Shown here: in pieces, positions 1-64,000 of the stretch
Position numbering within the stretch: the first letter of the stretch is position 1
Layout: each line of letters starts with the position of its first letter
Source: Candidatus Cloacimonadota bacterium
GTDB lineage: Bacteria > Cloacimonadota > Cloacimonadia > Cloacimonadales > WRIO01
Assembly: GCA_009777575.1 (NCBI GenBank)
Contig: WRLO01000001.1
Location: 15,493-79,492, forward strand
DNA length: 64,000 nucleotides
Direction: 5' to 3'
Translations under genes and position numbers: made by a program
Notes under the pieces: generated by a model
What the model was told of the DNA's origin: nothing
What the model saw: only the letters and a program-made list of their open reading frames with translations
The model's database searches: none

Positions 1-2134
1 TCTCTAAAATGATTTCTGCACTTTGCGGATTATTCAGTAAACTAACTCGAATAGTATTTTTGAATTTTGACACTATAGGCTTATGTTTGAGTAATTGATG
101 TATAATATAAAATTTTTGATTAATAATATTAGATATGCTGTTATCAGAAATTTTTTGAATTAAATTTGAAGATGCAAACAACTTCCAAAAAGCGTCAGCA
201 TAACCAAAAAGCAAGGAATCATAAACATATTGAATATTTTCATCGTTGATATTATCAAAAAAAGTATAGACAATCTTATTGTATTTTATAACAGTCTCTT
301 TGTGTGTGGTTATTTCTTGTTCTGACCAGATAATGGGATATACTTCGTTATCTAAATATAATTTTATATGATATAACTCCATTATATCATTGATGTCTTC
401 ATAAGTAGGCTTTATTTCTGATACCAAGACTTCACTCATCCTATCAAAATGTATGGGTAGACCTAAATCGTCTTTTGAGTAAAAGACCACTCTTCTATAC
501 TCTTGATCTGATACAAATGTGCTCTTTAATGATTTATTCAGTTTATACTGCCTCGCTTTGTTGTCGCCTCTTGCTCTAAAAATCTTTTTTTCAGTCAAAC
601 TTCTTAAAAGTCTTTTTGCCGTCATTTCTGATAATTTTGTAATTTTCCTTGCATTAGTATTTGTAACCCACTCATTTTCTTCAAAATGAGGTAAAAGCAT
701 GGTTATAAATGACTTTTCTTTTTTTGTCAATTTTACTTTCATTATACCTGTGATTATTTGAATTATATCGGTCACATTATTTTGTAAATCTCTGTTTTTT
801 TGATTTATATCGGTCAATCTGTCAATTTTATCGGTCATATTATTTTGATTTTCTCTGTTTTTTTGATTTATATCGGTCAATTTGTCAATTTTATCAGTCA
901 CATTATTTTGTAAATCTTTGTTTTTTTGATTTTTATCGGTCAGATTGACAATTTTATCGGTCATAGTTATTAAATTATAATTCATATTTTTCATAATAAC
1001 ACGAAATGTACTCTTAGTAGATTCAAATATAGGCTTATTCTCATCAGAATAACCATAAAGGTTGGCAATCTCATCGCATATCTTTTTCAAGCCACTACCA
1101 CGTCTCTCCACAAAATCTAAACGATGAAATATGTCTGCTATCAAAGGATTTCTACGAATTGAATCCACTTTTTCAATTTGTTTATCTTGGATTAGCGAGC
1201 CATCAGGCATGCCGCCAGGAGAATAAATTTCTAAGCGATCATCAAACATATCTACATGAATTTCACTACCACAGATGTTATAGTCTCTGTGCATTATGGC
1301 ATTTGCAAGTGCCTCAAACACCGCTCTATCAGAATAATCAGGTTTGTTCAAACGATAGTTTGACATCTTTTTCCATCTGACTTTTGAATTCATTTTTATG
1401 AAATCGTGACTCTTCATAAGTTGAGAAATTAAATCGCCACTAAATTCTTTATCATCTATCGCATCGTCCTTTCCTCCACTTTTATCTATACCATCCCAAT
1501 GAGTACAAAAAAGCCTTGCTTGCAAAAGAGGACATTCATCTGAAAAGAGCAAACCTGCGTTTGTTACAGAACCATCTGTTTTGCATATATCGAAAGCTTT
1601 ATAATCACTCAATTCCAAATTTATATTTTTTAGTCGCTTGAAGGTTGCATTTAAAATAGTATATGACAAATTTTCATTTTTAAAATCAGTAGTAAGCTGA
1701 TCAAATGATAGATTTCGGCCTTTTAAAATAAGCTCGTTTAAGCGATTTGATGATGCTTGTTGACTATCACTTCCTATTCTGACAAAAGCTATCTTGTTCC
1801 CATCTGATGAGAAATAATAAGGAGTATCTTTACCTGCTGATATTTCTAAAATCAAGATATCCTTGCCATATTTTGTCTTTTCAGGTTTAAAATCAACTAT
1901 GGGTTGAGGGTCTATTTTTTCTTTCAAAATCTTACTGATACTATCTATGACACTTTTAATATCTGAAAGACCTACAACAGTTTTATCATCTCTCATACCA
2001 AAAATCAAAATACCACCACATTCATTTGCAAACGCACTGACTGTTTTTAGCCAGCTTTTGGGCTTTTTTACTTCAAGCATCTCTTTAAATTCACAGTCAC
2101 TCGACTCTGCGAGTATCTTTTTTATATCAATCAT
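1..2134 (-). CDS. AlbA_2 (Schlafen-type) DNA-binding domain / HATPase_c_4-like ATP-binding protein with winged-helix region and a long extra C-terminal region; 3-prime end lies beyond the window start
   Basis: ATG at 2134..2132 directly follows an in-frame TGA, with an AGGTGG RBS upstream. Hand translation MIDIKKILAESSDCEFKEMLEVKKPKSWLKTVSAFANECGGILIFG...ALANAIMHRDY... stays open to position 1, which explains the missing ORF-track call. Paralog of 15004..16401. Confidence 0.8.
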   Translation of the reverse strand, partial: MIDIKKILAESSDCEFKEMLEVKKPKSWLKTVSAFANECGGILIFGMRDDKTVVGLSDIKSVIDSISKILKEKIDPQPIVDFKPEKTKYGKDILILEISAGKDTPYYFSSDGNKIAFVRIGSDSQQASSNRLNELILKGRNLSFDQLTTDFKNENLSYTILNATFKRLKNINLELSDYKAFDICKTDGSVTNAGLLFSDECPLLQARLFCTHWDGIDKSGGKDDAIDDKEFSGDLISQLMKSHDFIKMNSKVRWKKMSNYRLNKPDYSDRAVFEALANAIMHRDYNICGSEIHVDMFDDRLEIYSPGGMPDGSLIQDKQIEKVDSIRRNPLIADIFHRLDFVERRGSGLKKICDEIANLYGYSDENKPIFESTKSTFRVIMKNMNYNLITMTDKIVNLTDKNQKNKDLQNNVTDKIDKLTDINQKNRENQNNMTDKIDRLTDINQKNRDLQNNVTDIIQIITGIMKVKLTKKEKSFITMLLPHFEENEWVTNTNARKITKLSEMTAKRLLRSLTEKKIFRARGDNKARQYKLNKSLKSTFVSDQEYRRVVFYSKDDLGLPIHFDRMSEVLVSEIKPTYEDINDIMELYHIKLYLDNEVYPIIWSEQEITTHKETVIKYNKIVYTFFDNINDENIQYVYDSLLFGYADAFWKLFASSNLIQKISDNSISNIINQKFYIIHQLLKHKPIVSKFKNTIRVSLLNNPQSAEIILE
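767..965. repeat. 63-bp tandem repeat, about 3.2 copies, in frame inside the CDS above (21-aa unit [M/V]TDKIxxLTDxNQKNxxxQNN)
   Basis: ATCGGTCA phase markers recur at 767, 830, 893 and 956 (63-bp period), with sub-period markers at 809, 872 and 935. Confidence 0.9.
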
Positions 2135-2178
2135 TCAGCTTTACCACCTATAAACCAAAATAAAAAACTAGTTAAATT

Positions 2179-2245
2179 TGTCAATCAAAAGTTATAAACC
2201 TGAAAAAAGCTCAAACTTTAATTCGTATTTTCTCAAACTATTTAG
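2179..2245 (-). promoter_or_regulatory. Conserved upstream box R1 (AGTTTGAGAA-N12-AGTTTGAGCT on minus strand, 2209..2245) plus TTGACA -35-like hexamer (2179..2184) ahead of the 2134 start
   Basis: Aligns with boxes at 16890..16927 and 18165..18198. All three lie 35-45 bp upstream of a TTGACAAA hexamer on the minus strand. Confidence 0.45.
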
Positions 2246-2263
2246 CGGTCTTTAATTGATCAA

Positions 2264-2271
2264 GGGGGGGG
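2264..2271. repeat. G8 homopolymer tract
   Basis: The string caagggggggggtatag is read directly. It is the only long G/C run I noticed in this AT-rich window. Confidence 0.9.
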
Positions 2272-2410
2272 TATAGTATGATATATCCCACATAAGCGCA
2301 TGTGTTGTAAATATATAGTGTTATCGCTAATATTAGTCAGAAAAGAGTTCAAGATTTTTCAAGAAAAGTTGGATATTTATTCGAAATGAATTATCTAATT
2401 TTATATATTT

Positions 2411-2490
2411 CCTTACCCATGCCAGAGGTATGGGAAGCTATGTAGAAAAGCAGAAACCCCACACCTTCTAGCATGCCGAAGGTATGCTCC
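2411..2490 (+). repeat. Short intergenic repeat (family 2, copy A) with GC-rich mini-hairpins
   Basis: CATGCCAGAGGTATGGGAAGCTATGTAGAAAAGC matches the reverse complement of 23765..23842 (CATGCCGAAGGTATGTGAAGCTAGGTAGAAAATG). Hairpins lie at 2416..2434 and 2471..2487. Confidence 0.7.
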
Positions 2491-2597
2491 CAAATATAGA
2501 AGCCACATATCAACCGTCCCATACCTACGCCACTACAAAAATCACCTCATCAAAATTAAATAAAAACGACAAAATAGGGGTTCTCGGACTGTTGTCA

Positions 2598-2698
2598 TAC
2601 TAATCCTCATTTAGAAAGTAACGTCAGATTTCCATCTGACGATTGATATATATACTCGAACTAGAAAGTTCGAGCTACATTTTAATTTAGGATTAGTA
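2598..2698. mobile_element. 101-bp MITE-like palindromic unit (termini TACTAATCCT...AGGATTAGTA) with a two-hairpin core
   Basis: 10-bp perfect terminal inverted repeats. Core hairpins are CGTCAGAT-ttcc-ATCTGACG and CTCGAAC-tagaaa-GTTCGAG. Termini are shared with the element at 13807..13954. Confidence 0.55.
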
Positions 2699-2854
2699 TC
2701 GGTTCTGTTTCTTGTTTTTCGAGTTCTTTTATATTTTCCCAAATTTCTCAATATCTCTTGGAGGTTGGTATAAATAAAACAACATAGTCCAATTTTGTCA
2801 TTCTGAACGAAGTGAAGAATCTCGGACCAAAAATTTTAAAATAAGGAGTTTTGT

Positions 2855-3456
2855 ATGGTATACGCTTATGTTAGAGTATCTACAGACAGGCAAACTGTCG
2901 AAAACCAAAAATTTGAGATTAAAAAGTTTTCTGAAGCAAATGACTTAAAAATTGGGAAATGGATTGAAGAATCTATTTCTGGGATGAAAACGCTTCAGGA
3001 GAGAAAACTGGGAAAATTATTAAAACAGATGAAGAAAAACGACATTCTGATATGTTCAGAATTATCTCGTCTGGGAAGAAATCTTTTGATGATTATGGGC
3101 ATCCTAAACGAATGTATGGAGAGAAAAATCAAAGTCTGGACTATAAAAGATAATTATCGTCTTGGAAAAGACATTAATTGTAAAGTGCTTGCTTTTGCCT
3201 TTGGTTTAACAGCTGAAATTGAGAGAGACCTTATCTCTGGAGAACCAAAGAAGCATTAGCAAGGAAAAAAGCTGAAGGCAAAATATTAGGTAGGCCCGTC
3301 GGAAGTAAAAACAAAACAAATAAGCTCAGCGGCAAAGAACACATTATTCAAGAAATGCTTAATGCAAAAATACCTAAGTCACGAATTGCCAAAAAGTTAA
3401 ATGTAAGACGACAAACGCTTTACACATTCATTGAGGAAATGAAGCTAAAAACTTAG
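2855..3456 (+). pseudogene. Serine recombinase (resolvase/invertase family), frameshifted between the catalytic and HTH domains
   Basis: N-terminal part MVYAYVRVSTDRQ...AEIERDLIS stops at 3259. The C-terminal part RTKEALARKKAEGKILGRPVGSKNK...IAKKLNVRRQTLYTFIEE continues in another frame to TAG at 3454..3456. The frame break is near 3237..3243 (atctctggagaacc, one base short of the expected ISERTK). Confidence 0.8.
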
Positions 3457-3575
3457 AAAATAATAACATAGAGAGAGCAAGATGTTGTTGAAATCATCCG
3501 CCAAACCTCAAAAATCAACTATTTTTACATAGTGCTAATTGCTTTATTTTTTATATAGATAGATGCAGAAAATGT

Positions 3576-3717
3576 AGTGTCCAATTTAAAGGTCATTTAA
3601 TTTGGACACTTTTGCTTCTTTGCAAGTATAAAAAAAAGTGTGATTTGAAGCGGGTTTTGAAAAAAGCTCTTGACAGAAACAAGTGTCTAAAAATAATGAC
3701 CTTTTTTATTGGACACT
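3576..3717 (+). promoter_or_regulatory. Two related dyad-symmetry elements (AGTGTCC...GGACACT) bracketing a TTGACA-N17-ATAATG promoter-like sequence
   Basis: Dyad 1 is 3576..3610 and dyad 2 is 3682..3717. Their loops carry GGTCATT and AATGACC, so they are inverted copies. Each is followed by ACTTTT(T)G. TTGACA is at 3670..3675. Confidence 0.4.
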
Positions 3718-3801
3718 TTTTGAAAATGGTAATTAAAAGTGTTGTTATTGAGCATGGTTTTTGCTTGAATTATCTAGCAAAAAACAATGTTGGAGGTAAA
3801 A

Positions 3802-4275
3802 ATGACAGACAATGCAAGAGAGCATTTTAGAGAAGGCTTTTCATACCTATCTCAACAAGATTATGAAAAAGCCATTGAAGAATTTTCAGAGGCTTTGAGC
3901 TTAGACTCAAATTATGAAGAAGCACTTGATGGTAGAGGAAAAGCTTATAAAGGTAGTGGAAATTGTCAAAAAGCAATTTCCGACTTCAATGAATTAATCC
4001 ATTTAAACCCCAACTTCCCTAGCGCTTTTTATTATCGTGGGCAATGTTGGCAAGCAATGAACAGATTTGACGATGCTTTTTTGGATTATGAAGAAGCAAT
4101 ACGAAGAGAACCAAATAATTATATAGGTTATATCGGAAGAGCAGGGATATACTGTGAAAGACAAGAACCATATAAAGCCCTTGAAGATTGCGAGCAAGCT
4201 TTGCAACTTAAACCAGATGCACCTGAAATACTTTATTATATTAAAGTTATCAAAGATGCATTTCGGATACAATAA
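3802..4275 (+). CDS. TPR repeat protein
   Basis: ORF track 3787..4275. GGAGG lies just before the ATG at 3802, so that start is preferred. Tandem TPR-like helices are visible (AIEEFSEALSLDSNYEEAL, AISDFNELIHLNPNFPSAFYYRG, AFLDYEEAIRREPNN). Confidence 0.85.
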   Translation: MTDNAREHFREGFSYLSQQDYEKAIEEFSEALSLDSNYEEALDGRGKAYKGSGNCQKAISDFNELIHLNPNFPSAFYYRGQCWQAMNRFDDAFLDYEEAIRREPNNYIGYIGRAGIYCERQEPYKALEDCEQALQLKPDAPEILYYIKVIKDAFRIQ

Positions 4276-4322
4276 AGAAGAGCCAAATCATGAAAAAATA
4301 TTAAAATATATAAGGAGTCATT

Positions 4323-4751
4323 ATGATTGACAGAACAAAAGCGTGCAAATCCCTGACAATAAGAGGTAACGAATTTTATTGTGGAAAATACAATGAAGAG
4401 TTACCTTATTTAGTGAGCGAGTATAACACTTTACCTTGCAGAGATATTGAAAGACCTGGATTTAGTTGTTTCATAGAAGACTCACGCGAAATGGGAAGAA
4501 GAATGTCAGCATCTGAAAAAAGCGGTTGCTATATCGCTACTTGCGTTTATGGCTCTTATGACAGCCCGGAAGTATGGACACTTAGACGATATCGTGATGA
4601 TGTTTTGATGCGATCATTGCTTGGCAGGTCTTTTATAAGTGTATATTATGCTATCAGTCCGAGCTTGGTTCGATTTTTAGGTGAAAAACAATGGTTTCAT
4701 AGTCTGTTGAAACCAATGTTGGATAAAATAGTACAAAAGTTATCAAAATAA
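4323..4751 (+). CDS. Hypothetical protein with Cys-rich N-terminal half and a C-terminal GCYIATCVYGS...LRRYRDDVL...YY.ISP module
   Basis: ORF with TAAGGAG RBS. The C-terminal motif resembles a CxIATAxYGS...LRxFRD module I recall from termini of surface proteins (recollection only). Confidence 0.75.
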   Translation: MIDRTKACKSLTIRGNEFYCGKYNEELPYLVSEYNTLPCRDIERPGFSCFIEDSREMGRRMSASEKSGCYIATCVYGSYDSPEVWTLRRYRDDVLMRSLLGRSFISVYYAISPSLVRFLGEKQWFHSLLKPMLDKIVQKLSK

Positions 4752-4760
4752 GGAGAAACT

Positions 4761-5270
4761 ATGGATTTTATAGTTTTTTTGGCTTTTGTGGGTGGGATAA
4801 TCTTTTTGGTGAAAAGTCACAAAAATCAAGTAAAGAAAAAGAAAACCGATGAACTAAAAGAGACAGCCGGATATGAGATGGCTATTCTGATAAAAGATAA
4901 ATTACAAGAAGAGGGTTATCTTGTAGGTGATCTAGATGTTCGCACAATTGAGGATAGTATGTGGGGTACGATGGGTAATTTCACGATATTTGACTCTATG
5001 AAAACCAGTATAGGATATATGCAAATATCTCTGACTACTAAAGGAATTAAAGCTGCGTTAGAAGTTCAGAGAAATCAAAGAATGTTAGGTTATGGCGAAG
5101 GATATATAATCTGTTGTGCAAATACAGGAATTTTTATTAAATCATCTAATGATCATAAATTCTTGAAAATTTGTGATCAGGTCATAAAAGACAGCAAATA
5201 TGAGTTTGAACATCCACAGGAATATTATCAATATCCAGAGATGCGAAAGTATCTAAATGTGATGTTTTAA
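4761..5270 (+). CDS. Hypothetical single-pass membrane protein
   Basis: ORF with TAAGGAG RBS. N-terminal hydrophobic helix FIVFLAFVGGIIFLV is followed by a Lys-rich stop-transfer stretch. Confidence 0.75.
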   Translation: MDFIVFLAFVGGIIFLVKSHKNQVKKKKTDELKETAGYEMAILIKDKLQEEGYLVGDLDVRTIEDSMWGTMGNFTIFDSMKTSIGYMQISLTTKGIKAALEVQRNQRMLGYGEGYIICCANTGIFIKSSNDHKFLKICDQVIKDSKYEFEHPQEYYQYPEMRKYLNVMF

Positions 5271-5312
5271 AAATAAATAAAGATTTGAGATTTAATAAAA
5301 ATGGGAGATAAT

Positions 5313-5528
5313 ATGAGTAAACTAATTTGTGTGAAAATGGAGATGCGTGACACAGTTTTACATGGTAAAACTGTATCAGGTATGACTTGTCTATGGTTAG
5401 CAAGAGATCCAGAACACGAAGTGGGCGCTTTATGGTGTTCAAAATACAATGTAAAGTGGCTTGAAGGATATGCTCACCGCTGTATCGAGGGTAGGGAATG
5501 CACATATACAAGAGAAAAATCCTATTGA
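5313..5528 (+). CDS. Small Cys-rich hypothetical protein (71 aa from the second ATG)
   Basis: ORF track 5301..5528. GGGAGA lies 4 nt before the ATG at 5313. Five Cys residues, no recognised family. Confidence 0.55.
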   Translation: MSKLICVKMEMRDTVLHGKTVSGMTCLWLARDPEHEVGALWCSKYNVKWLEGYAHRCIEGRECTYTREKSY

Positions 5529-5574
5529 AAATAGGCAAAAAACTAAAAACAAACCCTAAAAAAGGAGGAGTAAT

Positions 5575-5757
5575 ATGCCTGATATGTGTCCTTATTTCGA
5601 TGATCGTTACGATACTTGTAAACGGTATGGTACACATCAAGAAGAATATCAAGTACGGAACTACTGCTGTACTACGAACTACAGAAATTGTGCAAATTAT
5701 CCGAGTAGTTACATTGAAGTACCTGATATTGACATATTAATAAATGGAAACAAATAG
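5575..5757 (+). CDS. Small Cys-rich hypothetical protein (MCPYFD...C...YCC...Y..C..Y)
   Basis: Strong AAAGGAGGAG RBS and a 60-aa ORF. The overlapping ORFs 5182..5652(-) and 5498..5740(+) lack such signals. Confidence 0.7.
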   Translation: MPDMCPYFDDRYDTCKRYGTHQEEYQVRNYCCTTNYRNCANYPSSYIEVPDIDILINGNK

Positions 5758-5847
5758 TTTTTATTTTATTTTAATTAGCCTATCAGCCAGATTACTTTTG
5801 GTGGTCTGGCTTGATATGGTAAGAATATGCTGGAAAAAGAGTAAACT

Positions 5848-7917
5848 ATGAATAAATTTAATAAAATTATTGTTATAATCATTATGATATACTCTACAAA
5901 ACTATACGCTCAAACCACTTATTATTTAGGTGACGGTGGCATGGGAAAAAGCCTTACTATAACCGAATTTACTCAACAGGGTTTATCAGGAGAGATTGAG
6001 ACTCGTATTCCCAGTTTACTTCAGTGGCAATTAACATCAATTTTCAGTAAATATACAGCTGTCAAAGTTACAGACAGAACTGTATTAAATGAAGTTATCC
6101 TTGAGACTCTTGACCCTATTTATACAGATAACAACTGGGATATAATTAGCTTAGGACACATTTTGCACTCTGATTACATCATGATAGGCAGGATAACAAG
6201 GACATCAACAGGGTTTTCAATACAAATAAGTGTAACAGAAACTAAAAATGGACATATTGTTGCATCTTATTCTGGAATATATACTTTGGAACAAATTGAG
6301 CAACAGTCGGCAACACAAATAATAGCTCAGGACATTTTTTTGCAGATGGGTATTCGAATCACTGAAACTGCCAGAAGAGAATTAAATAGCATAGTAAATC
6401 AAAATCAGATTACAGCACAAATAAACCTTGCTCAAGGCGATACTGCACAAAGACAAGGAACAGTAGTGCAAGCATTAAGCTATTATTTCCAAGCAGCTAT
6501 TTTGGATTCATCACTTCTTGACGAAATAAACAGATATACCATAACAATAGCAAACATAGATTCAGGTGATATAGGCAGGGATGCCCGTGCCGACATCAGA
6601 TGGCGAGAAGCATGGCAAGCTCGTTTGATAGAAACTGAAGAATTTTTCTTTAATTTATTAGAAAACTCGAACCCACCATATACTCTATTTTATGTACCAG
6701 AAGCGATAGAGCGTAAGAATTTGAACTACAACAATCAAACAATAGACATCGCTTTTCCTGTTTACATCAGAGCAAATAGAACATGGTTTACTTCAATAAT
6801 GGGTAGTATGGAAATGGTTACAAAAAAGTTTTACGATGAACTTCAATCTACAGGAATGGCAAGAAATTGGGGCTTAGCAAACTGGCCTAATGCAGGCGTT
6901 TCAAATAGAAATCCATATAATAGAGCATGGAATAAAGACATCCAAATAGTATTCGAGCTTGTGAATGACCAAAATAGAGTTATAGGTAGATGGAATAATA
7001 ATATTCCTTTTAGTTTTTCTATGAGAAATATGCAAACGGTATTTAACGACCATCAACAGCAAATCGAGTTTAGAGGCGTTAATGCAAATGAGGTTTCCAG
7101 CAGGCTTGAAATTCGTATAATTAGTATAAATGGTGTATCACCACAAAATGCAAAATTTCCTATTAAAACTCTTACAAAAGCTCAATTTGAGGAAAGTATA
7201 AGGTTAGAAAGCGAAAACAGATTTGTAGTAGAAAATGGCGTGTTAAAAGGATATTCTAATACTTATTTACAAAATAATAGGCTTGCTAGTGATAGAGTAA
7301 GAGTTTTAAGTATTCCTGCATTAATTTTCAAATGGGACGAAGTTCATCAAATTTCATCAATAGGAGAAGGTGCTTTTGCAAACCAAAGAATCGGCAGAGT
7401 CATTATTTCAAAATCTATTCATACAATAAGTGATGGTGCGTTTCGTGATAATAACATATCAAGTATAGAATTTTCGGACAGAATAATAAGAAGTGGTGAG
7501 CGGTATATGGCAGATTTAAGCAATATCACTTTGTATGATGTAAATGTTGTCTCTATTGGAAATCACGCCTTTCAAAACAACTGGTTAAGAGTTTTAAACC
7601 TACCCGAAAGCGTTACTAATATTGGTGATAACGCTTTCTATGGAAATTATTTAGCTGAAATTGTCATTGATAAAAATATTCAAAAAATTGGCAGAAACGC
7701 TTTTACGGGAATGAAATGTCCATGGACTGGCAGAAATCAAGAAATATCAAAAATAACTATAAGCGATAAGGTTAAATTATTGTACGGTGCATTTAGTGAT
7801 AGTTTTATGTATGCTTATTATAACGATACCGGGCGAAAAGCAGGTAGATACGAAAGCCAAGTTTTTGGCTCTGAACAAAATCCTAAATATTATTGGAGAT
7901 TGTATGATGCGAACTAA
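5848..7917 (+). CDS. Secreted multidomain protein: signal peptide, LpoB/CsgG/TolB-N-like module, helical region, unknown middle, C-terminal BspA-type leucine-rich repeats
   Basis: Signal peptide IIMIYSTKLYA-Q. The module reads VTDRTVLNEVILE...SDYIMIGRITR...FSIQISVTETKNGHIV. LRR_5-like repeats include ISSIGEGAF, IHTISDGAF, VVSIGNHAF, VTNIGDNAF and IQKIGRNAF. Confidence 0.85.
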   Translation: MNKFNKIIVIIIMIYSTKLYAQTTYYLGDGGMGKSLTITEFTQQGLSGEIETRIPSLLQWQLTSIFSKYTAVKVTDRTVLNEVILETLDPIYTDNNWDIISLGHILHSDYIMIGRITRTSTGFSIQISVTETKNGHIVASYSGIYTLEQIEQQSATQIIAQDIFLQMGIRITETARRELNSIVNQNQITAQINLAQGDTAQRQGTVVQALSYYFQAAILDSSLLDEINRYTITIANIDSGDIGRDARADIRWREAWQARLIETEEFFFNLLENSNPPYTLFYVPEAIERKNLNYNNQTIDIAFPVYIRANRTWFTSIMGSMEMVTKKFYDELQSTGMARNWGLANWPNAGVSNRNPYNRAWNKDIQIVFELVNDQNRVIGRWNNNIPFSFSMRNMQTVFNDHQQQIEFRGVNANEVSSRLEIRIISINGVSPQNAKFPIKTLTKAQFEESIRLESENRFVVENGVLKGYSNTYLQNNRLASDRVRVLSIPALIFKWDEVHQISSIGEGAFANQRIGRVIISKSIHTISDGAFRDNNISSIEFSDRIIRSGERYMADLSNITLYDVNVVSIGNHAFQNNWLRVLNLPESVTNIGDNAFYGNYLAEIVIDKNIQKIGRNAFTGMKCPWTGRNQEISKITISDKVKLLYGAFSDSFMYAYYNDTGRKAGRYESQVFGSEQNPKYYWRLYDAN

Positions 7918-8302
7918 TTTAATAATATTAATTATTTTATTAATTATTACATCGTGCAGCGTGCAATCAAATTATATCCAAACTTGGAATACAAGGCAGA
8001 TAAAAACTGTCTATGTTAAACCGTTTTCTACAGAACTAATTGGAGAAGACGAAGTGGTAAATCAACTGACAGAAGAAGCAAAACGCTTCATCCGTTCTAT
8101 CAATAAATTTCAACTGGTCACTGCAGAAAATACAGCAGATGCTGTTTTTTCAGGTGAACTTATTGATAAACAAGACAGATACATTATTTTTAATTATTGG
8201 ATGATAAGCAGAACTGGCTTGTTAATTGGTGAAAATTCAGGTTATATCAACATTGCACAAACTCGTAAACGCTTTAGTAATATGAAAAAATTAATTAAAT
8301 AA
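7904..8302 (+). CDS. Small lipoprotein with LptE/LpoB-like pattern
   Basis: The ORF-track frame 7787..8302 contains an internal ATG at 7904 giving MMRTNLIILIILLIITSC (lipobox ITSC). It overlaps the upstream stop by 14 nt. Pattern: KTVYVKPFS...ADAVFSGELI. Confidence 0.75.
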   Translation: MMRTNLIILIILLIITSCSVQSNYIQTWNTRQIKTVYVKPFSTELIGEDEVVNQLTEEAKRFIRSINKFQLVTAENTADAVFSGELIDKQDRYIIFNYWMISRTGLLIGENSGYINIAQTRKRFSNMKKLIK

Positions 8303-8315
8303 ATATGGAGGTAAA

Positions 8316-8906
8316 ATGTTAAAAAAAATAACATTTGCAACAATTTTCTTATTGATGTTTTGGATGCTTAATGCACAAATGATGAGTGCACGGCAGAGAC
8401 ATTTGAGAATCAACTTAGGTGGTGGCGTTAGTTGGATTATCGGAGAAGATGTAAAAAACAAAGATGATAATCACGTTTATGAACCACAATTTAACTTTGG
8501 GGCTGGGTTGTCTTGGGTGGGTGATTCACCTGACAAAATTAGCTTTGAACCGGGAATACGCTATGTAATGCGTGGATTTGACGAAATTTATGATAAAGAC
8601 TCTGAAAATCCGAGATATGAAGGTACATCAATATCATATATTGATGTCTATGGGAAAATAAAGTATGGTATAGGCCAGTTCTATATGTCCATAGGTTCAG
8701 GAGTTGCTATTGCACCTTTCACAGAACACTACAATACTTTCAATGTACCGCTGATGATGGGATTCGATTATTATTTCAGACCTAACATTATTTTTGGTAT
8801 GGATATTGATATCTTGCTCCTTGATATGCCCGTAAAAGATGCATACCCTAATTTCAACAAAGTTAAAGGGATTACAGGGCTGTTTACGGTTAGTTTTTTG
8901 ATATAA
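8316..8906 (+). CDS. Outer-membrane beta-barrel protein (small OmpA-like/OMP_b-brl type)
   Basis: GGAGG RBS and signal peptide FLLMFWMLNA-Q. Alternating hydrophobic strands are rich in G/Y/F, and the C-terminus has an aromatic strand LFTVSFLI. Confidence 0.75.
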   Translation: MLKKITFATIFLLMFWMLNAQMMSARQRHLRINLGGGVSWIIGEDVKNKDDNHVYEPQFNFGAGLSWVGDSPDKISFEPGIRYVMRGFDEIYDKDSENPRYEGTSISYIDVYGKIKYGIGQFYMSIGSGVAIAPFTEHYNTFNVPLMMGFDYYFRPNIIFGMDIDILLLDMPVKDAYPNFNKVKGITGLFTVSFLI

Positions 8907-8930
8907 AAATAAATTATAAAGAGGTAAATT

Positions 8931-10682
8931 ATGAAAACAAAAAATCAAATTTTATTAGTAATTGCATTATTTGTTTTACTAATAATAGGATGTGAAACAA
9001 CAAAACCAGACCCGATAATTACTGGAGTTTTGGTAAGTCCATCTACCGCTACTGTGACTCGTGGGCATTCACAGCAATTTACAGCAACTGTAGAAGGAAC
9101 TAATGACCCACCACAAAGCGTTACATGGACAATTTCTGATGGTAGCGGTGGCTCGTCTATCAACTCAAATGGTGTTTTGTTTGTTTCTGCAAGTGAACCG
9201 GCATCTGTATTGACTGTAACGGCACGGTCTACAATCAATTCGGCTTTTTCAAGCAGTGCTACAGTTAATGTCACTGGGGCGATTATTACAAGTGTAACTA
9301 TTTCTCCAAAATCTATTAATTTGGCACAAGGGCAAACACAACAATTTACAGCCACTGTAAATGGAAGCCACAACCCGCCACAAACTGTGGCATGGTCAAT
9401 ATCAGGAAATAATTCTTCTGATACAAGTATTAACTCAAATGGTCTATTGTCTATTGCGTCAAACGAAAGTGCTAACTCAATCATTGTTAATGTTGCATCA
9501 ACCGTTAGTAGTGATATCAGCGATACTGCAACAGTAACCATAGCCAGTATGGGCGGTACATACAATGTAACAGATATCGCCTCTTGGATAGAAGCTATAC
9601 AAGGCATCAGAAACGGAGGAAACAACAGAATCCATGTAATTAATGTAACAGGTGAAGTAAATGTTAATGTCAATACTGAAGTTACCTTTGGTTCTGTAAC
9701 AAATATTCAAGTTACTATTCAAGGTGGTGGCACGCTGGCATTAACTGCTGCTGGGAATATTCTACGGATAGGGCTTAGGCATAATATCATACTGCAGGAT
9801 GTTACTTTGAAAGGAATTTCTACGAATACGACAGAGCCGGTTGTATATGTGGCTGCTGGGGGGGTACTGACGATGAGGAATGAGGCAGTTATATGTGAAA
9901 ATGGAGGTAGAGGTGTTATTGTCGATAATGGAGAATTGAATATGGAAGGAGGGAGTATAAGAGACAATATAACACCTTGGACATGGGATTTGACAGGTTC
10001 TGGTGTTTACATTATGAATGGAGGTACACTTACTATGTCTGGAAATGCTCAGATATCAAATAATGTTGTTGATGGGTGGCGAGTATATGGAGGTGGAGTA
10101 CATATTGGATCAAACTCAACTCTAATTATGGAAGGTGGCATAATTTCAAGCAATAGAACGGAGACAACCTTTAGAGGATGGGGTGGTGGAATCTATATTG
10201 ATGGAACATTAATTATGAACGGAGGAGAAATTTCATATAATATAGCCTCTGGTTCATCTGGTACTGGAGGGGGGGTGTATATTACATCAACTGGAAGTTT
10301 TATTATGAATAATGGAACGCTAACAGGAAATAATGCTGGTAGTTTGGGAGGTGGTGTATATGTTTACAACATTTTTACACAAAATGGGGGAACTATATCA
10401 AACAACAGTGCAGACAGAGGTGGTGGAGTATATATCGATTCATATCGCTCTTACACAATGACTGGTGGCACAATATCTGGAAATAATGCTGGTAGCAATG
10501 GTGGCGGGGTATATGTGAATAGCGGAAACACTATTTTTGCTAAAACCGGTGGCAATATCGCATCTAACACCGCTTCTCAAAATGGCAATACAGCATTTTC
10601 GAACACCAGTCCGAATAAATGGCGAAATGCCAATGCTGGACCAAATGTTAATGTTGATGATTTATTTTGGCTAAATGACTAA
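8931..10682 (+). CDS. Surface lipoprotein: two Big_2 Ig-like domains followed by beta-helix GGGVY(I/V) repeats (adhesin-like)
   Basis: Lipobox LLIIGC. Big_2 signatures are GHSQQFTATVEGTNDPPQSVTWTIS and GQTQQFTATVNGSHNPPQTVAWSIS. GGGVYI/GGGVYV repeats recur every ~25-30 aa. Confidence 0.85.
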   Translation: MKTKNQILLVIALFVLLIIGCETTKPDPIITGVLVSPSTATVTRGHSQQFTATVEGTNDPPQSVTWTISDGSGGSSINSNGVLFVSASEPASVLTVTARSTINSAFSSSATVNVTGAIITSVTISPKSINLAQGQTQQFTATVNGSHNPPQTVAWSISGNNSSDTSINSNGLLSIASNESANSIIVNVASTVSSDISDTATVTIASMGGTYNVTDIASWIEAIQGIRNGGNNRIHVINVTGEVNVNVNTEVTFGSVTNIQVTIQGGGTLALTAAGNILRIGLRHNIILQDVTLKGISTNTTEPVVYVAAGGVLTMRNEAVICENGGRGVIVDNGELNMEGGSIRDNITPWTWDLTGSGVYIMNGGTLTMSGNAQISNNVVDGWRVYGGGVHIGSNSTLIMEGGIISSNRTETTFRGWGGGIYIDGTLIMNGGEISYNIASGSSGTGGGVYITSTGSFIMNNGTLTGNNAGSLGGGVYVYNIFTQNGGTISNNSADRGGGVYIDSYRSYTMTGGTISGNNAGSNGGGVYVNSGNTIFAKTGGNIASNTASQNGNTAFSNTSPNKWRNANAGPNVNVDDLFWLND

Positions 10683-10746
10683 ATTCATAGAGGTTATTTT
10701 ATGAGTTTTAACGATTCGGTAAACAGAGGACCGCCATATTATTGGA

Positions 10747-10786
10747 ACTCGAACTTTCCAGTTCGAGTCAGTTAGAAAGCTGACTC
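10747..10786. repeat. Solo copy of the two-hairpin core of the MITE-like family, possibly acting as a terminator
   Basis: ACTCGAAC-tttcca-GTTCGAGT and GAGTCAG-ttagaaag-CTGACTC. These match the reverse complement of the core at 2622..2676. Confidence 0.6.
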
Positions 10787-10861
10787 TACACAAAAATCCC
10801 AAAAGCGATAAAAATATCAATGTCATGAAAAGAATGACAAATAAAAATAATGGAGGGTTAA

Positions 10862-12226
10862 ATGAAAACCTTGAAAAAAAGAATAAACTCAATGGAGAAA
10901 AAAATGAAAAGATATTTCTCAATCCTAAACTCCAAAGAAAGTCTTGTAAAAAAGACACTGATTTTTATGTTAATTTTATTAACAATACCAAGTATAATGC
11001 TCACACAATCTCAGTCAAATTTAAATGGCGAATTTGTATTTAGCCATGGAGATGGTTTTGAAGTATGGCGGGATCCACATGTAAGATTCCCAGAAGCACA
11101 ACAAAGACAACCATCAATTGAATTTTCGGGTGATACGTTTACATTAATTGATTATCCGATTGAATATGCAACTGATGTAGTGTCTACAAGTTGGACAAAT
11201 AGACTTCCCTTAGCTTTCGTAACAGCACAAAATAGAGAAGAGCCGCTTTTGAAATTGAATTCTTGGCAAAATCCATGGCCTTTTCATCCAGAAGAAGCTC
11301 GTTTTAGAAGGATTTTTACAGGGACATATATCGTGGAGGATAACACTATTGAATTGTCCTTTTCAAATGGAACTATAAGAGCATTGCCCTTTTCAAGAAC
11401 AACCAATACAGTAACTATCGCCAATATGCAATTTAACCGAAAACCTACTACTGACACAGCAGATAACAAAGCCTCTATGCTTGTAGGGAGATGGATATTT
11501 GAAAGTGGAAGTTCAGGCAGAAATTGGATTCAGGTTGAAGAGTTTTTTAAGGATGGAACAGGTCGGTTTGAAAGTGACAATAATCAAGGTTTTTTGTGGC
11601 TCATTGACGAAGAGTCTTTAGTTTATATCAACAACAATAGTCCTAACAGATGGAATCTTTCGATATCAGAAAATTCATTTACAATCAGACACTCTGATGG
11701 TCGCTATGCTACATATATAAGAAGTGACGGGGATCCACGTCCTCAAACTACATCATTAGAAACTATGATGGCAGAATTAAATAGGCAAAAAAGCCAACTA
11801 GAAACTATGAGACCTATGCTTTCACAATCTGGAATAAGAGAAGCAGAAGCAATAATTCAAGAATTGCAGGCTAAAATTGATGAAGAAAATCAAAAATTGG
11901 AAAAAGATTTATCGACACCTAGTACAACCCAATCTTCCAACACTGTAGCAAATCCTAAAATACAACATGAAATAGTAGGACTGTGGCATGGAGTCTCGAT
12001 GGGACAATTTGTATTTATAACTTTTTCTGATGATGGTGAATATATAGAAGAAGCACCACTTGCAGGGATATATGCCGAAGGTACATATAGTGTAAATGGA
12101 AACTCAATGACGATTACAATTCCCGGAATGAGCAGAATTCAATATCAATTTTCTATAAGGAACAATGAGCTTCACTATAGATATCAAGGTATCGATTTTC
12201 AATTTGTTAGATTGGATACGGAATAA
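10862..12226 (+). CDS. Secreted hypothetical protein with a central coiled coil and lipocalin-like GxW segments
   Basis: GGAGGG RBS 4 nt upstream. Hydrophobic signal-like segment TLIFMLILLTIPSIML, coiled coil MMAELNRQKSQLETM...QELQAKIDEENQKLEKD, and VGRWIFESG / IVGLWHGVS segments. Confidence 0.8.
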   Translation: MKTLKKRINSMEKKMKRYFSILNSKESLVKKTLIFMLILLTIPSIMLTQSQSNLNGEFVFSHGDGFEVWRDPHVRFPEAQQRQPSIEFSGDTFTLIDYPIEYATDVVSTSWTNRLPLAFVTAQNREEPLLKLNSWQNPWPFHPEEARFRRIFTGTYIVEDNTIELSFSNGTIRALPFSRTTNTVTIANMQFNRKPTTDTADNKASMLVGRWIFESGSSGRNWIQVEEFFKDGTGRFESDNNQGFLWLIDEESLVYINNNSPNRWNLSISENSFTIRHSDGRYATYIRSDGDPRPQTTSLETMMAELNRQKSQLETMRPMLSQSGIREAEAIIQELQAKIDEENQKLEKDLSTPSTTQSSNTVANPKIQHEIVGLWHGVSMGQFVFITFSDDGEYIEEAPLAGIYAEGTYSVNGNSMTITIPGMSRIQYQFSIRNNELHYRYQGIDFQFVRLDTE

Positions 12227-12240
12227 TAAAGGAGCAAAAA

Positions 12241-13509
12241 ATGAAATGTCAAAAATTTTTATCATTCACAGTATTTTTATGCCTTATGCTGACCATTGTC
12301 AGTTGTGGAAGTAAAGATGTCAAAACCTTGCTGATTGGGGAATGGGTGGGCGAAATGAGTGATGAACCAGGATTCTCAATGAAATTTAAATTTAATTTTC
12401 AAAATGACGGTTCTGGGATGTTTACTAGAGAATACAGTTACGAAGGTGAGACAGAATCATACCCACAGCCTTTAACTTGGAGTTTAAATAATGACTTTAG
12501 TTTAGTTATTACTGTGGGCGGAGATCCTGAGACATTTACAATTGTAGAAATATCTAACTCATTACTCAATCTTGAACAAGATGGTGAAACTTTGTCTTTT
12601 ATGAAACAAGGTTCTCAAAGCGGTAAAAGTGGCGGTGTTGTTCGGAATACGGGTACATCTCAAACAAGAAGAAGTGTTGTGGAGGATTTAGGTGTAGTTG
12701 GTGAAGTAGAAGCTACCATTACCAAGACGGTAAGTAATGATGGTATACATTGGAATAACATGGTAAATGACCTAAGAAATTCAGCAAGACAAGAAGCTTC
12801 GAGAGACGCAACTGGTACATTAGTTACAAAAGGCTTTGAGCAGTATGGGCAAGGATATTATAATGTCCGTAATATTGAAATACATCATCTTCGTGATCTT
12901 CCTATACGTCGTGGATCCTATCCTTTTCAATATAATGAAAGGCATTCTTATGAATTTAAAGTAACAGGTCAATTATATAAACAGAATATAATCGCACCTA
13001 AAGAATTACCAATTACTCAAGAAAGAGGTACGATAAACATGAGTATAGACCCAGGTTATAGGCGTATAATGGTTAGTTCTGATGATGATGCTCGAAATCT
13101 ATTTTTTGATGAGATGATGCGAGAAGCTATAGGTAAATATAGCAATGCTCTTGATGTGATAAATATCAAATTATCTGGTAACAATATAACAGGGCAAATT
13201 TTAATAAATATCACTTTGCCATTAAATGGCTCTGTAAACAAAGCATTGGAAAACCTCAGAAAACATATTCCCCAAGATGCGAAAGTTTCTATAGGTGACA
13301 TTAGTACACCAATCAGAAAACTAAAGAACAATGTCAACAAAGAAATAGAGTCTTACTTTAAAGACAGAGATTTTAAGTTTGTAAGGTCAAGAAGTGATTT
13401 TAGAATTACTGGAAGAATCGAAGGGGAAGGTGAAAACAGAAAATTGCATCTTCAACTGATAAACACCAAAACGGGGAACATAGTTGACTCTACAACAGTT
13501 CCGATTTAA
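12241..13509 (+). CDS. Lipoprotein with an N-terminal lipocalin-like segment and a C-terminal LpoB/CsgG-like module
   Basis: AAAGGAG RBS and lipobox TIVSC. LLIGEWVGE segment. C-terminus reads DFKFVRSRSDFRITGRIEG...KLHLQLINTKTGNIV. Confidence 0.8.
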   Translation: MKCQKFLSFTVFLCLMLTIVSCGSKDVKTLLIGEWVGEMSDEPGFSMKFKFNFQNDGSGMFTREYSYEGETESYPQPLTWSLNNDFSLVITVGGDPETFTIVEISNSLLNLEQDGETLSFMKQGSQSGKSGGVVRNTGTSQTRRSVVEDLGVVGEVEATITKTVSNDGIHWNNMVNDLRNSARQEASRDATGTLVTKGFEQYGQGYYNVRNIEIHHLRDLPIRRGSYPFQYNERHSYEFKVTGQLYKQNIIAPKELPITQERGTINMSIDPGYRRIMVSSDDDARNLFFDEMMREAIGKYSNALDVINIKLSGNNITGQILINITLPLNGSVNKALENLRKHIPQDAKVSIGDISTPIRKLKNNVNKEIESYFKDRDFKFVRSRSDFRITGRIEGEGENRKLHLQLINTKTGNIVDSTTVPI

Positions 13510-13592
13510 ATCAAGTTAAGATATTTTTAGCGAAAAAATTTTACTTATTCTTTTATGACTATTACAGAAAAGTCACTGGTGTAAACTAAAGA

Positions 13593-13665
13593 ACCGCCGT
13601 ATACCGAACGGTACGTACGGTGGTGTGGGAGGATGGTCACCCAAATAATGAGTGACCTCCTACCC
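13593..13665. repeat. GC-rich hairpins downstream of the cluster (terminator-like repeat)
   Basis: ACCGCCGTA...TACGGTGGT (13593..13624) contains a nested TACCG-aa-CGGTA. An imperfect GGGAGGATGGTCAC...GTGACCTCCTACCC follows (13627..13665). The 5-prime part resembles 10728..10745 (GACCGCCATAT). Confidence 0.55.
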
Positions 13666-13806
13666 GATTTGATACTCATACTTAGACTTCTTTTCTTTAT
13701 AAATAATCTCTTTAATTATCCATTTTCATTGGTTGTTCTTCCAATTCTTCGATGCTAGGCAGAGTTTTTAAAATCATCTGGTAACAGCTTGGATAATTGA
13801 TATTCA

Positions 13807-13954
13807 TACTGTTCCTCATTTAAAATGAAATCATAAATACATTCCGTAGTGGAGGAGCTTGCCTCCGTCCAATATTGATGATATATTAATTTTGGACGGA
13901 GGCAAGCTCCGCCACTACGGAATATGAGAATTACATTTTATATGAGGATTAGTA
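13807..13954. mobile_element. 148-bp MITE-like element inserted in the DUF1016 gene
   Basis: Imperfect TIRs TACTGTTCCTCATTTAAAATG / TACTAATCCTCATATAAAATG. The 32-bp hairpin arms 13841..13872 and 13892..13923 have one mismatch. Identical TATTCA flanks sit at 13801..13806 and 13953..13958. Confidence 0.7.
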
Positions 13955-14414
13955 TTCAGAAACGCCAATAGGTTGATTTAATATTTCTAAGTGATAAAAA
14001 AGCAGGTCTATAAATCGTTCTGTTTCTCCTATATTCACTGGTATTTGTCTACCGACATAAGCAAAACCATGCCCAAGTTCCAATAATAATTTTGTAATAT
14101 TTGTCGTCAGAGCATCTTCAAGCTCTTTTTCTTTATAGTTATCAGTAAGGGTTATAAAATCAAAATTATATGGGTCTTTTAAAATTTGATGTGCAAGGGC
14201 ACTTTGTGGTTCTGGTAAAAGACGCGAGAAATTGGTTTGTGCTTTTCCTTGTATTAAATACAAATCAGCTTTAATAAAATTCATCAAAACAGCACGACTC
14301 CATCCATTTTCGATGGTCTTTTGCACATAAAATAGAGCTTCTTTTATGGATTTGCATTTGGTAATGATTTCTCTGTGATGCCCCCAAGGAATTTGAAAAA
14401 TAGGGTGATTTACG

Positions 14415-14516
14415 AATTCGTCCACAACTTGTGGACGAATTGTAACGCCTTTATTTTCAATTGAATGTAATTCCGCACCAAGTTGTTGCGGAATTTCGTC
14501 ACCAAGTTGGTGACGA
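14415..14516. repeat. Cluster of palindromes embedded in frame in the DUF1016 remnant
   Basis: AATTCGTCCACAA-C-TTGTGGACGAATT (14415..14441), TTCAATTGAA, AATTCCGCA...TGCGGAATT (14469..14495), TCGTCACCAA-G-TTGGTGACGA (14496..14516). Confidence 0.9.
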
Positions 14517-14815
14517 TTTGAGTTTTCATTTGAATAAAATAAATAAAAACGTTTAATGTAAAGCAAATTTCTTTCAGAAAAACCCCTCATATCAGAAAAT
14601 TCTTTTATGCACTTGAGAAGTTGTCTTTTATACTCTTCTTCTATGTCTACCCAATTTTGCTTTTCAATTTTTTCACTAATCAAAAACAGAAATTTTTTTT
14701 AACATCAAAGGATGTTCTAACAATTCCATCTATTTCTACTTTATTTTAAACCAGCGATAACCTACCTCGTTAGGTTTTCTTGAATTAATAAAATCATAAA
14801 GGTTGTTAATTATAA

Positions 14816-14965
14816 TTATTTCATCTTCATAATTATATTTATGTCTTTTTTCTTCTTTAACTTTTTTCTCATTTTATCCCAAAAATAATCTATAAAATCA
14901 TTATAACTGGTTTTTAAACCATGGGCAAAGTCAAAACCATTTCCAATTAAAATAATCCTATTCAT
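14816..14965 (-). pseudogene. AbiH-family (abortive infection) N-terminal fragment, 49 codons
   Basis: Hand translation MNRIILIGNGFDFAHGLKTSYNDFIDYFWDKMRKKLKKKKDINIIMKMK then stop. IGNGFDxAHGLxTSYxDF is the AbiH N-terminal signature as I recall it. Full-length members are several-fold longer. Confidence 0.6.
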
Positions 14966-15003
14966 ACCGAATTTTGAAACTCCTCATTTTAATATAAAGA
15001 AAT

Positions 15004-16401
15004 TTAAGATTTTTCTTCCAACAATCCCGTGTTTATTATCCAAATTCCTTTTTTCCTCGAACCTGCTCTTTCTATTAATCCTATTCTTTTTAGATAGCGA
15101 ATATTCTTATCTATCCCATGTATAGATATTCCAATTTCCGATGCAATATCACCCATGGTAACAGTAGGTTTTTCATGTAAAATATTCAAAATTTTCTGTT
15201 GCGTCTCGTTTAACCCGTACTTTATCTCGTACTTTATCTCGTACTTTTCTCCTTCATTGTTTTCTAAACCAGCTTTTTTTCTATAATTATCCTCAACATG
15301 AAACCCTATCATGACATCATTACCTTTGACTCGATAAAAAGGTTTTTGCAACCCCCAATCTTTGCAAGCATTTGTTATCTTTTCAACCCCTCTTCCCCAA
15401 GACTCAATCTGTCCAGAACGAAAAAACGCACCTGCTATAAATGGATTGTATGGTTTTGAAGTGTGTTTTGAGAAGAGGTCATCGACAGTCCACGAGTCTG
15501 GAAGTTTGCCATCATTGTAAATCAAAACTTCTTCTGGGTAAATATGAATATGTATTGGATTGCCCGTGCTGTAATCTCTATGTATGATAGCGTTTAAGAT
15601 TGCCTCTCTAAAAGCTTGGCGCGGAATGGGGAATGTCTCTATTCTTTGCATCCCCTCATAGCTAATGATACCTTTAAAGTATTTCGAATAAACTAAATCT
15701 TCTGCTTTATCAGCCATTGTTATCAATGGTCCATGTATTTCATCTTGAAAAATAAGGTCTGCTGCATTGGCAAAATAACCTATTTTGATATAAGCACCTG
15801 GCACCCAATTCTCAGGTTCTTGATGAAACACAAGCAAAGCTGCTCTTTTCAGATAATCTCCTTCAATAAGATGAAGATTCTCGAGAAGCTCTTCATCATT
15901 AATTTCAAGATCTTGTGCAGTCAAACGACCGCTCGCTTTAGCCTTACGGCGAAATGATTTAAAAGCATCTTTATCAAAATCATCATAAGATACTCTGGGA
16001 ATTGGGACGCCATCCCAGGTCTTCCCTTTTCTTCTTAAAATAAAGTCATCAAGAGCGTTTCCAGTAAGCTCCTGGGTAGTGCTACCCGAACGCAAATAAT
16101 AAACACCTCGATAGCTGATAGGAAATGGATAAGAATTTATTTTGATTGAAATATATTTTTTCTCGCCAACGATATGAAGAGCAACATCAGCAACTATAGC
16201 CATGCTGTTCTTTATTTTATTTGGTAAATCTTCCATGAGTTTTTTGGTATCGAATAAACCAACTGTTTCACCTTTATCATTTCTTCCTATATCAAGTCTA
16301 CCACCTGAAGCATTAGCAAAGGCACATATAGTTTTTAAATGATTGTCATGCCAAGATTCTTTATATTCGAGATTGTGGGTTTCGAAAGAATAGTTATCCA
16401 T
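15004..16401 (-). CDS. AlbA_2 (Schlafen-type) / HATPase_c_4-like ATP-binding protein with C-terminal winged-helix
   Basis: 465-aa ORF with HNLEYKESW...ICAFANASGGRLDIG, REAILNAIIHRDY and a C-terminal HTH TMGDIASEIGISIHGIDKNIRYLKRIGLIER. A short 15-nt tandem encodes KYEIKYEIKY. Confidence 0.85.
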   Translation of the reverse strand: MDNYSFETHNLEYKESWHDNHLKTICAFANASGGRLDIGRNDKGETVGLFDTKKLMEDLPNKIKNSMAIVADVALHIVGEKKYISIKINSYPFPISYRGVYYLRSGSTTQELTGNALDDFILRRKGKTWDGVPIPRVSYDDFDKDAFKSFRRKAKASGRLTAQDLEINDEELLENLHLIEGDYLKRAALLVFHQEPENWVPGAYIKIGYFANAADLIFQDEIHGPLITMADKAEDLVYSKYFKGIISYEGMQRIETFPIPRQAFREAILNAIIHRDYSTGNPIHIHIYPEEVLIYNDGKLPDSWTVDDLFSKHTSKPYNPFIAGAFFRSGQIESWGRGVEKITNACKDWGLQKPFYRVKGNDVMIGFHVEDNYRKKAGLENNEGEKYEIKYEIKYGLNETQQKILNILHEKPTVTMGDIASEIGISIHGIDKNIRYLKRIGLIERAGSRKKGIWIINTGLLEEKS

Positions 16402-16585
16402 TTATGCTCCTTATTTTCATATTTTCTAATAAATATTTTAATCGGTTTTCTACCTCTAGAATTATCTCACTCCATTTTTTTACAAAAACTTTATAATTAT
16501 CATCTTTTACAGTTAATCCTGTTGATTTATCAGTTATTTTTCTTGCTACAATATCATCATAATCCTGTCCATATATACACTTCAA
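16394..16585 (-). CDS. Small hypothetical ORF overlapping the AlbA_2 start (possibly the tail of a decayed gene)
   Basis: 63-aa ORF whose stop overlaps the ATG of 15004..16401 (ATAAATGGATAA). The region upstream to 16790 is broken into short stop-interrupted frames. Confidence 0.3.
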   Translation of the reverse strand: MKCIYGQDYDDIVARKITDKSTGLTVKDDNYKVFVKKWSEIILEVENRLKYLLENMKIRSING

Positions 16586-16845
16586 TGGCTTTTTCAGGTT
16601 TTATATTTTTCAAAATTCATTTTTATTGTATTGGATGTTATTTCAACCGTTTACGAGTTCATTTTGAATATCTCCTTGGATTATATATATTTTGTCTAAA
16701 GCATTTATTGCTCTGTTAATATCTCTATTTTAAATGATCTTAATTTCTGTAGAAAGCTGAGTTCACATCTAACAAATAATCCATACTAAATCCTTAAAAT
16801 AACCTTTTCTCCAATAGGAGACAAATTATTTAAATCAAGCTTTTT

Positions 16846-16927
16846 TGTCAATACAATATTTTAGCATGTAAAACTATTTGGGAAAAAATTCCCAAACTTT
16901 CTTTCGTTATTTTCTCAAACTATTTAG
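16846..16927 (-). promoter_or_regulatory. Conserved upstream box R2 (AGTTTGAGAA-N13-AGTTTGGGAA, 16890..16927) plus TTGACAAAAAAGCT -35-like element (16846..16851)
   Basis: Aligns with R1 and R3. This copy also forms the hairpin TTTGGGAA-tttt-TTCCCAAA immediately after the stop of 16934..18070. Confidence 0.45.
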
Positions 16928-16933
16928 AGGTTT

Positions 16934-18070
16934 TTACCTATCAATAAAATGTTCGTTTTCAAAATTCATTAATTCATCTTGAAATTCCTCTAAGGTAGGC
17001 AAAACTGCTTTCATTTCATCAGCAAGTTCTGTATATGTAAATTTTCCAACCCCTAAAGGCCGGTTTAAACTTTCCAATGCATAATCAACAACAATATCAT
17101 CTTTGTCTTTACATAACAAAATGCCAATAGTTGGTTTATCTGTCTCATCTCTAAGTAATTTGTCTACCGTTGTAACATAAAAAACCAATTTGCCTGTAAA
17201 ATCGGGATCAAATTCCCTCATTTTTAACTCAATGACAATATAGCATTTAAGCTTTGTATGGTAAAATAACAAATCTGTCCGAAATTCCTTTGAACCTACT
17301 TTTAAAAGGTATTGTCGTCCCATGTAGGCAAAACCTTTCCCTAACTCTGTGAGAAACTGAGCCATATGTTGAATTAAAGCTTTTTCTAAATCAGTTTCTC
17401 TTACTTTGTCGGACAAACTCAGAAATTCAAAATTATATTCGTTTTTCATTATTTCGTTTGCAAGATCGCTGTCTGGTTTTGGCAGAGTTAATTTGAAATT
17501 AGTGGTGATTTTTTCTTTTCGTTTATAAAGTTCAGTTTCTATTTGGTATTCCAAAACTGCACGACTCCAATTGTTTTCGATAGTTTTTTGAACATAAAAT
17601 AATGCTTCTTTTATGGATTTGCATTTGGTAAATATCTGTATATGATGTCCCCATGAAATTTGAAAAATAGGATGCTTTTCAAATTCGTCAACAACTTGTT
17701 GACGAATTGTAACATCTTTATTTTCAATTGAATGTAATTCCACACCAAGTTTGTGTGGAATTTCGTCACCAAGTTGGTGACGATTTGAACTTTCTTGCGA
17801 GTAAAATAAGTAAAACCGTTTGCAGTATTTCAAATTGGTTTCAGAAAACCCTTTCATATCAGGAAATTCTTTTCTTAAATCATTGCTCAATCGTTCAAAA
17901 AAACCGCTACCCCATACAGAGTCCATTTGGCGGCTGACAATGTCACACCCTAAATCCCAATATAAGAGCAATAGTTCTGTGTTTACCTTTACAGCAGCTT
18001 TTATTTGACTATGCTGTATCTTATTTTTTAGATCAGCCAGCCATTTTTTATAATCATTGTCGACTTTCAT
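16934..18070 (-). CDS. DUF1016 family protein (YhcG-like, PD-(D/E)XK nuclease fold)
   Basis: 378-aa ORF with GFSETNLKYCKRFYLFY, WGHH, WSRAVLEYQI, GKGFAYMGRQY, DLLFYH...IVIELK. Confidence 0.85.
   Translation of the reverse strand: MKVDNDYKKWLADLKNKIQHSQIKAAVKVNTELLLLYWDLGCDIVSRQMDSVWGSGFFERLSNDLRKEFPDMKGFSETNLKYCKRFYLFYSQESSNRHQLGDEIPHKLGVELHSIENKDVTIRQQVVDEFEKHPIFQISWGHHIQIFTKCKSIKEALFYVQKTIENNWSRAVLEYQIETELYKRKEKITTNFKLTLPKPDSDLANEIMKNEYNFEFLSLSDKVRETDLEKALIQHMAQFLTELGKGFAYMGRQYLLKVGSKEFRTDLLFYHTKLKCYIVIELKMREFDPDFTGKLVFYVTTVDKLLRDETDKPTIGILLCKDKDDIVVDYALESLNRPLGVGKFTYTELADEMKAVLPTLEEFQDELMNFENEHFIDR
17682..17783. repeat. Cluster of palindromes embedded in frame in the intact DUF1016 gene
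   Basis: AATTCGTCAACAA-C-TTGTTGACGAATT (17682..17708), TTCAATTGAA, AATTCCACAC-caagttt-GTGTGGAATT (17736..17762), TCGTCACCAA-G-TTGGTGACGA (17763..17783). Confidence 0.9.
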
Positions 18071-18123
18071 CCTAAAACCTCGTATAAATCAATTCAGGTC
18101 AAAATTTATAAAGCAGCTTTTTT

Positions 18124-18198
18124 TGTCAACAAAAAATCGAGACTTCAAATTGAATTTATAAAATATCCCAAACTTTTTTTCGCATTTTCTCAAATTAC
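18124..18198 (-). promoter_or_regulatory. Conserved upstream box R3 (AATTTGAGAA-N12-AGTTTGGGAT, 18165..18198) plus TTGACAAAAAAAGC -35-like element (18124..18129) ahead of the DUF1016 start at 18070
   Basis: Aligns with R1 and R2. The box overlaps the TGA stop of the ORF6N gene. Confidence 0.45.
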
Positions 18199-18735
18199 AA
18201 GGGAATAAGCATCAAAAACCTGTCCTTCAAAGAATATGCCACATTTAGGCACGAGTTCTTTATTTTCAAGAGCATTAAATATCTGGTCTATCTTTTTGTC
18301 GGTTTCAATTTGCTTTTGTTCTACATTTTCTATTCGTTGGATGAAGCCTATGTTGGTGGAAATCAATTTTCGCATTGCTATAAAAGCGTTTATAATTTTA
18401 ACACTTACTTGTATAGCAATAGGTGTATGTAGTACCGCTGAGAGCATAGCGACTCCTGCTTCTGTATATGCGTGTGGATTTACTGATGAATGTTTTAGCA
18501 TTTTGAACTGGTCGCATTTTGCGACCAGTTCCTTAAATTCCCTATCATTCAATTGAAATCGATAATTATTGGGAAATCTATCTACATTTCTTTTTACTTG
18601 CTCATTTAATCTTTTAACTTTAATTCCATACATTGTTAGAAAAGAAATAAGGTTTATTTTTTTGCCACTCATCAAACCTTGAATAAAATGATTGACAAAA
18701 ACATGTAGTTGGCAAAAATGGTTAAAGATAAGCAA
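18190..18735 (-). CDS. ORF6N-domain DNA-binding protein, apparently lacking the family N-terminal strand (start uncertain: 18735, 18672 or 18633)
   Basis: YGIKVKRLNEQVKRNVDRFPNNYRFQLNDREFKEL matches the ORF6N core. The usual preceding IRGxxVMLDxDLA segment is replaced by unrelated residues. Confidence 0.7.
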   Translation of the reverse strand: MLIFNHFCQLHVFVNHFIQGLMSGKKINLISFLTMYGIKVKRLNEQVKRNVDRFPNNYRFQLNDREFKELVAKCDQFKMLKHSSVNPHAYTEAGVAMLSAVLHTPIAIQVSVKIINAFIAMRKLISTNIGFIQRIENVEQKQIETDKKIDQIFNALENKELVPKCGIFFEGQVFDAYSLVI

Positions 18736-18779
18736 ATCTATGCAAAATTAGGTAAAAAATAATAAAATGGAGGTTAATT

Positions 18780-19670
18780 ATGGATAACTTTAATAACATA
18801 CTTTATCAAGCAAGATTTCATGTCAAAACAAACTGGCTTAAAGCTATTAAAATACTTGAAGATGCCCTTGAAGAGCATCCAAATTCAGAAGAACTTCTTC
18901 TGGAAATAGCAGATATTTATCATCAAAGAGGTCTAGTAAAAAAAACTCTGCAATATTATCAAAAAGTATTTAAAATAGATGAAAGCCATCCTTTAGCAAG
19001 GTTTAGATCTGGAAACATTTATCTGGAGCTTCACGAACCCAAACTAGCAATTTATCATTATGACAAGATCAAAGAGGATTATCCAGAAGCCTTATACAAC
19101 AAGGCAATAGCATATAGAAACATGCAAAAACCGGATGAAGCTGTAAAAATTTTAAAAAATCTGGTTGAACACCCGGTAAAAATGCTCTGTGCATACAAGT
19201 ATTTAGTTGAAATACTCTTGATGTTTAGGAAATCTAAAGAAGCTTTTAAGTATATTGATGACGCTATCATGGCTTTTGGTAAATCTCCAACCACTCATTA
19301 TTTAAAAGGTCTTACTTATTCGCAAGAAAGGAATTACATCGCTGCTTATACGGAGTATCTACAAGCCGCAAAAGACGATTATGAACACCCGCATATTCAT
19401 ACTATATTGGCAAAAACTGCTGAGTTGATAGGGCTTTTACCAAACGCTTTGAGACACTTGAAAGAAGCTATCCGCTGTCATAATGTAAATTCAGGTGAAA
19501 TATATGACTTAGTAGAATTTGTTATAAGACATAATATTATTAATAACAAAGAGGAACTCACTGATCTATTGAATGAATTCGATGATATTACTATTTCTTC
19601 TATTTTAGAAACATATCAAAAAGTTCTGGATAATAAAAAGAAACATGCTAAGACAAAAAAATATTATTAA
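18780..19670 (+). CDS. TPR repeat protein
   Basis: 296-aa ORF with GGAGG RBS and repeated TPR-like helix pairs. Confidence 0.85.
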   Translation: MDNFNNILYQARFHVKTNWLKAIKILEDALEEHPNSEELLLEIADIYHQRGLVKKTLQYYQKVFKIDESHPLARFRSGNIYLELHEPKLAIYHYDKIKEDYPEALYNKAIAYRNMQKPDEAVKILKNLVEHPVKMLCAYKYLVEILLMFRKSKEAFKYIDDAIMAFGKSPTTHYLKGLTYSQERNYIAAYTEYLQAAKDDYEHPHIHTILAKTAELIGLLPNALRHLKEAIRCHNVNSGEIYDLVEFVIRHNIINNKEELTDLLNEFDDITISSILETYQKVLDNKKKHAKTKKYY

Positions 19671-19689
19671 GGAAAAAAATGGAGAATGA

Positions 19690-20484
19690 ATGGATAGTAA
19701 AAATATATGGATGATCTCGCTCTGTAAGATAGAAGACGACATGCTTTCAAATACAAATAGCGGATTTTCTACAGATATAAAGCATTCTGAAAAATATATA
19801 GAACCAATAATCAAAACTAGATCTCTTGAAAAGATTTATGACATGGGGAATATACAAGTAACGGCCTTAAAAAATATTGATATAGACATTTATCCCGGTG
19901 AATTCGTGGCTATAATGGGACCTTCTGGTAGTGGAAAATCTACGCTTATGCACATACTCGGTTGTCTTGATACTCCCACTAAAGGAAAATACTTTATTGA
20001 CGATACAGAAGTGAGCCTAATGCATAAAAACCAACTTGCTAAAATCAGAAATCAAAAGGTCGGTTTTGTTTTTCAAACATTTAATTTATTACCCCATTTA
20101 AATGTTCTAAAAAATGTTGAATTACCTCTCATGTATAGCGGTATTAAATCATCAGAAAGAACAAAAAAAGCCAAAGAAATCCTTATAAATGTAGGTTTAG
20201 AAGACAGAATGTCACACAAACCTTCCGAACTTTCTGGCGGACAGAGACAAAGAGTTGCTATAGCGAGAGCTGTGGTTACTAGACCTTCTATAATCCTTGC
20301 TGATGAACCAACAGGAAATCTTGATTCGCAGTCTGGAAATGATGTTTTAGCGATTTTTAAAGAACTTCATAACTACGGAAACACTATAATCTTAGTTACC
20401 CATGATACTCAAATAGCCAAGATTGCTCAGAGAGTTATTTATATCAAAGACGGAGAAGTAGCAGATGGCAATTTCAATGTTTGA
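19690..20484 (+). CDS. ABC transporter ATP-binding protein (MacB/LolD-type)
   Basis: Walker [10 protein letters not shown], signature LSGGQRQR, Walker B ILADEPT. The N-terminal ~35 aa are an unusual extension, so the start is uncertain. Confidence 0.9.
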
Positions 20485-21694
20485 AGCTGTTAAACTAGGT
20501 GTTGTTGACTTTTGGGTGAAAAAATTAAGAAATTTAATTACTATCATCGGTATTGTCCTTGGCACTATGTCGATTATTGTAATTTTATCTATTGTCAAGG
20601 GTATGCAAGAAAGATCATTGAGTATTATCAATGAACATGGCGGGCTTAGAAGAATACAAATATTTAGAAGTTGGAGTTATCAGAATACTTTAAATTTGTC
20701 AACCACTTTTACACTTAGAGAATTTGAATTTTTGAGGGATAATATTCCAAATGTTGAAGCTATTACTACGCGTGTTGAAAGATGGGGAAGACCTATATCA
20801 AATGGTCCCAACTTGACTTTTACTCATCTTTGGGGAACATTGCCAGATGCTCAAATAATCTTGGATTGGACTGTTGAGGAAGGGAGATTTTTGCAACATT
20901 TGGATTATCGAGAGGCAAATGATGTGATAGTGCTGGGGTCTTCGATGCGTGAACAACTCTTTGGTCCCAGAAACCCTATCGGGCAATTTGTGACTATCGA
21001 GGGCAGAAGATTGCAGGTTATTGGCATAATGGAGCATAGAATTATGGATTTGGGGAATTTGAATTTCGGACAAGAAAATCCTTTAGAATGGATGAATAGA
21101 ATATCATTTATTCCGCTAAGCACGATGATTATAAAAATGGGGCATGGAGATAATCTTGATAACATTGATATTCGTGCTATTGACGAAAAACGAGCCGTAG
21201 AAATTTTGCCAGTTATTAATGAATTACTGCTGGATTTAAGAAGAGGAGAACCAGTTTTTCAAATTAATAGCCATGCAGAAAATGCTCAAAATACAGAAAT
21301 GAATATAATGTTTACGATAATTTTTTATTTTGTTAGCTCTATTTCTTTATTAGTAGGGGGAATTGTGATTATGAATATCTTGCTTGCCTCGATAAAAGAA
21401 AGAACAAGAGAAATTGGTATTAGAATAACTGTTGGGGCAAGGCAGATTGACATTTTTTTGCAATTTTTAGTCCAAGCTGTGATAATCACATTTTCTGGTG
21501 GTGTAGTAGGAGTATTCGCTGCAATGGCAATCCTTGAACCTGTTGCTGAGTTTTTAAGCATGCCTACTCTTCTTGATTTTGATACCGTGATTGTTGCTCT
21601 TTGTGTTTCTGTGGTAGTAGGGTTGTTTTTTGGCATTTATCCTGCAATAAAGGCAAGCAAACTTGATCCAGTGAAAGCATTGAGGGTAGATTGA
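20465..21694 (+). CDS. ABC transporter permease (MacB/FtsX-type)
   Basis: 409 aa with an N-terminal TM, a large periplasmic domain and a C-terminal FtsX-like three-TM bundle (ERTREIGIRITVGA). It overlaps the ATPase gene by 20 nt. Confidence 0.9.
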   Translation: MAISMFEAVKLGVVDFWVKKLRNLITIIGIVLGTMSIIVILSIVKGMQERSLSIINEHGGLRRIQIFRSWSYQNTLNLSTTFTLREFEFLRDNIPNVEAITTRVERWGRPISNGPNLTFTHLWGTLPDAQIILDWTVEEGRFLQHLDYREANDVIVLGSSMREQLFGPRNPIGQFVTIEGRRLQVIGIMEHRIMDLGNLNFGQENPLEWMNRISFIPLSTMIIKMGHGDNLDNIDIRAIDEKRAVEILPVINELLLDLRRGEPVFQINSHAENAQNTEMNIMFTIIFYFVSSISLLVGGIVIMNILLASIKERTREIGIRITVGARQIDIFLQFLVQAVIITFSGGVVGVFAAMAILEPVAEFLSMPTLLDFDTVIVALCVSVVVGLFFGIYPAIKASKLDPVKALRVD

Positions 21695-21779
21695 GCAATA
21701 ATCCCAAATAAAAACTTTGTAACGATTTATAGAAAACCTTGTTAATGTTTTATCAATAATAAAATAAAGTGAGGTCTTT

Positions 21780-22160
21780 ATGACAAAATTAAGAGAATTA
21801 TATTTATGTAAAATGTGTGGGAACCTTGTGGAAGTGGTTCAAAATCGTAATGGTGATTTGATATGTTGCGGTGAAAATATGCAGTTGTTGAAGGCAAATT
21901 CTTTTGATGCTGCAAACGAGAAACATGTCCCTGTGATTGAGGACAAAGGGGATTCTATTCTTGTCACAGTTGGCAGTGTAGAACATCCCATGACAAACGA
22001 ACATCACATCGTTTTTATTGAATGTCTTACTGAAAATCGTGTTTATCGAAAAGAACTCAAGCCGGATGAAAAACCTAGTGCCTGTTTCCCTGTAAAACGA
22101 AACGAAGTAAAAGAAATTAGGGAATTTTGTAATCTGCATATGCTCTGGAAAACTGAGTAA
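21780..22160 (+). CDS. dfx: Desulfoferrodoxin (2Fe superoxide reductase)
   Basis: N-terminal CKMCGNLVEV...CCG desulforedoxin motif. C-terminal HVPV, HPMTNEHHI and CNLHMLW. Confidence 0.92.
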   Translation: MTKLRELYLCKMCGNLVEVVQNRNGDLICCGENMQLLKANSFDAANEKHVPVIEDKGDSILVTVGSVEHPMTNEHHIVFIECLTENRVYRKELKPDEKPSACFPVKRNEVKEIREFCNLHMLWKTE

Positions 22161-22166
22161 AGGAGA

Positions 22167-22712
22167 TTGTTCTTGTCTACTTTTATTAAATCTAAAACAG
22201 CTATCAATCTTATGAAAGCCTTTGTAGGTGAATCACAAGCAAGAAATAGATATACTTTTTATGCTAGAGTGGCAAAAAAGCAGGGTTATTTTCAAATTGA
22301 AAATACTTTTAATGAAATTGCTGAAAATGAATTGGAGCATGCAAGTATTTTTTATAAGAAACTTATTAAATATGGCATTAACGATACTACATTAACCCTA
22401 ACTGAAGAAAAATGTCATGTAGCTTTGTTTGACACAACTTTAGAAAATCTAAAATTTGCTGCTGATGGGGAAAAAGCTGAATATCTTGGAACATATCCTG
22501 AATTTGCTCGAATAGCAGATGAAGAGGAATACCATGACATTGCAGATACATTTAGATTGATTGCAAAAATTGAAGAGGAGCATGAAATTAAATTTCTACA
22601 ACTCATACATAATTTGAGAGAAAACACTATTTTCATGAAAGAGGGAAAAATGTTTTGTAAATGTATGAAATGTGGATTTTTGAACGAAAATATCGAGATA
22701 AATGATGACTAA
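22167..22712 (+). CDS. Rubrerythrin-like protein with a degenerate C-terminal rubredoxin-like domain (TTG start)
   Basis: ESQARNRYTFYA, ENELEHASIF, GEKAEY and EEEHEIKF are present. The C-terminus has only one CxxC (CMKCG) and ends early compared with 22724..23317. Confidence 0.85.
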   Translation: MFLSTFIKSKTAINLMKAFVGESQARNRYTFYARVAKKQGYFQIENTFNEIAENELEHASIFYKKLIKYGINDTTLTLTEEKCHVALFDTTLENLKFAADGEKAEYLGTYPEFARIADEEEYHDIADTFRLIAKIEEEHEIKFLQLIHNLRENTIFMKEGKMFCKCMKCGFLNENIEINDD

Positions 22713-22723
22713 AGGAGTAATAT

Positions 22724-23317
22724 ATGTCAGATTTTAAAAATTCAAAAACAGCATTAAACCTTATGAAAGCATTTGCTGGAGAATCGCAAGCTCGTATGAG
22801 GTATACTTACTACGCAAAAGTAGCTGCAAAACAAGGTTATCATCAGATTGCCAATATCTTTATGGAAACTGCTGATAATGAAAAAGAACATGCTAAAATC
22901 TTTTATAAAAAGCTTTTAGAACATGGTATGAATGAAGAAGTGATTATTCTCAATGATGCCGGTTATCCAGTGGCATTATCAGAGGATACTCAGAAAAATC
23001 TTCAATACGCCGCTAGTGGAGAAAAAGAAGAATGGAGTGAACTCTACCCTCAATTTGCCGATATTGCAGAAGCTGAAGGATTCAAAGATGTTGCTTCTTC
23101 TTTTAGATTGATCGCAAAAGTAGAAGAAAAGCACGAGAAAAGATATAGTAAATTAGCTCAAAACCTGAAAGATAATACTGTCTTTAAAAAAGATGGAAAA
23201 GTAGGTTGGAAATGCCTTAATTGTGGTTTTGTTGTTGATAATGATCATGCTCCAGATGAATGTCCAGCTTGTAAACACCCAAAAGCTTATTTTGAAGTTT
23301 TAGCTGAAAATTATTAG
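22724..23317 (+). CDS. rbr: Rubrerythrin
   Basis: ESQARMRYTYYA, NEKEHAKIF, GEKEEW, EEKHEKRY and a complete C-terminal CLNCG...CPACK. Confidence 0.93.
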   Translation: MSDFKNSKTALNLMKAFAGESQARMRYTYYAKVAAKQGYHQIANIFMETADNEKEHAKIFYKKLLEHGMNEEVIILNDAGYPVALSEDTQKNLQYAASGEKEEWSELYPQFADIAEAEGFKDVASSFRLIAKVEEKHEKRYSKLAQNLKDNTVFKKDGKVGWKCLNCGFVVDNDHAPDECPACKHPKAYFEVLAENY

Positions 23318-23427
23318 TGATAGTATCATCAAATTTTACAGACATTTACTTTGGTCTGAAAAAATTAGATGAAAGCTAAGGGTAAACCCTTGGACTATAA
23401 AACATTCTCAATAAAAGTGAGGAAATT

Positions 23428-23568
23428 ATGGAAAAATTTGAATGTGATGCTTGCGGATATATTTATGACCCCAAAGAACACGACAATGTAGAATTTAAAG
23501 ATTTACCAGAAGATTGGACTTGCCCTGTCTGTGGAGTAGGTAAAGACTTATTCTCAGTAGTAGATTAA
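23428..23568 (+). CDS. Rubredoxin (46 aa, below the ORF-track size cutoff)
   Basis: Hand translation [53 protein letters not shown]. Motifs CxxCGY...WxCPxCG. Confidence 0.9.
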
Positions 23569-23592
23569 TACTATAATTTGTTTGATGTTTTA

Positions 23593-23620
23593 AAAGCCGT
23601 TCTTTGAAACGGCTTTTTTT
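23593..23620 (+). terminator. Rho-independent terminator after rubredoxin (usable from both strands)
   Basis: AAGCCGTT-ctttga-AACGGCTT followed by T7. The complementary strand reads the same stem followed by TTTT. Confidence 0.8.
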
Positions 23621-23742
23621 GATGGGGGATGTTCATACTACTAGAAGCTGTCTCATAATTGATCCCTCTCCGAAAAGTCGTTTGCGTAGAGATGTTAGCT
23701 CTGTAGAAAGCAATATATGCACCATGTTGTATCTTGTAGGGA

Positions 23743-23758
23743 TGCAAAAAATGTGCCA
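23743..23758 (-). promoter_or_regulatory. Orphan sigma-54-type -24/-12 element (TGGCAC-ATTTT-TTGCA) on the minus strand
   Basis: Reverse complement of gatgcaaaaaatgtgccaat gives TTGGCACATTTTTTGCATC. GG and GC are separated by exactly 10 nt, as in the consensus. Confidence 0.4.
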
Positions 23759-23764
23759 ATAGCT

Positions 23765-23842
23765 TGGTTACATCCCTACGGGATGCGGTTTTGTGTTTTA
23801 CATCATTTTCTACCTAGCTTCACATACCTTCGGCATGTGCAT
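23765..23842 (-). repeat. Short intergenic repeat (family 2, copy B), inverted relative to 2411..2490
   Basis: Hairpins CATCCC-tac-GGGATG (23771..23785) and CACATACC-ttc-GGCATGTG (23821..23839). The alignment is described under copy A. Confidence 0.7.
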
Positions 23843-24094
23843 AGTATGTTAACAATTAATTAAAGCCTACTGAACAACAGCAATTTTTCCAATTAGCCAA
23901 TTATTGCCGATTTCACTTAATCAGCACCTGCAAAAGTAATCTGATAAATCTCAATATTTCTATTGAAAGCTGACATTCGATTGGCAAAAGATGGCTCATA
24001 AAGGGTTAACTCAATTTCCATACTTGAAAAAGTTGTAAATAACTTCGTATATAAAATCCTCGATCCCGATAAAACAAAAAAAATGATTGAAACT

Positions 24095-25366
24095 CTATTG
24101 AGAATCTTTCGCAACCTTTATAGCACAAAGTTTACCACACATAGTGCACTCATCAAGATCAGGACTTGTCTCATATTTTCTTTTTAAGGCATTTTCTGGA
24201 TCAAGGCATAAATTGCAAGCTTTTTTCCAATCAAAAGCAGCTCTAGCTTTTGAGATTTCGAGGTCTTCGCAGTGATATTTTTTATTATTCCTTGCTAAAT
24301 CAGCTGCCCTTGCAGCAATTTTGAAAGCTATGACTCCTTGTTTTACATCTTCTATAGTAGGTAAGCACAAATGCTCAGCAGGAGTTACATAACAGAGAAA
24401 ATCAGCACCTGCACTTGCAGCTAATGTTGCTCCTATAGCACCAGCTATATGATCATATCCAGCAGCATTGTCAATAGGAATAGGTCCTAAAACATAAAAT
24501 GGAGCATTCAAACATAGAGCTTTTTGTAGCTTTATATTCATTTCAATTTCATGATATGGAACATGTCCAGGGCCTTCTACCATGACCTGCACACCTTCTT
24601 GTTTGCATTTTTTTACCAACTCTCCCAAAGTTTGAAGTTCTGCAAATTGAGCAGGATCACTGGCATCAGCAAGACAACCAGGTCTGAGAGCATCACCTAA
24701 ACTAAGCGTGATATCATATTTTTTTGCTATCTTTAGAATGTCATCAAATCTATCATAGAGTGGATTTTCTTTTTTATGATAAGCCATCCAATTTTTTAAT
24801 ATACTACCACCTCGACTTACAATGCCTAGCACACGAGGATTATTTTTGAGAGTATCTACATTTTTTTCAGTTAAACCACAATGTAGAGTCATAAAATCGA
24901 CACCTTGAATTGCTTGATTTTCAATTTCATCAAACAATTGTTGAGGTAACATCTCAGAAATATCTTTATTTTTTGAAAATAAATCTGATATGACCGAATA
25001 AATAGGAACGGTGCCAAAAGAGACTGAACATTCTTTGAGTAGAGCTTTTCTGATTGAATTGAGGTCTCCACCAGTGGACAAATCCATTATGGCATCAGCA
25101 CCAAATTTAATTGCAGTTTTCATCTTTAAAATCTCTTTATCAATAGAGATGCAATGTTCAGAAGTGCCTATATTTGCATTTATTTTTACAGACATTTCTT
25201 TGCCGATAGCTTTAAAATCAAATTTTCTATTCACATTTGCAGGAATTACAATTTCTCCTTTTTCGAGTCTATCCATGAGTATATTAATCTCAATTTTTTC
25301 AAAATTTGCTACATGAATCATATGTTCTGTAGTAAGCTTGTTTTTTGCTTTTAACCATTGTGTCAT
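24095..25366 (-). CDS. thiC: Phosphomethylpyrimidine synthase
   Basis: 423 aa with GDALRPGCLADASD, VMVEGPGHVP and a C-terminal CTMCGKLCA cluster motif. Confidence 0.95.
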   Translation of the reverse strand: MTQWLKAKNKLTTEHMIHVANFEKIEINILMDRLEKGEIVIPANVNRKFDFKAIGKEMSVKINANIGTSEHCISIDKEILKMKTAIKFGADAIMDLSTGGDLNSIRKALLKECSVSFGTVPIYSVISDLFSKNKDISEMLPQQLFDEIENQAIQGVDFMTLHCGLTEKNVDTLKNNPRVLGIVSRGGSILKNWMAYHKKENPLYDRFDDILKIAKKYDITLSLGDALRPGCLADASDPAQFAELQTLGELVKKCKQEGVQVMVEGPGHVPYHEIEMNIKLQKALCLNAPFYVLGPIPIDNAAGYDHIAGAIGATLAASAGADFLCYVTPAEHLCLPTIEDVKQGVIAFKIAARAADLARNNKKYHCEDLEISKARAAFDWKKACNLCLDPENALKRKYETSPDLDECTMCGKLCAIKVAKDSQ

Positions 25367-25369
25367 TTT

Positions 25370-26002
25370 TTAGCTCCTTTCTAAATATTTTTTTATTTTT
25401 ATTATTTTTTTTTCAAAATCATTGTTGCTCATAAAAGCTCTAACCATGCATATATTCTTGGCTCCTGTCGATATGATTTCGCAGATATTATTTTCGTCAA
25501 TTCCGCCTATAGCAACAATAGGAATATCCTGAGATTTATTTAGGTTGTGAGAAATTGTTATTATTTGTTTTAGTTGATCGCAACCTACCTCTGGGTCTGG
25601 TTTCTTTTTTGTTGGTGTTTTAAAAATAGGTCCAAATCCAATATAATCAGGATTAAATTTTAAAGCGTTTAAGGCTTGGTCAATATTATGAGTAGAAATG
25701 CCTATAATCTTTCCTTTGGGTAATAAATCAACTGCATCCTGAAAAGAAATATCATCTTGCCCTAAATGTAAACCATCGGCTTCAGAAAGCAAGCAAATAT
25801 CAGCTCTATCGTTAATAATAAACTTGGTTTCTGAGTCTTTCGTGATGCTTTTTATCTCTCTAGCAATCGCTAAAAGTTTTCTGTCATCCAAGTCTTTTTC
25901 TCTGAGTTGTAAATATTTGATTTTTTGTCTGACACATATTTCAGCAATTTTTGAATAAGCTAAAACAGGGTTTGAAATGATGATATACAATCCAAAATCC
26001 AT
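25370..26002 (-). CDS. thiE: Thiamine-phosphate synthase
   Basis: 210 aa with YLQLREKD, GLHLGQDD, GISTH, YIGFGPIFKT and AIGGI. It lies 3 nt upstream of thiC. Confidence 0.92.
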   Translation of the reverse strand: MDFGLYIIISNPVLAYSKIAEICVRQKIKYLQLREKDLDDRKLLAIAREIKSITKDSETKFIINDRADICLLSEADGLHLGQDDISFQDAVDLLPKGKIIGISTHNIDQALNALKFNPDYIGFGPIFKTPTKKKPDPEVGCDQLKQIITISHNLNKSQDIPIVAIGGIDENNICEIISTGAKNICMVRAFMSNNDFEKKIIKIKKYLERS

Positions 26003-26520
26003 AATTACATCCTTTTATCAGCATAAATGCATCCTAACAATATTGGGGTGATATGGTAAGGTTTAATAAAAAACTCCGCTCATTTATGGAGAGCTATCTT
26101 AGGGCATATCAGCGTCCCTATAGAACAATCATTATTTTGTTCTGGGTTCATTAATTATAAGAGATACTTTTTGTCAAGTGATATTTAAGAAACCATTTTC
26201 TAAACTGGAAATTCTATAATAGCTACTTCCTATAGTTTTCAAGATGTAAATATTCAATGCTTACATTTCAAATAAAAATTTCAAAAATTATGAAACATCT
26301 TATATTTACAGAGTTATTTAATCCAATTGATAGGTTATAGTGTGTAAAAGCCAAAGAGAGAAAAATGGCTTTTAAAAGTGGGGCATATTGAAATAATCTT
26401 TATTAGAGGTAAAAACTATGAAAAGAAATGAAATTGCTTTCACAATAGTAAAAGCTATGAATGGTTATCTTTTTATGAATAGGGGAGAGGTGTATTCACT
26501 GTTTCTGGTGGAGGTGTAAA

Positions 26521-28503
26521 ATGATTTCTTTAAAAGCTAAAATTCTTTACATTACTCTTGTTTCACTTATTTGCCTTATTTCTACCTTTACCTTTTATAC
26601 TATTTTAGTGACTAGAGCATATCAAAAACTCCGTCTGGAAAATATCCGTAGAATTTTGAAATTTGAGACAGAAAAGACAAATAGAATGATCGCTGAAATA
26701 GAGCGTGGAGCCATTCAATTAGCCTCAAATGGATTTATATGTCAGCTTGCTCAGTCTAAAGAGATAGGAGAGCTATCTACTCTTGAATTTCTTCATAGTT
26801 TTCCAGCTGCTACTGGGGGGGGATTTTGGTTTGCACCGTACTCTTTTAATTCTGATACACGCAGACTGGGAATACACGCTTACTTTGAACTCGATGAAAA
26901 TAAAGTTTTACTTGATAATATTGAAGATGAATATGATTATCACGAAATGGAATGGTATCAGGAAATCTTTGATAGGATTGAAATGCCTTATCAGGTGACT
27001 TGGATTAAACCATATCTCGATGATACTACTTTTAAGACTGTTATTACTGCCGGAGCAGGGATATTTGACAAATCTGGAGAAAAGATAGGTATATCTATCT
27101 TGGATTGGGATATTGAAGAAGTGCTTAATGCTTTATCTGATTTAAAACCAACTAAAAATAGCATAGTAATGCTTTCAGACTTGGAAAAAAATAAAGTCCT
27201 GATCAATACATTCTGTCCATTAAATACAGATAATATTTTCGCTGAAACAAAATCATTAGAAAATATTAATAAATTTTTACCATATATTATTAAAAATGTG
27301 AATAAATATTGGTCTGGTTCTTGTGAAGTTTGCGTGTCTGTGGCAATGATAAACGATGAGATTTATGTTGCTTTTGAAAGGGTTATGAAAAATCAATGGC
27401 GTTTAATTGTTTATTCTCCTTTAGATGAAATCTTTTTTGAGTCCGACAATAGAAACAAGATTTTTACTTATTTATTATCTTTTATTGTTGTCCTCATTTT
27501 GTTTTTGGTATATTTAACTATAACAAAAATTATCTATTTGCCGATAAAAAAATTAACCTCAAGTGTAAATCAGATTTCCTTAAACCATCTTGATGTTACA
27601 ACTGATTCCTATTCTAAAGACGAAATCGGAAATCTTGCTAAAGCATTTAATAAAATGACTGCTGAACTCCAAAAATCTATAGATGCTTACACAAAAGAGC
27701 ATACTGAAAAAGAAAAAATCTGCTCTGAACTGAGGATTGCAGCTGAAATTCAATCTAGTATGCTTCCTTATACATTTCCACCATATCCTGAAAGAACTGA
27801 ATTTGATATCCATGCCATCATGCACCCTGCAAAAGAAGTTGGTGGGGATTTGTATGATTTCTTTTTTGTAGATGATAATACGCTTGCTATTGTGATAGCT
27901 GATGTGGCAGGGAAAAGTATACCTGCTGCTTTGTTTATGGTCATCACTAAAATCCTGATTAAACACAATGCAACTCCTGAAAAAAGTTTGAAAGAAGTAT
28001 TGGAAGCTGTCAATCAAACCCTTTGCGAAAATAATGACACTGGTATGTTTGTAACTTGTTTTATTGGCTATTTCAATCTTGTTAATTATAAATTTATTTA
28101 TGTTAATACAGGACACAATCCACCCCTTTTATCCATAAAGAAAAATGATTTATATTTTGATTTTTTGAAAACGAAACCTTGCACTATTCTTGGTTGGAAA
28201 AAAAATGCTATCTTTACGGAAGAAGAAATAATTCTAAATCATGGTGACATACTGTTTTTATACACAGATGGCGTGACAGAAGCTATGAACTCAGAGGGTG
28301 AGATGTTTACAGAAAAGAGATTGCAAAACATTTTAAATCATGCAGTGGTGAATTATTTTTCTTTATGTGAGGATGAAAATGATAAACATCATTACTGTCA
28401 GCCTATGAAACTACTCTCTTTAGTGAAACAAGAAATAGATGATTTTACTACTGGAACAGAGCAAGCTGATGATATTACCATGCTTATCATGAAAGTAAAA
28501 TAA
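26521..28503 (+). CDS. Membrane sensor phosphatase: Cache-like periplasmic domain, HAMP, PP2C/SpoIIE phosphatase domain
   Basis: Two TM segments flank a ~280-aa extracytoplasmic region. HAMP (PIKKLTSSVNQIS...IGNLAKAFNKMTAEL). SpoIIE motifs AAEIQSSMLP, GGDLYDFF, ADVAGKSIPAALFM, LYTDGVTEA and DDITMLIMK. Confidence 0.9.
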   Translation: MISLKAKILYITLVSLICLISTFTFYTILVTRAYQKLRLENIRRILKFETEKTNRMIAEIERGAIQLASNGFICQLAQSKEIGELSTLEFLHSFPAATGGGFWFAPYSFNSDTRRLGIHAYFELDENKVLLDNIEDEYDYHEMEWYQEIFDRIEMPYQVTWIKPYLDDTTFKTVITAGAGIFDKSGEKIGISILDWDIEEVLNALSDLKPTKNSIVMLSDLEKNKVLINTFCPLNTDNIFAETKSLENINKFLPYIIKNVNKYWSGSCEVCVSVAMINDEIYVAFERVMKNQWRLIVYSPLDEIFFESDNRNKIFTYLLSFIVVLILFLVYLTITKIIYLPIKKLTSSVNQISLNHLDVTTDSYSKDEIGNLAKAFNKMTAELQKSIDAYTKEHTEKEKICSELRIAAEIQSSMLPYTFPPYPERTEFDIHAIMHPAKEVGGDLYDFFFVDDNTLAIVIADVAGKSIPAALFMVITKILIKHNATPEKSLKEVLEAVNQTLCENNDTGMFVTCFIGYFNLVNYKFIYVNTGHNPPLLSIKKNDLYFDFLKTKPCTILGWKKNAIFTEEEIILNHGDILFLYTDGVTEAMNSEGEMFTEKRLQNILNHAVVNYFSLCEDENDKHHYCQPMKLLSLVKQEIDDFTTGTEQADDITMLIMKVK

Positions 28504-28540
28504 GGGTTTTATTACTTTAGTTTTAAAATGTAAAATAAAA

Positions 28541-29845
28541 TCAAAATAATCTTTCCAATCTATTTAACTCGTTCAACAACATTCTATCTATTCTTCTATG
28601 AGAATTTTCATAAGATGTAGTATCTTGCGCTTCTGCTTCAATTATTCTGTTATTTTGGAGTAAGTTTCCATCTTTATCTAAAATATTTATTTCTAAAGAT
28701 GCTTTGACATAGTAAGAACCTATATTTAATCTTCTCTCCTCAATTATTACTTTATTTAAATCGAGTATATTTATATAGTTTTGTTCATTTCCTATTTCCC
28801 AATTATTTAGTCTAACCATTTCGTTAATACGGTTGATACCCTCAGAAAAATTGTTTGATCTTATCCAAAATGAAGTCCCAGCAATATAAAGAATATTGAT
28901 TTCCCCTGAAGTATTTTGAATATATCTATTTATCAAAGAATAAAGAAATAAATTGTGTGACAATTGATTAGTCCTATATGTTCTTTCAGTATTTAAATCA
29001 AATCTAATAGTAAAATTATCATTAATACCCGATTGAGTAATAATTCTTATGTCTGAAGGATTTCTATTAAAACCTACTTTTAACGAAATAGAATTATTTC
29101 TATCTGCTATTTTTTCTACTCTTTGGTCATGATAAATAAAATTCAAGATACTACCCATGTTCGTTTTGATTAAAATATCAATTTCTTGTTCTCTATAAAC
29201 TATCTGTCTTGAAGGATAATCTATTTTAATATTTTTCAACTCATTAACAAGATAATCCAATTTAATCTTAGTATTATTTTCATAATACTGGTTAACTGTT
29301 TCGTTAAAATCCTCTGGATACATAAGATACATATCGATAGCAGATAATATATTATTAATGTCTTTGTTTTCAATAGCTCTTTGATAAATGTCTTCTGCTC
29401 TGATCCTTGTATTTTCTCTTTCCCTTTGAAGAAGATTATTATATGCAGATTGTGATAAGGATATAGTGTGTATGTATCTATTCCCTTCGGAAACATGATA
29501 ATCAGAATTATCGGCTATGGAAGTCAATTGTTCAATAAGTTGTCTATTGAAGCCTTGCCTAGAATCTTGCCAGAGAGAAAAATGTTCTTGTAAAATTTTT
29601 TGATATTCTTGCGATAAAAATTCAAGTAGTTTTCTTCTAAAGTCGTTTTGAGCTCTTAAGCGAGCATCATTGATGGATAAGGCTTCAATTTGAGTTTGGA
29701 CGATAGGATTTCTTGAAGTAGAATCATTCCACTCATCTAATATTTCTCGGGGTATGCTAAAACCCAATGGTTCTGATACTGAATTAACAGCACATCCAAA
29801 ACTAATCAAGATAAATACTAAACCTATCAGTAGTAATTTTTTCAT
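28541..29845 (-). CDS. Hypothetical lipoprotein (434 aa from the internal ATG)
   Basis: The ORF-track frame starts at 29905, but M21 gives MKKLLLIGLVFILISFGC (lipobox SFGC). This start overlaps the upstream FHA gene by 44 nt. Confidence 0.8.
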   Translation of the reverse strand: MKKLLLIGLVFILISFGCAVNSVSEPLGFSIPREILDEWNDSTSRNPIVQTQIEALSINDARLRAQNDFRRKLLEFLSQEYQKILQEHFSLWQDSRQGFNRQLIEQLTSIADNSDYHVSEGNRYIHTISLSQSAYNNLLQRERENTRIRAEDIYQRAIENKDINNILSAIDMYLMYPEDFNETVNQYYENNTKIKLDYLVNELKNIKIDYPSRQIVYREQEIDILIKTNMGSILNFIYHDQRVEKIADRNNSISLKVGFNRNPSDIRIITQSGINDNFTIRFDLNTERTYRTNQLSHNLFLYSLINRYIQNTSGEINILYIAGTSFWIRSNNFSEGINRINEMVRLNNWEIGNEQNYINILDLNKVIIEERRLNIGSYYVKASLEINILDKDGNLLQNNRIIEAEAQDTTSYENSHRRIDRMLLNELNRLERLF

Positions 29846-32036
29846 GCTCTGTGATTGATATAGGTGGTTTTGAGTTTTCTTTATCAACGACAATAAAGCC
29901 AACATCGCTCATAATGACAAATATATCTTTAGATTTGTCATTATCTTCTTCTAATTTTACTTTCCCCGTAAAAATGTCTATTGCCAAAGAACCATATTTC
30001 TTTAACCAAACAAAATCTGTATTGAACAAACCCTGGGTATAGTCTCTTTCTTTACAAAGGAGGTCTGTATCAAATATTTTGACAATTTTCATAATGGAAA
30101 GGGTTTCAAAATTTTCTATTTTTATTTCGAAAGCATTTGCTATATTGAAACATTCAATCTCTGAAATAGCACATTTTTCTTTTCTTTCAAACTGATTTTT
30201 TGGTTCTTTAGAATCTATTACAAAAGTCCCATTAGTGCTATTGTTATCTGTCAACAGTAAGTTTTTGAAGTCTAATGTACAGTGAGAACTAGAGACCCAG
30301 TCAGATTTAAGGACAATGTCGTTTGCATCCTCATCTCTACCAATTTTGATTAAATCTTTACCAAAGATAATGATATTTTTCGTTGTAAATTTATCAAGAA
30401 TAATCAGTTTATCAAAAGGTTTTAAGGTGCTTTCTTTGAAATTCATAGATTTTTCAATTTCATCAATTGTATTCAAATAATTATGAATATCTCCAATCTG
30501 ATACAAAGCTATAGTTGGCATTATGTCATTTAAGCTGTTTATAGCATCATATATTTTTTTCTGTAAAGCAATTTTAGCTTTAGATTCTGGTAATTGTTTC
30601 ATAAAATCAAAGTCTTTTTTCAAAGCTTCTATGATTTTGGGTACTTCATTTAATGCTTTAAAAATAGTCTTTTTAATAGTTTGCCAGTGACTAATTTTGT
30701 TTAAATCATTCATATCATAAAAATATGCAAGAATCTTATCAAAGAAATGGATCAAGTTGTTTTGGGTAGGTTTAGTGGCAAGATACTGAATGATTTTACG
30801 CTCAATACTATTTTGAAGAATTGTATTGAAATCATCTTTCATTCTAAGAAGTTCACTTTTTAGTTGAGTTTTAGTATTTCGTTCAGCAATTTTTTCCTCA
30901 AGATGTTTAATAAATCTAACTATTTCCTCAATCTTTTTTTCGCTTTCTGGTGCGTTGAGCAAATCATTTTCTATTTTATAATAGTGGATGATCGAATCAT
31001 TCCCTTGTTGGGAGACAAGAGTTTGTAAAAAAGTATATATTTCATCTGGATTTGGGGATAATTTATTAATCTCTATAAAATTTAGATTTAACAAGTTCGA
31101 GTTTTTATTTATAGAGTTTAAGGTATTAATTATTTTATTTTCGTCAACTTTGTTTCTAGGCAATGAATAGTATTGATAAATATTTACCCATTCTGAATAA
31201 TTCTCATTTAAAATACTATTGAGTCTGAAATATTCATCTCTTTTTTCAAGAATTTCTTTATATCTTTTTTGAATAAAAATATTTTCTAAAGGACTATAAA
31301 TGTCGTAAAATTCATTTAGTAATTTCAATAATTCATTTAAGGAAGGCTCATGAGCAGATAAAATCTTATCAGTTTCATTTTGAATATCTATCAAAATTTC
31401 ATCAATTTTATTTTTAATTATTTCTAATATATCTTCTTTAAGACTTGGATACATCTTGAAAGCAGAGTCATGGTGAGTCAATAGCGAACTTATCTGTTGA
31501 GTATTTGTTTTATTTAGTTTATTGTTTGGTTTATTACATATATCCTTTATTTTGATTAAAGTTGTATAAAGAGAGTGATATCGTGACAACATTTGCTTGT
31601 ATTTTTGTGCCATTGAGTGATTTGTCTCAGAAATAACTTCAATAGCTTGAAAAAGCGTAGTAAACGAACCAATAACTTTATTTGATTGATGAACATTCTG
31701 TTCGATAAAACTTAGGCATGCGTTTAAATATGTTGTTTCTGCTTTTTGTATCATTTTCTTGATTTCATTGTCTGAATAATTATTTTCTTTCAATACCCAA
31801 TCACAAAAATATAGAGTATTTAAAGCCTGTGTAAGAGCTTTGACCCTCTGAAAACCTTGGTTTTGCATTGCAAATTTCAATCTATTTGAAGCTTCATCAA
31901 CCCATTCTCTATTCAATGGATTTGCTCCAATAATTTGCTTAACAACCTTTGTCCCACTTGATTGTTGATAATGAAGTAAAGCCTTTTTGTTAGCGTTAGT
32001 TCTTAAATCACTTATTTTTAAAAAAATATTTTCCAT
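29802..32036 (-). CDS. Large helical protein with a C-proximal FHA domain
   Basis: 744 aa. FHA signature IGRDEDANDIVLKSDWVSSSHCTLDF...LLTDNNSTNGTFV. The N-terminal ~540 aa are predicted helical and match no family I recognise. Confidence 0.85.
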   Translation of the reverse strand: MENIFLKISDLRTNANKKALLHYQQSSGTKVVKQIIGANPLNREWVDEASNRLKFAMQNQGFQRVKALTQALNTLYFCDWVLKENNYSDNEIKKMIQKAETTYLNACLSFIEQNVHQSNKVIGSFTTLFQAIEVISETNHSMAQKYKQMLSRYHSLYTTLIKIKDICNKPNNKLNKTNTQQISSLLTHHDSAFKMYPSLKEDILEIIKNKIDEILIDIQNETDKILSAHEPSLNELLKLLNEFYDIYSPLENIFIQKRYKEILEKRDEYFRLNSILNENYSEWVNIYQYYSLPRNKVDENKIINTLNSINKNSNLLNLNFIEINKLSPNPDEIYTFLQTLVSQQGNDSIIHYYKIENDLLNAPESEKKIEEIVRFIKHLEEKIAERNTKTQLKSELLRMKDDFNTILQNSIERKIIQYLATKPTQNNLIHFFDKILAYFYDMNDLNKISHWQTIKKTIFKALNEVPKIIEALKKDFDFMKQLPESKAKIALQKKIYDAINSLNDIMPTIALYQIGDIHNYLNTIDEIEKSMNFKESTLKPFDKLIILDKFTTKNIIIFGKDLIKIGRDEDANDIVLKSDWVSSSHCTLDFKNLLLTDNNSTNGTFVIDSKEPKNQFERKEKCAISEIECFNIANAFEIKIENFETLSIMKIVKIFDTDLLCKERDYTQGLFNTDFVWLKKYGSLAIDIFTGKVKLEEDNDKSKDIFVIMSDVGFIVVDKENSKPPISITEHEKITTDRFSIYLD

Positions 32037-32553
32037 AATTTACCTTACTTGAACATTTTTACTATGTTCGGGTAAAGAAAATAAATATTTAAAAATTGTC
32101 AAGATATTCTTGATTTTAGATAGTTACTTAATATATGATACTATATTTAAATATGTTACATGAGTAATTTAGAAAATGAAAAAATTCTTATATTTAATAA
32201 AAAAATAACAAAGTTGTTAAATATCGAGACTTTATCATTAGAGGTTTTCGTATAGCGAAAAAAAAAGTGCTTTTTGATAATGTAGCTATTAAGTTTATAA
32301 TTTTCAGTTAAAACAAATAAAGTGTCTTTTGGGGTTAACATAAATTGAACAAAAAAGTGGATTCCGCTAAATACTAAAATATCCTAAACAATACTTCGAT
32401 TATTATCAAATTAATTGGCGTCCATAATTTTATATATTGGAAGTTTAAAAATTGCATTAATATAATTATGAGTTGCCTTAATAAAAAAAAAGTAGTTGAC
32501 ATATCAACCAAATTTATAAAATTGGCGAAAATTCAATTTTAATGGAGTAAAAT

Positions 32554-32880
32554 ATGTTTCCTGGAAATCCCAAACAATTTCAAGATTTACAAAAGAAAAT
32601 GCAGAAAATGCAAGCTGATATAGTTAAGCAGCAGGAAGAATTGGAAGCTAAGATATGGAGTGCTTCATCTGGTGGTGGCATGGTCACTGTGGAAATGAAC
32701 GGAAAATACGACATTCAGAGCATCAAAATCAATCCAGAAGTCGTCGATCCTGATGATGTAGAAATGCTTGAAGATCTTATACTTGCAGCAATCAAGGATG
32801 CATTTAAGAAAGTATCTAAAGAAGTAGAAGACGATATGAGTAGACTAACAGGTGGGATAAAGATACCCGGATTGTTTTGA
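32554..32880 (+). CDS. ybaB: YbaB/EbfC family nucleoid-associated protein
   Basis: 108 aa with QKKMQKMQADIVKQQEELE...GGGMVTVEMNG...IKINPEVVDPDDVEMLEDLILAAIKDA. Confidence 0.92.
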   Translation: MFPGNPKQFQDLQKKMQKMQADIVKQQEELEAKIWSASSGGGMVTVEMNGKYDIQSIKINPEVVDPDDVEMLEDLILAAIKDAFKKVSKEVEDDMSRLTGGIKIPGLF

Positions 32881-32929
32881 AATATAACAATATCTCACTC
32901 ATTTATTTCAAATAATAAGGGAGGACTTT

Positions 32930-33607
32930 ATCAGTATTATATCAGAATCATTACTTGATTTACAAAAAAATCTCCAGATTCTACCGGGTATTGGTGAAAA
33001 AACTGCTCAGAGATTAGCATATTTTATAGTGAGTTTACCTAAAGAAAAGGGACAAAGCCTTGCTAAATCTATTGAAGTTGCTTTAATAAAGTGTAAACCC
33101 TGTTCAGAATGCTTTTTATTGTCAGACATAAGTCCTTGTATTATTTGTTCTGATAACAATAGAAACAATGAGCTTTTGTGTGTTGTAGAAAGCTCTCGAG
33201 ATGTTTTTGCAATAGAAAACACAAAGGAATACAATGGGTATTATTTTGTTTTAGGGAATTTATTGTCTCCTATAAACGGAATAGGACCAAATGAAATAAG
33301 AATAAATGAAATGATGAAGTATCTTGAAAAAAAGACTTTTATGGAGATTATTCTTGCTATATCCCCATCAACAGAAGGTGAAACTACAATGCAGTATTTA
33401 GCTGATAATCTTGGAAATTTTCTACCTAACTCTACTCAATCTTTGAAACATAATGTTTTACATGGTAGTGAAGAAGTAGAACAGAAACAGATTATACAAT
33501 CCATAAGAATTACTCGTTTAGCCACAGGAATACCTTATGGTAGCGATATGGAATATACAGCTTCTAATACTCTTTTGAACGCATTTAAAAGAAGGTTTCA
33601 AGTATGA
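32930..33607 (+). CDS. recR: Recombination protein RecR (start probably a non-canonical ATC/ATT codon)
   Basis: The ORF-track start (GTG 33029) would delete the conserved HhH LPGIGEKTAQRLAY, which is encoded in frame upstream. There is no ATG/GTG/TTG between the stop at 32885 and 33029. GGAGG lies at 32920..32924. Zinc finger CKPCSEC...CIICSD and Toprim LCVVESSRDV are present. Confidence 0.85.
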   Translation: MSIISESLLDLQKNLQILPGIGEKTAQRLAYFIVSLPKEKGQSLAKSIEVALIKCKPCSECFLLSDISPCIICSDNNRNNELLCVVESSRDVFAIENTKEYNGYYFVLGNLLSPINGIGPNEIRINEMMKYLEKKTFMEIILAISPSTEGETTMQYLADNLGNFLPNSTQSLKHNVLHGSEEVEQKQIIQSIRITRLATGIPYGSDMEYTASNTLLNAFKRRFQV

Positions 33608-34944
33608 TTCCATCTACTCATTTTATGCATTACATTATCAGATCATTGTCATTTCTCTTGATATTTTCAATACTCAAATCATGCGGTAATCAACGCTCAC
33701 CGACAGGAGGTCCTGTAGATGAAACAAGACCTGAGATAGCCTATACTATACCACTTGAATTTGAGCCAATCGAAAATAACGAAATAATAATCGCCTTTAC
33801 AAAATTAATGGACAGAACTTCAGTCATAAATGGTTTAGTTGTAAGCCCAAACAATGTAAATAAAAGGCTTTCTTGGAAAAGAGGTAACCTGCATATACAA
33901 TTTACTGAAAACTTGCCAGAGGATACAAATGTCAAAATTTTTTTGAACCAGTCTATAAGGTGTGATAGAAACAATACCTTAGAAGAACACATAATTATGA
34001 CCTTTAGAAATGGAGAGCTACAGAGAAATAGTATTTCTGGCTATATTTTTTTCGAAGATTATGACGCAATAGCTAATTCTTTCGTTTCAACAGCAGAAAT
34101 ATCTCAATTGAGCGAAACTTTAATATCCTTGCTTGACCAAGACTCTCTACTCATATTCAATAGAAATATTTCAGAAGAAAACTACTATTTTGAGTATCTA
34201 AACGCTGGAAATTACACTTTAAGAGCTTTTATAGATTCAAATAAAAATAACAGATATGATTTTGGAATAGACCCCTTTTTTAGAACAAATTTTGATTTGC
34301 CAACAACAGAGCAGATAAATATAAATCTTGTAGTGGCAGATACAGTGAGACCCAATCTAAGCAATATTTTGAATCCAACAAACAATCAGTTAGTTCTAAA
34401 TTTTAATAAACCGCTTGTTGAGATGCCTTTTGTAAGAATTATTGACGATAGCACAAATACAAGTATAAATATTTTGCATCAAGAATTAGTAGACACTCAA
34501 TTATTCGTTGTTACAACTCAAATGGATACATTAACTTATCGGTTACAAGTTGGAGGGCTATTAGATAGGAGAGGTAATGAAAGACAAACTGTTACCAACT
34601 ATTTCGATTCTCAATCGTTATCTGACACTACTAATCCAAGTATCGTAGAATCTTTTCCCAGAAATGGTAGTGTTATCAATAGTTTATTACCTGAAATTAC
34701 TTTTTTATTTAATAAAATTATGTTTAATGCAAATGTAAGTATCTCCTTAAGAGAAATTGAAAGTGAACAATTGATTCCATTATATTCGATAAATAATGCC
34801 GGTTTTACATTAAGATACATTCCGCAAAACGAATTAAGAGAATTTAACTCCTATCGCTTGGTTTTACACGAAGAGACTTCTGATATTGTTGGAAATGAGA
34901 TAGAAGAAGATTTTGTGGTTCAATTTATAGTTATACCAGGATAA
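33604..34944 (+). CDS. Lipoprotein with SbsA-type Ig-like domains
   Basis: 446 aa, SILKSC lipobox-like signal, RPEIAYTIP...IIIAFTKLMDRTSV pattern. ATGA overlap with the recR stop. Confidence 0.75.
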   Translation: MIPSTHFMHYIIRSLSFLLIFSILKSCGNQRSPTGGPVDETRPEIAYTIPLEFEPIENNEIIIAFTKLMDRTSVINGLVVSPNNVNKRLSWKRGNLHIQFTENLPEDTNVKIFLNQSIRCDRNNTLEEHIIMTFRNGELQRNSISGYIFFEDYDAIANSFVSTAEISQLSETLISLLDQDSLLIFNRNISEENYYFEYLNAGNYTLRAFIDSNKNNRYDFGIDPFFRTNFDLPTTEQININLVVADTVRPNLSNILNPTNNQLVLNFNKPLVEMPFVRIIDDSTNTSINILHQELVDTQLFVVTTQMDTLTYRLQVGGLLDRRGNERQTVTNYFDSQSLSDTTNPSIVESFPRNGSVINSLLPEITFLFNKIMFNANVSISLREIESEQLIPLYSINNAGFTLRYIPQNELREFNSYRLVLHEETSDIVGNEIEEDFVVQFIVIPG

Positions 34945-35037
34945 AATTATAACGAAAATAGATTTTACATTTATTATGATGAGGGTTATTTAACTCTATA
35001 TAATATTTCATAAATACATGATTTCCTTAATAAAACA

Positions 35038-36141
35038 CTATCTATAGTAGGCTAATAATAAATCAACCATTTTGCCATAGCTTCTGATCCCTTCATCTTG
35101 TTGGTTCAGTTTAAGATAACCGTCATAAACTCTTTGTCCAACAACTGTAGGAATTTGTGCCACATATCTTTGGTAATATGAATCTTGAGCGACTAAATCT
35201 CTGATAATCTGTTCTGGCAACATAAAATATAATTCTGTGTATTGCTCTCTATTTAATTCTTTTCGCAAAGCTCCTAATGTATAGGTTATAGCAACAATAA
35301 AACCACTATATTGGAAGTCTGCATTATCAGAATATTTACATGCTAAATAAGCAATAAAATTTGCTTCATCTTCTCTCATGTATCCCACAGTATGAGCAAG
35401 TTCATGAGTGATAATAAAAGGTATTCTATGTGTTGGGGCATTTTGATTGAAATGAGCTTCAAGAGTAAATGGAGAAAAAAAACCATGTATACCTAATTTA
35501 TCCAATATAAAATTAAAAAGTTTCAAAGTCTTAATTCGTGGGAAAATGTTACCAAGTCCACCATAATAATTATTTAGGTTTAACATTATTCTACGAGCTT
35601 CATCGACTAAATTTTCACGGTTCAAAACAAAAATACCGCTACCATCTATTTCTACATAATCAACAATTTCAGTAGCTTGATCTATTAAATGGTGGAATAA
35701 ATGAATTAAATCGTCAAGATGTGACGGCTGTGCACTAATATCTATATAATTTGTATAAGGATTTCTTGTATAATTAATTCCAGAAGTAAAGGTAAACATA
35801 AATAGAAGGATAGAAATAATATAAAGTAATCTTAACGGAGTCTTTTTAATGTTTTTCACAAATAGTTCACGTCCGGTCTTGCTAAAAAGTCTAATAATGT
35901 CTCTTATCAGAAAAAAAAATATTAAAATTGGTAAAAATAATAAACCTATCTCATAAATTGAGAAAGGAAAATAGCTTATTAACAAGCTAATATGAGGGAA
36001 AATATTTTGGTGTATGTTAATTGCATACCACTGTGAAAATCTAGGATTAAGATGAGAAAATATTAAAAATCCTATTGCTACGAGCATTATCAATATACCA
36101 TAAAGCCAAAATTTATATACTTTTTTCATCAGAAACCTCAT
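35038..36141 (-). CDS. DUF3810 family membrane protein (HExxH zinc-peptidase-like motif)
   Basis: 367 aa, N-terminal TM helices, ITHELAHTVGYMREDEANFIAY. Confidence 0.8.
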   Translation of the reverse strand: MRFLMKKVYKFWLYGILIMLVAIGFLIFSHLNPRFSQWYAINIHQNIFPHISLLISYFPFSIYEIGLLFLPILIFFFLIRDIIRLFSKTGRELFVKNIKKTPLRLLYIISILLFMFTFTSGINYTRNPYTNYIDISAQPSHLDDLIHLFHHLIDQATEIVDYVEIDGSGIFVLNRENLVDEARRIMLNLNNYYGGLGNIFPRIKTLKLFNFILDKLGIHGFFSPFTLEAHFNQNAPTHRIPFIITHELAHTVGYMREDEANFIAYLACKYSDNADFQYSGFIVAITYTLGALRKELNREQYTELYFMLPEQIIRDLVAQDSYYQRYVAQIPTVVGQRVYDGYLKLNQQDEGIRSYGKMVDLLLAYYR

Positions 36142-36254
36142 TTCTAAATTGTTTTTTATTTTTTACATATAAGAATCACTGTTATAACAAAGACAAATAA
36201 CCCACCAGTGTTTTTTCATTATTAAATATATATTTCTACTCAATAAAAAACAGA

Positions 36255-37139
36255 TTATTTTCTCATTGAATTTGTAATATAATATCCTCCAAAACATATC
36301 AACAAAGCTCCCAAAACTAAGAAAGTATTCAATCTAAGATCTAAGAATAGGTATTCATTTATTGTTGTGAATAAAATTGTCAGTAAAAAAAGTATAGAAG
36401 CTGTATTTGCATTTATATAAACAAGAGCAAAACTCCAAAATAAATAAGCTAAACCACTTTGAAAAATACCCATTTCAAAAACCCAAAACCATTGTGTTGG
36501 ATTACTAGGAAATGACTTTGCAGTTATTAAAAAAGGAGAGCATGCTATAGCTGCAATGAGCATTATTTTGAATTGAAATTTAATAACACTGACATAATCA
36601 TTTTTAAATTTTTTTAATAGATCAGCAGAGAAGAAAATATATGCACCAAAGGTTATACCAGTAAGGACTCCGAGAAACACACCCAAATAGTATCCTTCTG
36701 ATAATTCTGGAAAGCTATCTTTACCTAAAATAATCAAAAAAATGCCCAGAAATGATAAAATTAAAGCAATAATTTCCGATAATTTTGGTTTTATCCCGTA
36801 GAACAATAAAGTTGCAAGTAGAACAAAAATAGGAGAAAGATTTTCGAGAATCATAACAAATGTTCCGGGTAGATAATTGAGGGTCAAATGAAATACAATC
36901 GTGTTTGCAATCAAACCAATCCCTGAAATGAGTAAAATCTGTTTTAAGTCCTCTTTCCAATTAATTTTTAAGCATTTGTTAATCAACAAAAAAATAAAAA
37001 ATACAAATGTCCCAATCCATAATCTAAACGAAAAAACAAAATACATATCAACATCATTAATAGCAAGATATCTACCAGCAGGACCATGTATTCCCCATAA
37101 GAACAAAGCAATAAAGGCATAAATCCATGCTTTTTTCAT
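36255..37139 (-). CDS. EamA/DMT family transporter
   Basis: 294 aa with ten predicted TM helices in two EamA-like halves. Confidence 0.85.
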   Translation of the reverse strand: MKKAWIYAFIALFLWGIHGPAGRYLAINDVDMYFVFSFRLWIGTFVFFIFLLINKCLKINWKEDLKQILLISGIGLIANTIVFHLTLNYLPGTFVMILENLSPIFVLLATLLFYGIKPKLSEIIALILSFLGIFLIILGKDSFPELSEGYYLGVFLGVLTGITFGAYIFFSADLLKKFKNDYVSVIKFQFKIMLIAAIACSPFLITAKSFPSNPTQWFWVFEMGIFQSGLAYLFWSFALVYINANTASILFLLTILFTTINEYLFLDLRLNTFLVLGALLICFGGYYITNSMRK

Positions 37140-37144
37140 ATAGA

Positions 37145-38863
37145 TTAATTATTCTCTTTATTTTGATTTTCAATATATTTTTTTACAAGCCTCAAATTTC
37201 CGAGGTCGCTTTTGTGACAAACTCTATGTATAGTTGACAAAGCAGGTAAGTTATCTGGATAAATTTCACGCAATTCTTTTGATATATTTTTTATACTTCG
37301 CCCCTCTTTTCTTAGCCTAATGATTTGATTTGCGATATATGGATCTACAGCTCTATAAACTGGTTTAATTCTTTTCTCTGGAGGTTGAAATTTAATGTAT
37401 AAAACCTTAAAATAAGTAGCACTCATATTAACATCCAGAAAAAAATCATTAACTAATTTATACTTTTCATTCAATCCAAGAATAGCGAGTTCATATTCCT
37501 TAATGTATTGTCTAAGGACATCTAACTTAGGTCTTTTATGGCTTGAGTTAAGTTTGTGATAATTCAAAACTTTTTTAATGGTTCTTTCAGACGGGTAATC
37601 ATCGGTGTATCTATCTTTTAATTCATAATAAATCTTTTTTTGGCATAGCTGTTTCTTTCTAAGCTCAATAATTTCATTTTCAAATTTAAAAACGTTTTTT
37701 AACGGTTGATAAAGAATCAAAAGATCGTCTTCATTTTGAGAAAGTTTAAATCTATTATAGACAGACATAAAAATGAGTCTATCGAGATGATTTGAGACAA
37801 AAAAAGAATCCACAACAAATGACTTTTCAGAAAAAGTTTCAATAAGCCTATCATATTCATCAATGAGAGCAACAAAAACCTTTTTTTTAAAGGACGGAGA
37901 TAGATTTTTCAAGTTATGTTTAATAAGAATTCGAGTTAAACTGTCTCTTGAATAGGCGTTTTCTTTGAATCTATCCTTTAAAATAAAATAAATTTCTTTA
38001 ATGTTTTTTGCTTGCATTCTGAGTTCAATGGCAGCTTTCACATAATCATCATAGAGTTCTTTATTCCAATCTTTATAAGTAGATTTTATTCTATCAAAGT
38101 TTTTATTAAATTTTTTGCAAATAGAGTGAAAATAGGAGCTAGAAATGTTCCTTGCATCAAGAAAAGCAACAACAGTTTTGTAAGTTTGATGTTTTTTTGC
38201 TTTTACTAGTTCATACTCATCAAATAGTTCTTGAAATTCTGGTTTATATTCTTTTCTTGGGTCTTTAGTTAGATTATGCATTAACAAAGTTCTTTTTATT
38301 TTTGGATGTGAGGGAGCATCCGTTAAAAACTTTTTCTTAAGGAATCTATAAATTTTTTTCTGTGACAAACCTTTTTTGCGTGCTTCCAGAATCTCTTGGA
38401 CAAGCGTATCATCTGGAATGTTAGATTTATATTTTTTATATGCATTTGGCGGTTTAAAAGTGCCATATTTAATCAAATTGTACACCATGTAGAATGGGTA
38501 AGGTTCTAAATCTACGGATTTTAAATAATCCTTGCAAGATTTGTAAGTTGTAATTCTCTTCTCTTTTATCATGTCATATATTTCAACATGTTTTTTATAT
38601 TCCTCTATAAAATCTGGGTTTAAAACTTTAACTTTTACGCTTCTCATAAATGGCAATAAATCCAAAACATCACCAGTTTTTTTGTATCTTTTGTAGTATA
38701 ACATAAAATATGATGTGGAAACATTCTTTTTTCTGAGAAGATCTTTGAAATTTTTAAAGCTTTTGCTTCTTCTATTGTCGTAACTTTCATATTCTTTAAT
38801 CAAGAATAAAAACAACTCAATTCGTTCTTTATTCATCTGATCGTAGTCTTTAATATCATTCAT
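37145..38863 (-). CDS. Lys-rich protein built from about nine tandem transposase-type helix-turn-helix modules; no catalytic domain
   Basis: There are two module types. Type A, e.g. FQELFDEYELVKAKKHQTYKTVVAFLDARNISSSYFHSICKKF. Type B, e.g. EILEARKKGLSQKKIYRFLKKKF..APSHPKIKRTLLMHNL. Order is A A B A B A B A B. Confidence 0.8.
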   Translation of the reverse strand: MNDIKDYDQMNKERIELFLFLIKEYESYDNRRSKSFKNFKDLLRKKNVSTSYFMLYYKRYKKTGDVLDLLPFMRSVKVKVLNPDFIEEYKKHVEIYDMIKEKRITTYKSCKDYLKSVDLEPYPFYMVYNLIKYGTFKPPNAYKKYKSNIPDDTLVQEILEARKKGLSQKKIYRFLKKKFLTDAPSHPKIKRTLLMHNLTKDPRKEYKPEFQELFDEYELVKAKKHQTYKTVVAFLDARNISSSYFHSICKKFNKNFDRIKSTYKDWNKELYDDYVKAAIELRMQAKNIKEIYFILKDRFKENAYSRDSLTRILIKHNLKNLSPSFKKKVFVALIDEYDRLIETFSEKSFVVDSFFVSNHLDRLIFMSVYNRFKLSQNEDDLLILYQPLKNVFKFENEIIELRKKQLCQKKIYYELKDRYTDDYPSERTIKKVLNYHKLNSSHKRPKLDVLRQYIKEYELAILGLNEKYKLVNDFFLDVNMSATYFKVLYIKFQPPEKRIKPVYRAVDPYIANQIIRLRKEGRSIKNISKELREIYPDNLPALSTIHRVCHKSDLGNLRLVKKYIENQNKENN

Positions 38864-38896
38864 TCATTCTCCTATAGTTTATGTAATAATCTCAAA

Positions 38897-40018
38897 TTAA
38901 ATATAAATTGAATTTTTAGTTTCAACATCAAAAAAATGACCTTTTGACATATCAAAAGTAATTCTCAAAGGTTTATTAATTTCAGGCAGAATTTTAGGGT
39001 CAAATCTTGCAGTAATAGTGGAATCATTAAGTTTGAGATAAACTATATATTCATTACCTAATGGTTCAACAAGTTCACAAATAGCATCTAATTCAATGGC
39101 ATATTCTGCCATAGAACTGTATCTACTATCGTATATATCCTCAGGTCTAATTCCAAAAATTATTTCTTTATGAGGATAGTTGTTTAATTTAATATTTAAA
39201 TCATCAGGCAAAGGTATCTTTTGAGATTCATTTCCTTTATCTATAAATACAAGATATAATTTTTTATTCTCTGCAACTAATTCACCTTTGATAAAATTCA
39301 TTGCGGGGCTGCCAATAAATCCAGCGACAAACATATTAACAGGGTAATTATAGATTTTTAATGGACTATCGATTTGATTAATAATCCCATCTTTCATAAC
39401 TACAATTTTACTACCCATAGTCATAGCTTCGACTTGATCATGAGTGACATATATCATTGTAGCTTGTAGCGTATTATGTAGTTTGGAAATTTCGGTTCTC
39501 ATTTGCACTCTCATTTTGGCATCAAGATTTGATAAAGGTTCATCAAATAAAAAAACCTTTGGATTCCGAACAATAGCTCTCCCTAATGCAACCCTTTGTC
39601 TTTGTCCGCCTGATAATTGTTTTGGCTTTCTATCGAGTAAATTTTCAATACCGAGCATATTGGTAGCTTTTTTGACTTTTTCATCGATTTCAGATTTTGA
39701 AGCTTTCCTTAATTTAAGAGCAAAAGCCATATTTTCATAAACACTCATATGGGGATATAAAGCATAATTTTGAAATACCATTGCAATATCACGGTCTTTT
39801 GGTGGGACATCATTGACCTTTCTTTCATCAATATATATATTTCCCTGACTGATACTTTCCAAACCGGCAATCATTCTCAAAGTGGTAGTTTTCCCACACC
39901 CGGAAGGACCAACCAAGACTAAAAACTCTTTTTCTTGGGCAATAAAATTTGCGTTTATAACTGCATGAACGGAATTATCATAAGTTTTATATACATTTTC
40001 TACAACAACTTTAGCCAT
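38897..40018 (-). CDS. ABC transporter ATP-binding protein, MalK/UgpC/MsmX type (no cognate permease or binding protein in window)
   Basis: Walker [36 protein letters not shown] and a C-terminal regulatory TOBE-like domain. Confidence 0.9.
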   Translation of the reverse strand: MAKVVVENVYKTYDNSVHAVINANFIAQEKEFLVLVGPSGCGKTTTLRMIAGLESISQGNIYIDERKVNDVPPKDRDIAMVFQNYALYPHMSVYENMAFALKLRKASKSEIDEKVKKATNMLGIENLLDRKPKQLSGGQRQRVALGRAIVRNPKVFLFDEPLSNLDAKMRVQMRTEISKLHNTLQATMIYVTHDQVEAMTMGSKIVVMKDGIINQIDSPLKIYNYPVNMFVAGFIGSPAMNFIKGELVAENKKLYLVFIDKGNESQKIPLPDDLNIKLNNYPHKEIIFGIRPEDIYDSRYSSMAEYAIELDAICELVEPLGNEYIVYLKLNDSTITARFDPKILPEINKPLRITFDMSKGHFFDVETKNSIYI

Positions 40019-40030
40019 ACAATACCTGAA

Positions 40031-41554
40031 TTAAAAATCTGAATTTAAAAAACCAAAATCAGTGATAAATTCCACTCTATTCTTTCCTTTAGACTTAGCT
40101 AAATACATAGATCTATCGGCTTCCATAATCATTTTGTCGAGCAAATTTGGTTTCACAATATCTATTTTGTTTAATAAAGAAATACCTATAGATACGGTCA
40201 CTTTGATAGTATCGCCATTATCAGTGGTTATTTCAAGTTCTTCAAGTGTTTTTCTTAGTTTTTCAGCAGTTTTGATTGCTTGGGATTTGTTCACCTTTAG
40301 TAGTAAAATCAGTATTTCTTCACCACCAAATCTGATGATCATTTTGTGTTTTTTAAATAAAGATTTAATAGCTTTACAAGAACGTTTTAAAACTTTATCA
40401 CCTTCGATATGACCATAAGTATCATTGACCTTTTTAAAATCATCAAAATCAATTAATAAACAGCTAACAGGCACCTTTTCCTTCATAGCTAAAACAAAGA
40501 AATCACTAATTTTCTCCCATAAATATCTTCTATTGTAGAGCTTTGTTAAACCATCAGTAAATGAGTATTCTTGTAAAGTGCTATAGACTTTTTGAAGCTC
40601 TTCATAAGCGTTTTTTAAAGATTTTAAGTAGTGATTGTTGTGTAAATTGTTTTCTAAAATAATTTCCAACATTTTGTCTTCATAAGTTTTACGAATTTGT
40701 AAGTATTCAGACAGTTTTAACACATCTTGTAACAAAGAAATCTGTTTTACAACAACTTTCCATTTTCTGGATAAAAAATTATTTGCCATAGTGAGATGAT
40801 AAATAGATTTTTCTAAATTTTCATTATCTTTAGCAAAAAAATCACCACAAAACAAGTGCAAGATATACCATTCATCGTTATCAAGATATTCATCTGGGCA
40901 TGACAAGAGAAGATTAGCATAAGACATCGCAGATTCTCTATTATAAAGCCTTTTGTGTAAAAACAAGATATATAATAACAAAGAATAAGCATGGTTTATT
41001 TGAGGGAGCAATTTATTTGCTAATAAATTAAGAATAGTCTCCGCAAGTTTGGGGTTATTTGACTCTATAAAAAGATAGCTCCAGTGTATGAGATACTCAG
41101 TTTTTTCATTAAAATTTAAATGGTTATTAATAATTTTGAAACCCTTGAGAAAAAATTCATTTGACTTCCTAAAATCACCTTTTTCCATCTGTATCTTCGC
41201 AAGACAAAAAAACTTTATACCTAAAAATACCTCATTGTTATTTAGTTTATTTATAGTTTTTGTAGCTCTTGTAAGGTATTCTTCAGCAAAAGTATACTCT
41301 TTTGTTCTAAAAAAAATCAAGGCTGCCTTGAAATCGTTAAACAATTTTGATTCTTGCAAAGAGACAGATTCAAGATAATCATCAACTTTATTAATTAGCT
41401 TAGAATTATCAACGGGAAAGTTTTCTATAGACTTCTCTGCAAGTGATTCCTTAATAAACCCCAAAATAAAGTTTGTGGTCTCCTCAAACCAAGCCTTTTG
41501 ATCCCAGGACTCTTGTGTCCAATCGAGCAATTGATCAATCTTTTTTATCATCAA
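40031..41554 (-). CDS. Diguanylate cyclase (GGDEF domain) with an N-terminal TPR-like helical sensor region
   Basis: DGLTKLYNRRY, IDFDDFKKVNDTYGH, RFGGEEILILL (GGEEI variant of GGEEF), SIGIS. Confidence 0.85.
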   Translation of the reverse strand: MMIKKIDQLLDWTQESWDQKAWFEETTNFILGFIKESLAEKSIENFPVDNSKLINKVDDYLESVSLQESKLFNDFKAALIFFRTKEYTFAEEYLTRATKTINKLNNNEVFLGIKFFCLAKIQMEKGDFRKSNEFFLKGFKIINNHLNFNEKTEYLIHWSYLFIESNNPKLAETILNLLANKLLPQINHAYSLLLYILFLHKRLYNRESAMSYANLLLSCPDEYLDNDEWYILHLFCGDFFAKDNENLEKSIYHLTMANNFLSRKWKVVVKQISLLQDVLKLSEYLQIRKTYEDKMLEIILENNLHNNHYLKSLKNAYEELQKVYSTLQEYSFTDGLTKLYNRRYLWEKISDFFVLAMKEKVPVSCLLIDFDDFKKVNDTYGHIEGDKVLKRSCKAIKSLFKKHKMIIRFGGEEILILLLKVNKSQAIKTAEKLRKTLEELEITTDNGDTIKVTVSIGISLLNKIDIVKPNLLDKMIMEADRSMYLAKSKGKNRVEFITDFGFLNSDF

Positions 41555-41659
41555 AAATAAACCTCAGTGTGACATTTTATTAAACGCATTGTTTTTGTCA
41601 AGGATTTATTAATAAGTATATTTTCAAAAAAAATATTTTTTGAAATAGTTTATTACAAT

Positions 41660-43459
41660 CTAACCTCTATCAGCTTTCAACACTGCTAAAAAAGCCTCTT
41701 GGGGAATAGCAACATTTCCAATCTCTCTCATCTTCTTTTTGCCTTCTTTTTGTTTTTCTAATAATTTTTTCTTTCTTGTAATATCACCACCATAACATTT
41801 AGCAATGACATTCTTTCTCATTGCAGTGATTGTGCTTCTAGCAATTATTTTCGCACCAATCGAGGCTTGAATTGCAATCTTAAACAAGTGTTTAGGAATG
41901 ACATCTTCAAGTGTTTCAGTTACACTTTTTCCCCATTCATAAGCTTTATCTGCGTGACACATAAAAGACATGGCATCAACCTTGTCACCATTTATGAGTA
42001 TATCAACTTTTACAATGTTACTAATTCGGTGTTCTTTAAAACTATAATCGAGTGAGGCATATCCTCTACTAACCGATTTTAATTTATCATAAAAATCAAA
42101 AATAATTTCAACAAGTGGCATTTCATAATGTAAAGCAACTCTTCTTGAATCAATATATTGTAAATCTTTTTGGATACCTCTCCTATCTTGACAAAGTTTC
42201 ATAATATTGCCAACATAATCAGAAGGGACAATTATTTCTGTGTTCATAATAGGTTCTGAAATTTTATCAATTTTTATAGGGTCGGGCATCTCTACTGGAT
42301 TGTTTATTTCTTTTACGGTTCCGTCAGTGAGTATAACAATAAAGGATACAGAAGGTGTAGTAGTAAGTATCCCCATATTATATTCTCTATTAAGCCTTTC
42401 TTTAACAATTTCAAGATGCAACATCCCGAGGAAACCGCATCTAAACCCAAAACCGAGAGCTAACGAATTATCTTTTTCATATATCAAAGAAGCATCATTT
42501 AATTTTAGTTTTGCGATATTGTCTCTTAAATCTTCATAATCGCTATTGTCAATAGGGAAAATACCACTAAAGACCATTGGTTTTGGTTCTTGATAACCAG
42601 TCAATGGTTCTTCAATACCATTTTTTGCAAAAGTAACAGTATCGCCAACTCTGGCATCTGAAACATCTTTTATGTTTGCAATGATATATCCGACCTCCCC
42701 AGCAGAAATGTATGCAGTAGGTTCATGTTTTAGACTTAAATATCCTAATTCTTCTATCTCAAATTCTTTATTATTTGACATGAATTTTATTTTATCGTTC
42801 TTTTTTAACCTTCCATCATACATCCTGACTAAAATAATCACGCCCCTAAAAACATCATGATAAGAATCAAAAATCAAGGCTTTACATGGTTTTTCTGGGT
42901 CTCCCTCTGGAGCAGAAATGTTTTCAATGATCCCATCAAGCAACAAATCAATATTGATACCAGCTTTAGCACTAACTTTGAAAATTTCTTCTCTCGAAAT
43001 ACCAATAATGTCTTCAATTTCATGTATAGTGTTTTCTACATCAGCATTTGGTAGGTCAATTTTATTAATAACAGGAATTATTTCAAGATTGTTTTCCATA
43101 GCGAGATATAAATTGCTCATAGTTTGAGCCTCAATACCTTGTGAAGCATCGACCAAAAGTAGCGCCCCCTCACAAGAGGCAAGGCTTCTAGAAACTTCAT
43201 AAGAAAAATCTACATGTCCGGGTGTGTCAATGAGATTTAAAATATAAGTTTGATTTTTATATTTATGTATCATTCTAACTGCATGTGCTTTGATAGTAAT
43301 TCCCTTTTCTTTCTCTAAATCCATATTATCAAGGACTTGCGTGGGAGTAGTTCCTTTAATAATGACATTTGTAGCTTCAAGAAATCTATCAGCGAGAGTA
43401 GATTTCCCATGATCTATATGAGCTATGATACAAAAATTTCGTATTAAGTCTAGTTTCAT
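41660..43459 (-). CDS. lepA: Elongation factor 4
   Basis: 599 aa with IAHIDHGKSTLADR, DTPGHVDF, NKIDL and the LepA-specific C-terminal domain. Confidence 0.97.
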   Translation of the reverse strand: MKLDLIRNFCIIAHIDHGKSTLADRFLEATNVIIKGTTPTQVLDNMDLEKEKGITIKAHAVRMIHKYKNQTYILNLIDTPGHVDFSYEVSRSLASCEGALLLVDASQGIEAQTMSNLYLAMENNLEIIPVINKIDLPNADVENTIHEIEDIIGISREEIFKVSAKAGINIDLLLDGIIENISAPEGDPEKPCKALIFDSYHDVFRGVIILVRMYDGRLKKNDKIKFMSNNKEFEIEELGYLSLKHEPTAYISAGEVGYIIANIKDVSDARVGDTVTFAKNGIEEPLTGYQEPKPMVFSGIFPIDNSDYEDLRDNIAKLKLNDASLIYEKDNSLALGFGFRCGFLGMLHLEIVKERLNREYNMGILTTTPSVSFIVILTDGTVKEINNPVEMPDPIKIDKISEPIMNTEIIVPSDYVGNIMKLCQDRRGIQKDLQYIDSRRVALHYEMPLVEIIFDFYDKLKSVSRGYASLDYSFKEHRISNIVKVDILINGDKVDAMSFMCHADKAYEWGKSVTETLEDVIPKHLFKIAIQASIGAKIIARSTITAMRKNVIAKCYGGDITRKKKLLEKQKEGKKKMREIGNVAIPQEAFLAVLKADRG

Positions 43460-43668
43460 TAAATATCCTCTAAGTATGCCAATTTTTTTAGAAACGGTTT
43501 TTTGTCAAGAATAAGTTTGAAATAGTAGGTATATAAGTGATGATGAAGTCTAATGAAGAGACATGTTAGATAAGTTAATAATTTGTAAATAGTAAATACT
43601 CTAATATATTCAATTGATATTGATGATCGCAGTCCTAAAAGTCGATTACCTTAAATCTTCTTTAGGAA

Positions 43669-44208
43669 TTATGGTTTTGTAGAAAGCGCAGAAATATGGT
43701 TGTCTCCTGAAGTTTTCATTTCAAAAAATAAATTAACCAAATATTCTTTTGAGTAGTTAAAATGGTTATTAACTATTTCCCATTTAAGAGTGCTTTTTTC
43801 TTGCGCAAGGCAGTCAGAAGATGATAAAACATAAATATGTTGAAAATTTTTTGAGGGCCAAAAAGGATAAACTCGGCAAAACAAAGGTCGAATATTTAGG
43901 GGTAGCTCGCAACCCTTATCAGTGAGAAAAATACATTTTTCATCTACAGTTTTTAATTTATATCTAATATTGTTGTGGAAAATTTTGTCAAAAAGGGGAT
44001 AAGGTGTGCTTAACAAAAAATCTTTTAAATAGTCGTTTATCTCATCTTTAGCAACGAAATACTCCATTTCGACCTTCAAAAAATTGGCAATTTTATTTAT
44101 ATCATCAATAAATATTCCTATTTGTTGACTATCAGAGTTTTTTTTGAAAAGACAACATCCAAGTCCCTTTTTATGACAAATCGCACAAATATTTTCCATA
44201 AACTTCAT
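43669..44208 (-). CDS. YkgJ-family Cys-cluster protein (CxxCxxxxCC)
   Basis: CAICHKKGLGCCLF near the N-terminus and CIFLTDKGCELP...RPLFCRVYPF. Confidence 0.75.
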   Translation of the reverse strand: MKFMENICAICHKKGLGCCLFKKNSDSQQIGIFIDDINKIANFLKVEMEYFVAKDEINDYLKDFLLSTPYPLFDKIFHNNIRYKLKTVDEKCIFLTDKGCELPLNIRPLFCRVYPFWPSKNFQHIYVLSSSDCLAQEKSTLKWEIVNNHFNYSKEYLVNLFFEMKTSGDNHISALSTKP

Positions 44209-44247
44209 TGATCTCTATTTGCTTTGAACAAACATTTTGTTTATATA

Positions 44248-44802
44248 CTAACTCCTTATAAAATCAAGAAAAGCCTTTGCCTGATCTTCTAAATATTTCT
44301 TACTCAATGTCAGAGTCAAGCTACTTTCAGAATCTGTCTGTTGCAAAACATTGGGTATCAACAAGCGAGGATGATTCATGATTCTCATATTGAGAAAGCT
44401 GATAAGGGTGATTAGATGATCTTGTGCAATTGCTGTTCCTGTCATACCTGGTGTGACACCACTTAGAGCAACTGGTTTATTTTTAAGGACTTGCGGTTCA
44501 TTTTCACTAATCGGTCTGGATAACCAGTCGATTAGATTTTTCAAGACTCCAGAAAAAAAATGGTTATATTCTGGTGAAAAAAACCAAACACCATCAGCAG
44601 ATTGCACATTTTTACGAACTCTCATAACCGCTTCAGGTGCTGGAAATTCAATATCTTGATTAAAGAAAGGGATATCTTCATAATCCAGAATTTCAAAATC
44701 TACATAATCTTTGAGGATTTCTCCAGCTTCTATAGCTAATTGACGATTGTAGGATTTTTTTCTCAAGGAACCAACTATAGCGATTATTTTAATATTTTGC
44801 AT
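44248..44802 (-). CDS. NAD(P)H-dependent FMN reductase family protein
   Basis: IVGSLRKKSYNRQLA, SPEYNHFFSGVLKNLIDWLSR. Confidence 0.85.
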   Translation of the reverse strand: MQNIKIIAIVGSLRKKSYNRQLAIEAGEILKDYVDFEILDYEDIPFFNQDIEFPAPEAVMRVRKNVQSADGVWFFSPEYNHFFSGVLKNLIDWLSRPISENEPQVLKNKPVALSGVTPGMTGTAIAQDHLITLISFLNMRIMNHPRLLIPNVLQQTDSESSLTLTLSKKYLEDQAKAFLDFIRS

Positions 44803-44806
44803 ATTG

Positions 44807-45337
44807 TTAAATTCCGCTCAATTTGCTATTGTTTGGGAATGGATTGACAAAAGTTCTGGTGGCAAGCTCATTGTCAAGAGCAAGCAACAATCCTTTATCA
44901 TTGCCTATCATCTCAATTTTACTCAAAATATCAGAGGCGTTTGATTCTTCTTCTACCTGCTCATTCACATACCACATAATGAATTGATAACAAGCATGGT
45001 CGTTTTCTTGCATAGCAATTGTAGCTATGTTGTTAATAAGTCGAGTTACTTTTTGTTCGTGTTCGAGAACGGCTTCAAAAACCTCTTTAATATCCTCGAA
45101 AGTGGTTCTAGGTTGTGCAATATCGGTTAAGACAGGAATCGCACCTCTATCCAGAATGTATTGGTATATATTTATACCATGAGCCATTTCTTCCTTTGCT
45201 TGCGAGAATAGCCAATGAGCTGTTCCTTTCAGGGCAATTTTTTCCATACAAGCAGACATAGAATGATACAGATATGCTGAAAAATATTCCGCATTAACTT
45301 GTTCATTTAATAATTTAGCCAATTTTTCACTGAGCAT
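44807..45337 (-). CDS. Ferritin (non-heme, Ftn type)
   Basis: 176 aa with LNEQVNAEYFSAYLYHSMS, EEMAHG and LEHEQKVT ferroxidase-site residues. Confidence 0.9.
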   Translation of the reverse strand: MLSEKLAKLLNEQVNAEYFSAYLYHSMSACMEKIALKGTAHWLFSQAKEEMAHGINIYQYILDRGAIPVLTDIAQPRTTFEDIKEVFEAVLEHEQKVTRLINNIATIAMQENDHACYQFIMWYVNEQVEEESNASDILSKIEMIGNDKGLLLALDNELATRTFVNPFPNNSKLSGI

Positions 45338-45487
45338 TTTTTTCTCCTCCTAAACATTTGAAATTTATTTAAAATATACAAATAACACTATATACAAACT
45401 TTTCACAATAAAAAAAGTTTCATTGTTTTTTATAATATTGTTTAAAAGGTATTAAGAAAGAAAAAAATACCTCAATTTTGACAATTA

Positions 45488-45503
45488 TGGCACAAATATT
45501 GCT
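45488..45503 (+). promoter_or_regulatory. Sigma-54 promoter (TGGCAC-AAATA-TTGCT) upstream of the flagellar block
   Basis: Perfect -24 GG / -12 GC elements with 10-nt spacing, 127 nt upstream of the flbD ATG. Confidence 0.65.
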
Positions 45504-45629
45504 TTACTATAAAAAATAAGAGGAAAAATAAGAAAAAATATCTTTAATATATGAAAAATAATAAAAGTGTTGACATTTTTAACAAGGTAAATATTTAGGT
45601 TTAAAATTGATTTTTTTGGAGGATAGTTT

Positions 45630-45836
45630 ATGGTAAAACTAACAAAAATAAACGGTCAAGAATTCTTTATAAACTCTGATTTAATGGAGTTTATTGAGTC
45701 AACACCTGATACCATCATTAGTCTCACTACTGGTAAAAAAGTTATTGTTAAAGAAACAGCAGAAGTAGTGATAGAAAAAATTATCGAATACAAGGGGAAA
45801 GCCCTTAGAAATTGGGAAATACTACATAAAGGTTGA
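45630..45836 (+). CDS. flbD: Flagellar protein FlbD
   Basis: 68 aa, MVKLTKINGQEFFINSDLMEFIESTPDTIISLTTGKKVIVKE. GGAGG RBS. Confidence 0.9.
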   Translation: MVKLTKINGQEFFINSDLMEFIESTPDTIISLTTGKKVIVKETAEVVIEKIIEYKGKALRNWEILHKG

Positions 45837-45845
45837 GGTTAATTT

Positions 45846-46601
45846 ATGGATATATCAACAGTATTAGGTTTGATTTTAGCATCCGTTTTTCTTTTTTTGG
45901 CAATAGCTGATGATATAAATGCTTTTATCGACTTAGATTCAGTATTTATAGTCGTTGGAGGCACTTTAGGAGCTTGCCTTATATCATTTAGCTTATCAGA
46001 TGTTTTAAGCATGTTTTCAGTGACAAAAAATGCTTTCTTTGCCAAATCCCGCGATCAGGGTCAGATAATTAACAGCATGGTAGATTTAGGTGAAAAAGCG
46101 AGACGCGAAGGAATTCTTGCATTGGAACGGGAGATGCCCCGAATAGATGATATCTTTTTGAAAAAAGCTTTACAGCTCGCGGTTGATGGTAATGAACCAG
46201 AAGTGATCGAAACCGTAATGGGAACGGAAATTGACAATGTAGATGAGCGACACAAGATTGGAAAATCATTTTGGGAAACTGTGGGTTCTATGAGCCCCGC
46301 ATGGGGAATGGTTGGAACATTGATAGGTTTGATAATGATGCTCAAGGAACTTGACGATCCTTCAGCTATCGGAGTAGGTATGGCGGTAGCATTAATAACA
46401 ACGCTTTATGGATCAGTGATAGCCAATCTAGTAGCTATCCCTTTGTCAAACAAACTTGACAGACGTTCAAAAGAGGAACTACTTTTGATGAATATGGTGC
46501 TATTTGGAGTTTTATCAATTCATTCTGGAGATAATCCACGAGTAACAAGGGAAAAGCTAGAAACCTTTGTAGCTCCTAAAAATAGAAAAGCGAGTTCATA
46601 A
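45846..46601 (+). CDS. motA: Flagellar motor stator protein MotA
   Basis: 251 aa, four TM helices, C-terminal MotA/ExbB channel pattern (PAWGMVGTLIGL...MAVALITTLYG). Confidence 0.93.
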   Translation: MDISTVLGLILASVFLFLAIADDINAFIDLDSVFIVVGGTLGACLISFSLSDVLSMFSVTKNAFFAKSRDQGQIINSMVDLGEKARREGILALEREMPRIDDIFLKKALQLAVDGNEPEVIETVMGTEIDNVDERHKIGKSFWETVGSMSPAWGMVGTLIGLIMMLKELDDPSAIGVGMAVALITTLYGSVIANLVAIPLSNKLDRRSKEELLLMNMVLFGVLSIHSGDNPRVTREKLETFVAPKNRKASS

Positions 46602-46603
46602 TT

Positions 46604-47335
46604 ATGCCAAGAAAGAAAAAGTGTCCTGAATGTCCTCCAGCTGGATCACCCGCATGGATGGCAACATTTTGCGATATGTCGACCTTGTTACTAACTTTCT
46701 TTGTATTGTTGATGTCAATGGCGACAATCGAGCAAGTAAAATTTACACTTGCCATGAATTCTTTGCGAGGTGCTTTAGGCATCATGAGTGCTACTGGAAC
46801 AGCAATCCCTATCACACGAATGCCGCTTGTTCAGATAGGAACTGCAAGAGCAGAACAAGAAATAGAACAACAGTTACAAGAATTACAAGAAATGCTTCGA
46901 AGTGGTGGAATCTCAGATGACATAAGAGTTCATCAGTCTAGTGATGTTCTACATTTTACAATTAGTGAAAATTATTTGTTTGATTCAGGTTCTGCTGAAG
47001 TTAAACAAGAAGCATATGAAGTTTTAGGGATAATAGCGCGTATCTTGAACACAGTCTCTTTTAATGTGAGAATTGAAGGACATACTGATAATATTCCAAT
47101 ACATACTGTTCGCTTTCCTTCAAATTGGGAATTGTCTTTTGCTCGTTCTTTGTCAATATCTCAAAGATTTGCAACCAATGGAGTAGATCCCTCTCGATTT
47201 CAATTGGTAGGACATGGAGAATTTAGGCCAATAGCTGACAATTCAACCCCTCAAGGGAGAGCAATAAATAGAAGAGTAGAAATTTTCGTAACTCTTAGAG
47301 ATGAAATAAGAAGTTCATTAATGCCAGGAGGATAA
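46604..47335 (+). CDS. motB: Flagellar motor stator protein MotB (OmpA-like C-terminal domain)
   Basis: WMATFCDMSTLLLTFF plug/TM region with the conserved Asp. IEGHTDNIPI...NWELSFARS...NRRVEI. Confidence 0.93.
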   Translation: MPRKKKCPECPPAGSPAWMATFCDMSTLLLTFFVLLMSMATIEQVKFTLAMNSLRGALGIMSATGTAIPITRMPLVQIGTARAEQEIEQQLQELQEMLRSGGISDDIRVHQSSDVLHFTISENYLFDSGSAEVKQEAYEVLGIIARILNTVSFNVRIEGHTDNIPIHTVRFPSNWELSFARSLSISQRFATNGVDPSRFQLVGHGEFRPIADNSTPQGRAINRRVEIFVTLRDEIRSSLMPGG

Positions 47336-47337
47336 TA

Positions 47338-47886
47338 ATGAGAAACAATATAGGAAGAATAAATATCTTAGTGATAATCATAATCATACTTGTTCAATTG
47401 ATTATCGCTGGTGGAATTTATTTCTATTTTTGGATGAATAACGATGGTGAGGAGTCTCCACAAAGAATGCAGGGGCTTCAACAGACCGATGTCCCCACAC
47501 AACGTCGTGAAGAATCAAGAAATTCTGATAGGGGCAGTTTTACAGAGGGTGGATTTACAGGCGCGAAAGACTATACGAGAGATTTTGCAATTTTTAATGT
47601 AGGTGATATCATTGTAAATCCATTAGGATCAGAATCTCGATTTTTGGTCTTGATAGTTTTGTTTGAGTATAGGCTTGCAGACAGAAGGTTACCCGCTGAA
47701 CTTCAAAACAAGGCTCCTATGTTTAGAGACAGAATAACTCAATATTTCTCGCGAATAACAATCGAAGACCTTCGAGATGTGGAAAACCGCGATATATTTA
47801 GAGACGATATCATTCGGGTAATCAACAATTTACTAGTCGAAGGCAGAATAACCGATGTATTTTTTGAGCAATTTGTCTTACAATAA
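47338..47886 (+). CDS. fliL: Flagellar basal-body-associated protein FliL
   Basis: 182 aa, single TM, FNVGDIIVNPLGSESRFLVLIVLFEY...FRDRITQYFS...DDIIRVINN. Confidence 0.88.
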   Translation: MRNNIGRINILVIIIIILVQLIIAGGIYFYFWMNNDGEESPQRMQGLQQTDVPTQRREESRNSDRGSFTEGGFTGAKDYTRDFAIFNVGDIIVNPLGSESRFLVLIVLFEYRLADRRLPAELQNKAPMFRDRITQYFSRITIEDLRDVENRDIFRDDIIRVINNLLVEGRITDVFFEQFVLQ

Positions 47887-47947
47887 TACAGAAAACGATA
47901 TTTAATGAAGAAACGGGATGTTTAAGATTGATAATGGAAGGTAAACT

Positions 47948-48934
47948 ATGAGTAAACTACTTAGCCAAGCTGAAATAGATGCTTTACTGGAAGGTGAAAA
48001 GAATATCGATACATCGATATTTGAAATACAAAAAAGTAAAGAAGCGAGAATTTATGATTTTCGTCACCCGGATAGAGTATCAAAGGAACAGCTAAAAATA
48101 CTGAGAAATATACATGACAATTTCTCTCGATTGATTTCAACTTATTTATCAAATCAGCTCCGAACAATGATAGATGTGAAAGTGCCAAATATTGATCAAG
48201 TAACCTATTTTGAGTTTACTATGTCAGCCGCTAGTTTTACTTATATGTATGTTTTCAGTATAGACAAACTTGATGGTTTTGCTATCCTTGAAACAGACCC
48301 AAGATTCTCCTTCTTTATCATTGACAGGCTTTTTGGAGGAACTGGAAATGTAATTAATAAATCAGAACAATCTCCTACAATCATAGAAAGGTCGGTCATG
48401 AATAATGTGGCTGAAAGAATCCTTGAATATTTAAAGGAAGCTTGGCAGCATATCGAAGTATTGGAAGCTCGTATAGCAAATTTTGAAACCAATCCCCAAC
48501 TAGTAACAGTAGCTCCTGCTTCAGAAACCATGATAGTCTTGACTTTTCCAGTTACTGCAAGGAATTTTGAATTTAATATCATACTTTGTTTTCCTTATTT
48601 TATGTTAGAACCAGTGCTAAAAAAGATAAATAGTCAAAATTATATGGCTCTTTTGAAAAAAGCACCCAGCGAAGAAGATCAACAGAATCTTTATCGAGCA
48701 GTAGAACATACAGAAGTCAGATTTACAGTCGATTTAGGAAAATCATATATATCTGTAAAAGATTTTCTGGAGTTGAAAGAAAATGAGTTATTGCTTTTAG
48801 AAACTAAAATCACTGACCCTTTGATAGCCAGAGTCCAGGAACACAAAAAATTTGTGGTCTCACCGGGTAAAAAAGGCAAGAAAAAGGCAGTTCGAATAGA
48901 TAATATAATTGACGAAGAAGGAGATATAATATGA
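47948..48934 (+). CDS. fliM: Flagellar motor switch protein FliM
   Basis: N-terminal LSQAEIDALL CheY-binding motif, 328 aa, FliM middle domain and C-terminal SpoA-like domain. Confidence 0.95.
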   Translation: MSKLLSQAEIDALLEGEKNIDTSIFEIQKSKEARIYDFRHPDRVSKEQLKILRNIHDNFSRLISTYLSNQLRTMIDVKVPNIDQVTYFEFTMSAASFTYMYVFSIDKLDGFAILETDPRFSFFIIDRLFGGTGNVINKSEQSPTIIERSVMNNVAERILEYLKEAWQHIEVLEARIANFETNPQLVTVAPASETMIVLTFPVTARNFEFNIILCFPYFMLEPVLKKINSQNYMALLKKAPSEEDQQNLYRAVEHTEVRFTVDLGKSYISVKDFLELKENELLLLETKITDPLIARVQEHKKFVVSPGKKGKKKAVRIDNIIDEEGDII

Positions 48935-49884
48935 CAGGAGTTAAATCGTTAGACAAATTTTTAGAGTTTTTCAATTCAAATGCAAGTGGAGTGATAGGAA
49001 CTATCACAAATCAACCAATCACATTTTCAACCAAGAATTACTCAGATTTTGATTTAAGTTTATTAGAAACTAATGTTTCTATACCATGTGTGATGATTAC
49101 CATAAATTTTACTGGAAATAACGATTTTCAAATGCAAATCGTTGCCTCAAAACAAACAATAGCTGCCCTAGCAGACCTCATGATGCTTGGAACTGGTGAA
49201 GTAGAATATGTCCCCGAAGAACACCATGACGGGGTTCAAGAAATGCTCAATCAGGTTTTGGGTTCCATGACCACCGAATTGCATGCAGAAGGTATCACAT
49301 CTTCCGGTAATGTCACAGAGATATCTTTGAACGATATGGAAATTCATAAAGAGTTTTTGCAAGAAAACAAAATGGTTGAAATTTCTTTCGAATTACTCGG
49401 ATTGGAAACATTTTTCTATTTACTTTTTGAACAAACAGCTTTAGGCACACTTGATGCAGTCTTTAACCCTCAAAAAGCAGCTCCACCTCCACCACCGAAA
49501 AGCTCATCTTCTAAACAATCAAGTAGTAAAGCAGCACCAAAAGCAGAACCAGAACCAGTGGCAGCCTCTAGAGCTTCATTTGCAGAAATAGAGGAGATAA
49601 GACCTTCAGGAGCGAAGGGTGTGAACATAGACATATTACTCCATATCGACCTTCCTGTTACGGTAGAGTTGGGTAGTAAAGACATGAGAATTAAAGAAAT
49701 ACTCGATCTTGGGCAAGGTTCAGTGGTCGAATTAAATAAACTAGCAGGAGATTTGGTAGATTTAAAGATAAATGGTAAAAAATTTGCTACTGGTGAAGTA
49801 ATGGTGGTTGATGAAAATTATGCTATCAGGATAGTAAATTTAATATCAAGAGAAGAGAGAATAAGAACACTGGGTCCTGAATAA
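48931..49884 (+). CDS. fliN: Flagellar motor switch protein FliN/FliY (CheC-like N-terminal region, Pro/Ser linker, C-terminal FliN domain)
   Basis: C-terminus reads LPVTVELGSKDMRIKEILDLGQGSVVELNKLAGDLVDLKINGKKFATGEVMVVDENYAIRI. ATGA overlap with fliM. Confidence 0.9.
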   Translation: MTGVKSLDKFLEFFNSNASGVIGTITNQPITFSTKNYSDFDLSLLETNVSIPCVMITINFTGNNDFQMQIVASKQTIAALADLMMLGTGEVEYVPEEHHDGVQEMLNQVLGSMTTELHAEGITSSGNVTEISLNDMEIHKEFLQENKMVEISFELLGLETFFYLLFEQTALGTLDAVFNPQKAAPPPPPKSSSSKQSSSKAAPKAEPEPVAASRASFAEIEEIRPSGAKGVNIDILLHIDLPVTVELGSKDMRIKEILDLGQGSVVELNKLAGDLVDLKINGKKFATGEVMVVDENYAIRIVNLISREERIRTLGPE

Positions 49885-49991
49885 AATATGATTTTATATA
49901 AGTTCACAGCAAAATTTGAAGATTGTTGGAAAAAATCAAAAAAGCAGAATAGGCGACATTACTCATCTTTAATAATGGTTGAGGTAGCTAT

Positions 49992-50498
49992 TTGAGATAT
50001 TTTTTTCTAATCCTAATTCTTGGTTTTTTTTGTGGTATTCTGATGCCTTTTGAAGAGGTTCCCTCATCCGAGTTTTTGGACTCAGATTTTGCTGAAATTG
50101 ACACTCTTTCGTCTGTCGCCTCTGAGGAAATGATTTCGAGCCCCACCCCTCCTTCATTTGCCCTTATGATGGTTCAAATGATAGGGATGTTGATATTTCT
50201 ATCTGTTTTATTGTATTTATCACTATTTTTCTTTAAGAAGCTAAATGCTAAATACAAAAATAAAAGTGAGTTAACCAGTTTAAAAATTCACGAAAATCTT
50301 TATTTTTCTGCAAAGCAAGGCTTAAGTGTTATATCCTTTGGGAAAAAAGTCTATATTGTAGGTTTTAGTAATAATTCTGTAACCTTGATAGACAGCATTG
50401 ATGATGAAGAAATAATAACCAGCCTGACTCAAAAAACACAAAGTCAAAAGAAATTCTCAGATTTGTTCACCTCAATTTTTACAAAACAAAACACATAA
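49992..50498 (+). CDS. fliO: Flagellar biosynthesis protein FliO/FliZ-like (TTG start)
   Basis: 168 aa. Single TM MMVQMIGMLIFLSVLLYLSLFFF followed by KVYIVGFSNNSVTLI, and the position immediately before fliP fits FliO. Confidence 0.75.
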   Translation: MRYFFLILILGFFCGILMPFEEVPSSEFLDSDFAEIDTLSSVASEEMISSPTPPSFALMMVQMIGMLIFLSVLLYLSLFFFKKLNAKYKNKSELTSLKIHENLYFSAKQGLSVISFGKKVYIVGFSNNSVTLIDSIDDEEIITSLTQKTQSQKKFSDLFTSIFTKQNT

Positions 50499-50508
50499 GG
50501 ATTATAGA

Positions 50509-51303
50509 ATGATTAAAAAAATCTCAAATATATTTTCTATGATTAATAATAAAAATATCATAAAAACTTTTATATTGTTAGTATTATTTATTTCAATCTT
50601 TTCGATGACCGATTTAAATGCTCAATTTGTCCCTCGAATCACGATTGGAGTGGATGAAGCTACTTCTCCCGCTGATGTTTCAAATACTTTACAAATTCTT
50701 TTCCTCTTAACAATTCTGGCTATAGCTCCATCGATTCTGATTTTGATGACCAGTTTTACGAGAATATCTATAGTCTTATCATTTGTTAGAAAGGCTATCG
50801 GCACTAATTCTGAACCAAGCAACCAAATATTGGTTTCTCTTGCTTTGTTTTTGACATTTTTTGTGATGGCACCTATATTCCGAAATATCAATGACTATGC
50901 ATTACAACCTTATTTACAAGGTTTATATACTCACGAAGAGTTTTATCAAGAAGGTATTAGACCTTTAAGAGAATTTATGCTCAATCAAACAAGAGAAAGA
51001 GACCTCGCATTGATGTTAAATAGTTCAAGACTCCCCAGACCTAACAATGCTGATGAAATCCCCATCGCAGTAATAGTTTCAGCATTTGCGATAAGTGAGA
51101 TAAGAATAGCTTTTGAGATGGGTTTTTTGATATATTTACCATTTCTAATGATAGATATGATTGTAGCCAGTATTTTGATGTCTATGGGTATGATGATGTT
51201 ACCTCCAGCTATGATATCAGCACCATTGAAAATTCTCTTGTTTATTCTTGTTGATGGTTGGTATTTGATAGTGCAATCATTGGTCAGAAGTTTTAATTTT
51301 TAG
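50509..51303 (+). CDS. fliP: Flagellar export apparatus protein FliP
   Basis: LTILAIAPSILILMTSFTRISIVLSFVRKAIG, FAISEIRIAFEMGFLIYLPFLMIDMIVASILMSMGMMMLPP. Confidence 0.96.
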   Translation: MIKKISNIFSMINNKNIIKTFILLVLFISIFSMTDLNAQFVPRITIGVDEATSPADVSNTLQILFLLTILAIAPSILILMTSFTRISIVLSFVRKAIGTNSEPSNQILVSLALFLTFFVMAPIFRNINDYALQPYLQGLYTHEEFYQEGIRPLREFMLNQTRERDLALMLNSSRLPRPNNADEIPIAVIVSAFAISEIRIAFEMGFLIYLPFLMIDMIVASILMSMGMMMLPPAMISAPLKILLFILVDGWYLIVQSLVRSFNF

Positions 51304-51343
51304 CTTATTACGCAATCCATAGCGAAAGTAGAAAGGATTTTAG

Positions 51344-51610
51344 ATGTCTCAAGAATTGATAGTCGAAATAGCCACTCAAACATTGTATTTCACGATGATA
51401 TTGTCTGCACCCATCCTATTGACTGGACTTGTTTTAGGTGTCATTTTATCTATAGTTCAATCAATCATTCAGATAAAGGAAATGACTCTGACTTTTATTC
51501 CCAAAATACTAGCTACAATGTTAGTATTATTAATAACTATCCCTTGGATGATAAATAAATTCATTGAATATTTCAATTATTTAATGAACATACTTGTAAA
51601 CCTCAGATAA
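51344..51610 (+). CDS. fliQ: Flagellar export apparatus protein FliQ
   Basis: 88 aa, two TM helices, LSAPILLTGLVLGVILSIVQSIIQIKEMTLTFIPK. Confidence 0.95.
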   Translation: MSQELIVEIATQTLYFTMILSAPILLTGLVLGVILSIVQSIIQIKEMTLTFIPKILATMLVLLITIPWMINKFIEYFNYLMNILVNLR

Positions 51611-52399
51611 ATGTTTGAAGCCATAGGATTTACACTTGCCCAACTCGAATTGTGGCTATTGGTCTTTGTTCGTTTCTTGACTTTATTGTCAGTATTGCCT
51701 TTTTTTTCTTATACATCGATAGATGCTCGTATGAGAGTGTTTTTGGCTATAGCAATGGCAAGCATTATGGTCAAATTAATTCCTTATCCCGCTAATTTTC
51801 CTGTAGAGTTTACAATGTTAATGTTTTTAGTGGCAAAAGAAGTATTTTTAGGACTATGCATAGGCATGTTTGCGGGATTCTTTGTGGAAATAATCAAATT
51901 TGCAGGGCAACAGGCCTCAGCAATGGTCGGTTTGACTATGTCAACAGTGATAGACCCAACAACTTCAGAACAAACAGAGGCAATGCCGGAGCTTTTTCAT
52001 ATCATAGCTATCTTGCTCATTCTCGCAATAAATGGGCATCATTTTTTTGTCAGAGTGATGTTCGATACTTTTTTTTTAATCCCTGTTACTGAAATGTTTT
52101 ACGATCATCAAGTTGTTCCTCAAATGGTAAATATTGTCTCAAATATATTTGTACTTGGGATAAGAATAGCTGCCCCTATAGTTATCTTAGTTTTTTTTGT
52201 TAGAATCGTAGTAGGAATCATGAATCGTTTAGTTCAAGAAGCTGATGTTTTCTCAGTCTTATTAATAATAAATATAATTATAGGGTTTTATATATTAATG
52301 TATTACTGGCCTTATTTCGCTCAAATGGTGAATATGGTCTTTAATGTTACTCAAAACCAAGTATTGGTAGTATTGAGGTTGTTGAGTCCTAATTTTTAG
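51611..52399 (+). CDS. fliR: Flagellar export apparatus protein FliR
   Basis: 262 aa polytopic protein. It starts at the base after the fliQ stop, and its position and pattern fit FliR. Confidence 0.92.
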   Translation: MFEAIGFTLAQLELWLLVFVRFLTLLSVLPFFSYTSIDARMRVFLAIAMASIMVKLIPYPANFPVEFTMLMFLVAKEVFLGLCIGMFAGFFVEIIKFAGQQASAMVGLTMSTVIDPTTSEQTEAMPELFHIIAILLILAINGHHFFVRVMFDTFFLIPVTEMFYDHQVVPQMVNIVSNIFVLGIRIAAPIVILVFFVRIVVGIMNRLVQEADVFSVLLIINIIIGFYILMYYWPYFAQMVNMVFNVTQNQVLVVLRLLSPNF

Positions 52400-52651
52400 G
52401 GAACTGTTTAATTATGTTTATGAGAAGAGTCAACTCATATAATTTCGAATGGTTTAATAACTCTTCATCAATAAGAATGGACTAGTATCAGCAAAATTAT
52501 TAATATTAATTCAACAAATTTTAAAATATAAAGATATAGAAAAAAAACATGAAATTTTAAAAAATTATTGATTAAAAATAGGCTTTTTTTTTTTGTGTAT
52601 TTTAAATTGATTATGTCGATATAACTCGGCAATAAGATTTATGGAGGAATT

Positions 52652-53395
52652 ATGGCGGGTCATAATAAATGGAGTCAAATAAAACACAGAAAAGGCGCTG
52701 CTGATGCCAAACGAGGCAAACTATTCACCCGAATAGCAAAAGAAATTATTATCTCAGCTCGCGAGGGTGGAGGTGATATTAACTCAAATTCACGACTTCG
52801 AACAGCTGTTCAACTAGCAAGAGGAGCTAATATGCCTAAAGATAATATCGAAAAGGCAATCAAGAGAGGCACAGGCGAGATAGATGGATCTACTTATGAA
52901 GAGATTACATATGAGGGTTATGGACACAACGGAGTGGCTATCATAGTGGAATGCACAACAGACAATAAAAACCGAACAGTAGCCGATATCCGACATGTAT
53001 TTTCAAAGCATGGAGGAAATCTTGCAGAAAATGGAGCAGTATCGTGGAATTTTGACGAAAAAGGCGCTATCGAAATCAAAGCAGAAGGTCTCGAAGAAGA
53101 TGAATTTATGCTTCAAGCTCTAGATTTAGGAGCAGATGATGTTGAAAAATCAGAAGATATATTTATAGTTTACACAGCATTAGCAGATTTCTATAAAATA
53201 GTAACAGCTTTTGAAGAAAATGGGTTTACTATAGAAAAAGCGGAACTAACAAGGATGCCCAAAAATACAATAAACGCTGATGATGTTGCTGAAAAACTTT
53301 TAAAAATGCTGGATAAACTTGAAGATTTGGATGATGTTCAAAAGGTTTATGCAAATTTTGAAATATCAGATGAGGTGATGAACAATTTGAGTTAA
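52652..53395 (+). CDS. yebC: YebC/PmpR family DNA-binding transcriptional regulator
   Basis: MAGHNKWSQIKHRKGAADAKRGKLFTRIAKEI..., 247 aa. Confidence 0.95.
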   Translation: MAGHNKWSQIKHRKGAADAKRGKLFTRIAKEIIISAREGGGDINSNSRLRTAVQLARGANMPKDNIEKAIKRGTGEIDGSTYEEITYEGYGHNGVAIIVECTTDNKNRTVADIRHVFSKHGGNLAENGAVSWNFDEKGAIEIKAEGLEEDEFMLQALDLGADDVEKSEDIFIVYTALADFYKIVTAFEENGFTIEKAELTRMPKNTINADDVAEKLLKMLDKLEDLDDVQKVYANFEISDEVMNNLS

Positions 53396-53405
53396 GGAAA
53401 CAGAG

Positions 53406-53897
53406 ATGATAATCATAGGAGTTGATCCGGGAAGCCGAAAATGTGGATATGGTATTTTGCATATTGAAAGAAACAAAATTTTAGCAGCCGGTAGCGGTAT
53501 CATCAACTTAGAAAAAAAGGTTTTATTGGAAAAAAAGCTACTTCACCTAAGTAATGAGTTGAAACTAATCATTGATCAATATAAACCAAACTATTCAGTA
53601 GTGGAATCAATATTTTATGGAAAAAACATCCAAACTGCCTTTATATTAGGTCATATTCGAGGAGTAGTAATGTATTGTTTATCAGAAAAAGATATTCCTG
53701 TATATTCATTTTCGCCAAGAGAGATAAAAAAATCTGTAACTGGCAATGGTAATGCTACTAAGTCTCAAGTGGAATATATGATTCAATCCATATTAAATCT
53801 GAAAACACCAGCAAAAGAAGATGCTGCCGACGGATTAGCTTGTGCAATGTGCCTGTTCAATAGAATACGAAGTTCGGAAATAGGATATCTTACTTAG
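53406..53897 (+). CDS. ruvC: Holliday junction resolvase RuvC
   Basis: IIGVDPGSRKCGYG, SVVESIFYGKN, KSVTGNGNATKSQV, DAADGLACA. Confidence 0.94.
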   Translation: MIIIGVDPGSRKCGYGILHIERNKILAAGSGIINLEKKVLLEKKLLHLSNELKLIIDQYKPNYSVVESIFYGKNIQTAFILGHIRGVVMYCLSEKDIPVYSFSPREIKKSVTGNGNATKSQVEYMIQSILNLKTPAKEDAADGLACAMCLFNRIRSSEIGYLT

Positions 53898-53906
53898 GAG
53901 GTTTTT

Positions 53907-54539
53907 CTGTATTCATATTTAAATGGAATTTTGTCTGAAAAGACGCCTGATACAGTTGTAATTGATTGTAATGGAATAGGTTTTGAATTGAAAATACCTT
54001 TGTCCACATTTGATATGTTACCTGCAGTCTTTGAGGTAACTAAGTTGTTTGTATATACTTTTCATAATGATGAAGGGACACGTCTTTTTGGTTTTTTAAG
54101 TAAGCAAGAAAAAGAACTTTTTAAGCTACTAATAAATGTCAATCGCGTTGGTCCAAAGACGGCATTAGCAATACTTAGTTCTATATCAATCAAAGACTTG
54201 ATTACAGCAATACTGACAGGAAATTCAAATATAATAGCCAAAACACCAGGTCTGGGAAAAAAATCAGCAGAAAGGTTGATAATAGAATTGAAAGATAAAA
54301 TTGAGATAATATCAGAGCTTGATACAAAAAAAATAAAAACTTCTGTAACAGAAAGTCACAATTTGGGTTTAAACAATGATATGTTTCAGGAAGTAGAATC
54401 TGCATTGGTATCGTTGGGGTATAAAAATTATGAAATCAGGAAGGCTTTACAAAATGTGAAAATTACAAATATAATGACCATTCAAGAAGTTGTAAAGGAA
54501 TGTATAAAATATATATATCTAAAAAGGAATGAAATATGA
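53907..54539 (+). CDS. ruvA: Holliday junction DNA helicase subunit RuvA (start probably CTG at 53907; ORF track used TTG 53931)
   Basis: The in-frame upstream codons give (M)YSYLNGILSEKTPDTVVIDCNGIGFEL, which aligns residue for residue with the family N-terminus MIxxLxGxLxxKxP. AGGAGG lies at 53896..53901, 5 nt before the CTG. Confidence 0.85.
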   Translation: MYSYLNGILSEKTPDTVVIDCNGIGFELKIPLSTFDMLPAVFEVTKLFVYTFHNDEGTRLFGFLSKQEKELFKLLINVNRVGPKTALAILSSISIKDLITAILTGNSNIIAKTPGLGKKSAERLIIELKDKIEIISELDTKKIKTSVTESHNLGLNNDMFQEVESALVSLGYKNYEIRKALQNVKITNIMTIQEVVKECIKYIYLKRNEI

Positions 54540-55858
54540 ATGTCAGACAAGAGGCATGGTCTATCATAGTTAAAGTTTTAAAAAATAATATGTTTTCAGA
54601 TAAATTATTATCTCAGACAGCGAAAAAAATTAAGGACAGTAATGAAAACTCTGACTTGCTCTATTATCTTGTCCGAGGTGTGATAAAAATACATCTACAA
54701 CTTGATTTTATAATATCTCAGTATGTAGATAAGGACAAATACAAAGATACAGATTTAAAAATAAAATCTTTATTGTATCTTGCAATGTATCAACTACTTT
54801 ACTGCAAAGGTATACCAGAACATGCAGCCGTTAATGAAACAGTGGAAATAGCGAGAAAAAATTTTAATGATCAAATAGCAGGTTTTGTCAATGCAGTATT
54901 AAGAGAATACCAAAGAAACCCCAAATATATCCTCCCCGATAGTGATGCAGAAAGAATATCTGTAGAATATTCTTTTCCTCTCGATATAATCAAAAAACTT
55001 CTTCAGCATTGGAGTATAGATCAAGTAGAGTGTCTTTGTATGTATTTTAATGAACCTCCAAAACTATATATGAGAATAAATTCATTAGCAACCAGCAAAC
55101 AAAAATTGATAAATTATTTTCAGAGAAAAGAAGTAATATTGAAAGAAAGTATAGCCTCGCAAAATGTTGTAATTTCAGAAAATGCCGACAAAGTATTAAA
55201 CGATGTTTCCTTTGATGAAGGCTATTTTACTATACAAGACATATCAGCCGTGATGGCAATAGAATTACTGGATCCTAAAGAGGGGGAATACATTCTCGAT
55301 TTATTTGCAGGCAGAGGAGGAAAAACATCATATATAGCAGAGTTAATGAATAATACAGGTGAAATAATAGCAGTCGATAAAATTCCTCATAAGATAAAAG
55401 AGATGAAACAGACTTTGTCTCGCGTTCAAGCCACAAATGTCAAATTAGAGATAGAAGATGCTTTTAAATTTGGACCAGTAGCTCCTGTGTATGACAGAGT
55501 CATCATCGATGTTCCTTGCTCTGGGTGGGGAGTTTTTCAAAAAAAACCTGAGCTTAGATGGCAAGAAAGGCAAAATCTGCCAGAGTTAATAAAATTACAA
55601 GAAAAAGCTCTTCATACAGCAAGTTCATTTGTCAAACCGGGTGGAATATTATTTTACAGCACTTGCACAATAAACCCTGATGAAAATGAAGAGCAGATAT
55701 TTAAATTTTTAAAACAAAATCAAGAATATGAACTTATCCCTGCAGAAAGTATACTATCTAAAGAATTTACTGAGAACGGTTTTTTAAAAACAATACCTCA
55801 TAAACATTTTATGGATGGCGCTTTTGCTGCGAAATTGCGGAAATATGATAAACAATAA
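54536..55858 (+). CDS. rsmB: 16S rRNA (cytosine967-C5)-methyltransferase
   Basis: N-terminal NusB-like domain, then DLFAGRGGKT, DVPCSGWGVFQKKPELRW and LFYSTCT. Confidence 0.9.
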   Translation: MNVRQEAWSIIVKVLKNNMFSDKLLSQTAKKIKDSNENSDLLYYLVRGVIKIHLQLDFIISQYVDKDKYKDTDLKIKSLLYLAMYQLLYCKGIPEHAAVNETVEIARKNFNDQIAGFVNAVLREYQRNPKYILPDSDAERISVEYSFPLDIIKKLLQHWSIDQVECLCMYFNEPPKLYMRINSLATSKQKLINYFQRKEVILKESIASQNVVISENADKVLNDVSFDEGYFTIQDISAVMAIELLDPKEGEYILDLFAGRGGKTSYIAELMNNTGEIIAVDKIPHKIKEMKQTLSRVQATNVKLEIEDAFKFGPVAPVYDRVIIDVPCSGWGVFQKKPELRWQERQNLPELIKLQEKALHTASSFVKPGGILFYSTCTINPDENEEQIFKFLKQNQEYELIPAESILSKEFTENGFLKTIPHKHFMDGAFAAKLRKYDKQ

Positions 55859-55883
55859 TTCAGAATAAAGAGGAGATTTTGTT

Positions 55884-56606
55884 ATGTTTTTTTTAAATAA
55901 AGAGATTGATGAATCATATAAAAACACAAATAATTATGAAGGTGAAACATTTGAATATGACGAAAATGATGAAGAGGTAAAAGAAGCTGTTTGGAAGAGA
56001 TTATTAAAGCATTTTGGAGCAATTATTATCTCCGGTATACTCTTCATGGTATTCTTTGTCATTTTTGTGTTATCTTCAAATTCAGCTTTTGCAAATTTCA
56101 TAACTTCACGAGGAGTTGTTGCAGTTCCCAATATTCAAGGAGCTGAGATAAACAATGCTCGCAGAGTGTTGGAAAGTTTATCGTTAAAAATAGATATAAT
56201 GGATACAGAGTTCAACGAACTTCCAGAAGGCTATATAATCAATCAAATACCAGCCAGTGGACGCGAAATATATGTAAATAGGACAGTTCAGGTAATAACA
56301 AGTAGAGGTCAGAAACTTGTAACAATGCCAACCCTGCGTGGCGCACCATTTCATAATATTAATGATGTTCTTCGAACTCATGAATTGAGGTTAGGGACTG
56401 TAACTCGTCGATATTCGAATGAGGTAGCATCAGGTTTCATAATAACCACAGCACCACCATCTGGGGAAAGTATCATGGCAGGCACTGAAATAAACATAGT
56501 TCTAAGTATAGGCAGAGATCCTCTTGATCCTTTACCAATGCCAATAGAATTAGAACCGCCACCATTTCATTTTTTTGGTGATTATATAGAAGAAAGCATT
56601 TTTTAA
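55884..56606 (+). CDS. PASTA-domain membrane protein without a kinase or transpeptidase domain
   Basis: Acidic N-terminus, TM IISGILFMVFFVIFVL, and two PASTA-like repeats (VAVPNIQGAEINNARRVLESLSL...; VTMPTLRGAPFHNINDVLRTHEL...). Confidence 0.8.
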   Translation: MFFLNKEIDESYKNTNNYEGETFEYDENDEEVKEAVWKRLLKHFGAIIISGILFMVFFVIFVLSSNSAFANFITSRGVVAVPNIQGAEINNARRVLESLSLKIDIMDTEFNELPEGYIINQIPASGREIYVNRTVQVITSRGQKLVTMPTLRGAPFHNINDVLRTHELRLGTVTRRYSNEVASGFIITTAPPSGESIMAGTEINIVLSIGRDPLDPLPMPIELEPPPFHFFGDYIEESIF

Positions 56607-56625
56607 AATATAAGGAAGGAATTAA

Positions 56626-59600
56626 ATGACAATTAAACTGAAACTATTTATTTTGAGTATGTTAACAATCTTTTTAACTATTTCTTTTTTAGTATCAAAT
56701 GATTTAGATGATTTTTATCCGGGTATACTCACGGTCTGCTTTAGCGCTGACATGATAGGAAATTCAAGAGGAGATTTTATTATAACTCACGAAAACGGCA
56801 TAGTTCAAACCCCCTTTGATTGGTTCAACGAATTGGCTGAGGAATTTCAAATAATCAATCTCACTCAGAAATATAGGGTTAATAACTCTGAATGGAATCT
56901 AAATGGACAACATCCAAGTAATATATATCGAATTGAAGTCGGTGACCACAGCCGAACAAACAGATTATTGGAGATTTTATCTACAAGAAATAACGATGTA
57001 TTATTTGTAGAACCTGAAGCAATCAACAGGTTTTTCTATGATAAACCTGTTAATAATTCATCGAATTTTTCTACTCTTTCTGAATGGAAAAACTATTTGT
57101 CATCGTTAGAAGGAACTAGATATATTCCAGATGATCCACTTATTAACCAACAATGGGCTTTAGAAAAAACACAAGCTTTCGATGCTTGGAGTATTCAAAA
57201 AGGCTCACCTGATGTTGTAATAGGTATAGTTGATTCTGGTGTAAAATGGAATCATGAAGATTTAGCAGCAAACGCATGGGTAAACGAAGCAGAACTCCCT
57301 GGTATCTCAATAAATTGGAATACAGGCATGATAACCGGTGGAGATGGTATTGATAATGATGGCAATGGATTTGTAGATGATGTCATGGGCTGGAGCTTTG
57401 CGTCACCAATCATTGGAGGTGTTGGTTCCAATAATCCATTTCAGAGTCTAAATGGGCACTGGCATGGGACTCATGTAGCAGGAACAGCCGCTGCAGTAGG
57501 TGATAATGGATTGGGAGTGATAGGATTAGCTTTCAATTCAAAATTTCTGGCAACCAAACATAGTCCTTACAATCAATGGACAAATTCTGTTACTGATGGT
57601 TATGCAGGAATATATTATATGGTAAATTCAGGTGTTCGAATAATTAACTGCTCTTGGGGTGGTGGTGGAAGTTCATCAGAAGCCAATCTAGCTGGAAATT
57701 ATGCAAGGGACCACGGTTCATTAATCATAGCAGCTGCCGGTAATAACGATAGTAGCTCGATGTTTTATCCTGCTGCTGGAGAGCATATTCTAAGTGTAGC
57801 ATCAACCGCAAGCAATGATATAAAATCATCATTTTCTAATTTTGGTACTTGGATAGATATTTCTGCCCCGGGTTCAGATATATTTTCTACATATTATACA
57901 AGACCAGCTGGAGAAGACACTTATGAACAAGCTGGTGGAACATCAATGGCAGCCCCTCATGTAGCAGGCTTAGCCGCTCTTATATTATCTCAAAATCCAG
58001 CCTTAACAGTAGACGAATTGAAAGAGATTATTTTAGAAGGTGCTGACAACATCGATCACCTAAATCCAGCATACATTGGTCTTCTTGGTGCAGGTCGAAT
58101 AAATGCTTATAATTCTGTGCTTTTGGCTCGACCATATGATTATGATTTAGGAGCAATGTCTCTGACGGGACCTGCTTCAGCATCTCAGCATTCAAATACG
58201 GCATTTATAGTAAGAGTAAGAAATAATGGATTAAATCCAGCTATAGGATTTACAATAAATTTAATGGCTGAAAATATTTCTACTCCATTGGCTACTTTGT
58301 CTGGACTAAGTATAGACAATGCAACTGTCGAAAATTTTACAATTTATTGGGAACCAGATCTAGTAGGTTTTTATAGACTATTTGCTGAAATAGAATGGGA
58401 TTTAGATGAAATAGCTCATAACAATCAGACAAGACTTTTCGATTTCTCTATTTTGCCTATAGGAATGAGTGAAATATTAGTTGGCAACCCGGACAGTAAT
58501 ACCAATAGAAATGATTCTTTTGTAAACTATTTTTTTAGAAATAGTATCACTCAAACGATTTATTTTGAGGAAGAATTGGTTCATGGAACAATTTATCAGA
58601 TGTCTGTCCGTTTTTCAGGACATGGCGATATACCGGGTGGGAGTGTAGTTTCAATATATATGGCAATGACAGATAAAACAAGTTTTACGAACAATACTGA
58701 CTGGGTTTTATACGATAATTTTACTGAAGTCTTTACAGGGCAGCTATCTGTAGGAGCTTCAGGTGTTTATACAGTAGATATTATTTTACAAAATCCATAT
58801 CATTACACCGAAGGTAATCTCGCTGTTTTGGTTTATAAAGACCATAATGCTTGGTATAATCAGAACAATGCTTTCCAATTTACTAGCATTCCTGGTAGTC
58901 ATAGGACAATACAATGGAGATCAGACCCAGTAAATCCCAATACAGACCCTTTCCCGAATGCAAATGGCAGATTAGAGGGTGTCACAAATGCTAATTTTCT
59001 TATTTTACAACATGATATTTTAAACCCACCAACAAATCTATCTGCTATTCTATTTGAGGATGGTGTTTTGTTGGAGTGGCAGGAACCTACAGATTTTAAT
59101 AATGAATTAATGGGATATATGGTTTATAGAAACCATGAGTTTTTAATTGAAACAGAAGCCTTGTTTTATCATGATAAATCAGTAGATAAGGATATGCAGT
59201 ATACTTACTCAGTTAAAGCATTGTACATAGCTGGGGAATCAAATGAAGTAGAAACATCGATAATAGTCCCATTGCTCAACCCTCCATTAAACTTAACTGC
59301 TAACACAGGTGAATACTTAAAAGTAGAACTGTTTTGGGATATGCCAGAAAAGCCTGTTTATGGTGATTTAATGGGATATGTTTTATTTAGAGACAATGAA
59401 CCTATTACTAGTGTTCTTCCCACTGAGACTCAAGAGTATGTTGATTTAGAAATCCAAAATTTAGTAAACTATGAATATTATGTGATATCTATTTGGGGTG
59501 GTGTAATTGAAGGTGAGTCAGAACCTTCAAATAAAGTGAATGTTACACTTGCATCATGTTTTGAAGACCCACTTTTACCCTTAACTACAGAACTGTTAGG

Positions 59601-59859
59601 AAATTTTCCAAATCCATTTAACCCCGAAACAAGAATAAGATTTACTCTATCAATAGATTCTATAGTTGTCATTGAAATATTCAATATCAAAGGTCAGAGA
59701 ATCAAAACCCTCGTTCAAGAACACTTTGATAAAGGATCTCACCAAATAGTCTGGGATGGAAAGGATGATAATGGTCGTGATTTAGGAAGTGGTTTGTATT
59801 TTTATCGAATGGTCGCAGAAGATTATTCAGATACAAAGCGAATGATACTTTTGAAATAA
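56626..59859 (+). CDS. Secreted subtilisin-like (S8) peptidase with a T9SS type A C-terminal sorting domain
   Basis: Catalytic triad contexts IGIVDSGV, HGTHVAGT and GGTSMAAPHVAG. C-terminus reads FPNPFNPETRIRFTL...GLYFYRMVAEDYSDTKRMILLK. Confidence 0.92.
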   Translation: MTIKLKLFILSMLTIFLTISFLVSNDLDDFYPGILTVCFSADMIGNSRGDFIITHENGIVQTPFDWFNELAEEFQIINLTQKYRVNNSEWNLNGQHPSNIYRIEVGDHSRTNRLLEILSTRNNDVLFVEPEAINRFFYDKPVNNSSNFSTLSEWKNYLSSLEGTRYIPDDPLINQQWALEKTQAFDAWSIQKGSPDVVIGIVDSGVKWNHEDLAANAWVNEAELPGISINWNTGMITGGDGIDNDGNGFVDDVMGWSFASPIIGGVGSNNPFQSLNGHWHGTHVAGTAAAVGDNGLGVIGLAFNSKFLATKHSPYNQWTNSVTDGYAGIYYMVNSGVRIINCSWGGGGSSSEANLAGNYARDHGSLIIAAAGNNDSSSMFYPAAGEHILSVASTASNDIKSSFSNFGTWIDISAPGSDIFSTYYTRPAGEDTYEQAGGTSMAAPHVAGLAALILSQNPALTVDELKEIILEGADNIDHLNPAYIGLLGAGRINAYNSVLLARPYDYDLGAMSLTGPASASQHSNTAFIVRVRNNGLNPAIGFTINLMAENISTPLATLSGLSIDNATVENFTIYWEPDLVGFYRLFAEIEWDLDEIAHNNQTRLFDFSILPIGMSEILVGNPDSNTNRNDSFVNYFFRNSITQTIYFEEELVHGTIYQMSVRFSGHGDIPGGSVVSIYMAMTDKTSFTNNTDWVLYDNFTEVFTGQLSVGASGVYTVDIILQNPYHYTEGNLAVLVYKDHNAWYNQNNAFQFTSIPGSHRTIQWRSDPVNPNTDPFPNANGRLEGVTNANFLILQHDILNPPTNLSAILFEDGVLLEWQEPTDFNNELMGYMVYRNHEFLIETEALFYHDKSVDKDMQYTYSVKALYIAGESNEVETSIIVPLLNPPLNLTANTGEYLKVELFWDMPEKPVYGDLMGYVLFRDNEPITSVLPTETQEYVDLEIQNLVNYEYYVISIWGGVIEGESEPSNKVNVTLASCFEDPLLPLTTELLGNFPNPFNPETRIRFTLSIDSIVVIEIFNIKGQRIKTLVQEHFDKGSHQIVWDGKDDNGRDLGSGLYFYRMVAEDYSDTKRMILLK

Positions 59860-59881
59860 ATGTTAGATATTGAGGTTTTTC

Positions 59882-60529
59882 TTGAGAAAAAAAGGTTTTT
59901 TAGTAACAATCGCCTCTCCTTCTGGAGGTGGAAAATCCACTATTTGTAAAGAGATTTTATCTATAAATCCTTTATTTTGTTATTCAATCTCTTGGACTAC
60001 GCGTAATATTAGAGGAAATGAAATTGATGGAAAGGATTATTTTTTCACAGATATTGAGACTTTTAATAAAAAGCTTAAAGCAGGATTTTTTATTGAATAT
60101 GCAGAAGTGCATGGGAATTATTATGGCACTTCAAAAGATTATCTAGAAAACTGTTTAAACGAAGAAAAAATAGTTCTCTTAGATATTGATGTTCAAGGTG
60201 TCGAATCGATAAAAAAACAAGGGTTTGATGTGGTATCTATTTTTATATTACCACCCAACGAAAATGTTTTGAAAAAAAGATTACTAGATAGAGGTACTGA
60301 CTCTATTGAGGTTATAAATAAACGATTGGAAAATTCTAAAAAAGAAATAAATTATTTACAGAGTTACGATTATTTAGTAATAAACGAAGATTTTTTAAAA
60401 GCTGTGGAAACTGTTAATGATATATTGGTAGCAGAAATGAATAGATTGAATAGATATGTTGACCCATTGAATTATTATTATATCAATTCAAATAATAGTC
60501 AATCAGAGATAGACACTACAAATTTATAG
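59882..60529 (+). CDS. gmk: Guanylate kinase (TTG start; ORF track began 12 nt earlier)
   Basis: SPSGGGKST P-loop, TTRNIRGNEIDGKDYFF, EYAEVHGNYYGT. GAGG lies 6 nt before the TTG at 59882. Confidence 0.9.
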   Translation: MRKKGFLVTIASPSGGGKSTICKEILSINPLFCYSISWTTRNIRGNEIDGKDYFFTDIETFNKKLKAGFFIEYAEVHGNYYGTSKDYLENCLNEEKIVLLDIDVQGVESIKKQGFDVVSIFILPPNENVLKKRLLDRGTDSIEVINKRLENSKKEINYLQSYDYLVINEDFLKAVETVNDILVAEMNRLNRYVDPLNYYYINSNNSQSEIDTTNL

Positions 60530-61478
60530 AAAATAAAATAGCTCCAATAACGCCAGCTTTATTACCATAACATGCTTTATGTATTTTTACATTCTGATAA
60601 ATAGATGTTAAATTTGAAAAAATTTTGTTTTTTATGTATTCAAAATCATAATTTTCATCTTCGACTAGTCCACCGCCTAAGATAATAGAACCAGGATCAA
60701 GAATCACAATAAGATTAGCAAGTCCCACAGCGAATATATCATATATCTGATATATCTTTTTTTGAATTTTTTTTTCATTTATTTTTAGTATACTATTTAA
60801 AGTCATATTATTTAAATCAGGGTATTCTTCAAAAATAATTCTTTTCATAGACTCAGCAGAACAATATGCCTCTAAACATCCTTTTTTTCCACACAAACAC
60901 AATCTACCGTTGGGGACAACAATAATATGTCCTGCTTCCATTGCCTTTAGATTTTCTCCTTTGAAAATCTTATTCAATGATTTTGAGAGTTTTTTATCAT
61001 CTATATTAGATATATTTTGCACAAAACCAGTTCCTATGCCGGTTCCTATGGTTATTCCAATAACATTTTTATCTGATAGTATCGAAGCTTCAGCGAGAGT
61101 CATCAAGTTTGCGTCATTTTCTACAAAAACAGGAATATTTGTTATATCATTTAGAATAGATTTAAGATTCAAATTTTTTAGAAACGGGAGATTTGGTGTT
61201 GAGTCAAGGACAACACCATTTTTTGTATCAACAATACCGGGTGTAGCTATTCCTAAAGCAGTAAAACTATGTTTATAATCACATCCCTCACTTGTTAATG
61301 AGGTCAAATCAGATAAAGCTTTATTAAAAAGTTTTATCAATCCTTCTAAAGATTTATCTTCATGATGCAATGTGTTAAAATATAACAACCCTTCTTTTTT
61401 ATTCCCATAACCATATTTAAGTGATGAGCCACCTAAATCAAAACCAATCGAATAACAATTATTTTTTTTGATTTCCAT
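60516..61478 (-). CDS. ROK family sugar kinase (glucokinase-like)
   Basis: Internal ATG gives MEIKKNNCYSIGFDLGGSSLKYG. ROK zinc motif CLCGKKGCLEAY. The upstream 44 codons of the ORF-track call overlap the neighbouring gene. Confidence 0.85.
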   Translation of the reverse strand: MEIKKNNCYSIGFDLGGSSLKYGYGNKKEGLLYFNTLHHEDKSLEGLIKLFNKALSDLTSLTSEGCDYKHSFTALGIATPGIVDTKNGVVLDSTPNLPFLKNLNLKSILNDITNIPVFVENDANLMTLAEASILSDKNVIGITIGTGIGTGFVQNISNIDDKKLSKSLNKIFKGENLKAMEAGHIIVVPNGRLCLCGKKGCLEAYCSAESMKRIIFEEYPDLNNMTLNSILKINEKKIQKKIYQIYDIFAVGLANLIVILDPGSIILGGGLVEDENYDFEYIKNKIFSNLTSIYQNVKIHKACYGNKAGVIGAILFSINL

Positions 61479-61887
61479 AAATCCACCATTCTCCTCTGTC
61501 ATAAATAAAATAAGACATGTAACCAAAAGATTCAGGTTCTGGAAATGTATTTCGAGCTTCAGTATTGTCCCAATAATTGAGTAAAAAAGAAGCAATCGCA
61601 TAATCACCAATTATTTCTATATCTAATATCTCAATATCCATTCTTGGAAAAAAAATTTTTATTTCATTCCAAATTATTTTTTGAGTGTGGAAGTCATCTC
61701 CAAAATGTAAAAAATCAGGATGGTAATTATTCATGATGGAATCAGTAGTGGACCAATTGAAAGCTTCTTCAACCATTTTTAGACGATCTGCAATCCGAGA
61801 ACGTTGCACATTGTCGTCATCATAGTTAGTGATACAAGCCAATAATGTTAAAGTTACAAGGTATATTAACAAAATTTTTGTTTTCAT
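61459..61887 (-). CDS. Small lipoprotein, NTF2-fold-like (DUF4440/SnoaL-like)
   Basis: Lipobox LTLLAC. 142 aa. The pattern of the alpha+beta cone fold is suggested only by length and hydrophobic periodicity. Confidence 0.6.
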   Translation of the reverse strand: MKTKILLIYLVTLTLLACITNYDDDNVQRSRIADRLKMVEEAFNWSTTDSIMNNYHPDFLHFGDDFHTQKIIWNEIKIFFPRMDIEILDIEIIGDYAIASFLLNYWDNTEARNTFPEPESFGYMSYFIYDRGEWWIYGNQKK

Positions 61888-62654
61888 TCTGTAAGTCTCC
61901 TTATATTTTTTTTCTTTATATAATTTAAAAACTGAATTACCAGAACAAGCTGGATTTCTAAATACTCTATATTTGAATTATTTAACAACACAATATCAGT
62001 CTTTTTCATTTTAACAGATTGATCAATTTGATTTTCTAAAATTGATATAACCTGCTCGTGAGTGCAGTTATCCCTTTCAACTACTCTATCTATTAAAATG
62101 TGATCTTCTGCTACAATTAAAATATTAAAATCAAAGCAATGTTCTAAATTGCATTCATAGAGCAATGGAATCTCAAAAAAAATTGGTTTCTTGTTATTAT
62201 TTTTATCGATAACATCGACATCATCCCTAATATTAATGAGATATGAAGATTGAATATTATTTTCGTTATGGTAAGAGCATTCTTGGTTGGGTTGGGTTGT
62301 GCAATAATCATCTAAAATAACTTGCAATCTATGCAAAATCCTTTTGTGCATATAATCATTTAAGGTTTTTAAATTTTTTTTATTTTTAAAAACTAAATTT
62401 CTCAATTTTTTGGTGTCAATTTTATTCTTTGAAATTATTTTATCACCAAAAATTTCTTTTAAATCCTTTATACTCTCATCTTTATCAAGAATTTCTTTAG
62501 ATATAGTATCAGCACTATATACATGATACCCGTTTGCTTTAAAAAAATTTGCTATCAATGTTTTTCCAGAACCTATATTTCCAGTGATACTGATAAAAAG
62601 AGGTCTGTTTTCTGCGTCTTTTAGAGAAGAGTTTAATTTATTGTTTAGCTTCAT
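61884..62654 (-). CDS. coaE: Dephospho-CoA kinase with a ~45-aa internal insertion
   Basis: ISITGNIGSGKT P-loop, ADTISKEIL, IPLLYE. The Asn-rich insert between core segments makes it 256 aa, against ~200 typical. Confidence 0.85.
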   Translation of the reverse strand: MKLNNKLNSSLKDAENRPLFISITGNIGSGKTLIANFFKANGYHVYSADTISKEILDKDESIKDLKEIFGDKIISKNKIDTKKLRNLVFKNKKNLKTLNDYMHKRILHRLQVILDDYCTTQPNQECSYHNENNIQSSYLINIRDDVDVIDKNNNKKPIFFEIPLLYECNLEHCFDFNILIVAEDHILIDRVVERDNCTHEQVISILENQIDQSVKMKKTDIVLLNNSNIEYLEIQLVLVIQFLNYIKKKNIRRLTE

Positions 62655-63384
62655 CTGTCAACATTTGAAATATTTCTTCAATACTAAGGTCAAGATATAT
62701 ATTTTGGTCTTTTGTAAATGAAATTCTGCCTGTTTGTTCAGAAACTACTAAGCAAAAAGCGTCAGAAACTTCAGTGATACCAATAGCAGCAAGGTGTCTT
62801 GTTCCAAAAGACTTTCCAAAATCTTCATTTTGGGTCAAAGGCAAAACTACTTTAGCTGCATATAGACGATCACCTCGAATAATGACAGCCCCATCATGCA
62901 AAATAGTAGATCTATTGAATATAGAAAGTAGAAGTTTTGAGGAAATCTTTGCATCAATTACATCGCCTGTGGCAATAAAATTGTCGAGTTTTTGATTTTT
63001 TTCAAACACTAATAATGCGCCTGTTTTTGTTTCAGAAAAAACAGTAATAGCATCTAAAATTGGATTAAAAGTCATTTTTATTGGATTTTTGAAAAGAGCT
63101 AATATGTTTTTACTTTTTGAGAGATCAGACAATAAACTCTTTATCTCACCATGGTAAATAATAATAATAGCTAGTATCCAATAGCTTTGTAGACCTCTCA
63201 TCAGAGATAAAATCATATTCCAATTGAAAATAATTGCAAGAAAATATAAAAGCAGTACAAGTACTAATAAACTAAAGAGTTCGATACCTGTAGTTTTTTT
63301 CATAAATACCAAGAGACCATAAAGCAGAAACGAAATAATGATGATATCAAAAATATCAGAGAAACTAGGTATCAAAAAATCCAT
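62638..63384 (-). CDS. cdaA: Diadenylate cyclase (membrane-anchored CdaA type)
   Basis: Three N-terminal TM helices. DAC domain motifs HDGAVIIRG, GTRHLAAIGITE and VVSEQTGRISF. Confidence 0.92.
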   Translation of the reverse strand: MDFLIPSFSDIFDIIIISFLLYGLLVFMKKTTGIELFSLLVLVLLLYFLAIIFNWNMILSLMRGLQSYWILAIIIIYHGEIKSLLSDLSKSKNILALFKNPIKMTFNPILDAITVFSETKTGALLVFEKNQKLDNFIATGDVIDAKISSKLLLSIFNRSTILHDGAVIIRGDRLYAAKVVLPLTQNEDFGKSFGTRHLAAIGITEVSDAFCLVVSEQTGRISFTKDQNIYLDLSIEEIFQMLTDEAKQ

Positions 63385-64000
63385 TTAAAACATCCAAGAT
63401 AGTGATTCTATGAGTTGTTTGTGCTCTTTTACATCATGAACTCTGATAATGTCAATATTTCTCATAAAAGCTACCACACTGCTGGCAAGTGAGCCAATTA
63501 ACCTCTCTTGAGGTTTCGATTCATAAATTTGGTTGATGAAGCTCTTTCTAGAGGCTCCAAGTAAAATAGGTAGTTTAAAACAATGGAAAAGCTCTATATT
63601 TCTAAAAATTTTTTGATTATGCTCAAAAGTTTTTCCAAAACCAATACCAGGATCAATAATAATTCTTTTTTCTGATACTCCTTTGCTTAGGCAAAAATCA
63701 ATCCTTTCTTTAAAAAAATCGATGATTTCATTAATGACATTTTTATAACACGGATTTATTTGCATGTTTTCAGGAGTTCCTTGTAAATGCATCAAAACTA
63801 TTTTTGTCTCTGGAAAATCTTTTAAAACATTGATCATGGTGTTGTCGAACCTTAGGGCATATATGTCATTAATCATATCTGCACCAGCTTCAATGGCTTT
63901 TCGAGCTACTTCAGATTTGTAGGTATCGATGCTTATTTTTGGATTTGAGGGGCATTCTTTTGAGGTGGTTTTAATTGTTTTTGATAATTTTTTAATTATT
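63385..64000 (-). CDS. folP: Dihydropteroate synthase, 5-prime end beyond the window
   Basis: The frame stays open upstream of the ORF-track ATG (63876) to position 64000 and encodes ISIDTYKSEVARKAIEAGADMINDI. Downstream motifs are IIDPGIGFGKT and LLGASRKSF. Confidence 0.9.
   Translation of the reverse strand, partial: IIKKLSKTIKTTSKECPSNPKISIDTYKSEVARKAIEAGADMINDIYALRFDNTMINVLKDFPETKIVLMHLQGTPENMQINPCYKNVINEIIDFFKERIDFCLSKGVSEKRIIIDPGIGFGKTFEHNQKIFRNIELFHCFKLPILLGASRKSFINQIYESKPQERLIGSLASSVVAFMRNIDIIRVHDVKEHKQLIESLSWMF

Follow-up and report, generated by a model that had tools for sequence, protein, structure and literature searches.

Do eleven consecutive genes in a termite gut bacterium encode one uncharacterized cell envelope system, acquired as mobile cargo, as the original prediction proposed? 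The genes occupy positions 3802-13509 of the window, the whole 64-kb stretch of DNA analyzed here, whose host is a termite-gut Candidatus Cloacimonetes MAG (Cloacimonadota). Judged from sequence, the cluster appears to be a strain-specific patchwork of small cytoplasmic and surface proteins and not a conserved envelope machine. The original prediction overlooked both the Mpi-family identity of a recombinase encoded upstream and the inverted repeats that bracket a promoter next to it. The invertase gene and this candidate invertible promoter are a new finding and the most interesting part of the locus.

Gene organization

All eleven ORFs, designated g1 to g11, are co-directional on the + strand, and their coordinates stood unchanged:

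3802..4275, + strand: g1, cytoplasmic TPR protein of 157 aa, by profile match
4323..4751, + strand: g2, small protein; helical CFI-box-CTERM domain at the C-terminus, Cys in the N-terminal part
4761..5270, + strand: g3, single-pass membrane protein with an N-terminal TM helix as anchor
5313..5528, + strand: g4, 71 aa with 5 Cys; a singleton
5575..5757, + strand: g5, 60 aa with 5 Cys; conserved beside another CFI-box gene in locus L063
5848..7917, + strand: g6, exported; combines an LpoB/PelC/TolB-N-like domain and BspA-type LRRs with a helical region and beta-sandwiches
7904..8302, + strand: g7, small lipoprotein with lipobox ITSC; no family
8316..8906, + strand: g8, small beta-barrel of the outer membrane (OMP_b-brl_2), weakly similar to TDE1717/DUF2715
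8931..10682, + strand: g9, lipoprotein with two Big_2 and seven repeats; beta-helix-like, adhesin-like
10748..10790, strand not applicable: two hairpins in the g9-g10 gap
10862..12226, + strand: g10, exported; a short coiled coil as well as lipocalin-like/DUF5640 domains
12241..13509, + strand: g11, lipoprotein (lipobox) with an N-terminal Lipocalin_4 and a C-terminal domain of ~95 aa

The compact layout originally described is borne out. Genes g6 and g7 overlap by 14 nt at 7904, the other intergenic gaps measure 9-90 nt except for the 179 nt between g9 and g10, and a GGAG-type RBS is found at 10 of the 11 starts, that of g6 being weaker. The eleven genes probably form a single transcription unit, transcribed most likely from one strong promoter at 3670-3697. 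A promoter-like site also occurs inside the cluster at 5729-5758; because of this site and the hairpin-bearing 179-nt gap, the genes may be carried on more than one transcript. Profile searches with Pfam and NCBIfam found no enzyme domain in g1-g11, as had been claimed, and nothing that would serve assembly or energy coupling, such as an ATPase, secretin, pilin, or sortase; nor did any of the eleven match PADLOC.

Small proteins and a CFI-box-CTERM region

Among the five small proteins, the earlier descriptions of g1 as a TPR protein, g3 as a single-pass membrane protein, and g4 and g5 as Cys-rich all agree with our results. A homolog search with g3 matched only g3 itself. Gene g2, previously characterized by a CxIAT motif, is indeed small (142 aa) and can now be assigned to CFI-box-CTERM, modeled by NF041770: residues 69-137 match the model end to end (positions 1-69 of 69), scoring 82.5 bits against a cutoff of 40. 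The nearest CFI-box domains, at 55-62% identity, form the C-termini of far longer multi-domain proteins (836-1401 aa) that carry TIR_2, TPR/Sel1, LRR_5, RCC1, or Hsp70 regions, and whose TIR parts give weak PADLOC TIR matches. The structure model of g2 was poor and yielded no fold match, and a search for literature on the CFI-box found none.

At a second locus, L063, a g2-like gene precedes a g5-like gene, and next comes a gene for an RCC1 protein, not genes for exported proteins. The two g5 counterparts share 85% identity, with 15 synonymous and 9 non-synonymous codon changes. The conserved 60-aa Cys-rich gene therefore follows the CFI-box gene here and in L063, whereas none adjoins any of the three long CFI-box proteins checked.

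Exported proteins

Signal peptides and lipoboxes could be read from the sequences of g6-g11. The description of g6 as an exported BspA-type LRR protein was correct: a signal peptide is present, LRR_5 (PF13306) is matched at 76.4 bits against a gathering score of 27.7, and the LRR region has PDB profile matches to 4gt6 and 4fs7. The C-terminal region of g6 thus resembles BspA-type LRR proteins (TpLRR; PDB 4gt6, 4fs7, 6mlx), but g6 adds an N-terminal module of 450 aa, made up of the LpoB/PelC/TolB-N-like domain, the helical region, and the beta-sandwiches, which neither Pfam nor NCBIfam contains and which defines a separate termite-gut family. In this family the C-terminal binding domains are swappable, and LRR is just one of several. 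Termite-gut metagenomes contain about 90 members of the family, and among GTDB genomes it occurs at 52 loci, in Treponema/Spirochaetia and Fibrobacterota.

The g6 structure model (pLDDT 83.6) gave fold matches in Foldseek. Its modeled N-terminal domain aligns with LpoB/PelC/TolB-N/GNA1162 structures, an outer membrane-associated periplasmic alpha/beta fold, at a probability of ~1.0 and a TM to target of 0.4-0.58, with no PF13036 match at the sequence level. The cluster differs from the known systems in that the PBP1b, Pel machinery, and Tol-Pal partners are absent from it.

The remaining exported proteins largely fit their first descriptions. The outer membrane barrel assignment of g8 holds marginally (27.7 bits, threshold 27, for OMP_b-brl_2). 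The predicted Big_2 and beta-helix adhesin-like lipoprotein, g9, has a lipobox, two Big_2 stretches, and seven GGGV(Y/H)(I/V) repeats. In g10, described as a secreted coiled-coil protein, the coiled coil is accompanied by a C-terminal DUF5640/Lipocalin_4 match, and the lipocalin-like lipoprotein call for g11 was upheld. The ~95-aa C-terminal domain of g11 is common to a small family, with 22 matches among 1.84 billion representatives; an LpoB/PelC/TolB-N-like domain considered for g11 lacks statistical support. The proposed LptE/LpoB-like nature of g7 likewise found no profile support, there being no Pfam or NCBIfam match, PF13036 included, at E < 0.01.

Conservation and composition

Ten cluster proteins were looked up, and at 90% identity each proved to be a singleton or nearly so. 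The g6 homologs (56 loci) have no counterpart of g2-g5, g7-g9, or g11 within 10 kb, no neighbor family recurs around them, and no coupled small lipoprotein gene is found 3' of the g6 homolog. Loci encoding g11 relatives contain no other cluster genes. For the anchors tested, homologs are therefore scattered, the outcome that the original prediction had named as refuting it; g6 and g11 relatives are solitary, g3 has no homolog, and a single envelope system is not supported. The sole recurrent adjacency is the g2-like and g5-like pair of L063. Since that pair recurs beside an RCC1 protein without the exported proteins, the cluster comprises at least two unrelated modules. Homologs of g4, g7, g8, g9, and g10 were sought with a concatenated query, which returned only long proteins; sub-pairs such as g7-g8 or g8-g9 may be conserved elsewhere.

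The cluster had been regarded as horizontally acquired cargo rather than core envelope genes. Its accessory character stands: it lies in a variable island, its proteins are singletons at 90% identity, and the family of g6 is otherwise found in bacteria that share the habitat but belong to other phyla. Composition lends nothing to acquisition, since GC3 (0.259, against 0.243 +/- 0.035 for the core) and codon usage (z scores of -2.0 to +1.2 relative to the core) match the core; codon usage is native, with no sign of recent foreign origin.

Flanking mobile DNA

The description of the surroundings as defense and mobilome debris, with MITE-like units on both sides, proved accurate:

2597..2699: MITE-like unit 1, with 24-nt terminal inverted repeats (ATACTAATCCTCAT...) and two internal hairpins
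13592..13668, + strand: group II intron remnant consisting of the 3' end with domains V-VI, no intron body
13806..13955: MITE-like unit 2, termini as in unit 1; abuts the truncated YhcG gene
13949-14683, - strand: truncated YhcG gene

Termini of the ATACTAATCCTCAT type at 2597, 2699, 13806, and 13955 are shared by the two units, and the hairpin at 10748-10767, inside the cluster, matches the reverse strand of a unit 1 hairpin (2655-2674) at 19 of 20 positions. AlbA_2/Schlafen genes occur on both flanks, which also contain an intact YhcG gene and an AbiH fragment. A composite mobile element flanked by the MITE-like units is not supported: despite the shared termini, no target-site duplication is evident in the flanks of the bracketed block, and the C-terminal portion that the truncated YhcG lacks was not found left of 2597.

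An Mpi-family invertase gene and a candidate invertible promoter

Upstream of g1 lie the following features:

2855..3456, + strand: Mpi-family serine DNA invertase gene, directly upstream of the cluster, frameshifted by a 1-nt deletion near 3240
3576..3610: left dyad site IRL, AGTGTCCAATTTAAA-GGTCA-TTTAATTTGGACACT
3670..3697, + strand: sigma-70-like promoter, TTGACA-16-AATAAT (11/12), reading towards g1
3682..3717: right dyad site IRR, AGTGTCTAAAAATAA-TGACC-TTTTTTATTGGACACT

The recombinase had been called decayed, but it is full length except for the one deletion, either real or an assembly error, which leaves no intact recombinase ORF in the assembly: the ORF runs from 2855 to 3259, and the rest reads in the next frame up to 3456. 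The repaired 200-aa protein scores 320.6 bits, against a cutoff of 272, to NF009949 (master DNA invertase Mpi family), spanning positions 1-198 of 203. It contains Resolvase and HTH_7 domains, and its closest PDB match is Gin invertase.

The two 35-nt dyad sites are placed in inverted orientation between the invertase gene and g1. Their cores are asymmetric, that of IRR being the reverse complement of that of IRL, and a 10-nt core region (AAAGGTCATT / AATGACCTTT) is exactly conserved between them. The inverted-repeat score was matched in 8 of 1000 shuffles (p ~0.008), and the four half-sites are unique to 3576-3717 within the 64 kb. Both promoter hexamers, which make up the top-scoring promoter in 2300-14000 (an 11.7-kb region), are enclosed by the two cores. 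A T-rich tail follows the IRL hairpin. IRL could simply serve the recombinase gene as a terminator hairpin, with IRR acting as an operator.

Recombination between the IRL and IRR cores would flip a candidate segment of ~106 bp (3591-3701), with a predicted OFF junction of CCAATTTAAAGGTCATTATTTTTAGACAC. The promoter would then point away from g1, which would make expression phase-variable, as in Bacteroides surface loci. Three assemblies, namely the window and metagenome contigs L001 and L002, have the ON orientation only. Scans of metagenome and viral contig collections with junction patterns returned no copy of the locus, the known contig included. As the invertase gene is frameshifted in the assembly and the switch is ON, the switch may be stuck in that state, or inversion may be driven in trans. 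A phase-variation switch upstream of the operon is plausible but unproven.

In B. fragilis, surface loci have promoters that Mpi inverts (PMC4747536, PMC10403206). The resemblance is that a small serine recombinase here passes the NCBIfam Mpi equivalog cutoff, and that inverted repeats enclose a promoter 5' of a multi-gene surface operon. The present locus differs in coming from Cloacimonadota, in a cargo of proteins and not capsule biosynthesis, in an invertase gene that adjoins its putative target and is frameshifted, and in a shorter segment whose inversion is only predicted. Invertible promoter segments of Bacteroides PS loci are roughly 170-190 bp, longer than the candidate here, and the dyad repeat sequence is presumably unlike the Mpi motif.

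Alternative interpretations

We lean towards reading the cluster as an accessory operon of mosaic makeup, specific to its lineage and lying in a variable island, which joins two unrelated modules and is provided with a candidate phase switch. That all eleven products make up one unrecognized envelope system for assembly, secretion, or adhesion, carried as mobile cargo, now looks highly improbable. The tight packing, the g6/g7 overlap, and the good RBSs would suit it, as would six exported proteins with complementary localizations (periplasmic, outer membrane barrel, lipoproteins) and an N-terminal fold in g6 known from ring-forming outer membrane-associated lipoproteins. However, the components co-occur nowhere tested, the g2-g5 pair recurs beside other neighbors, no assembly part such as an ATPase, secretin, pilin, or sortase is encoded, and codon usage is native. 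We also consider it unlikely that g1-g5 form a stand-alone conflict or defense module, a split version of the large CFI-box proteins, next to an unrelated surface operon, g6-g11. The large TIR_2, TPR/Sel1, LRR_5, RCC1, or Hsp70 proteins that bear the closest CFI-box domains, the weak PADLOC matches of their TIR parts, the AlbA_2, YhcG, and AbiH genes in the flanks, and locus L063, where a CFI-box gene and a g5-like gene are linked with one for an RCC1 protein, speak for such a module; yet g1-g5 lack both a PADLOC match and an effector domain (nuclease, TIR, NTPase), the three long CFI-box proteins have no adjoining g5-like gene, and neither CFI-box literature nor a usable g2 model or fold match is available to support it.

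The absence of any switch is possible, though we doubt it: the recombinase, whether resolvase or invertase, would be the relic of a dead mobile element, the dyads a res/operator or a terminator plus operator, and the promoter fixed and constitutive. A frameshifted recombinase, a single orientation in three assemblies, the T-rich tail of the IRL hairpin, and an inverted-repeat score of only moderate significance in shuffles are consistent with this, as is a region full of dead mobile DNA (MITE-like units, intron remnant, truncated genes). Against it, the protein passes the curated equivalog cutoff of the Mpi master invertase and not of a resolvase family, and inverted sites with an exact 10-nt core region enclose both promoter hexamers. 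A res site of the Tn3/gamma-delta type, moreover, normally has three subsites upstream of the resolvase gene.

In the mosaic accessory operon that we prefer, the first module would consist of the small proteins g1-g5, cytoplasmic or anchored in the membrane, and would center on g2, with its CFI-box-CTERM domain, and on g5, the conserved Cys-rich partner of g2. The second, g6-g11, would supply an LRR binder, two to three lipoproteins, a small outer membrane barrel, a Big_2/beta-helix lipoprotein, and lipocalin-like proteins, each from its own narrow family. Most plausibly, these proteins decorate the outer membrane, where surface display and adhesion would allow them to bind particles, protists, or other gut cells.

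Gene layout and domain content

The window belongs to the MAG "Candidatus Cloacimonetes bacterium" (locus tags FWG98_*), and its DNA occurs also in JGI 3300002469 (100% identical) and ENA ERZ27257348 (99.97% identical). All eleven of the co-directional genes originally predicted, here g1 to g11, were found on the plus strand between 3802 and 13509. GGAG-type ribosome-binding sites are present at ten of the eleven starts, the site of g6 being weaker. Genes g6 and g7 overlap by 14 nt; the remaining gaps measure 9-90 nt, save for the 179 nt between g9 and g10, which hold two hairpins. A 20-nt hairpin, CTCGAACTNGAAAGTTCGAG, lies in this gap (10748-10767) and, on the opposite strand with 19 of 20 positions identical, inside the left MITE-like unit (2655-2674); a small dispersed element of the REP type is a possible reading.

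Profile searches upheld most domain calls of the original prediction and also its view that the cluster holds no enzyme, as no enzyme domain was returned for g1-g11. PADLOC defence models gave no match to the cluster.

Domain content of the eleven cluster genes (plus strand)
g1: TPR protein, by profile search
g2: C-terminal CFI-box-CTERM domain (NF041770, 82.5 bits vs a cut-off of 40)
g3: single N-terminal transmembrane helix
g4 and g5: five Cys residues in each
g6 (5848-7917): signal peptide and BspA-type LRR_5 repeats
g7: small exported protein; the predicted "LptE/LpoB-like" label was without support
g8: OMP_b-brl_2, passing the cut-off marginally
g9: lipobox, two Big_2 domains and seven GGGVY(I/V) repeats
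g10 and g11 (g11 at 12241-13509): Lipocalin_4/DUF5640 domains, with a lipobox in g11

Two internal relationships were considered and rejected. Paralogy among the Cys-rich regions of g2, g4 and g5, suspected by eye, received hhalign probabilities below 1% and nothing from BLAST. A comparison of the g11 C-terminal domain with the N-terminus of g6, as LpoB/TolB-N-like relatives, reached 2.7% in hhalign over a 35-residue motif only, and Pfam gave nothing.

Co-occurrence of the cluster genes elsewhere

Homologs of the tested cluster genes proved to be scattered. Cluster proteins looked up in the protein collection (all but g3 and g6; given as ten) were present, except for the exact g1 sequence, and formed singleton clusters at 90% identity, g5 being the exception. 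Protein g3 matched only itself among 5.8 billion clusters, in a search whose matches were apparently limited to about 0.55-1.7 times the query length, a result compatible with homologous g3 domains inside much longer proteins. Around 56 g6-homolog loci, tblastn over up to 10 kb on each side found no relative of g2, g3, g4, g5, g7, g8, g9 or g11, and returned generic TPR matches at four loci and one lipocalin-domain match. When all ORFs neighbouring the g6 homologs were clustered, no partner family recurred, and no small lipoprotein was found coupled downstream of them. For g11 there were 22 matches among 1.84 billion representatives, about seven of which have its C-terminal domain of about 95 aa in common; every other cluster gene was absent from the three g11-relative contexts that could be retrieved. 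The 54-kb contig L062 (JGI 3300002462, GC 0.358) carries P0121, distantly related to g11, within a co-directional run of unannotated genes (6610-16749); one of these encodes a PF13036 LpoB-family lipoprotein, and no gene of the run has homology to the other genes of the window.

The one conserved pairing found is the adjacency of a CFI-box gene and g5. It recurs on a 1,984-bp contig (L063, ENA ERZ27257348 k141_3157104, GC 0.339), which carries the following genes in order.

Genes of the contig with the second CFI-box/g5 pair
Gene 1: 3' end of another CFI-box gene, 50% identical to g2
Gene 2: g5 homolog, 85% identical, with 15 synonymous vs 9 non-synonymous codon differences and all Cys residues kept
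Gene 3: 299-aa RCC1-repeat protein
Gene 4: membrane/coiled-coil protein

Because g3 and g4 are absent from these 1,984 bp and nothing there resembles g6-g11, the g2-g5 pair is a small unit that recurs independently of the exported proteins. The other nearest CFI-box domains are the C-termini of proteins of 836-1401 aa that carry zinc-ribbon, TPR/Sel1, TIR_2, LRR_5, RCC1 or Hsp70 regions, and none of the three examined has a g5-like neighbour gene. Searches of metagenome_contigs and viral_contigs gave no match to g5, and we found no mention of the CFI-box in the literature. The AlphaFold model of g2 (mean pLDDT 55.5) is confident only for the four CFI-box helices, residues 82-141, and Foldseek gave no fold match for it.

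The original prediction of a single uncharacterised cell-envelope system had named scattered homologs as the outcome that would speak against it. Since homologs of the tested genes are scattered and, apart from the g2-g5 pair, never co-localised, the cluster as a candidate new envelope machine does not hold up. It is a patchwork, in which a CFI-box/Cys-rich small-protein module stands beside six unrelated exported proteins of narrow termite-gut families.

The g6 family

About 90 relatives of g6 were found, at 27-44% identity. Common to them is an N-terminal region of about 450 residues without a Pfam or NCBIfam model, followed by a variable C-terminal part (LRR_5, FNIP, Fib_succ_major, DUF1566, FGE-sulfatase or PPC). 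Fifty-two loci were found in GTDB genomes, often several per genome, all in MAGs from termite guts that belong to Treponema/Spirochaetia or to Fibrobacterota (Chitinispirillales, Fibrimonadaceae) and none in Cloacimonadota; the family was absent from viral contigs. Its range in the searched data comprises these termite-gut groups and this one Cloacimonadota MAG (5848-7917; comparison loci L003-L058), a pattern that looks like cross-phylum sharing inside one habitat. In a model built from a 76-sequence alignment (mean pLDDT 83.6), the N-terminal domain matched the TolB N-terminal domain, LpoB, PelC, GNA1162, FlgT and the CadC periplasmic domain by Foldseek against PDB, and the C-terminus matched BspA-like LRR proteins. 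The predicted structure would fit an exported, outer-membrane-associated scaffold with an exchangeable ligand-binding head, adhesin- or receptor-like and no enzyme.

Invertase gene and candidate invertible promoter

The recombinase upstream of the cluster, previously taken to be decayed, is a full-length Mpi-family gene apart from one 1-nt deletion. A single-base deletion near 3240 (GAGAGAACC -> GGAGAACC) breaks its ORF (2855-3259), and the reading continues up to 3456 in the following frame. The repaired 200-aa protein scores 320.6 bits against NF009949, "master DNA invertase Mpi family serine-type recombinase" (curated cut-off 272), covering positions 1-198 of 203; its best solved relative is the Gin invertase. 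The exact truncated ORF was absent from the protein collection. Two independent metagenome assemblies (L001 and L002) both end at 3340-3351, inside the HTH-coding part of the gene, and so the population may contain repeats or variants of its upstream part, such as several mpi paralogs.

The interval from this gene to g1 holds two dyad sites, which fit the pattern AGTGTCCAA(N17)TTGGACACT, and a promoter.

Elements between the invertase gene and g1
3576-3610: left dyad site, AGTGTCCAATTTAAA-GGTCA-TTTAATTTGGACACT
3682-3717: right dyad site, AGTGTCTAAAAATAA-TGACC-TTTTTTATTGGACACT
3670-3697: TTGACA-16-AATAAT, the best sigma-70-like promoter of the 2.3-14 kb region (11/12)

The cores of the two sites are mutually reverse-complementary, with a perfectly conserved 10-mer (AAAGGTCATT / AATGACCTTT); among 1000 dinucleotide-shuffled versions of the intergenic region, 8 reached the score of the pair. 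The four half-sites are unique in the 64 kb, bar one chance-level match with two mismatches. Both promoter hexamers fall between the dyad cores and are directed at g1. This is the anatomy of a candidate invertible promoter in its ON state. With the Mpi-family identity of the recombinase, the promoter between inverted sites is a feature that the original prediction had missed.

The predicted OFF version, with 3591-3701 reverse-complemented, has the junction CCAATTTAAAGGTCATTATTTTTAGACAC. All three assemblies carry one orientation only, and a scan of metagenome_contigs and viral_contigs for ON and OFF junctions gave no match, the locus itself being absent from both collections. The left dyad site could also serve as a transcription terminator (a hairpin). 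For these reasons, and because the invertase gene is frameshifted, the inverton remains a candidate.

Origin and flanking island

The cluster had been proposed to be horizontally acquired cargo. Its GC3 (0.259) and per-gene codon-usage likelihoods (z -2.0 to +1.2) lie within the spread of the 41 core genes between 19 and 64 kb. Composition thus gives no hint of a recent transfer, and a recent foreign origin was rejected by this measure; the setting is nevertheless a variable island. The MITE-like units on both sides (2597-2699 and 13806-13955) share their termini, and the defence and mobilome debris expected around the cluster was found.

Features flanking the cluster
2-2134, minus: AlbA_2/Schlafen (HATPase_c_4) gene, running off the window's left end
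13592-13668, plus: 77-nt group II intron 3' remnant (Rfam Intron_gpII, 46.4 bits, domains V-VI)
13949-14683, minus: truncated YhcG, aligning to residues 67-274 of its intact paralog
14816-14965, minus: 49-aa AbiH N-terminal fragment
15004-16401, minus: AlbA_2/Schlafen, HATPase_c_4 and wHTH protein
16934-18070, minus: intact YhcG nuclease gene

The leftmost gene contains three tandem 63-nt repeats (742-976, 82-83% identity) that would encode 21-aa repeats. The intron fragment is stranded directly downstream of g11, with neither intron body nor reverse-transcriptase ORF. The minus-strand genes from 13949 to 18070 are a defence-like remnant array, in which 300 nt of the truncated YhcG gene are 84% identical to the intact one at the DNA level. 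From about 18.8 kb onwards core genes follow (Lol-type ABC transporter, desulfoferrodoxin, rubrerythrins, ThiC/ThiE). That both MITE-like units mark the ends of one 11.4-kb insertion into YhcG was considered and rejected as not demonstrated, because the missing YhcG C-terminus does not lie upstream of 2597.

Significance

Together, genes g1-g11 probably make up one accessory operon on an island in decay, and control by an Mpi-type ON/OFF switch is plausible for it. As accessory loci go it is ordinary, apart from one regulatory feature that is testable and of moderate interest. We consider it a long shot that an Mpi-type invertible promoter outside Bacteroidota, in this uncultured termite-gut Cloacimonadota bacterium, phase-varies the operon and that g1-g5 are needed to display or release the six exported proteins; such a role would give the CFI-box-CTERM domain its first functional context. 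For annotation of termite-gut metagenomes, g6, as a cross-phylum exported family with swappable binding domains, and the conserved CFI-box and Cys-rich gene pair may be useful leads. Should the switch prove real, phase variation of surface architecture by an Mpi-type system would reach a candidate phylum without a cultured termite-gut member, and bet-hedging over adhesin-like coats would be a general strategy of gut symbionts, those of insects included.
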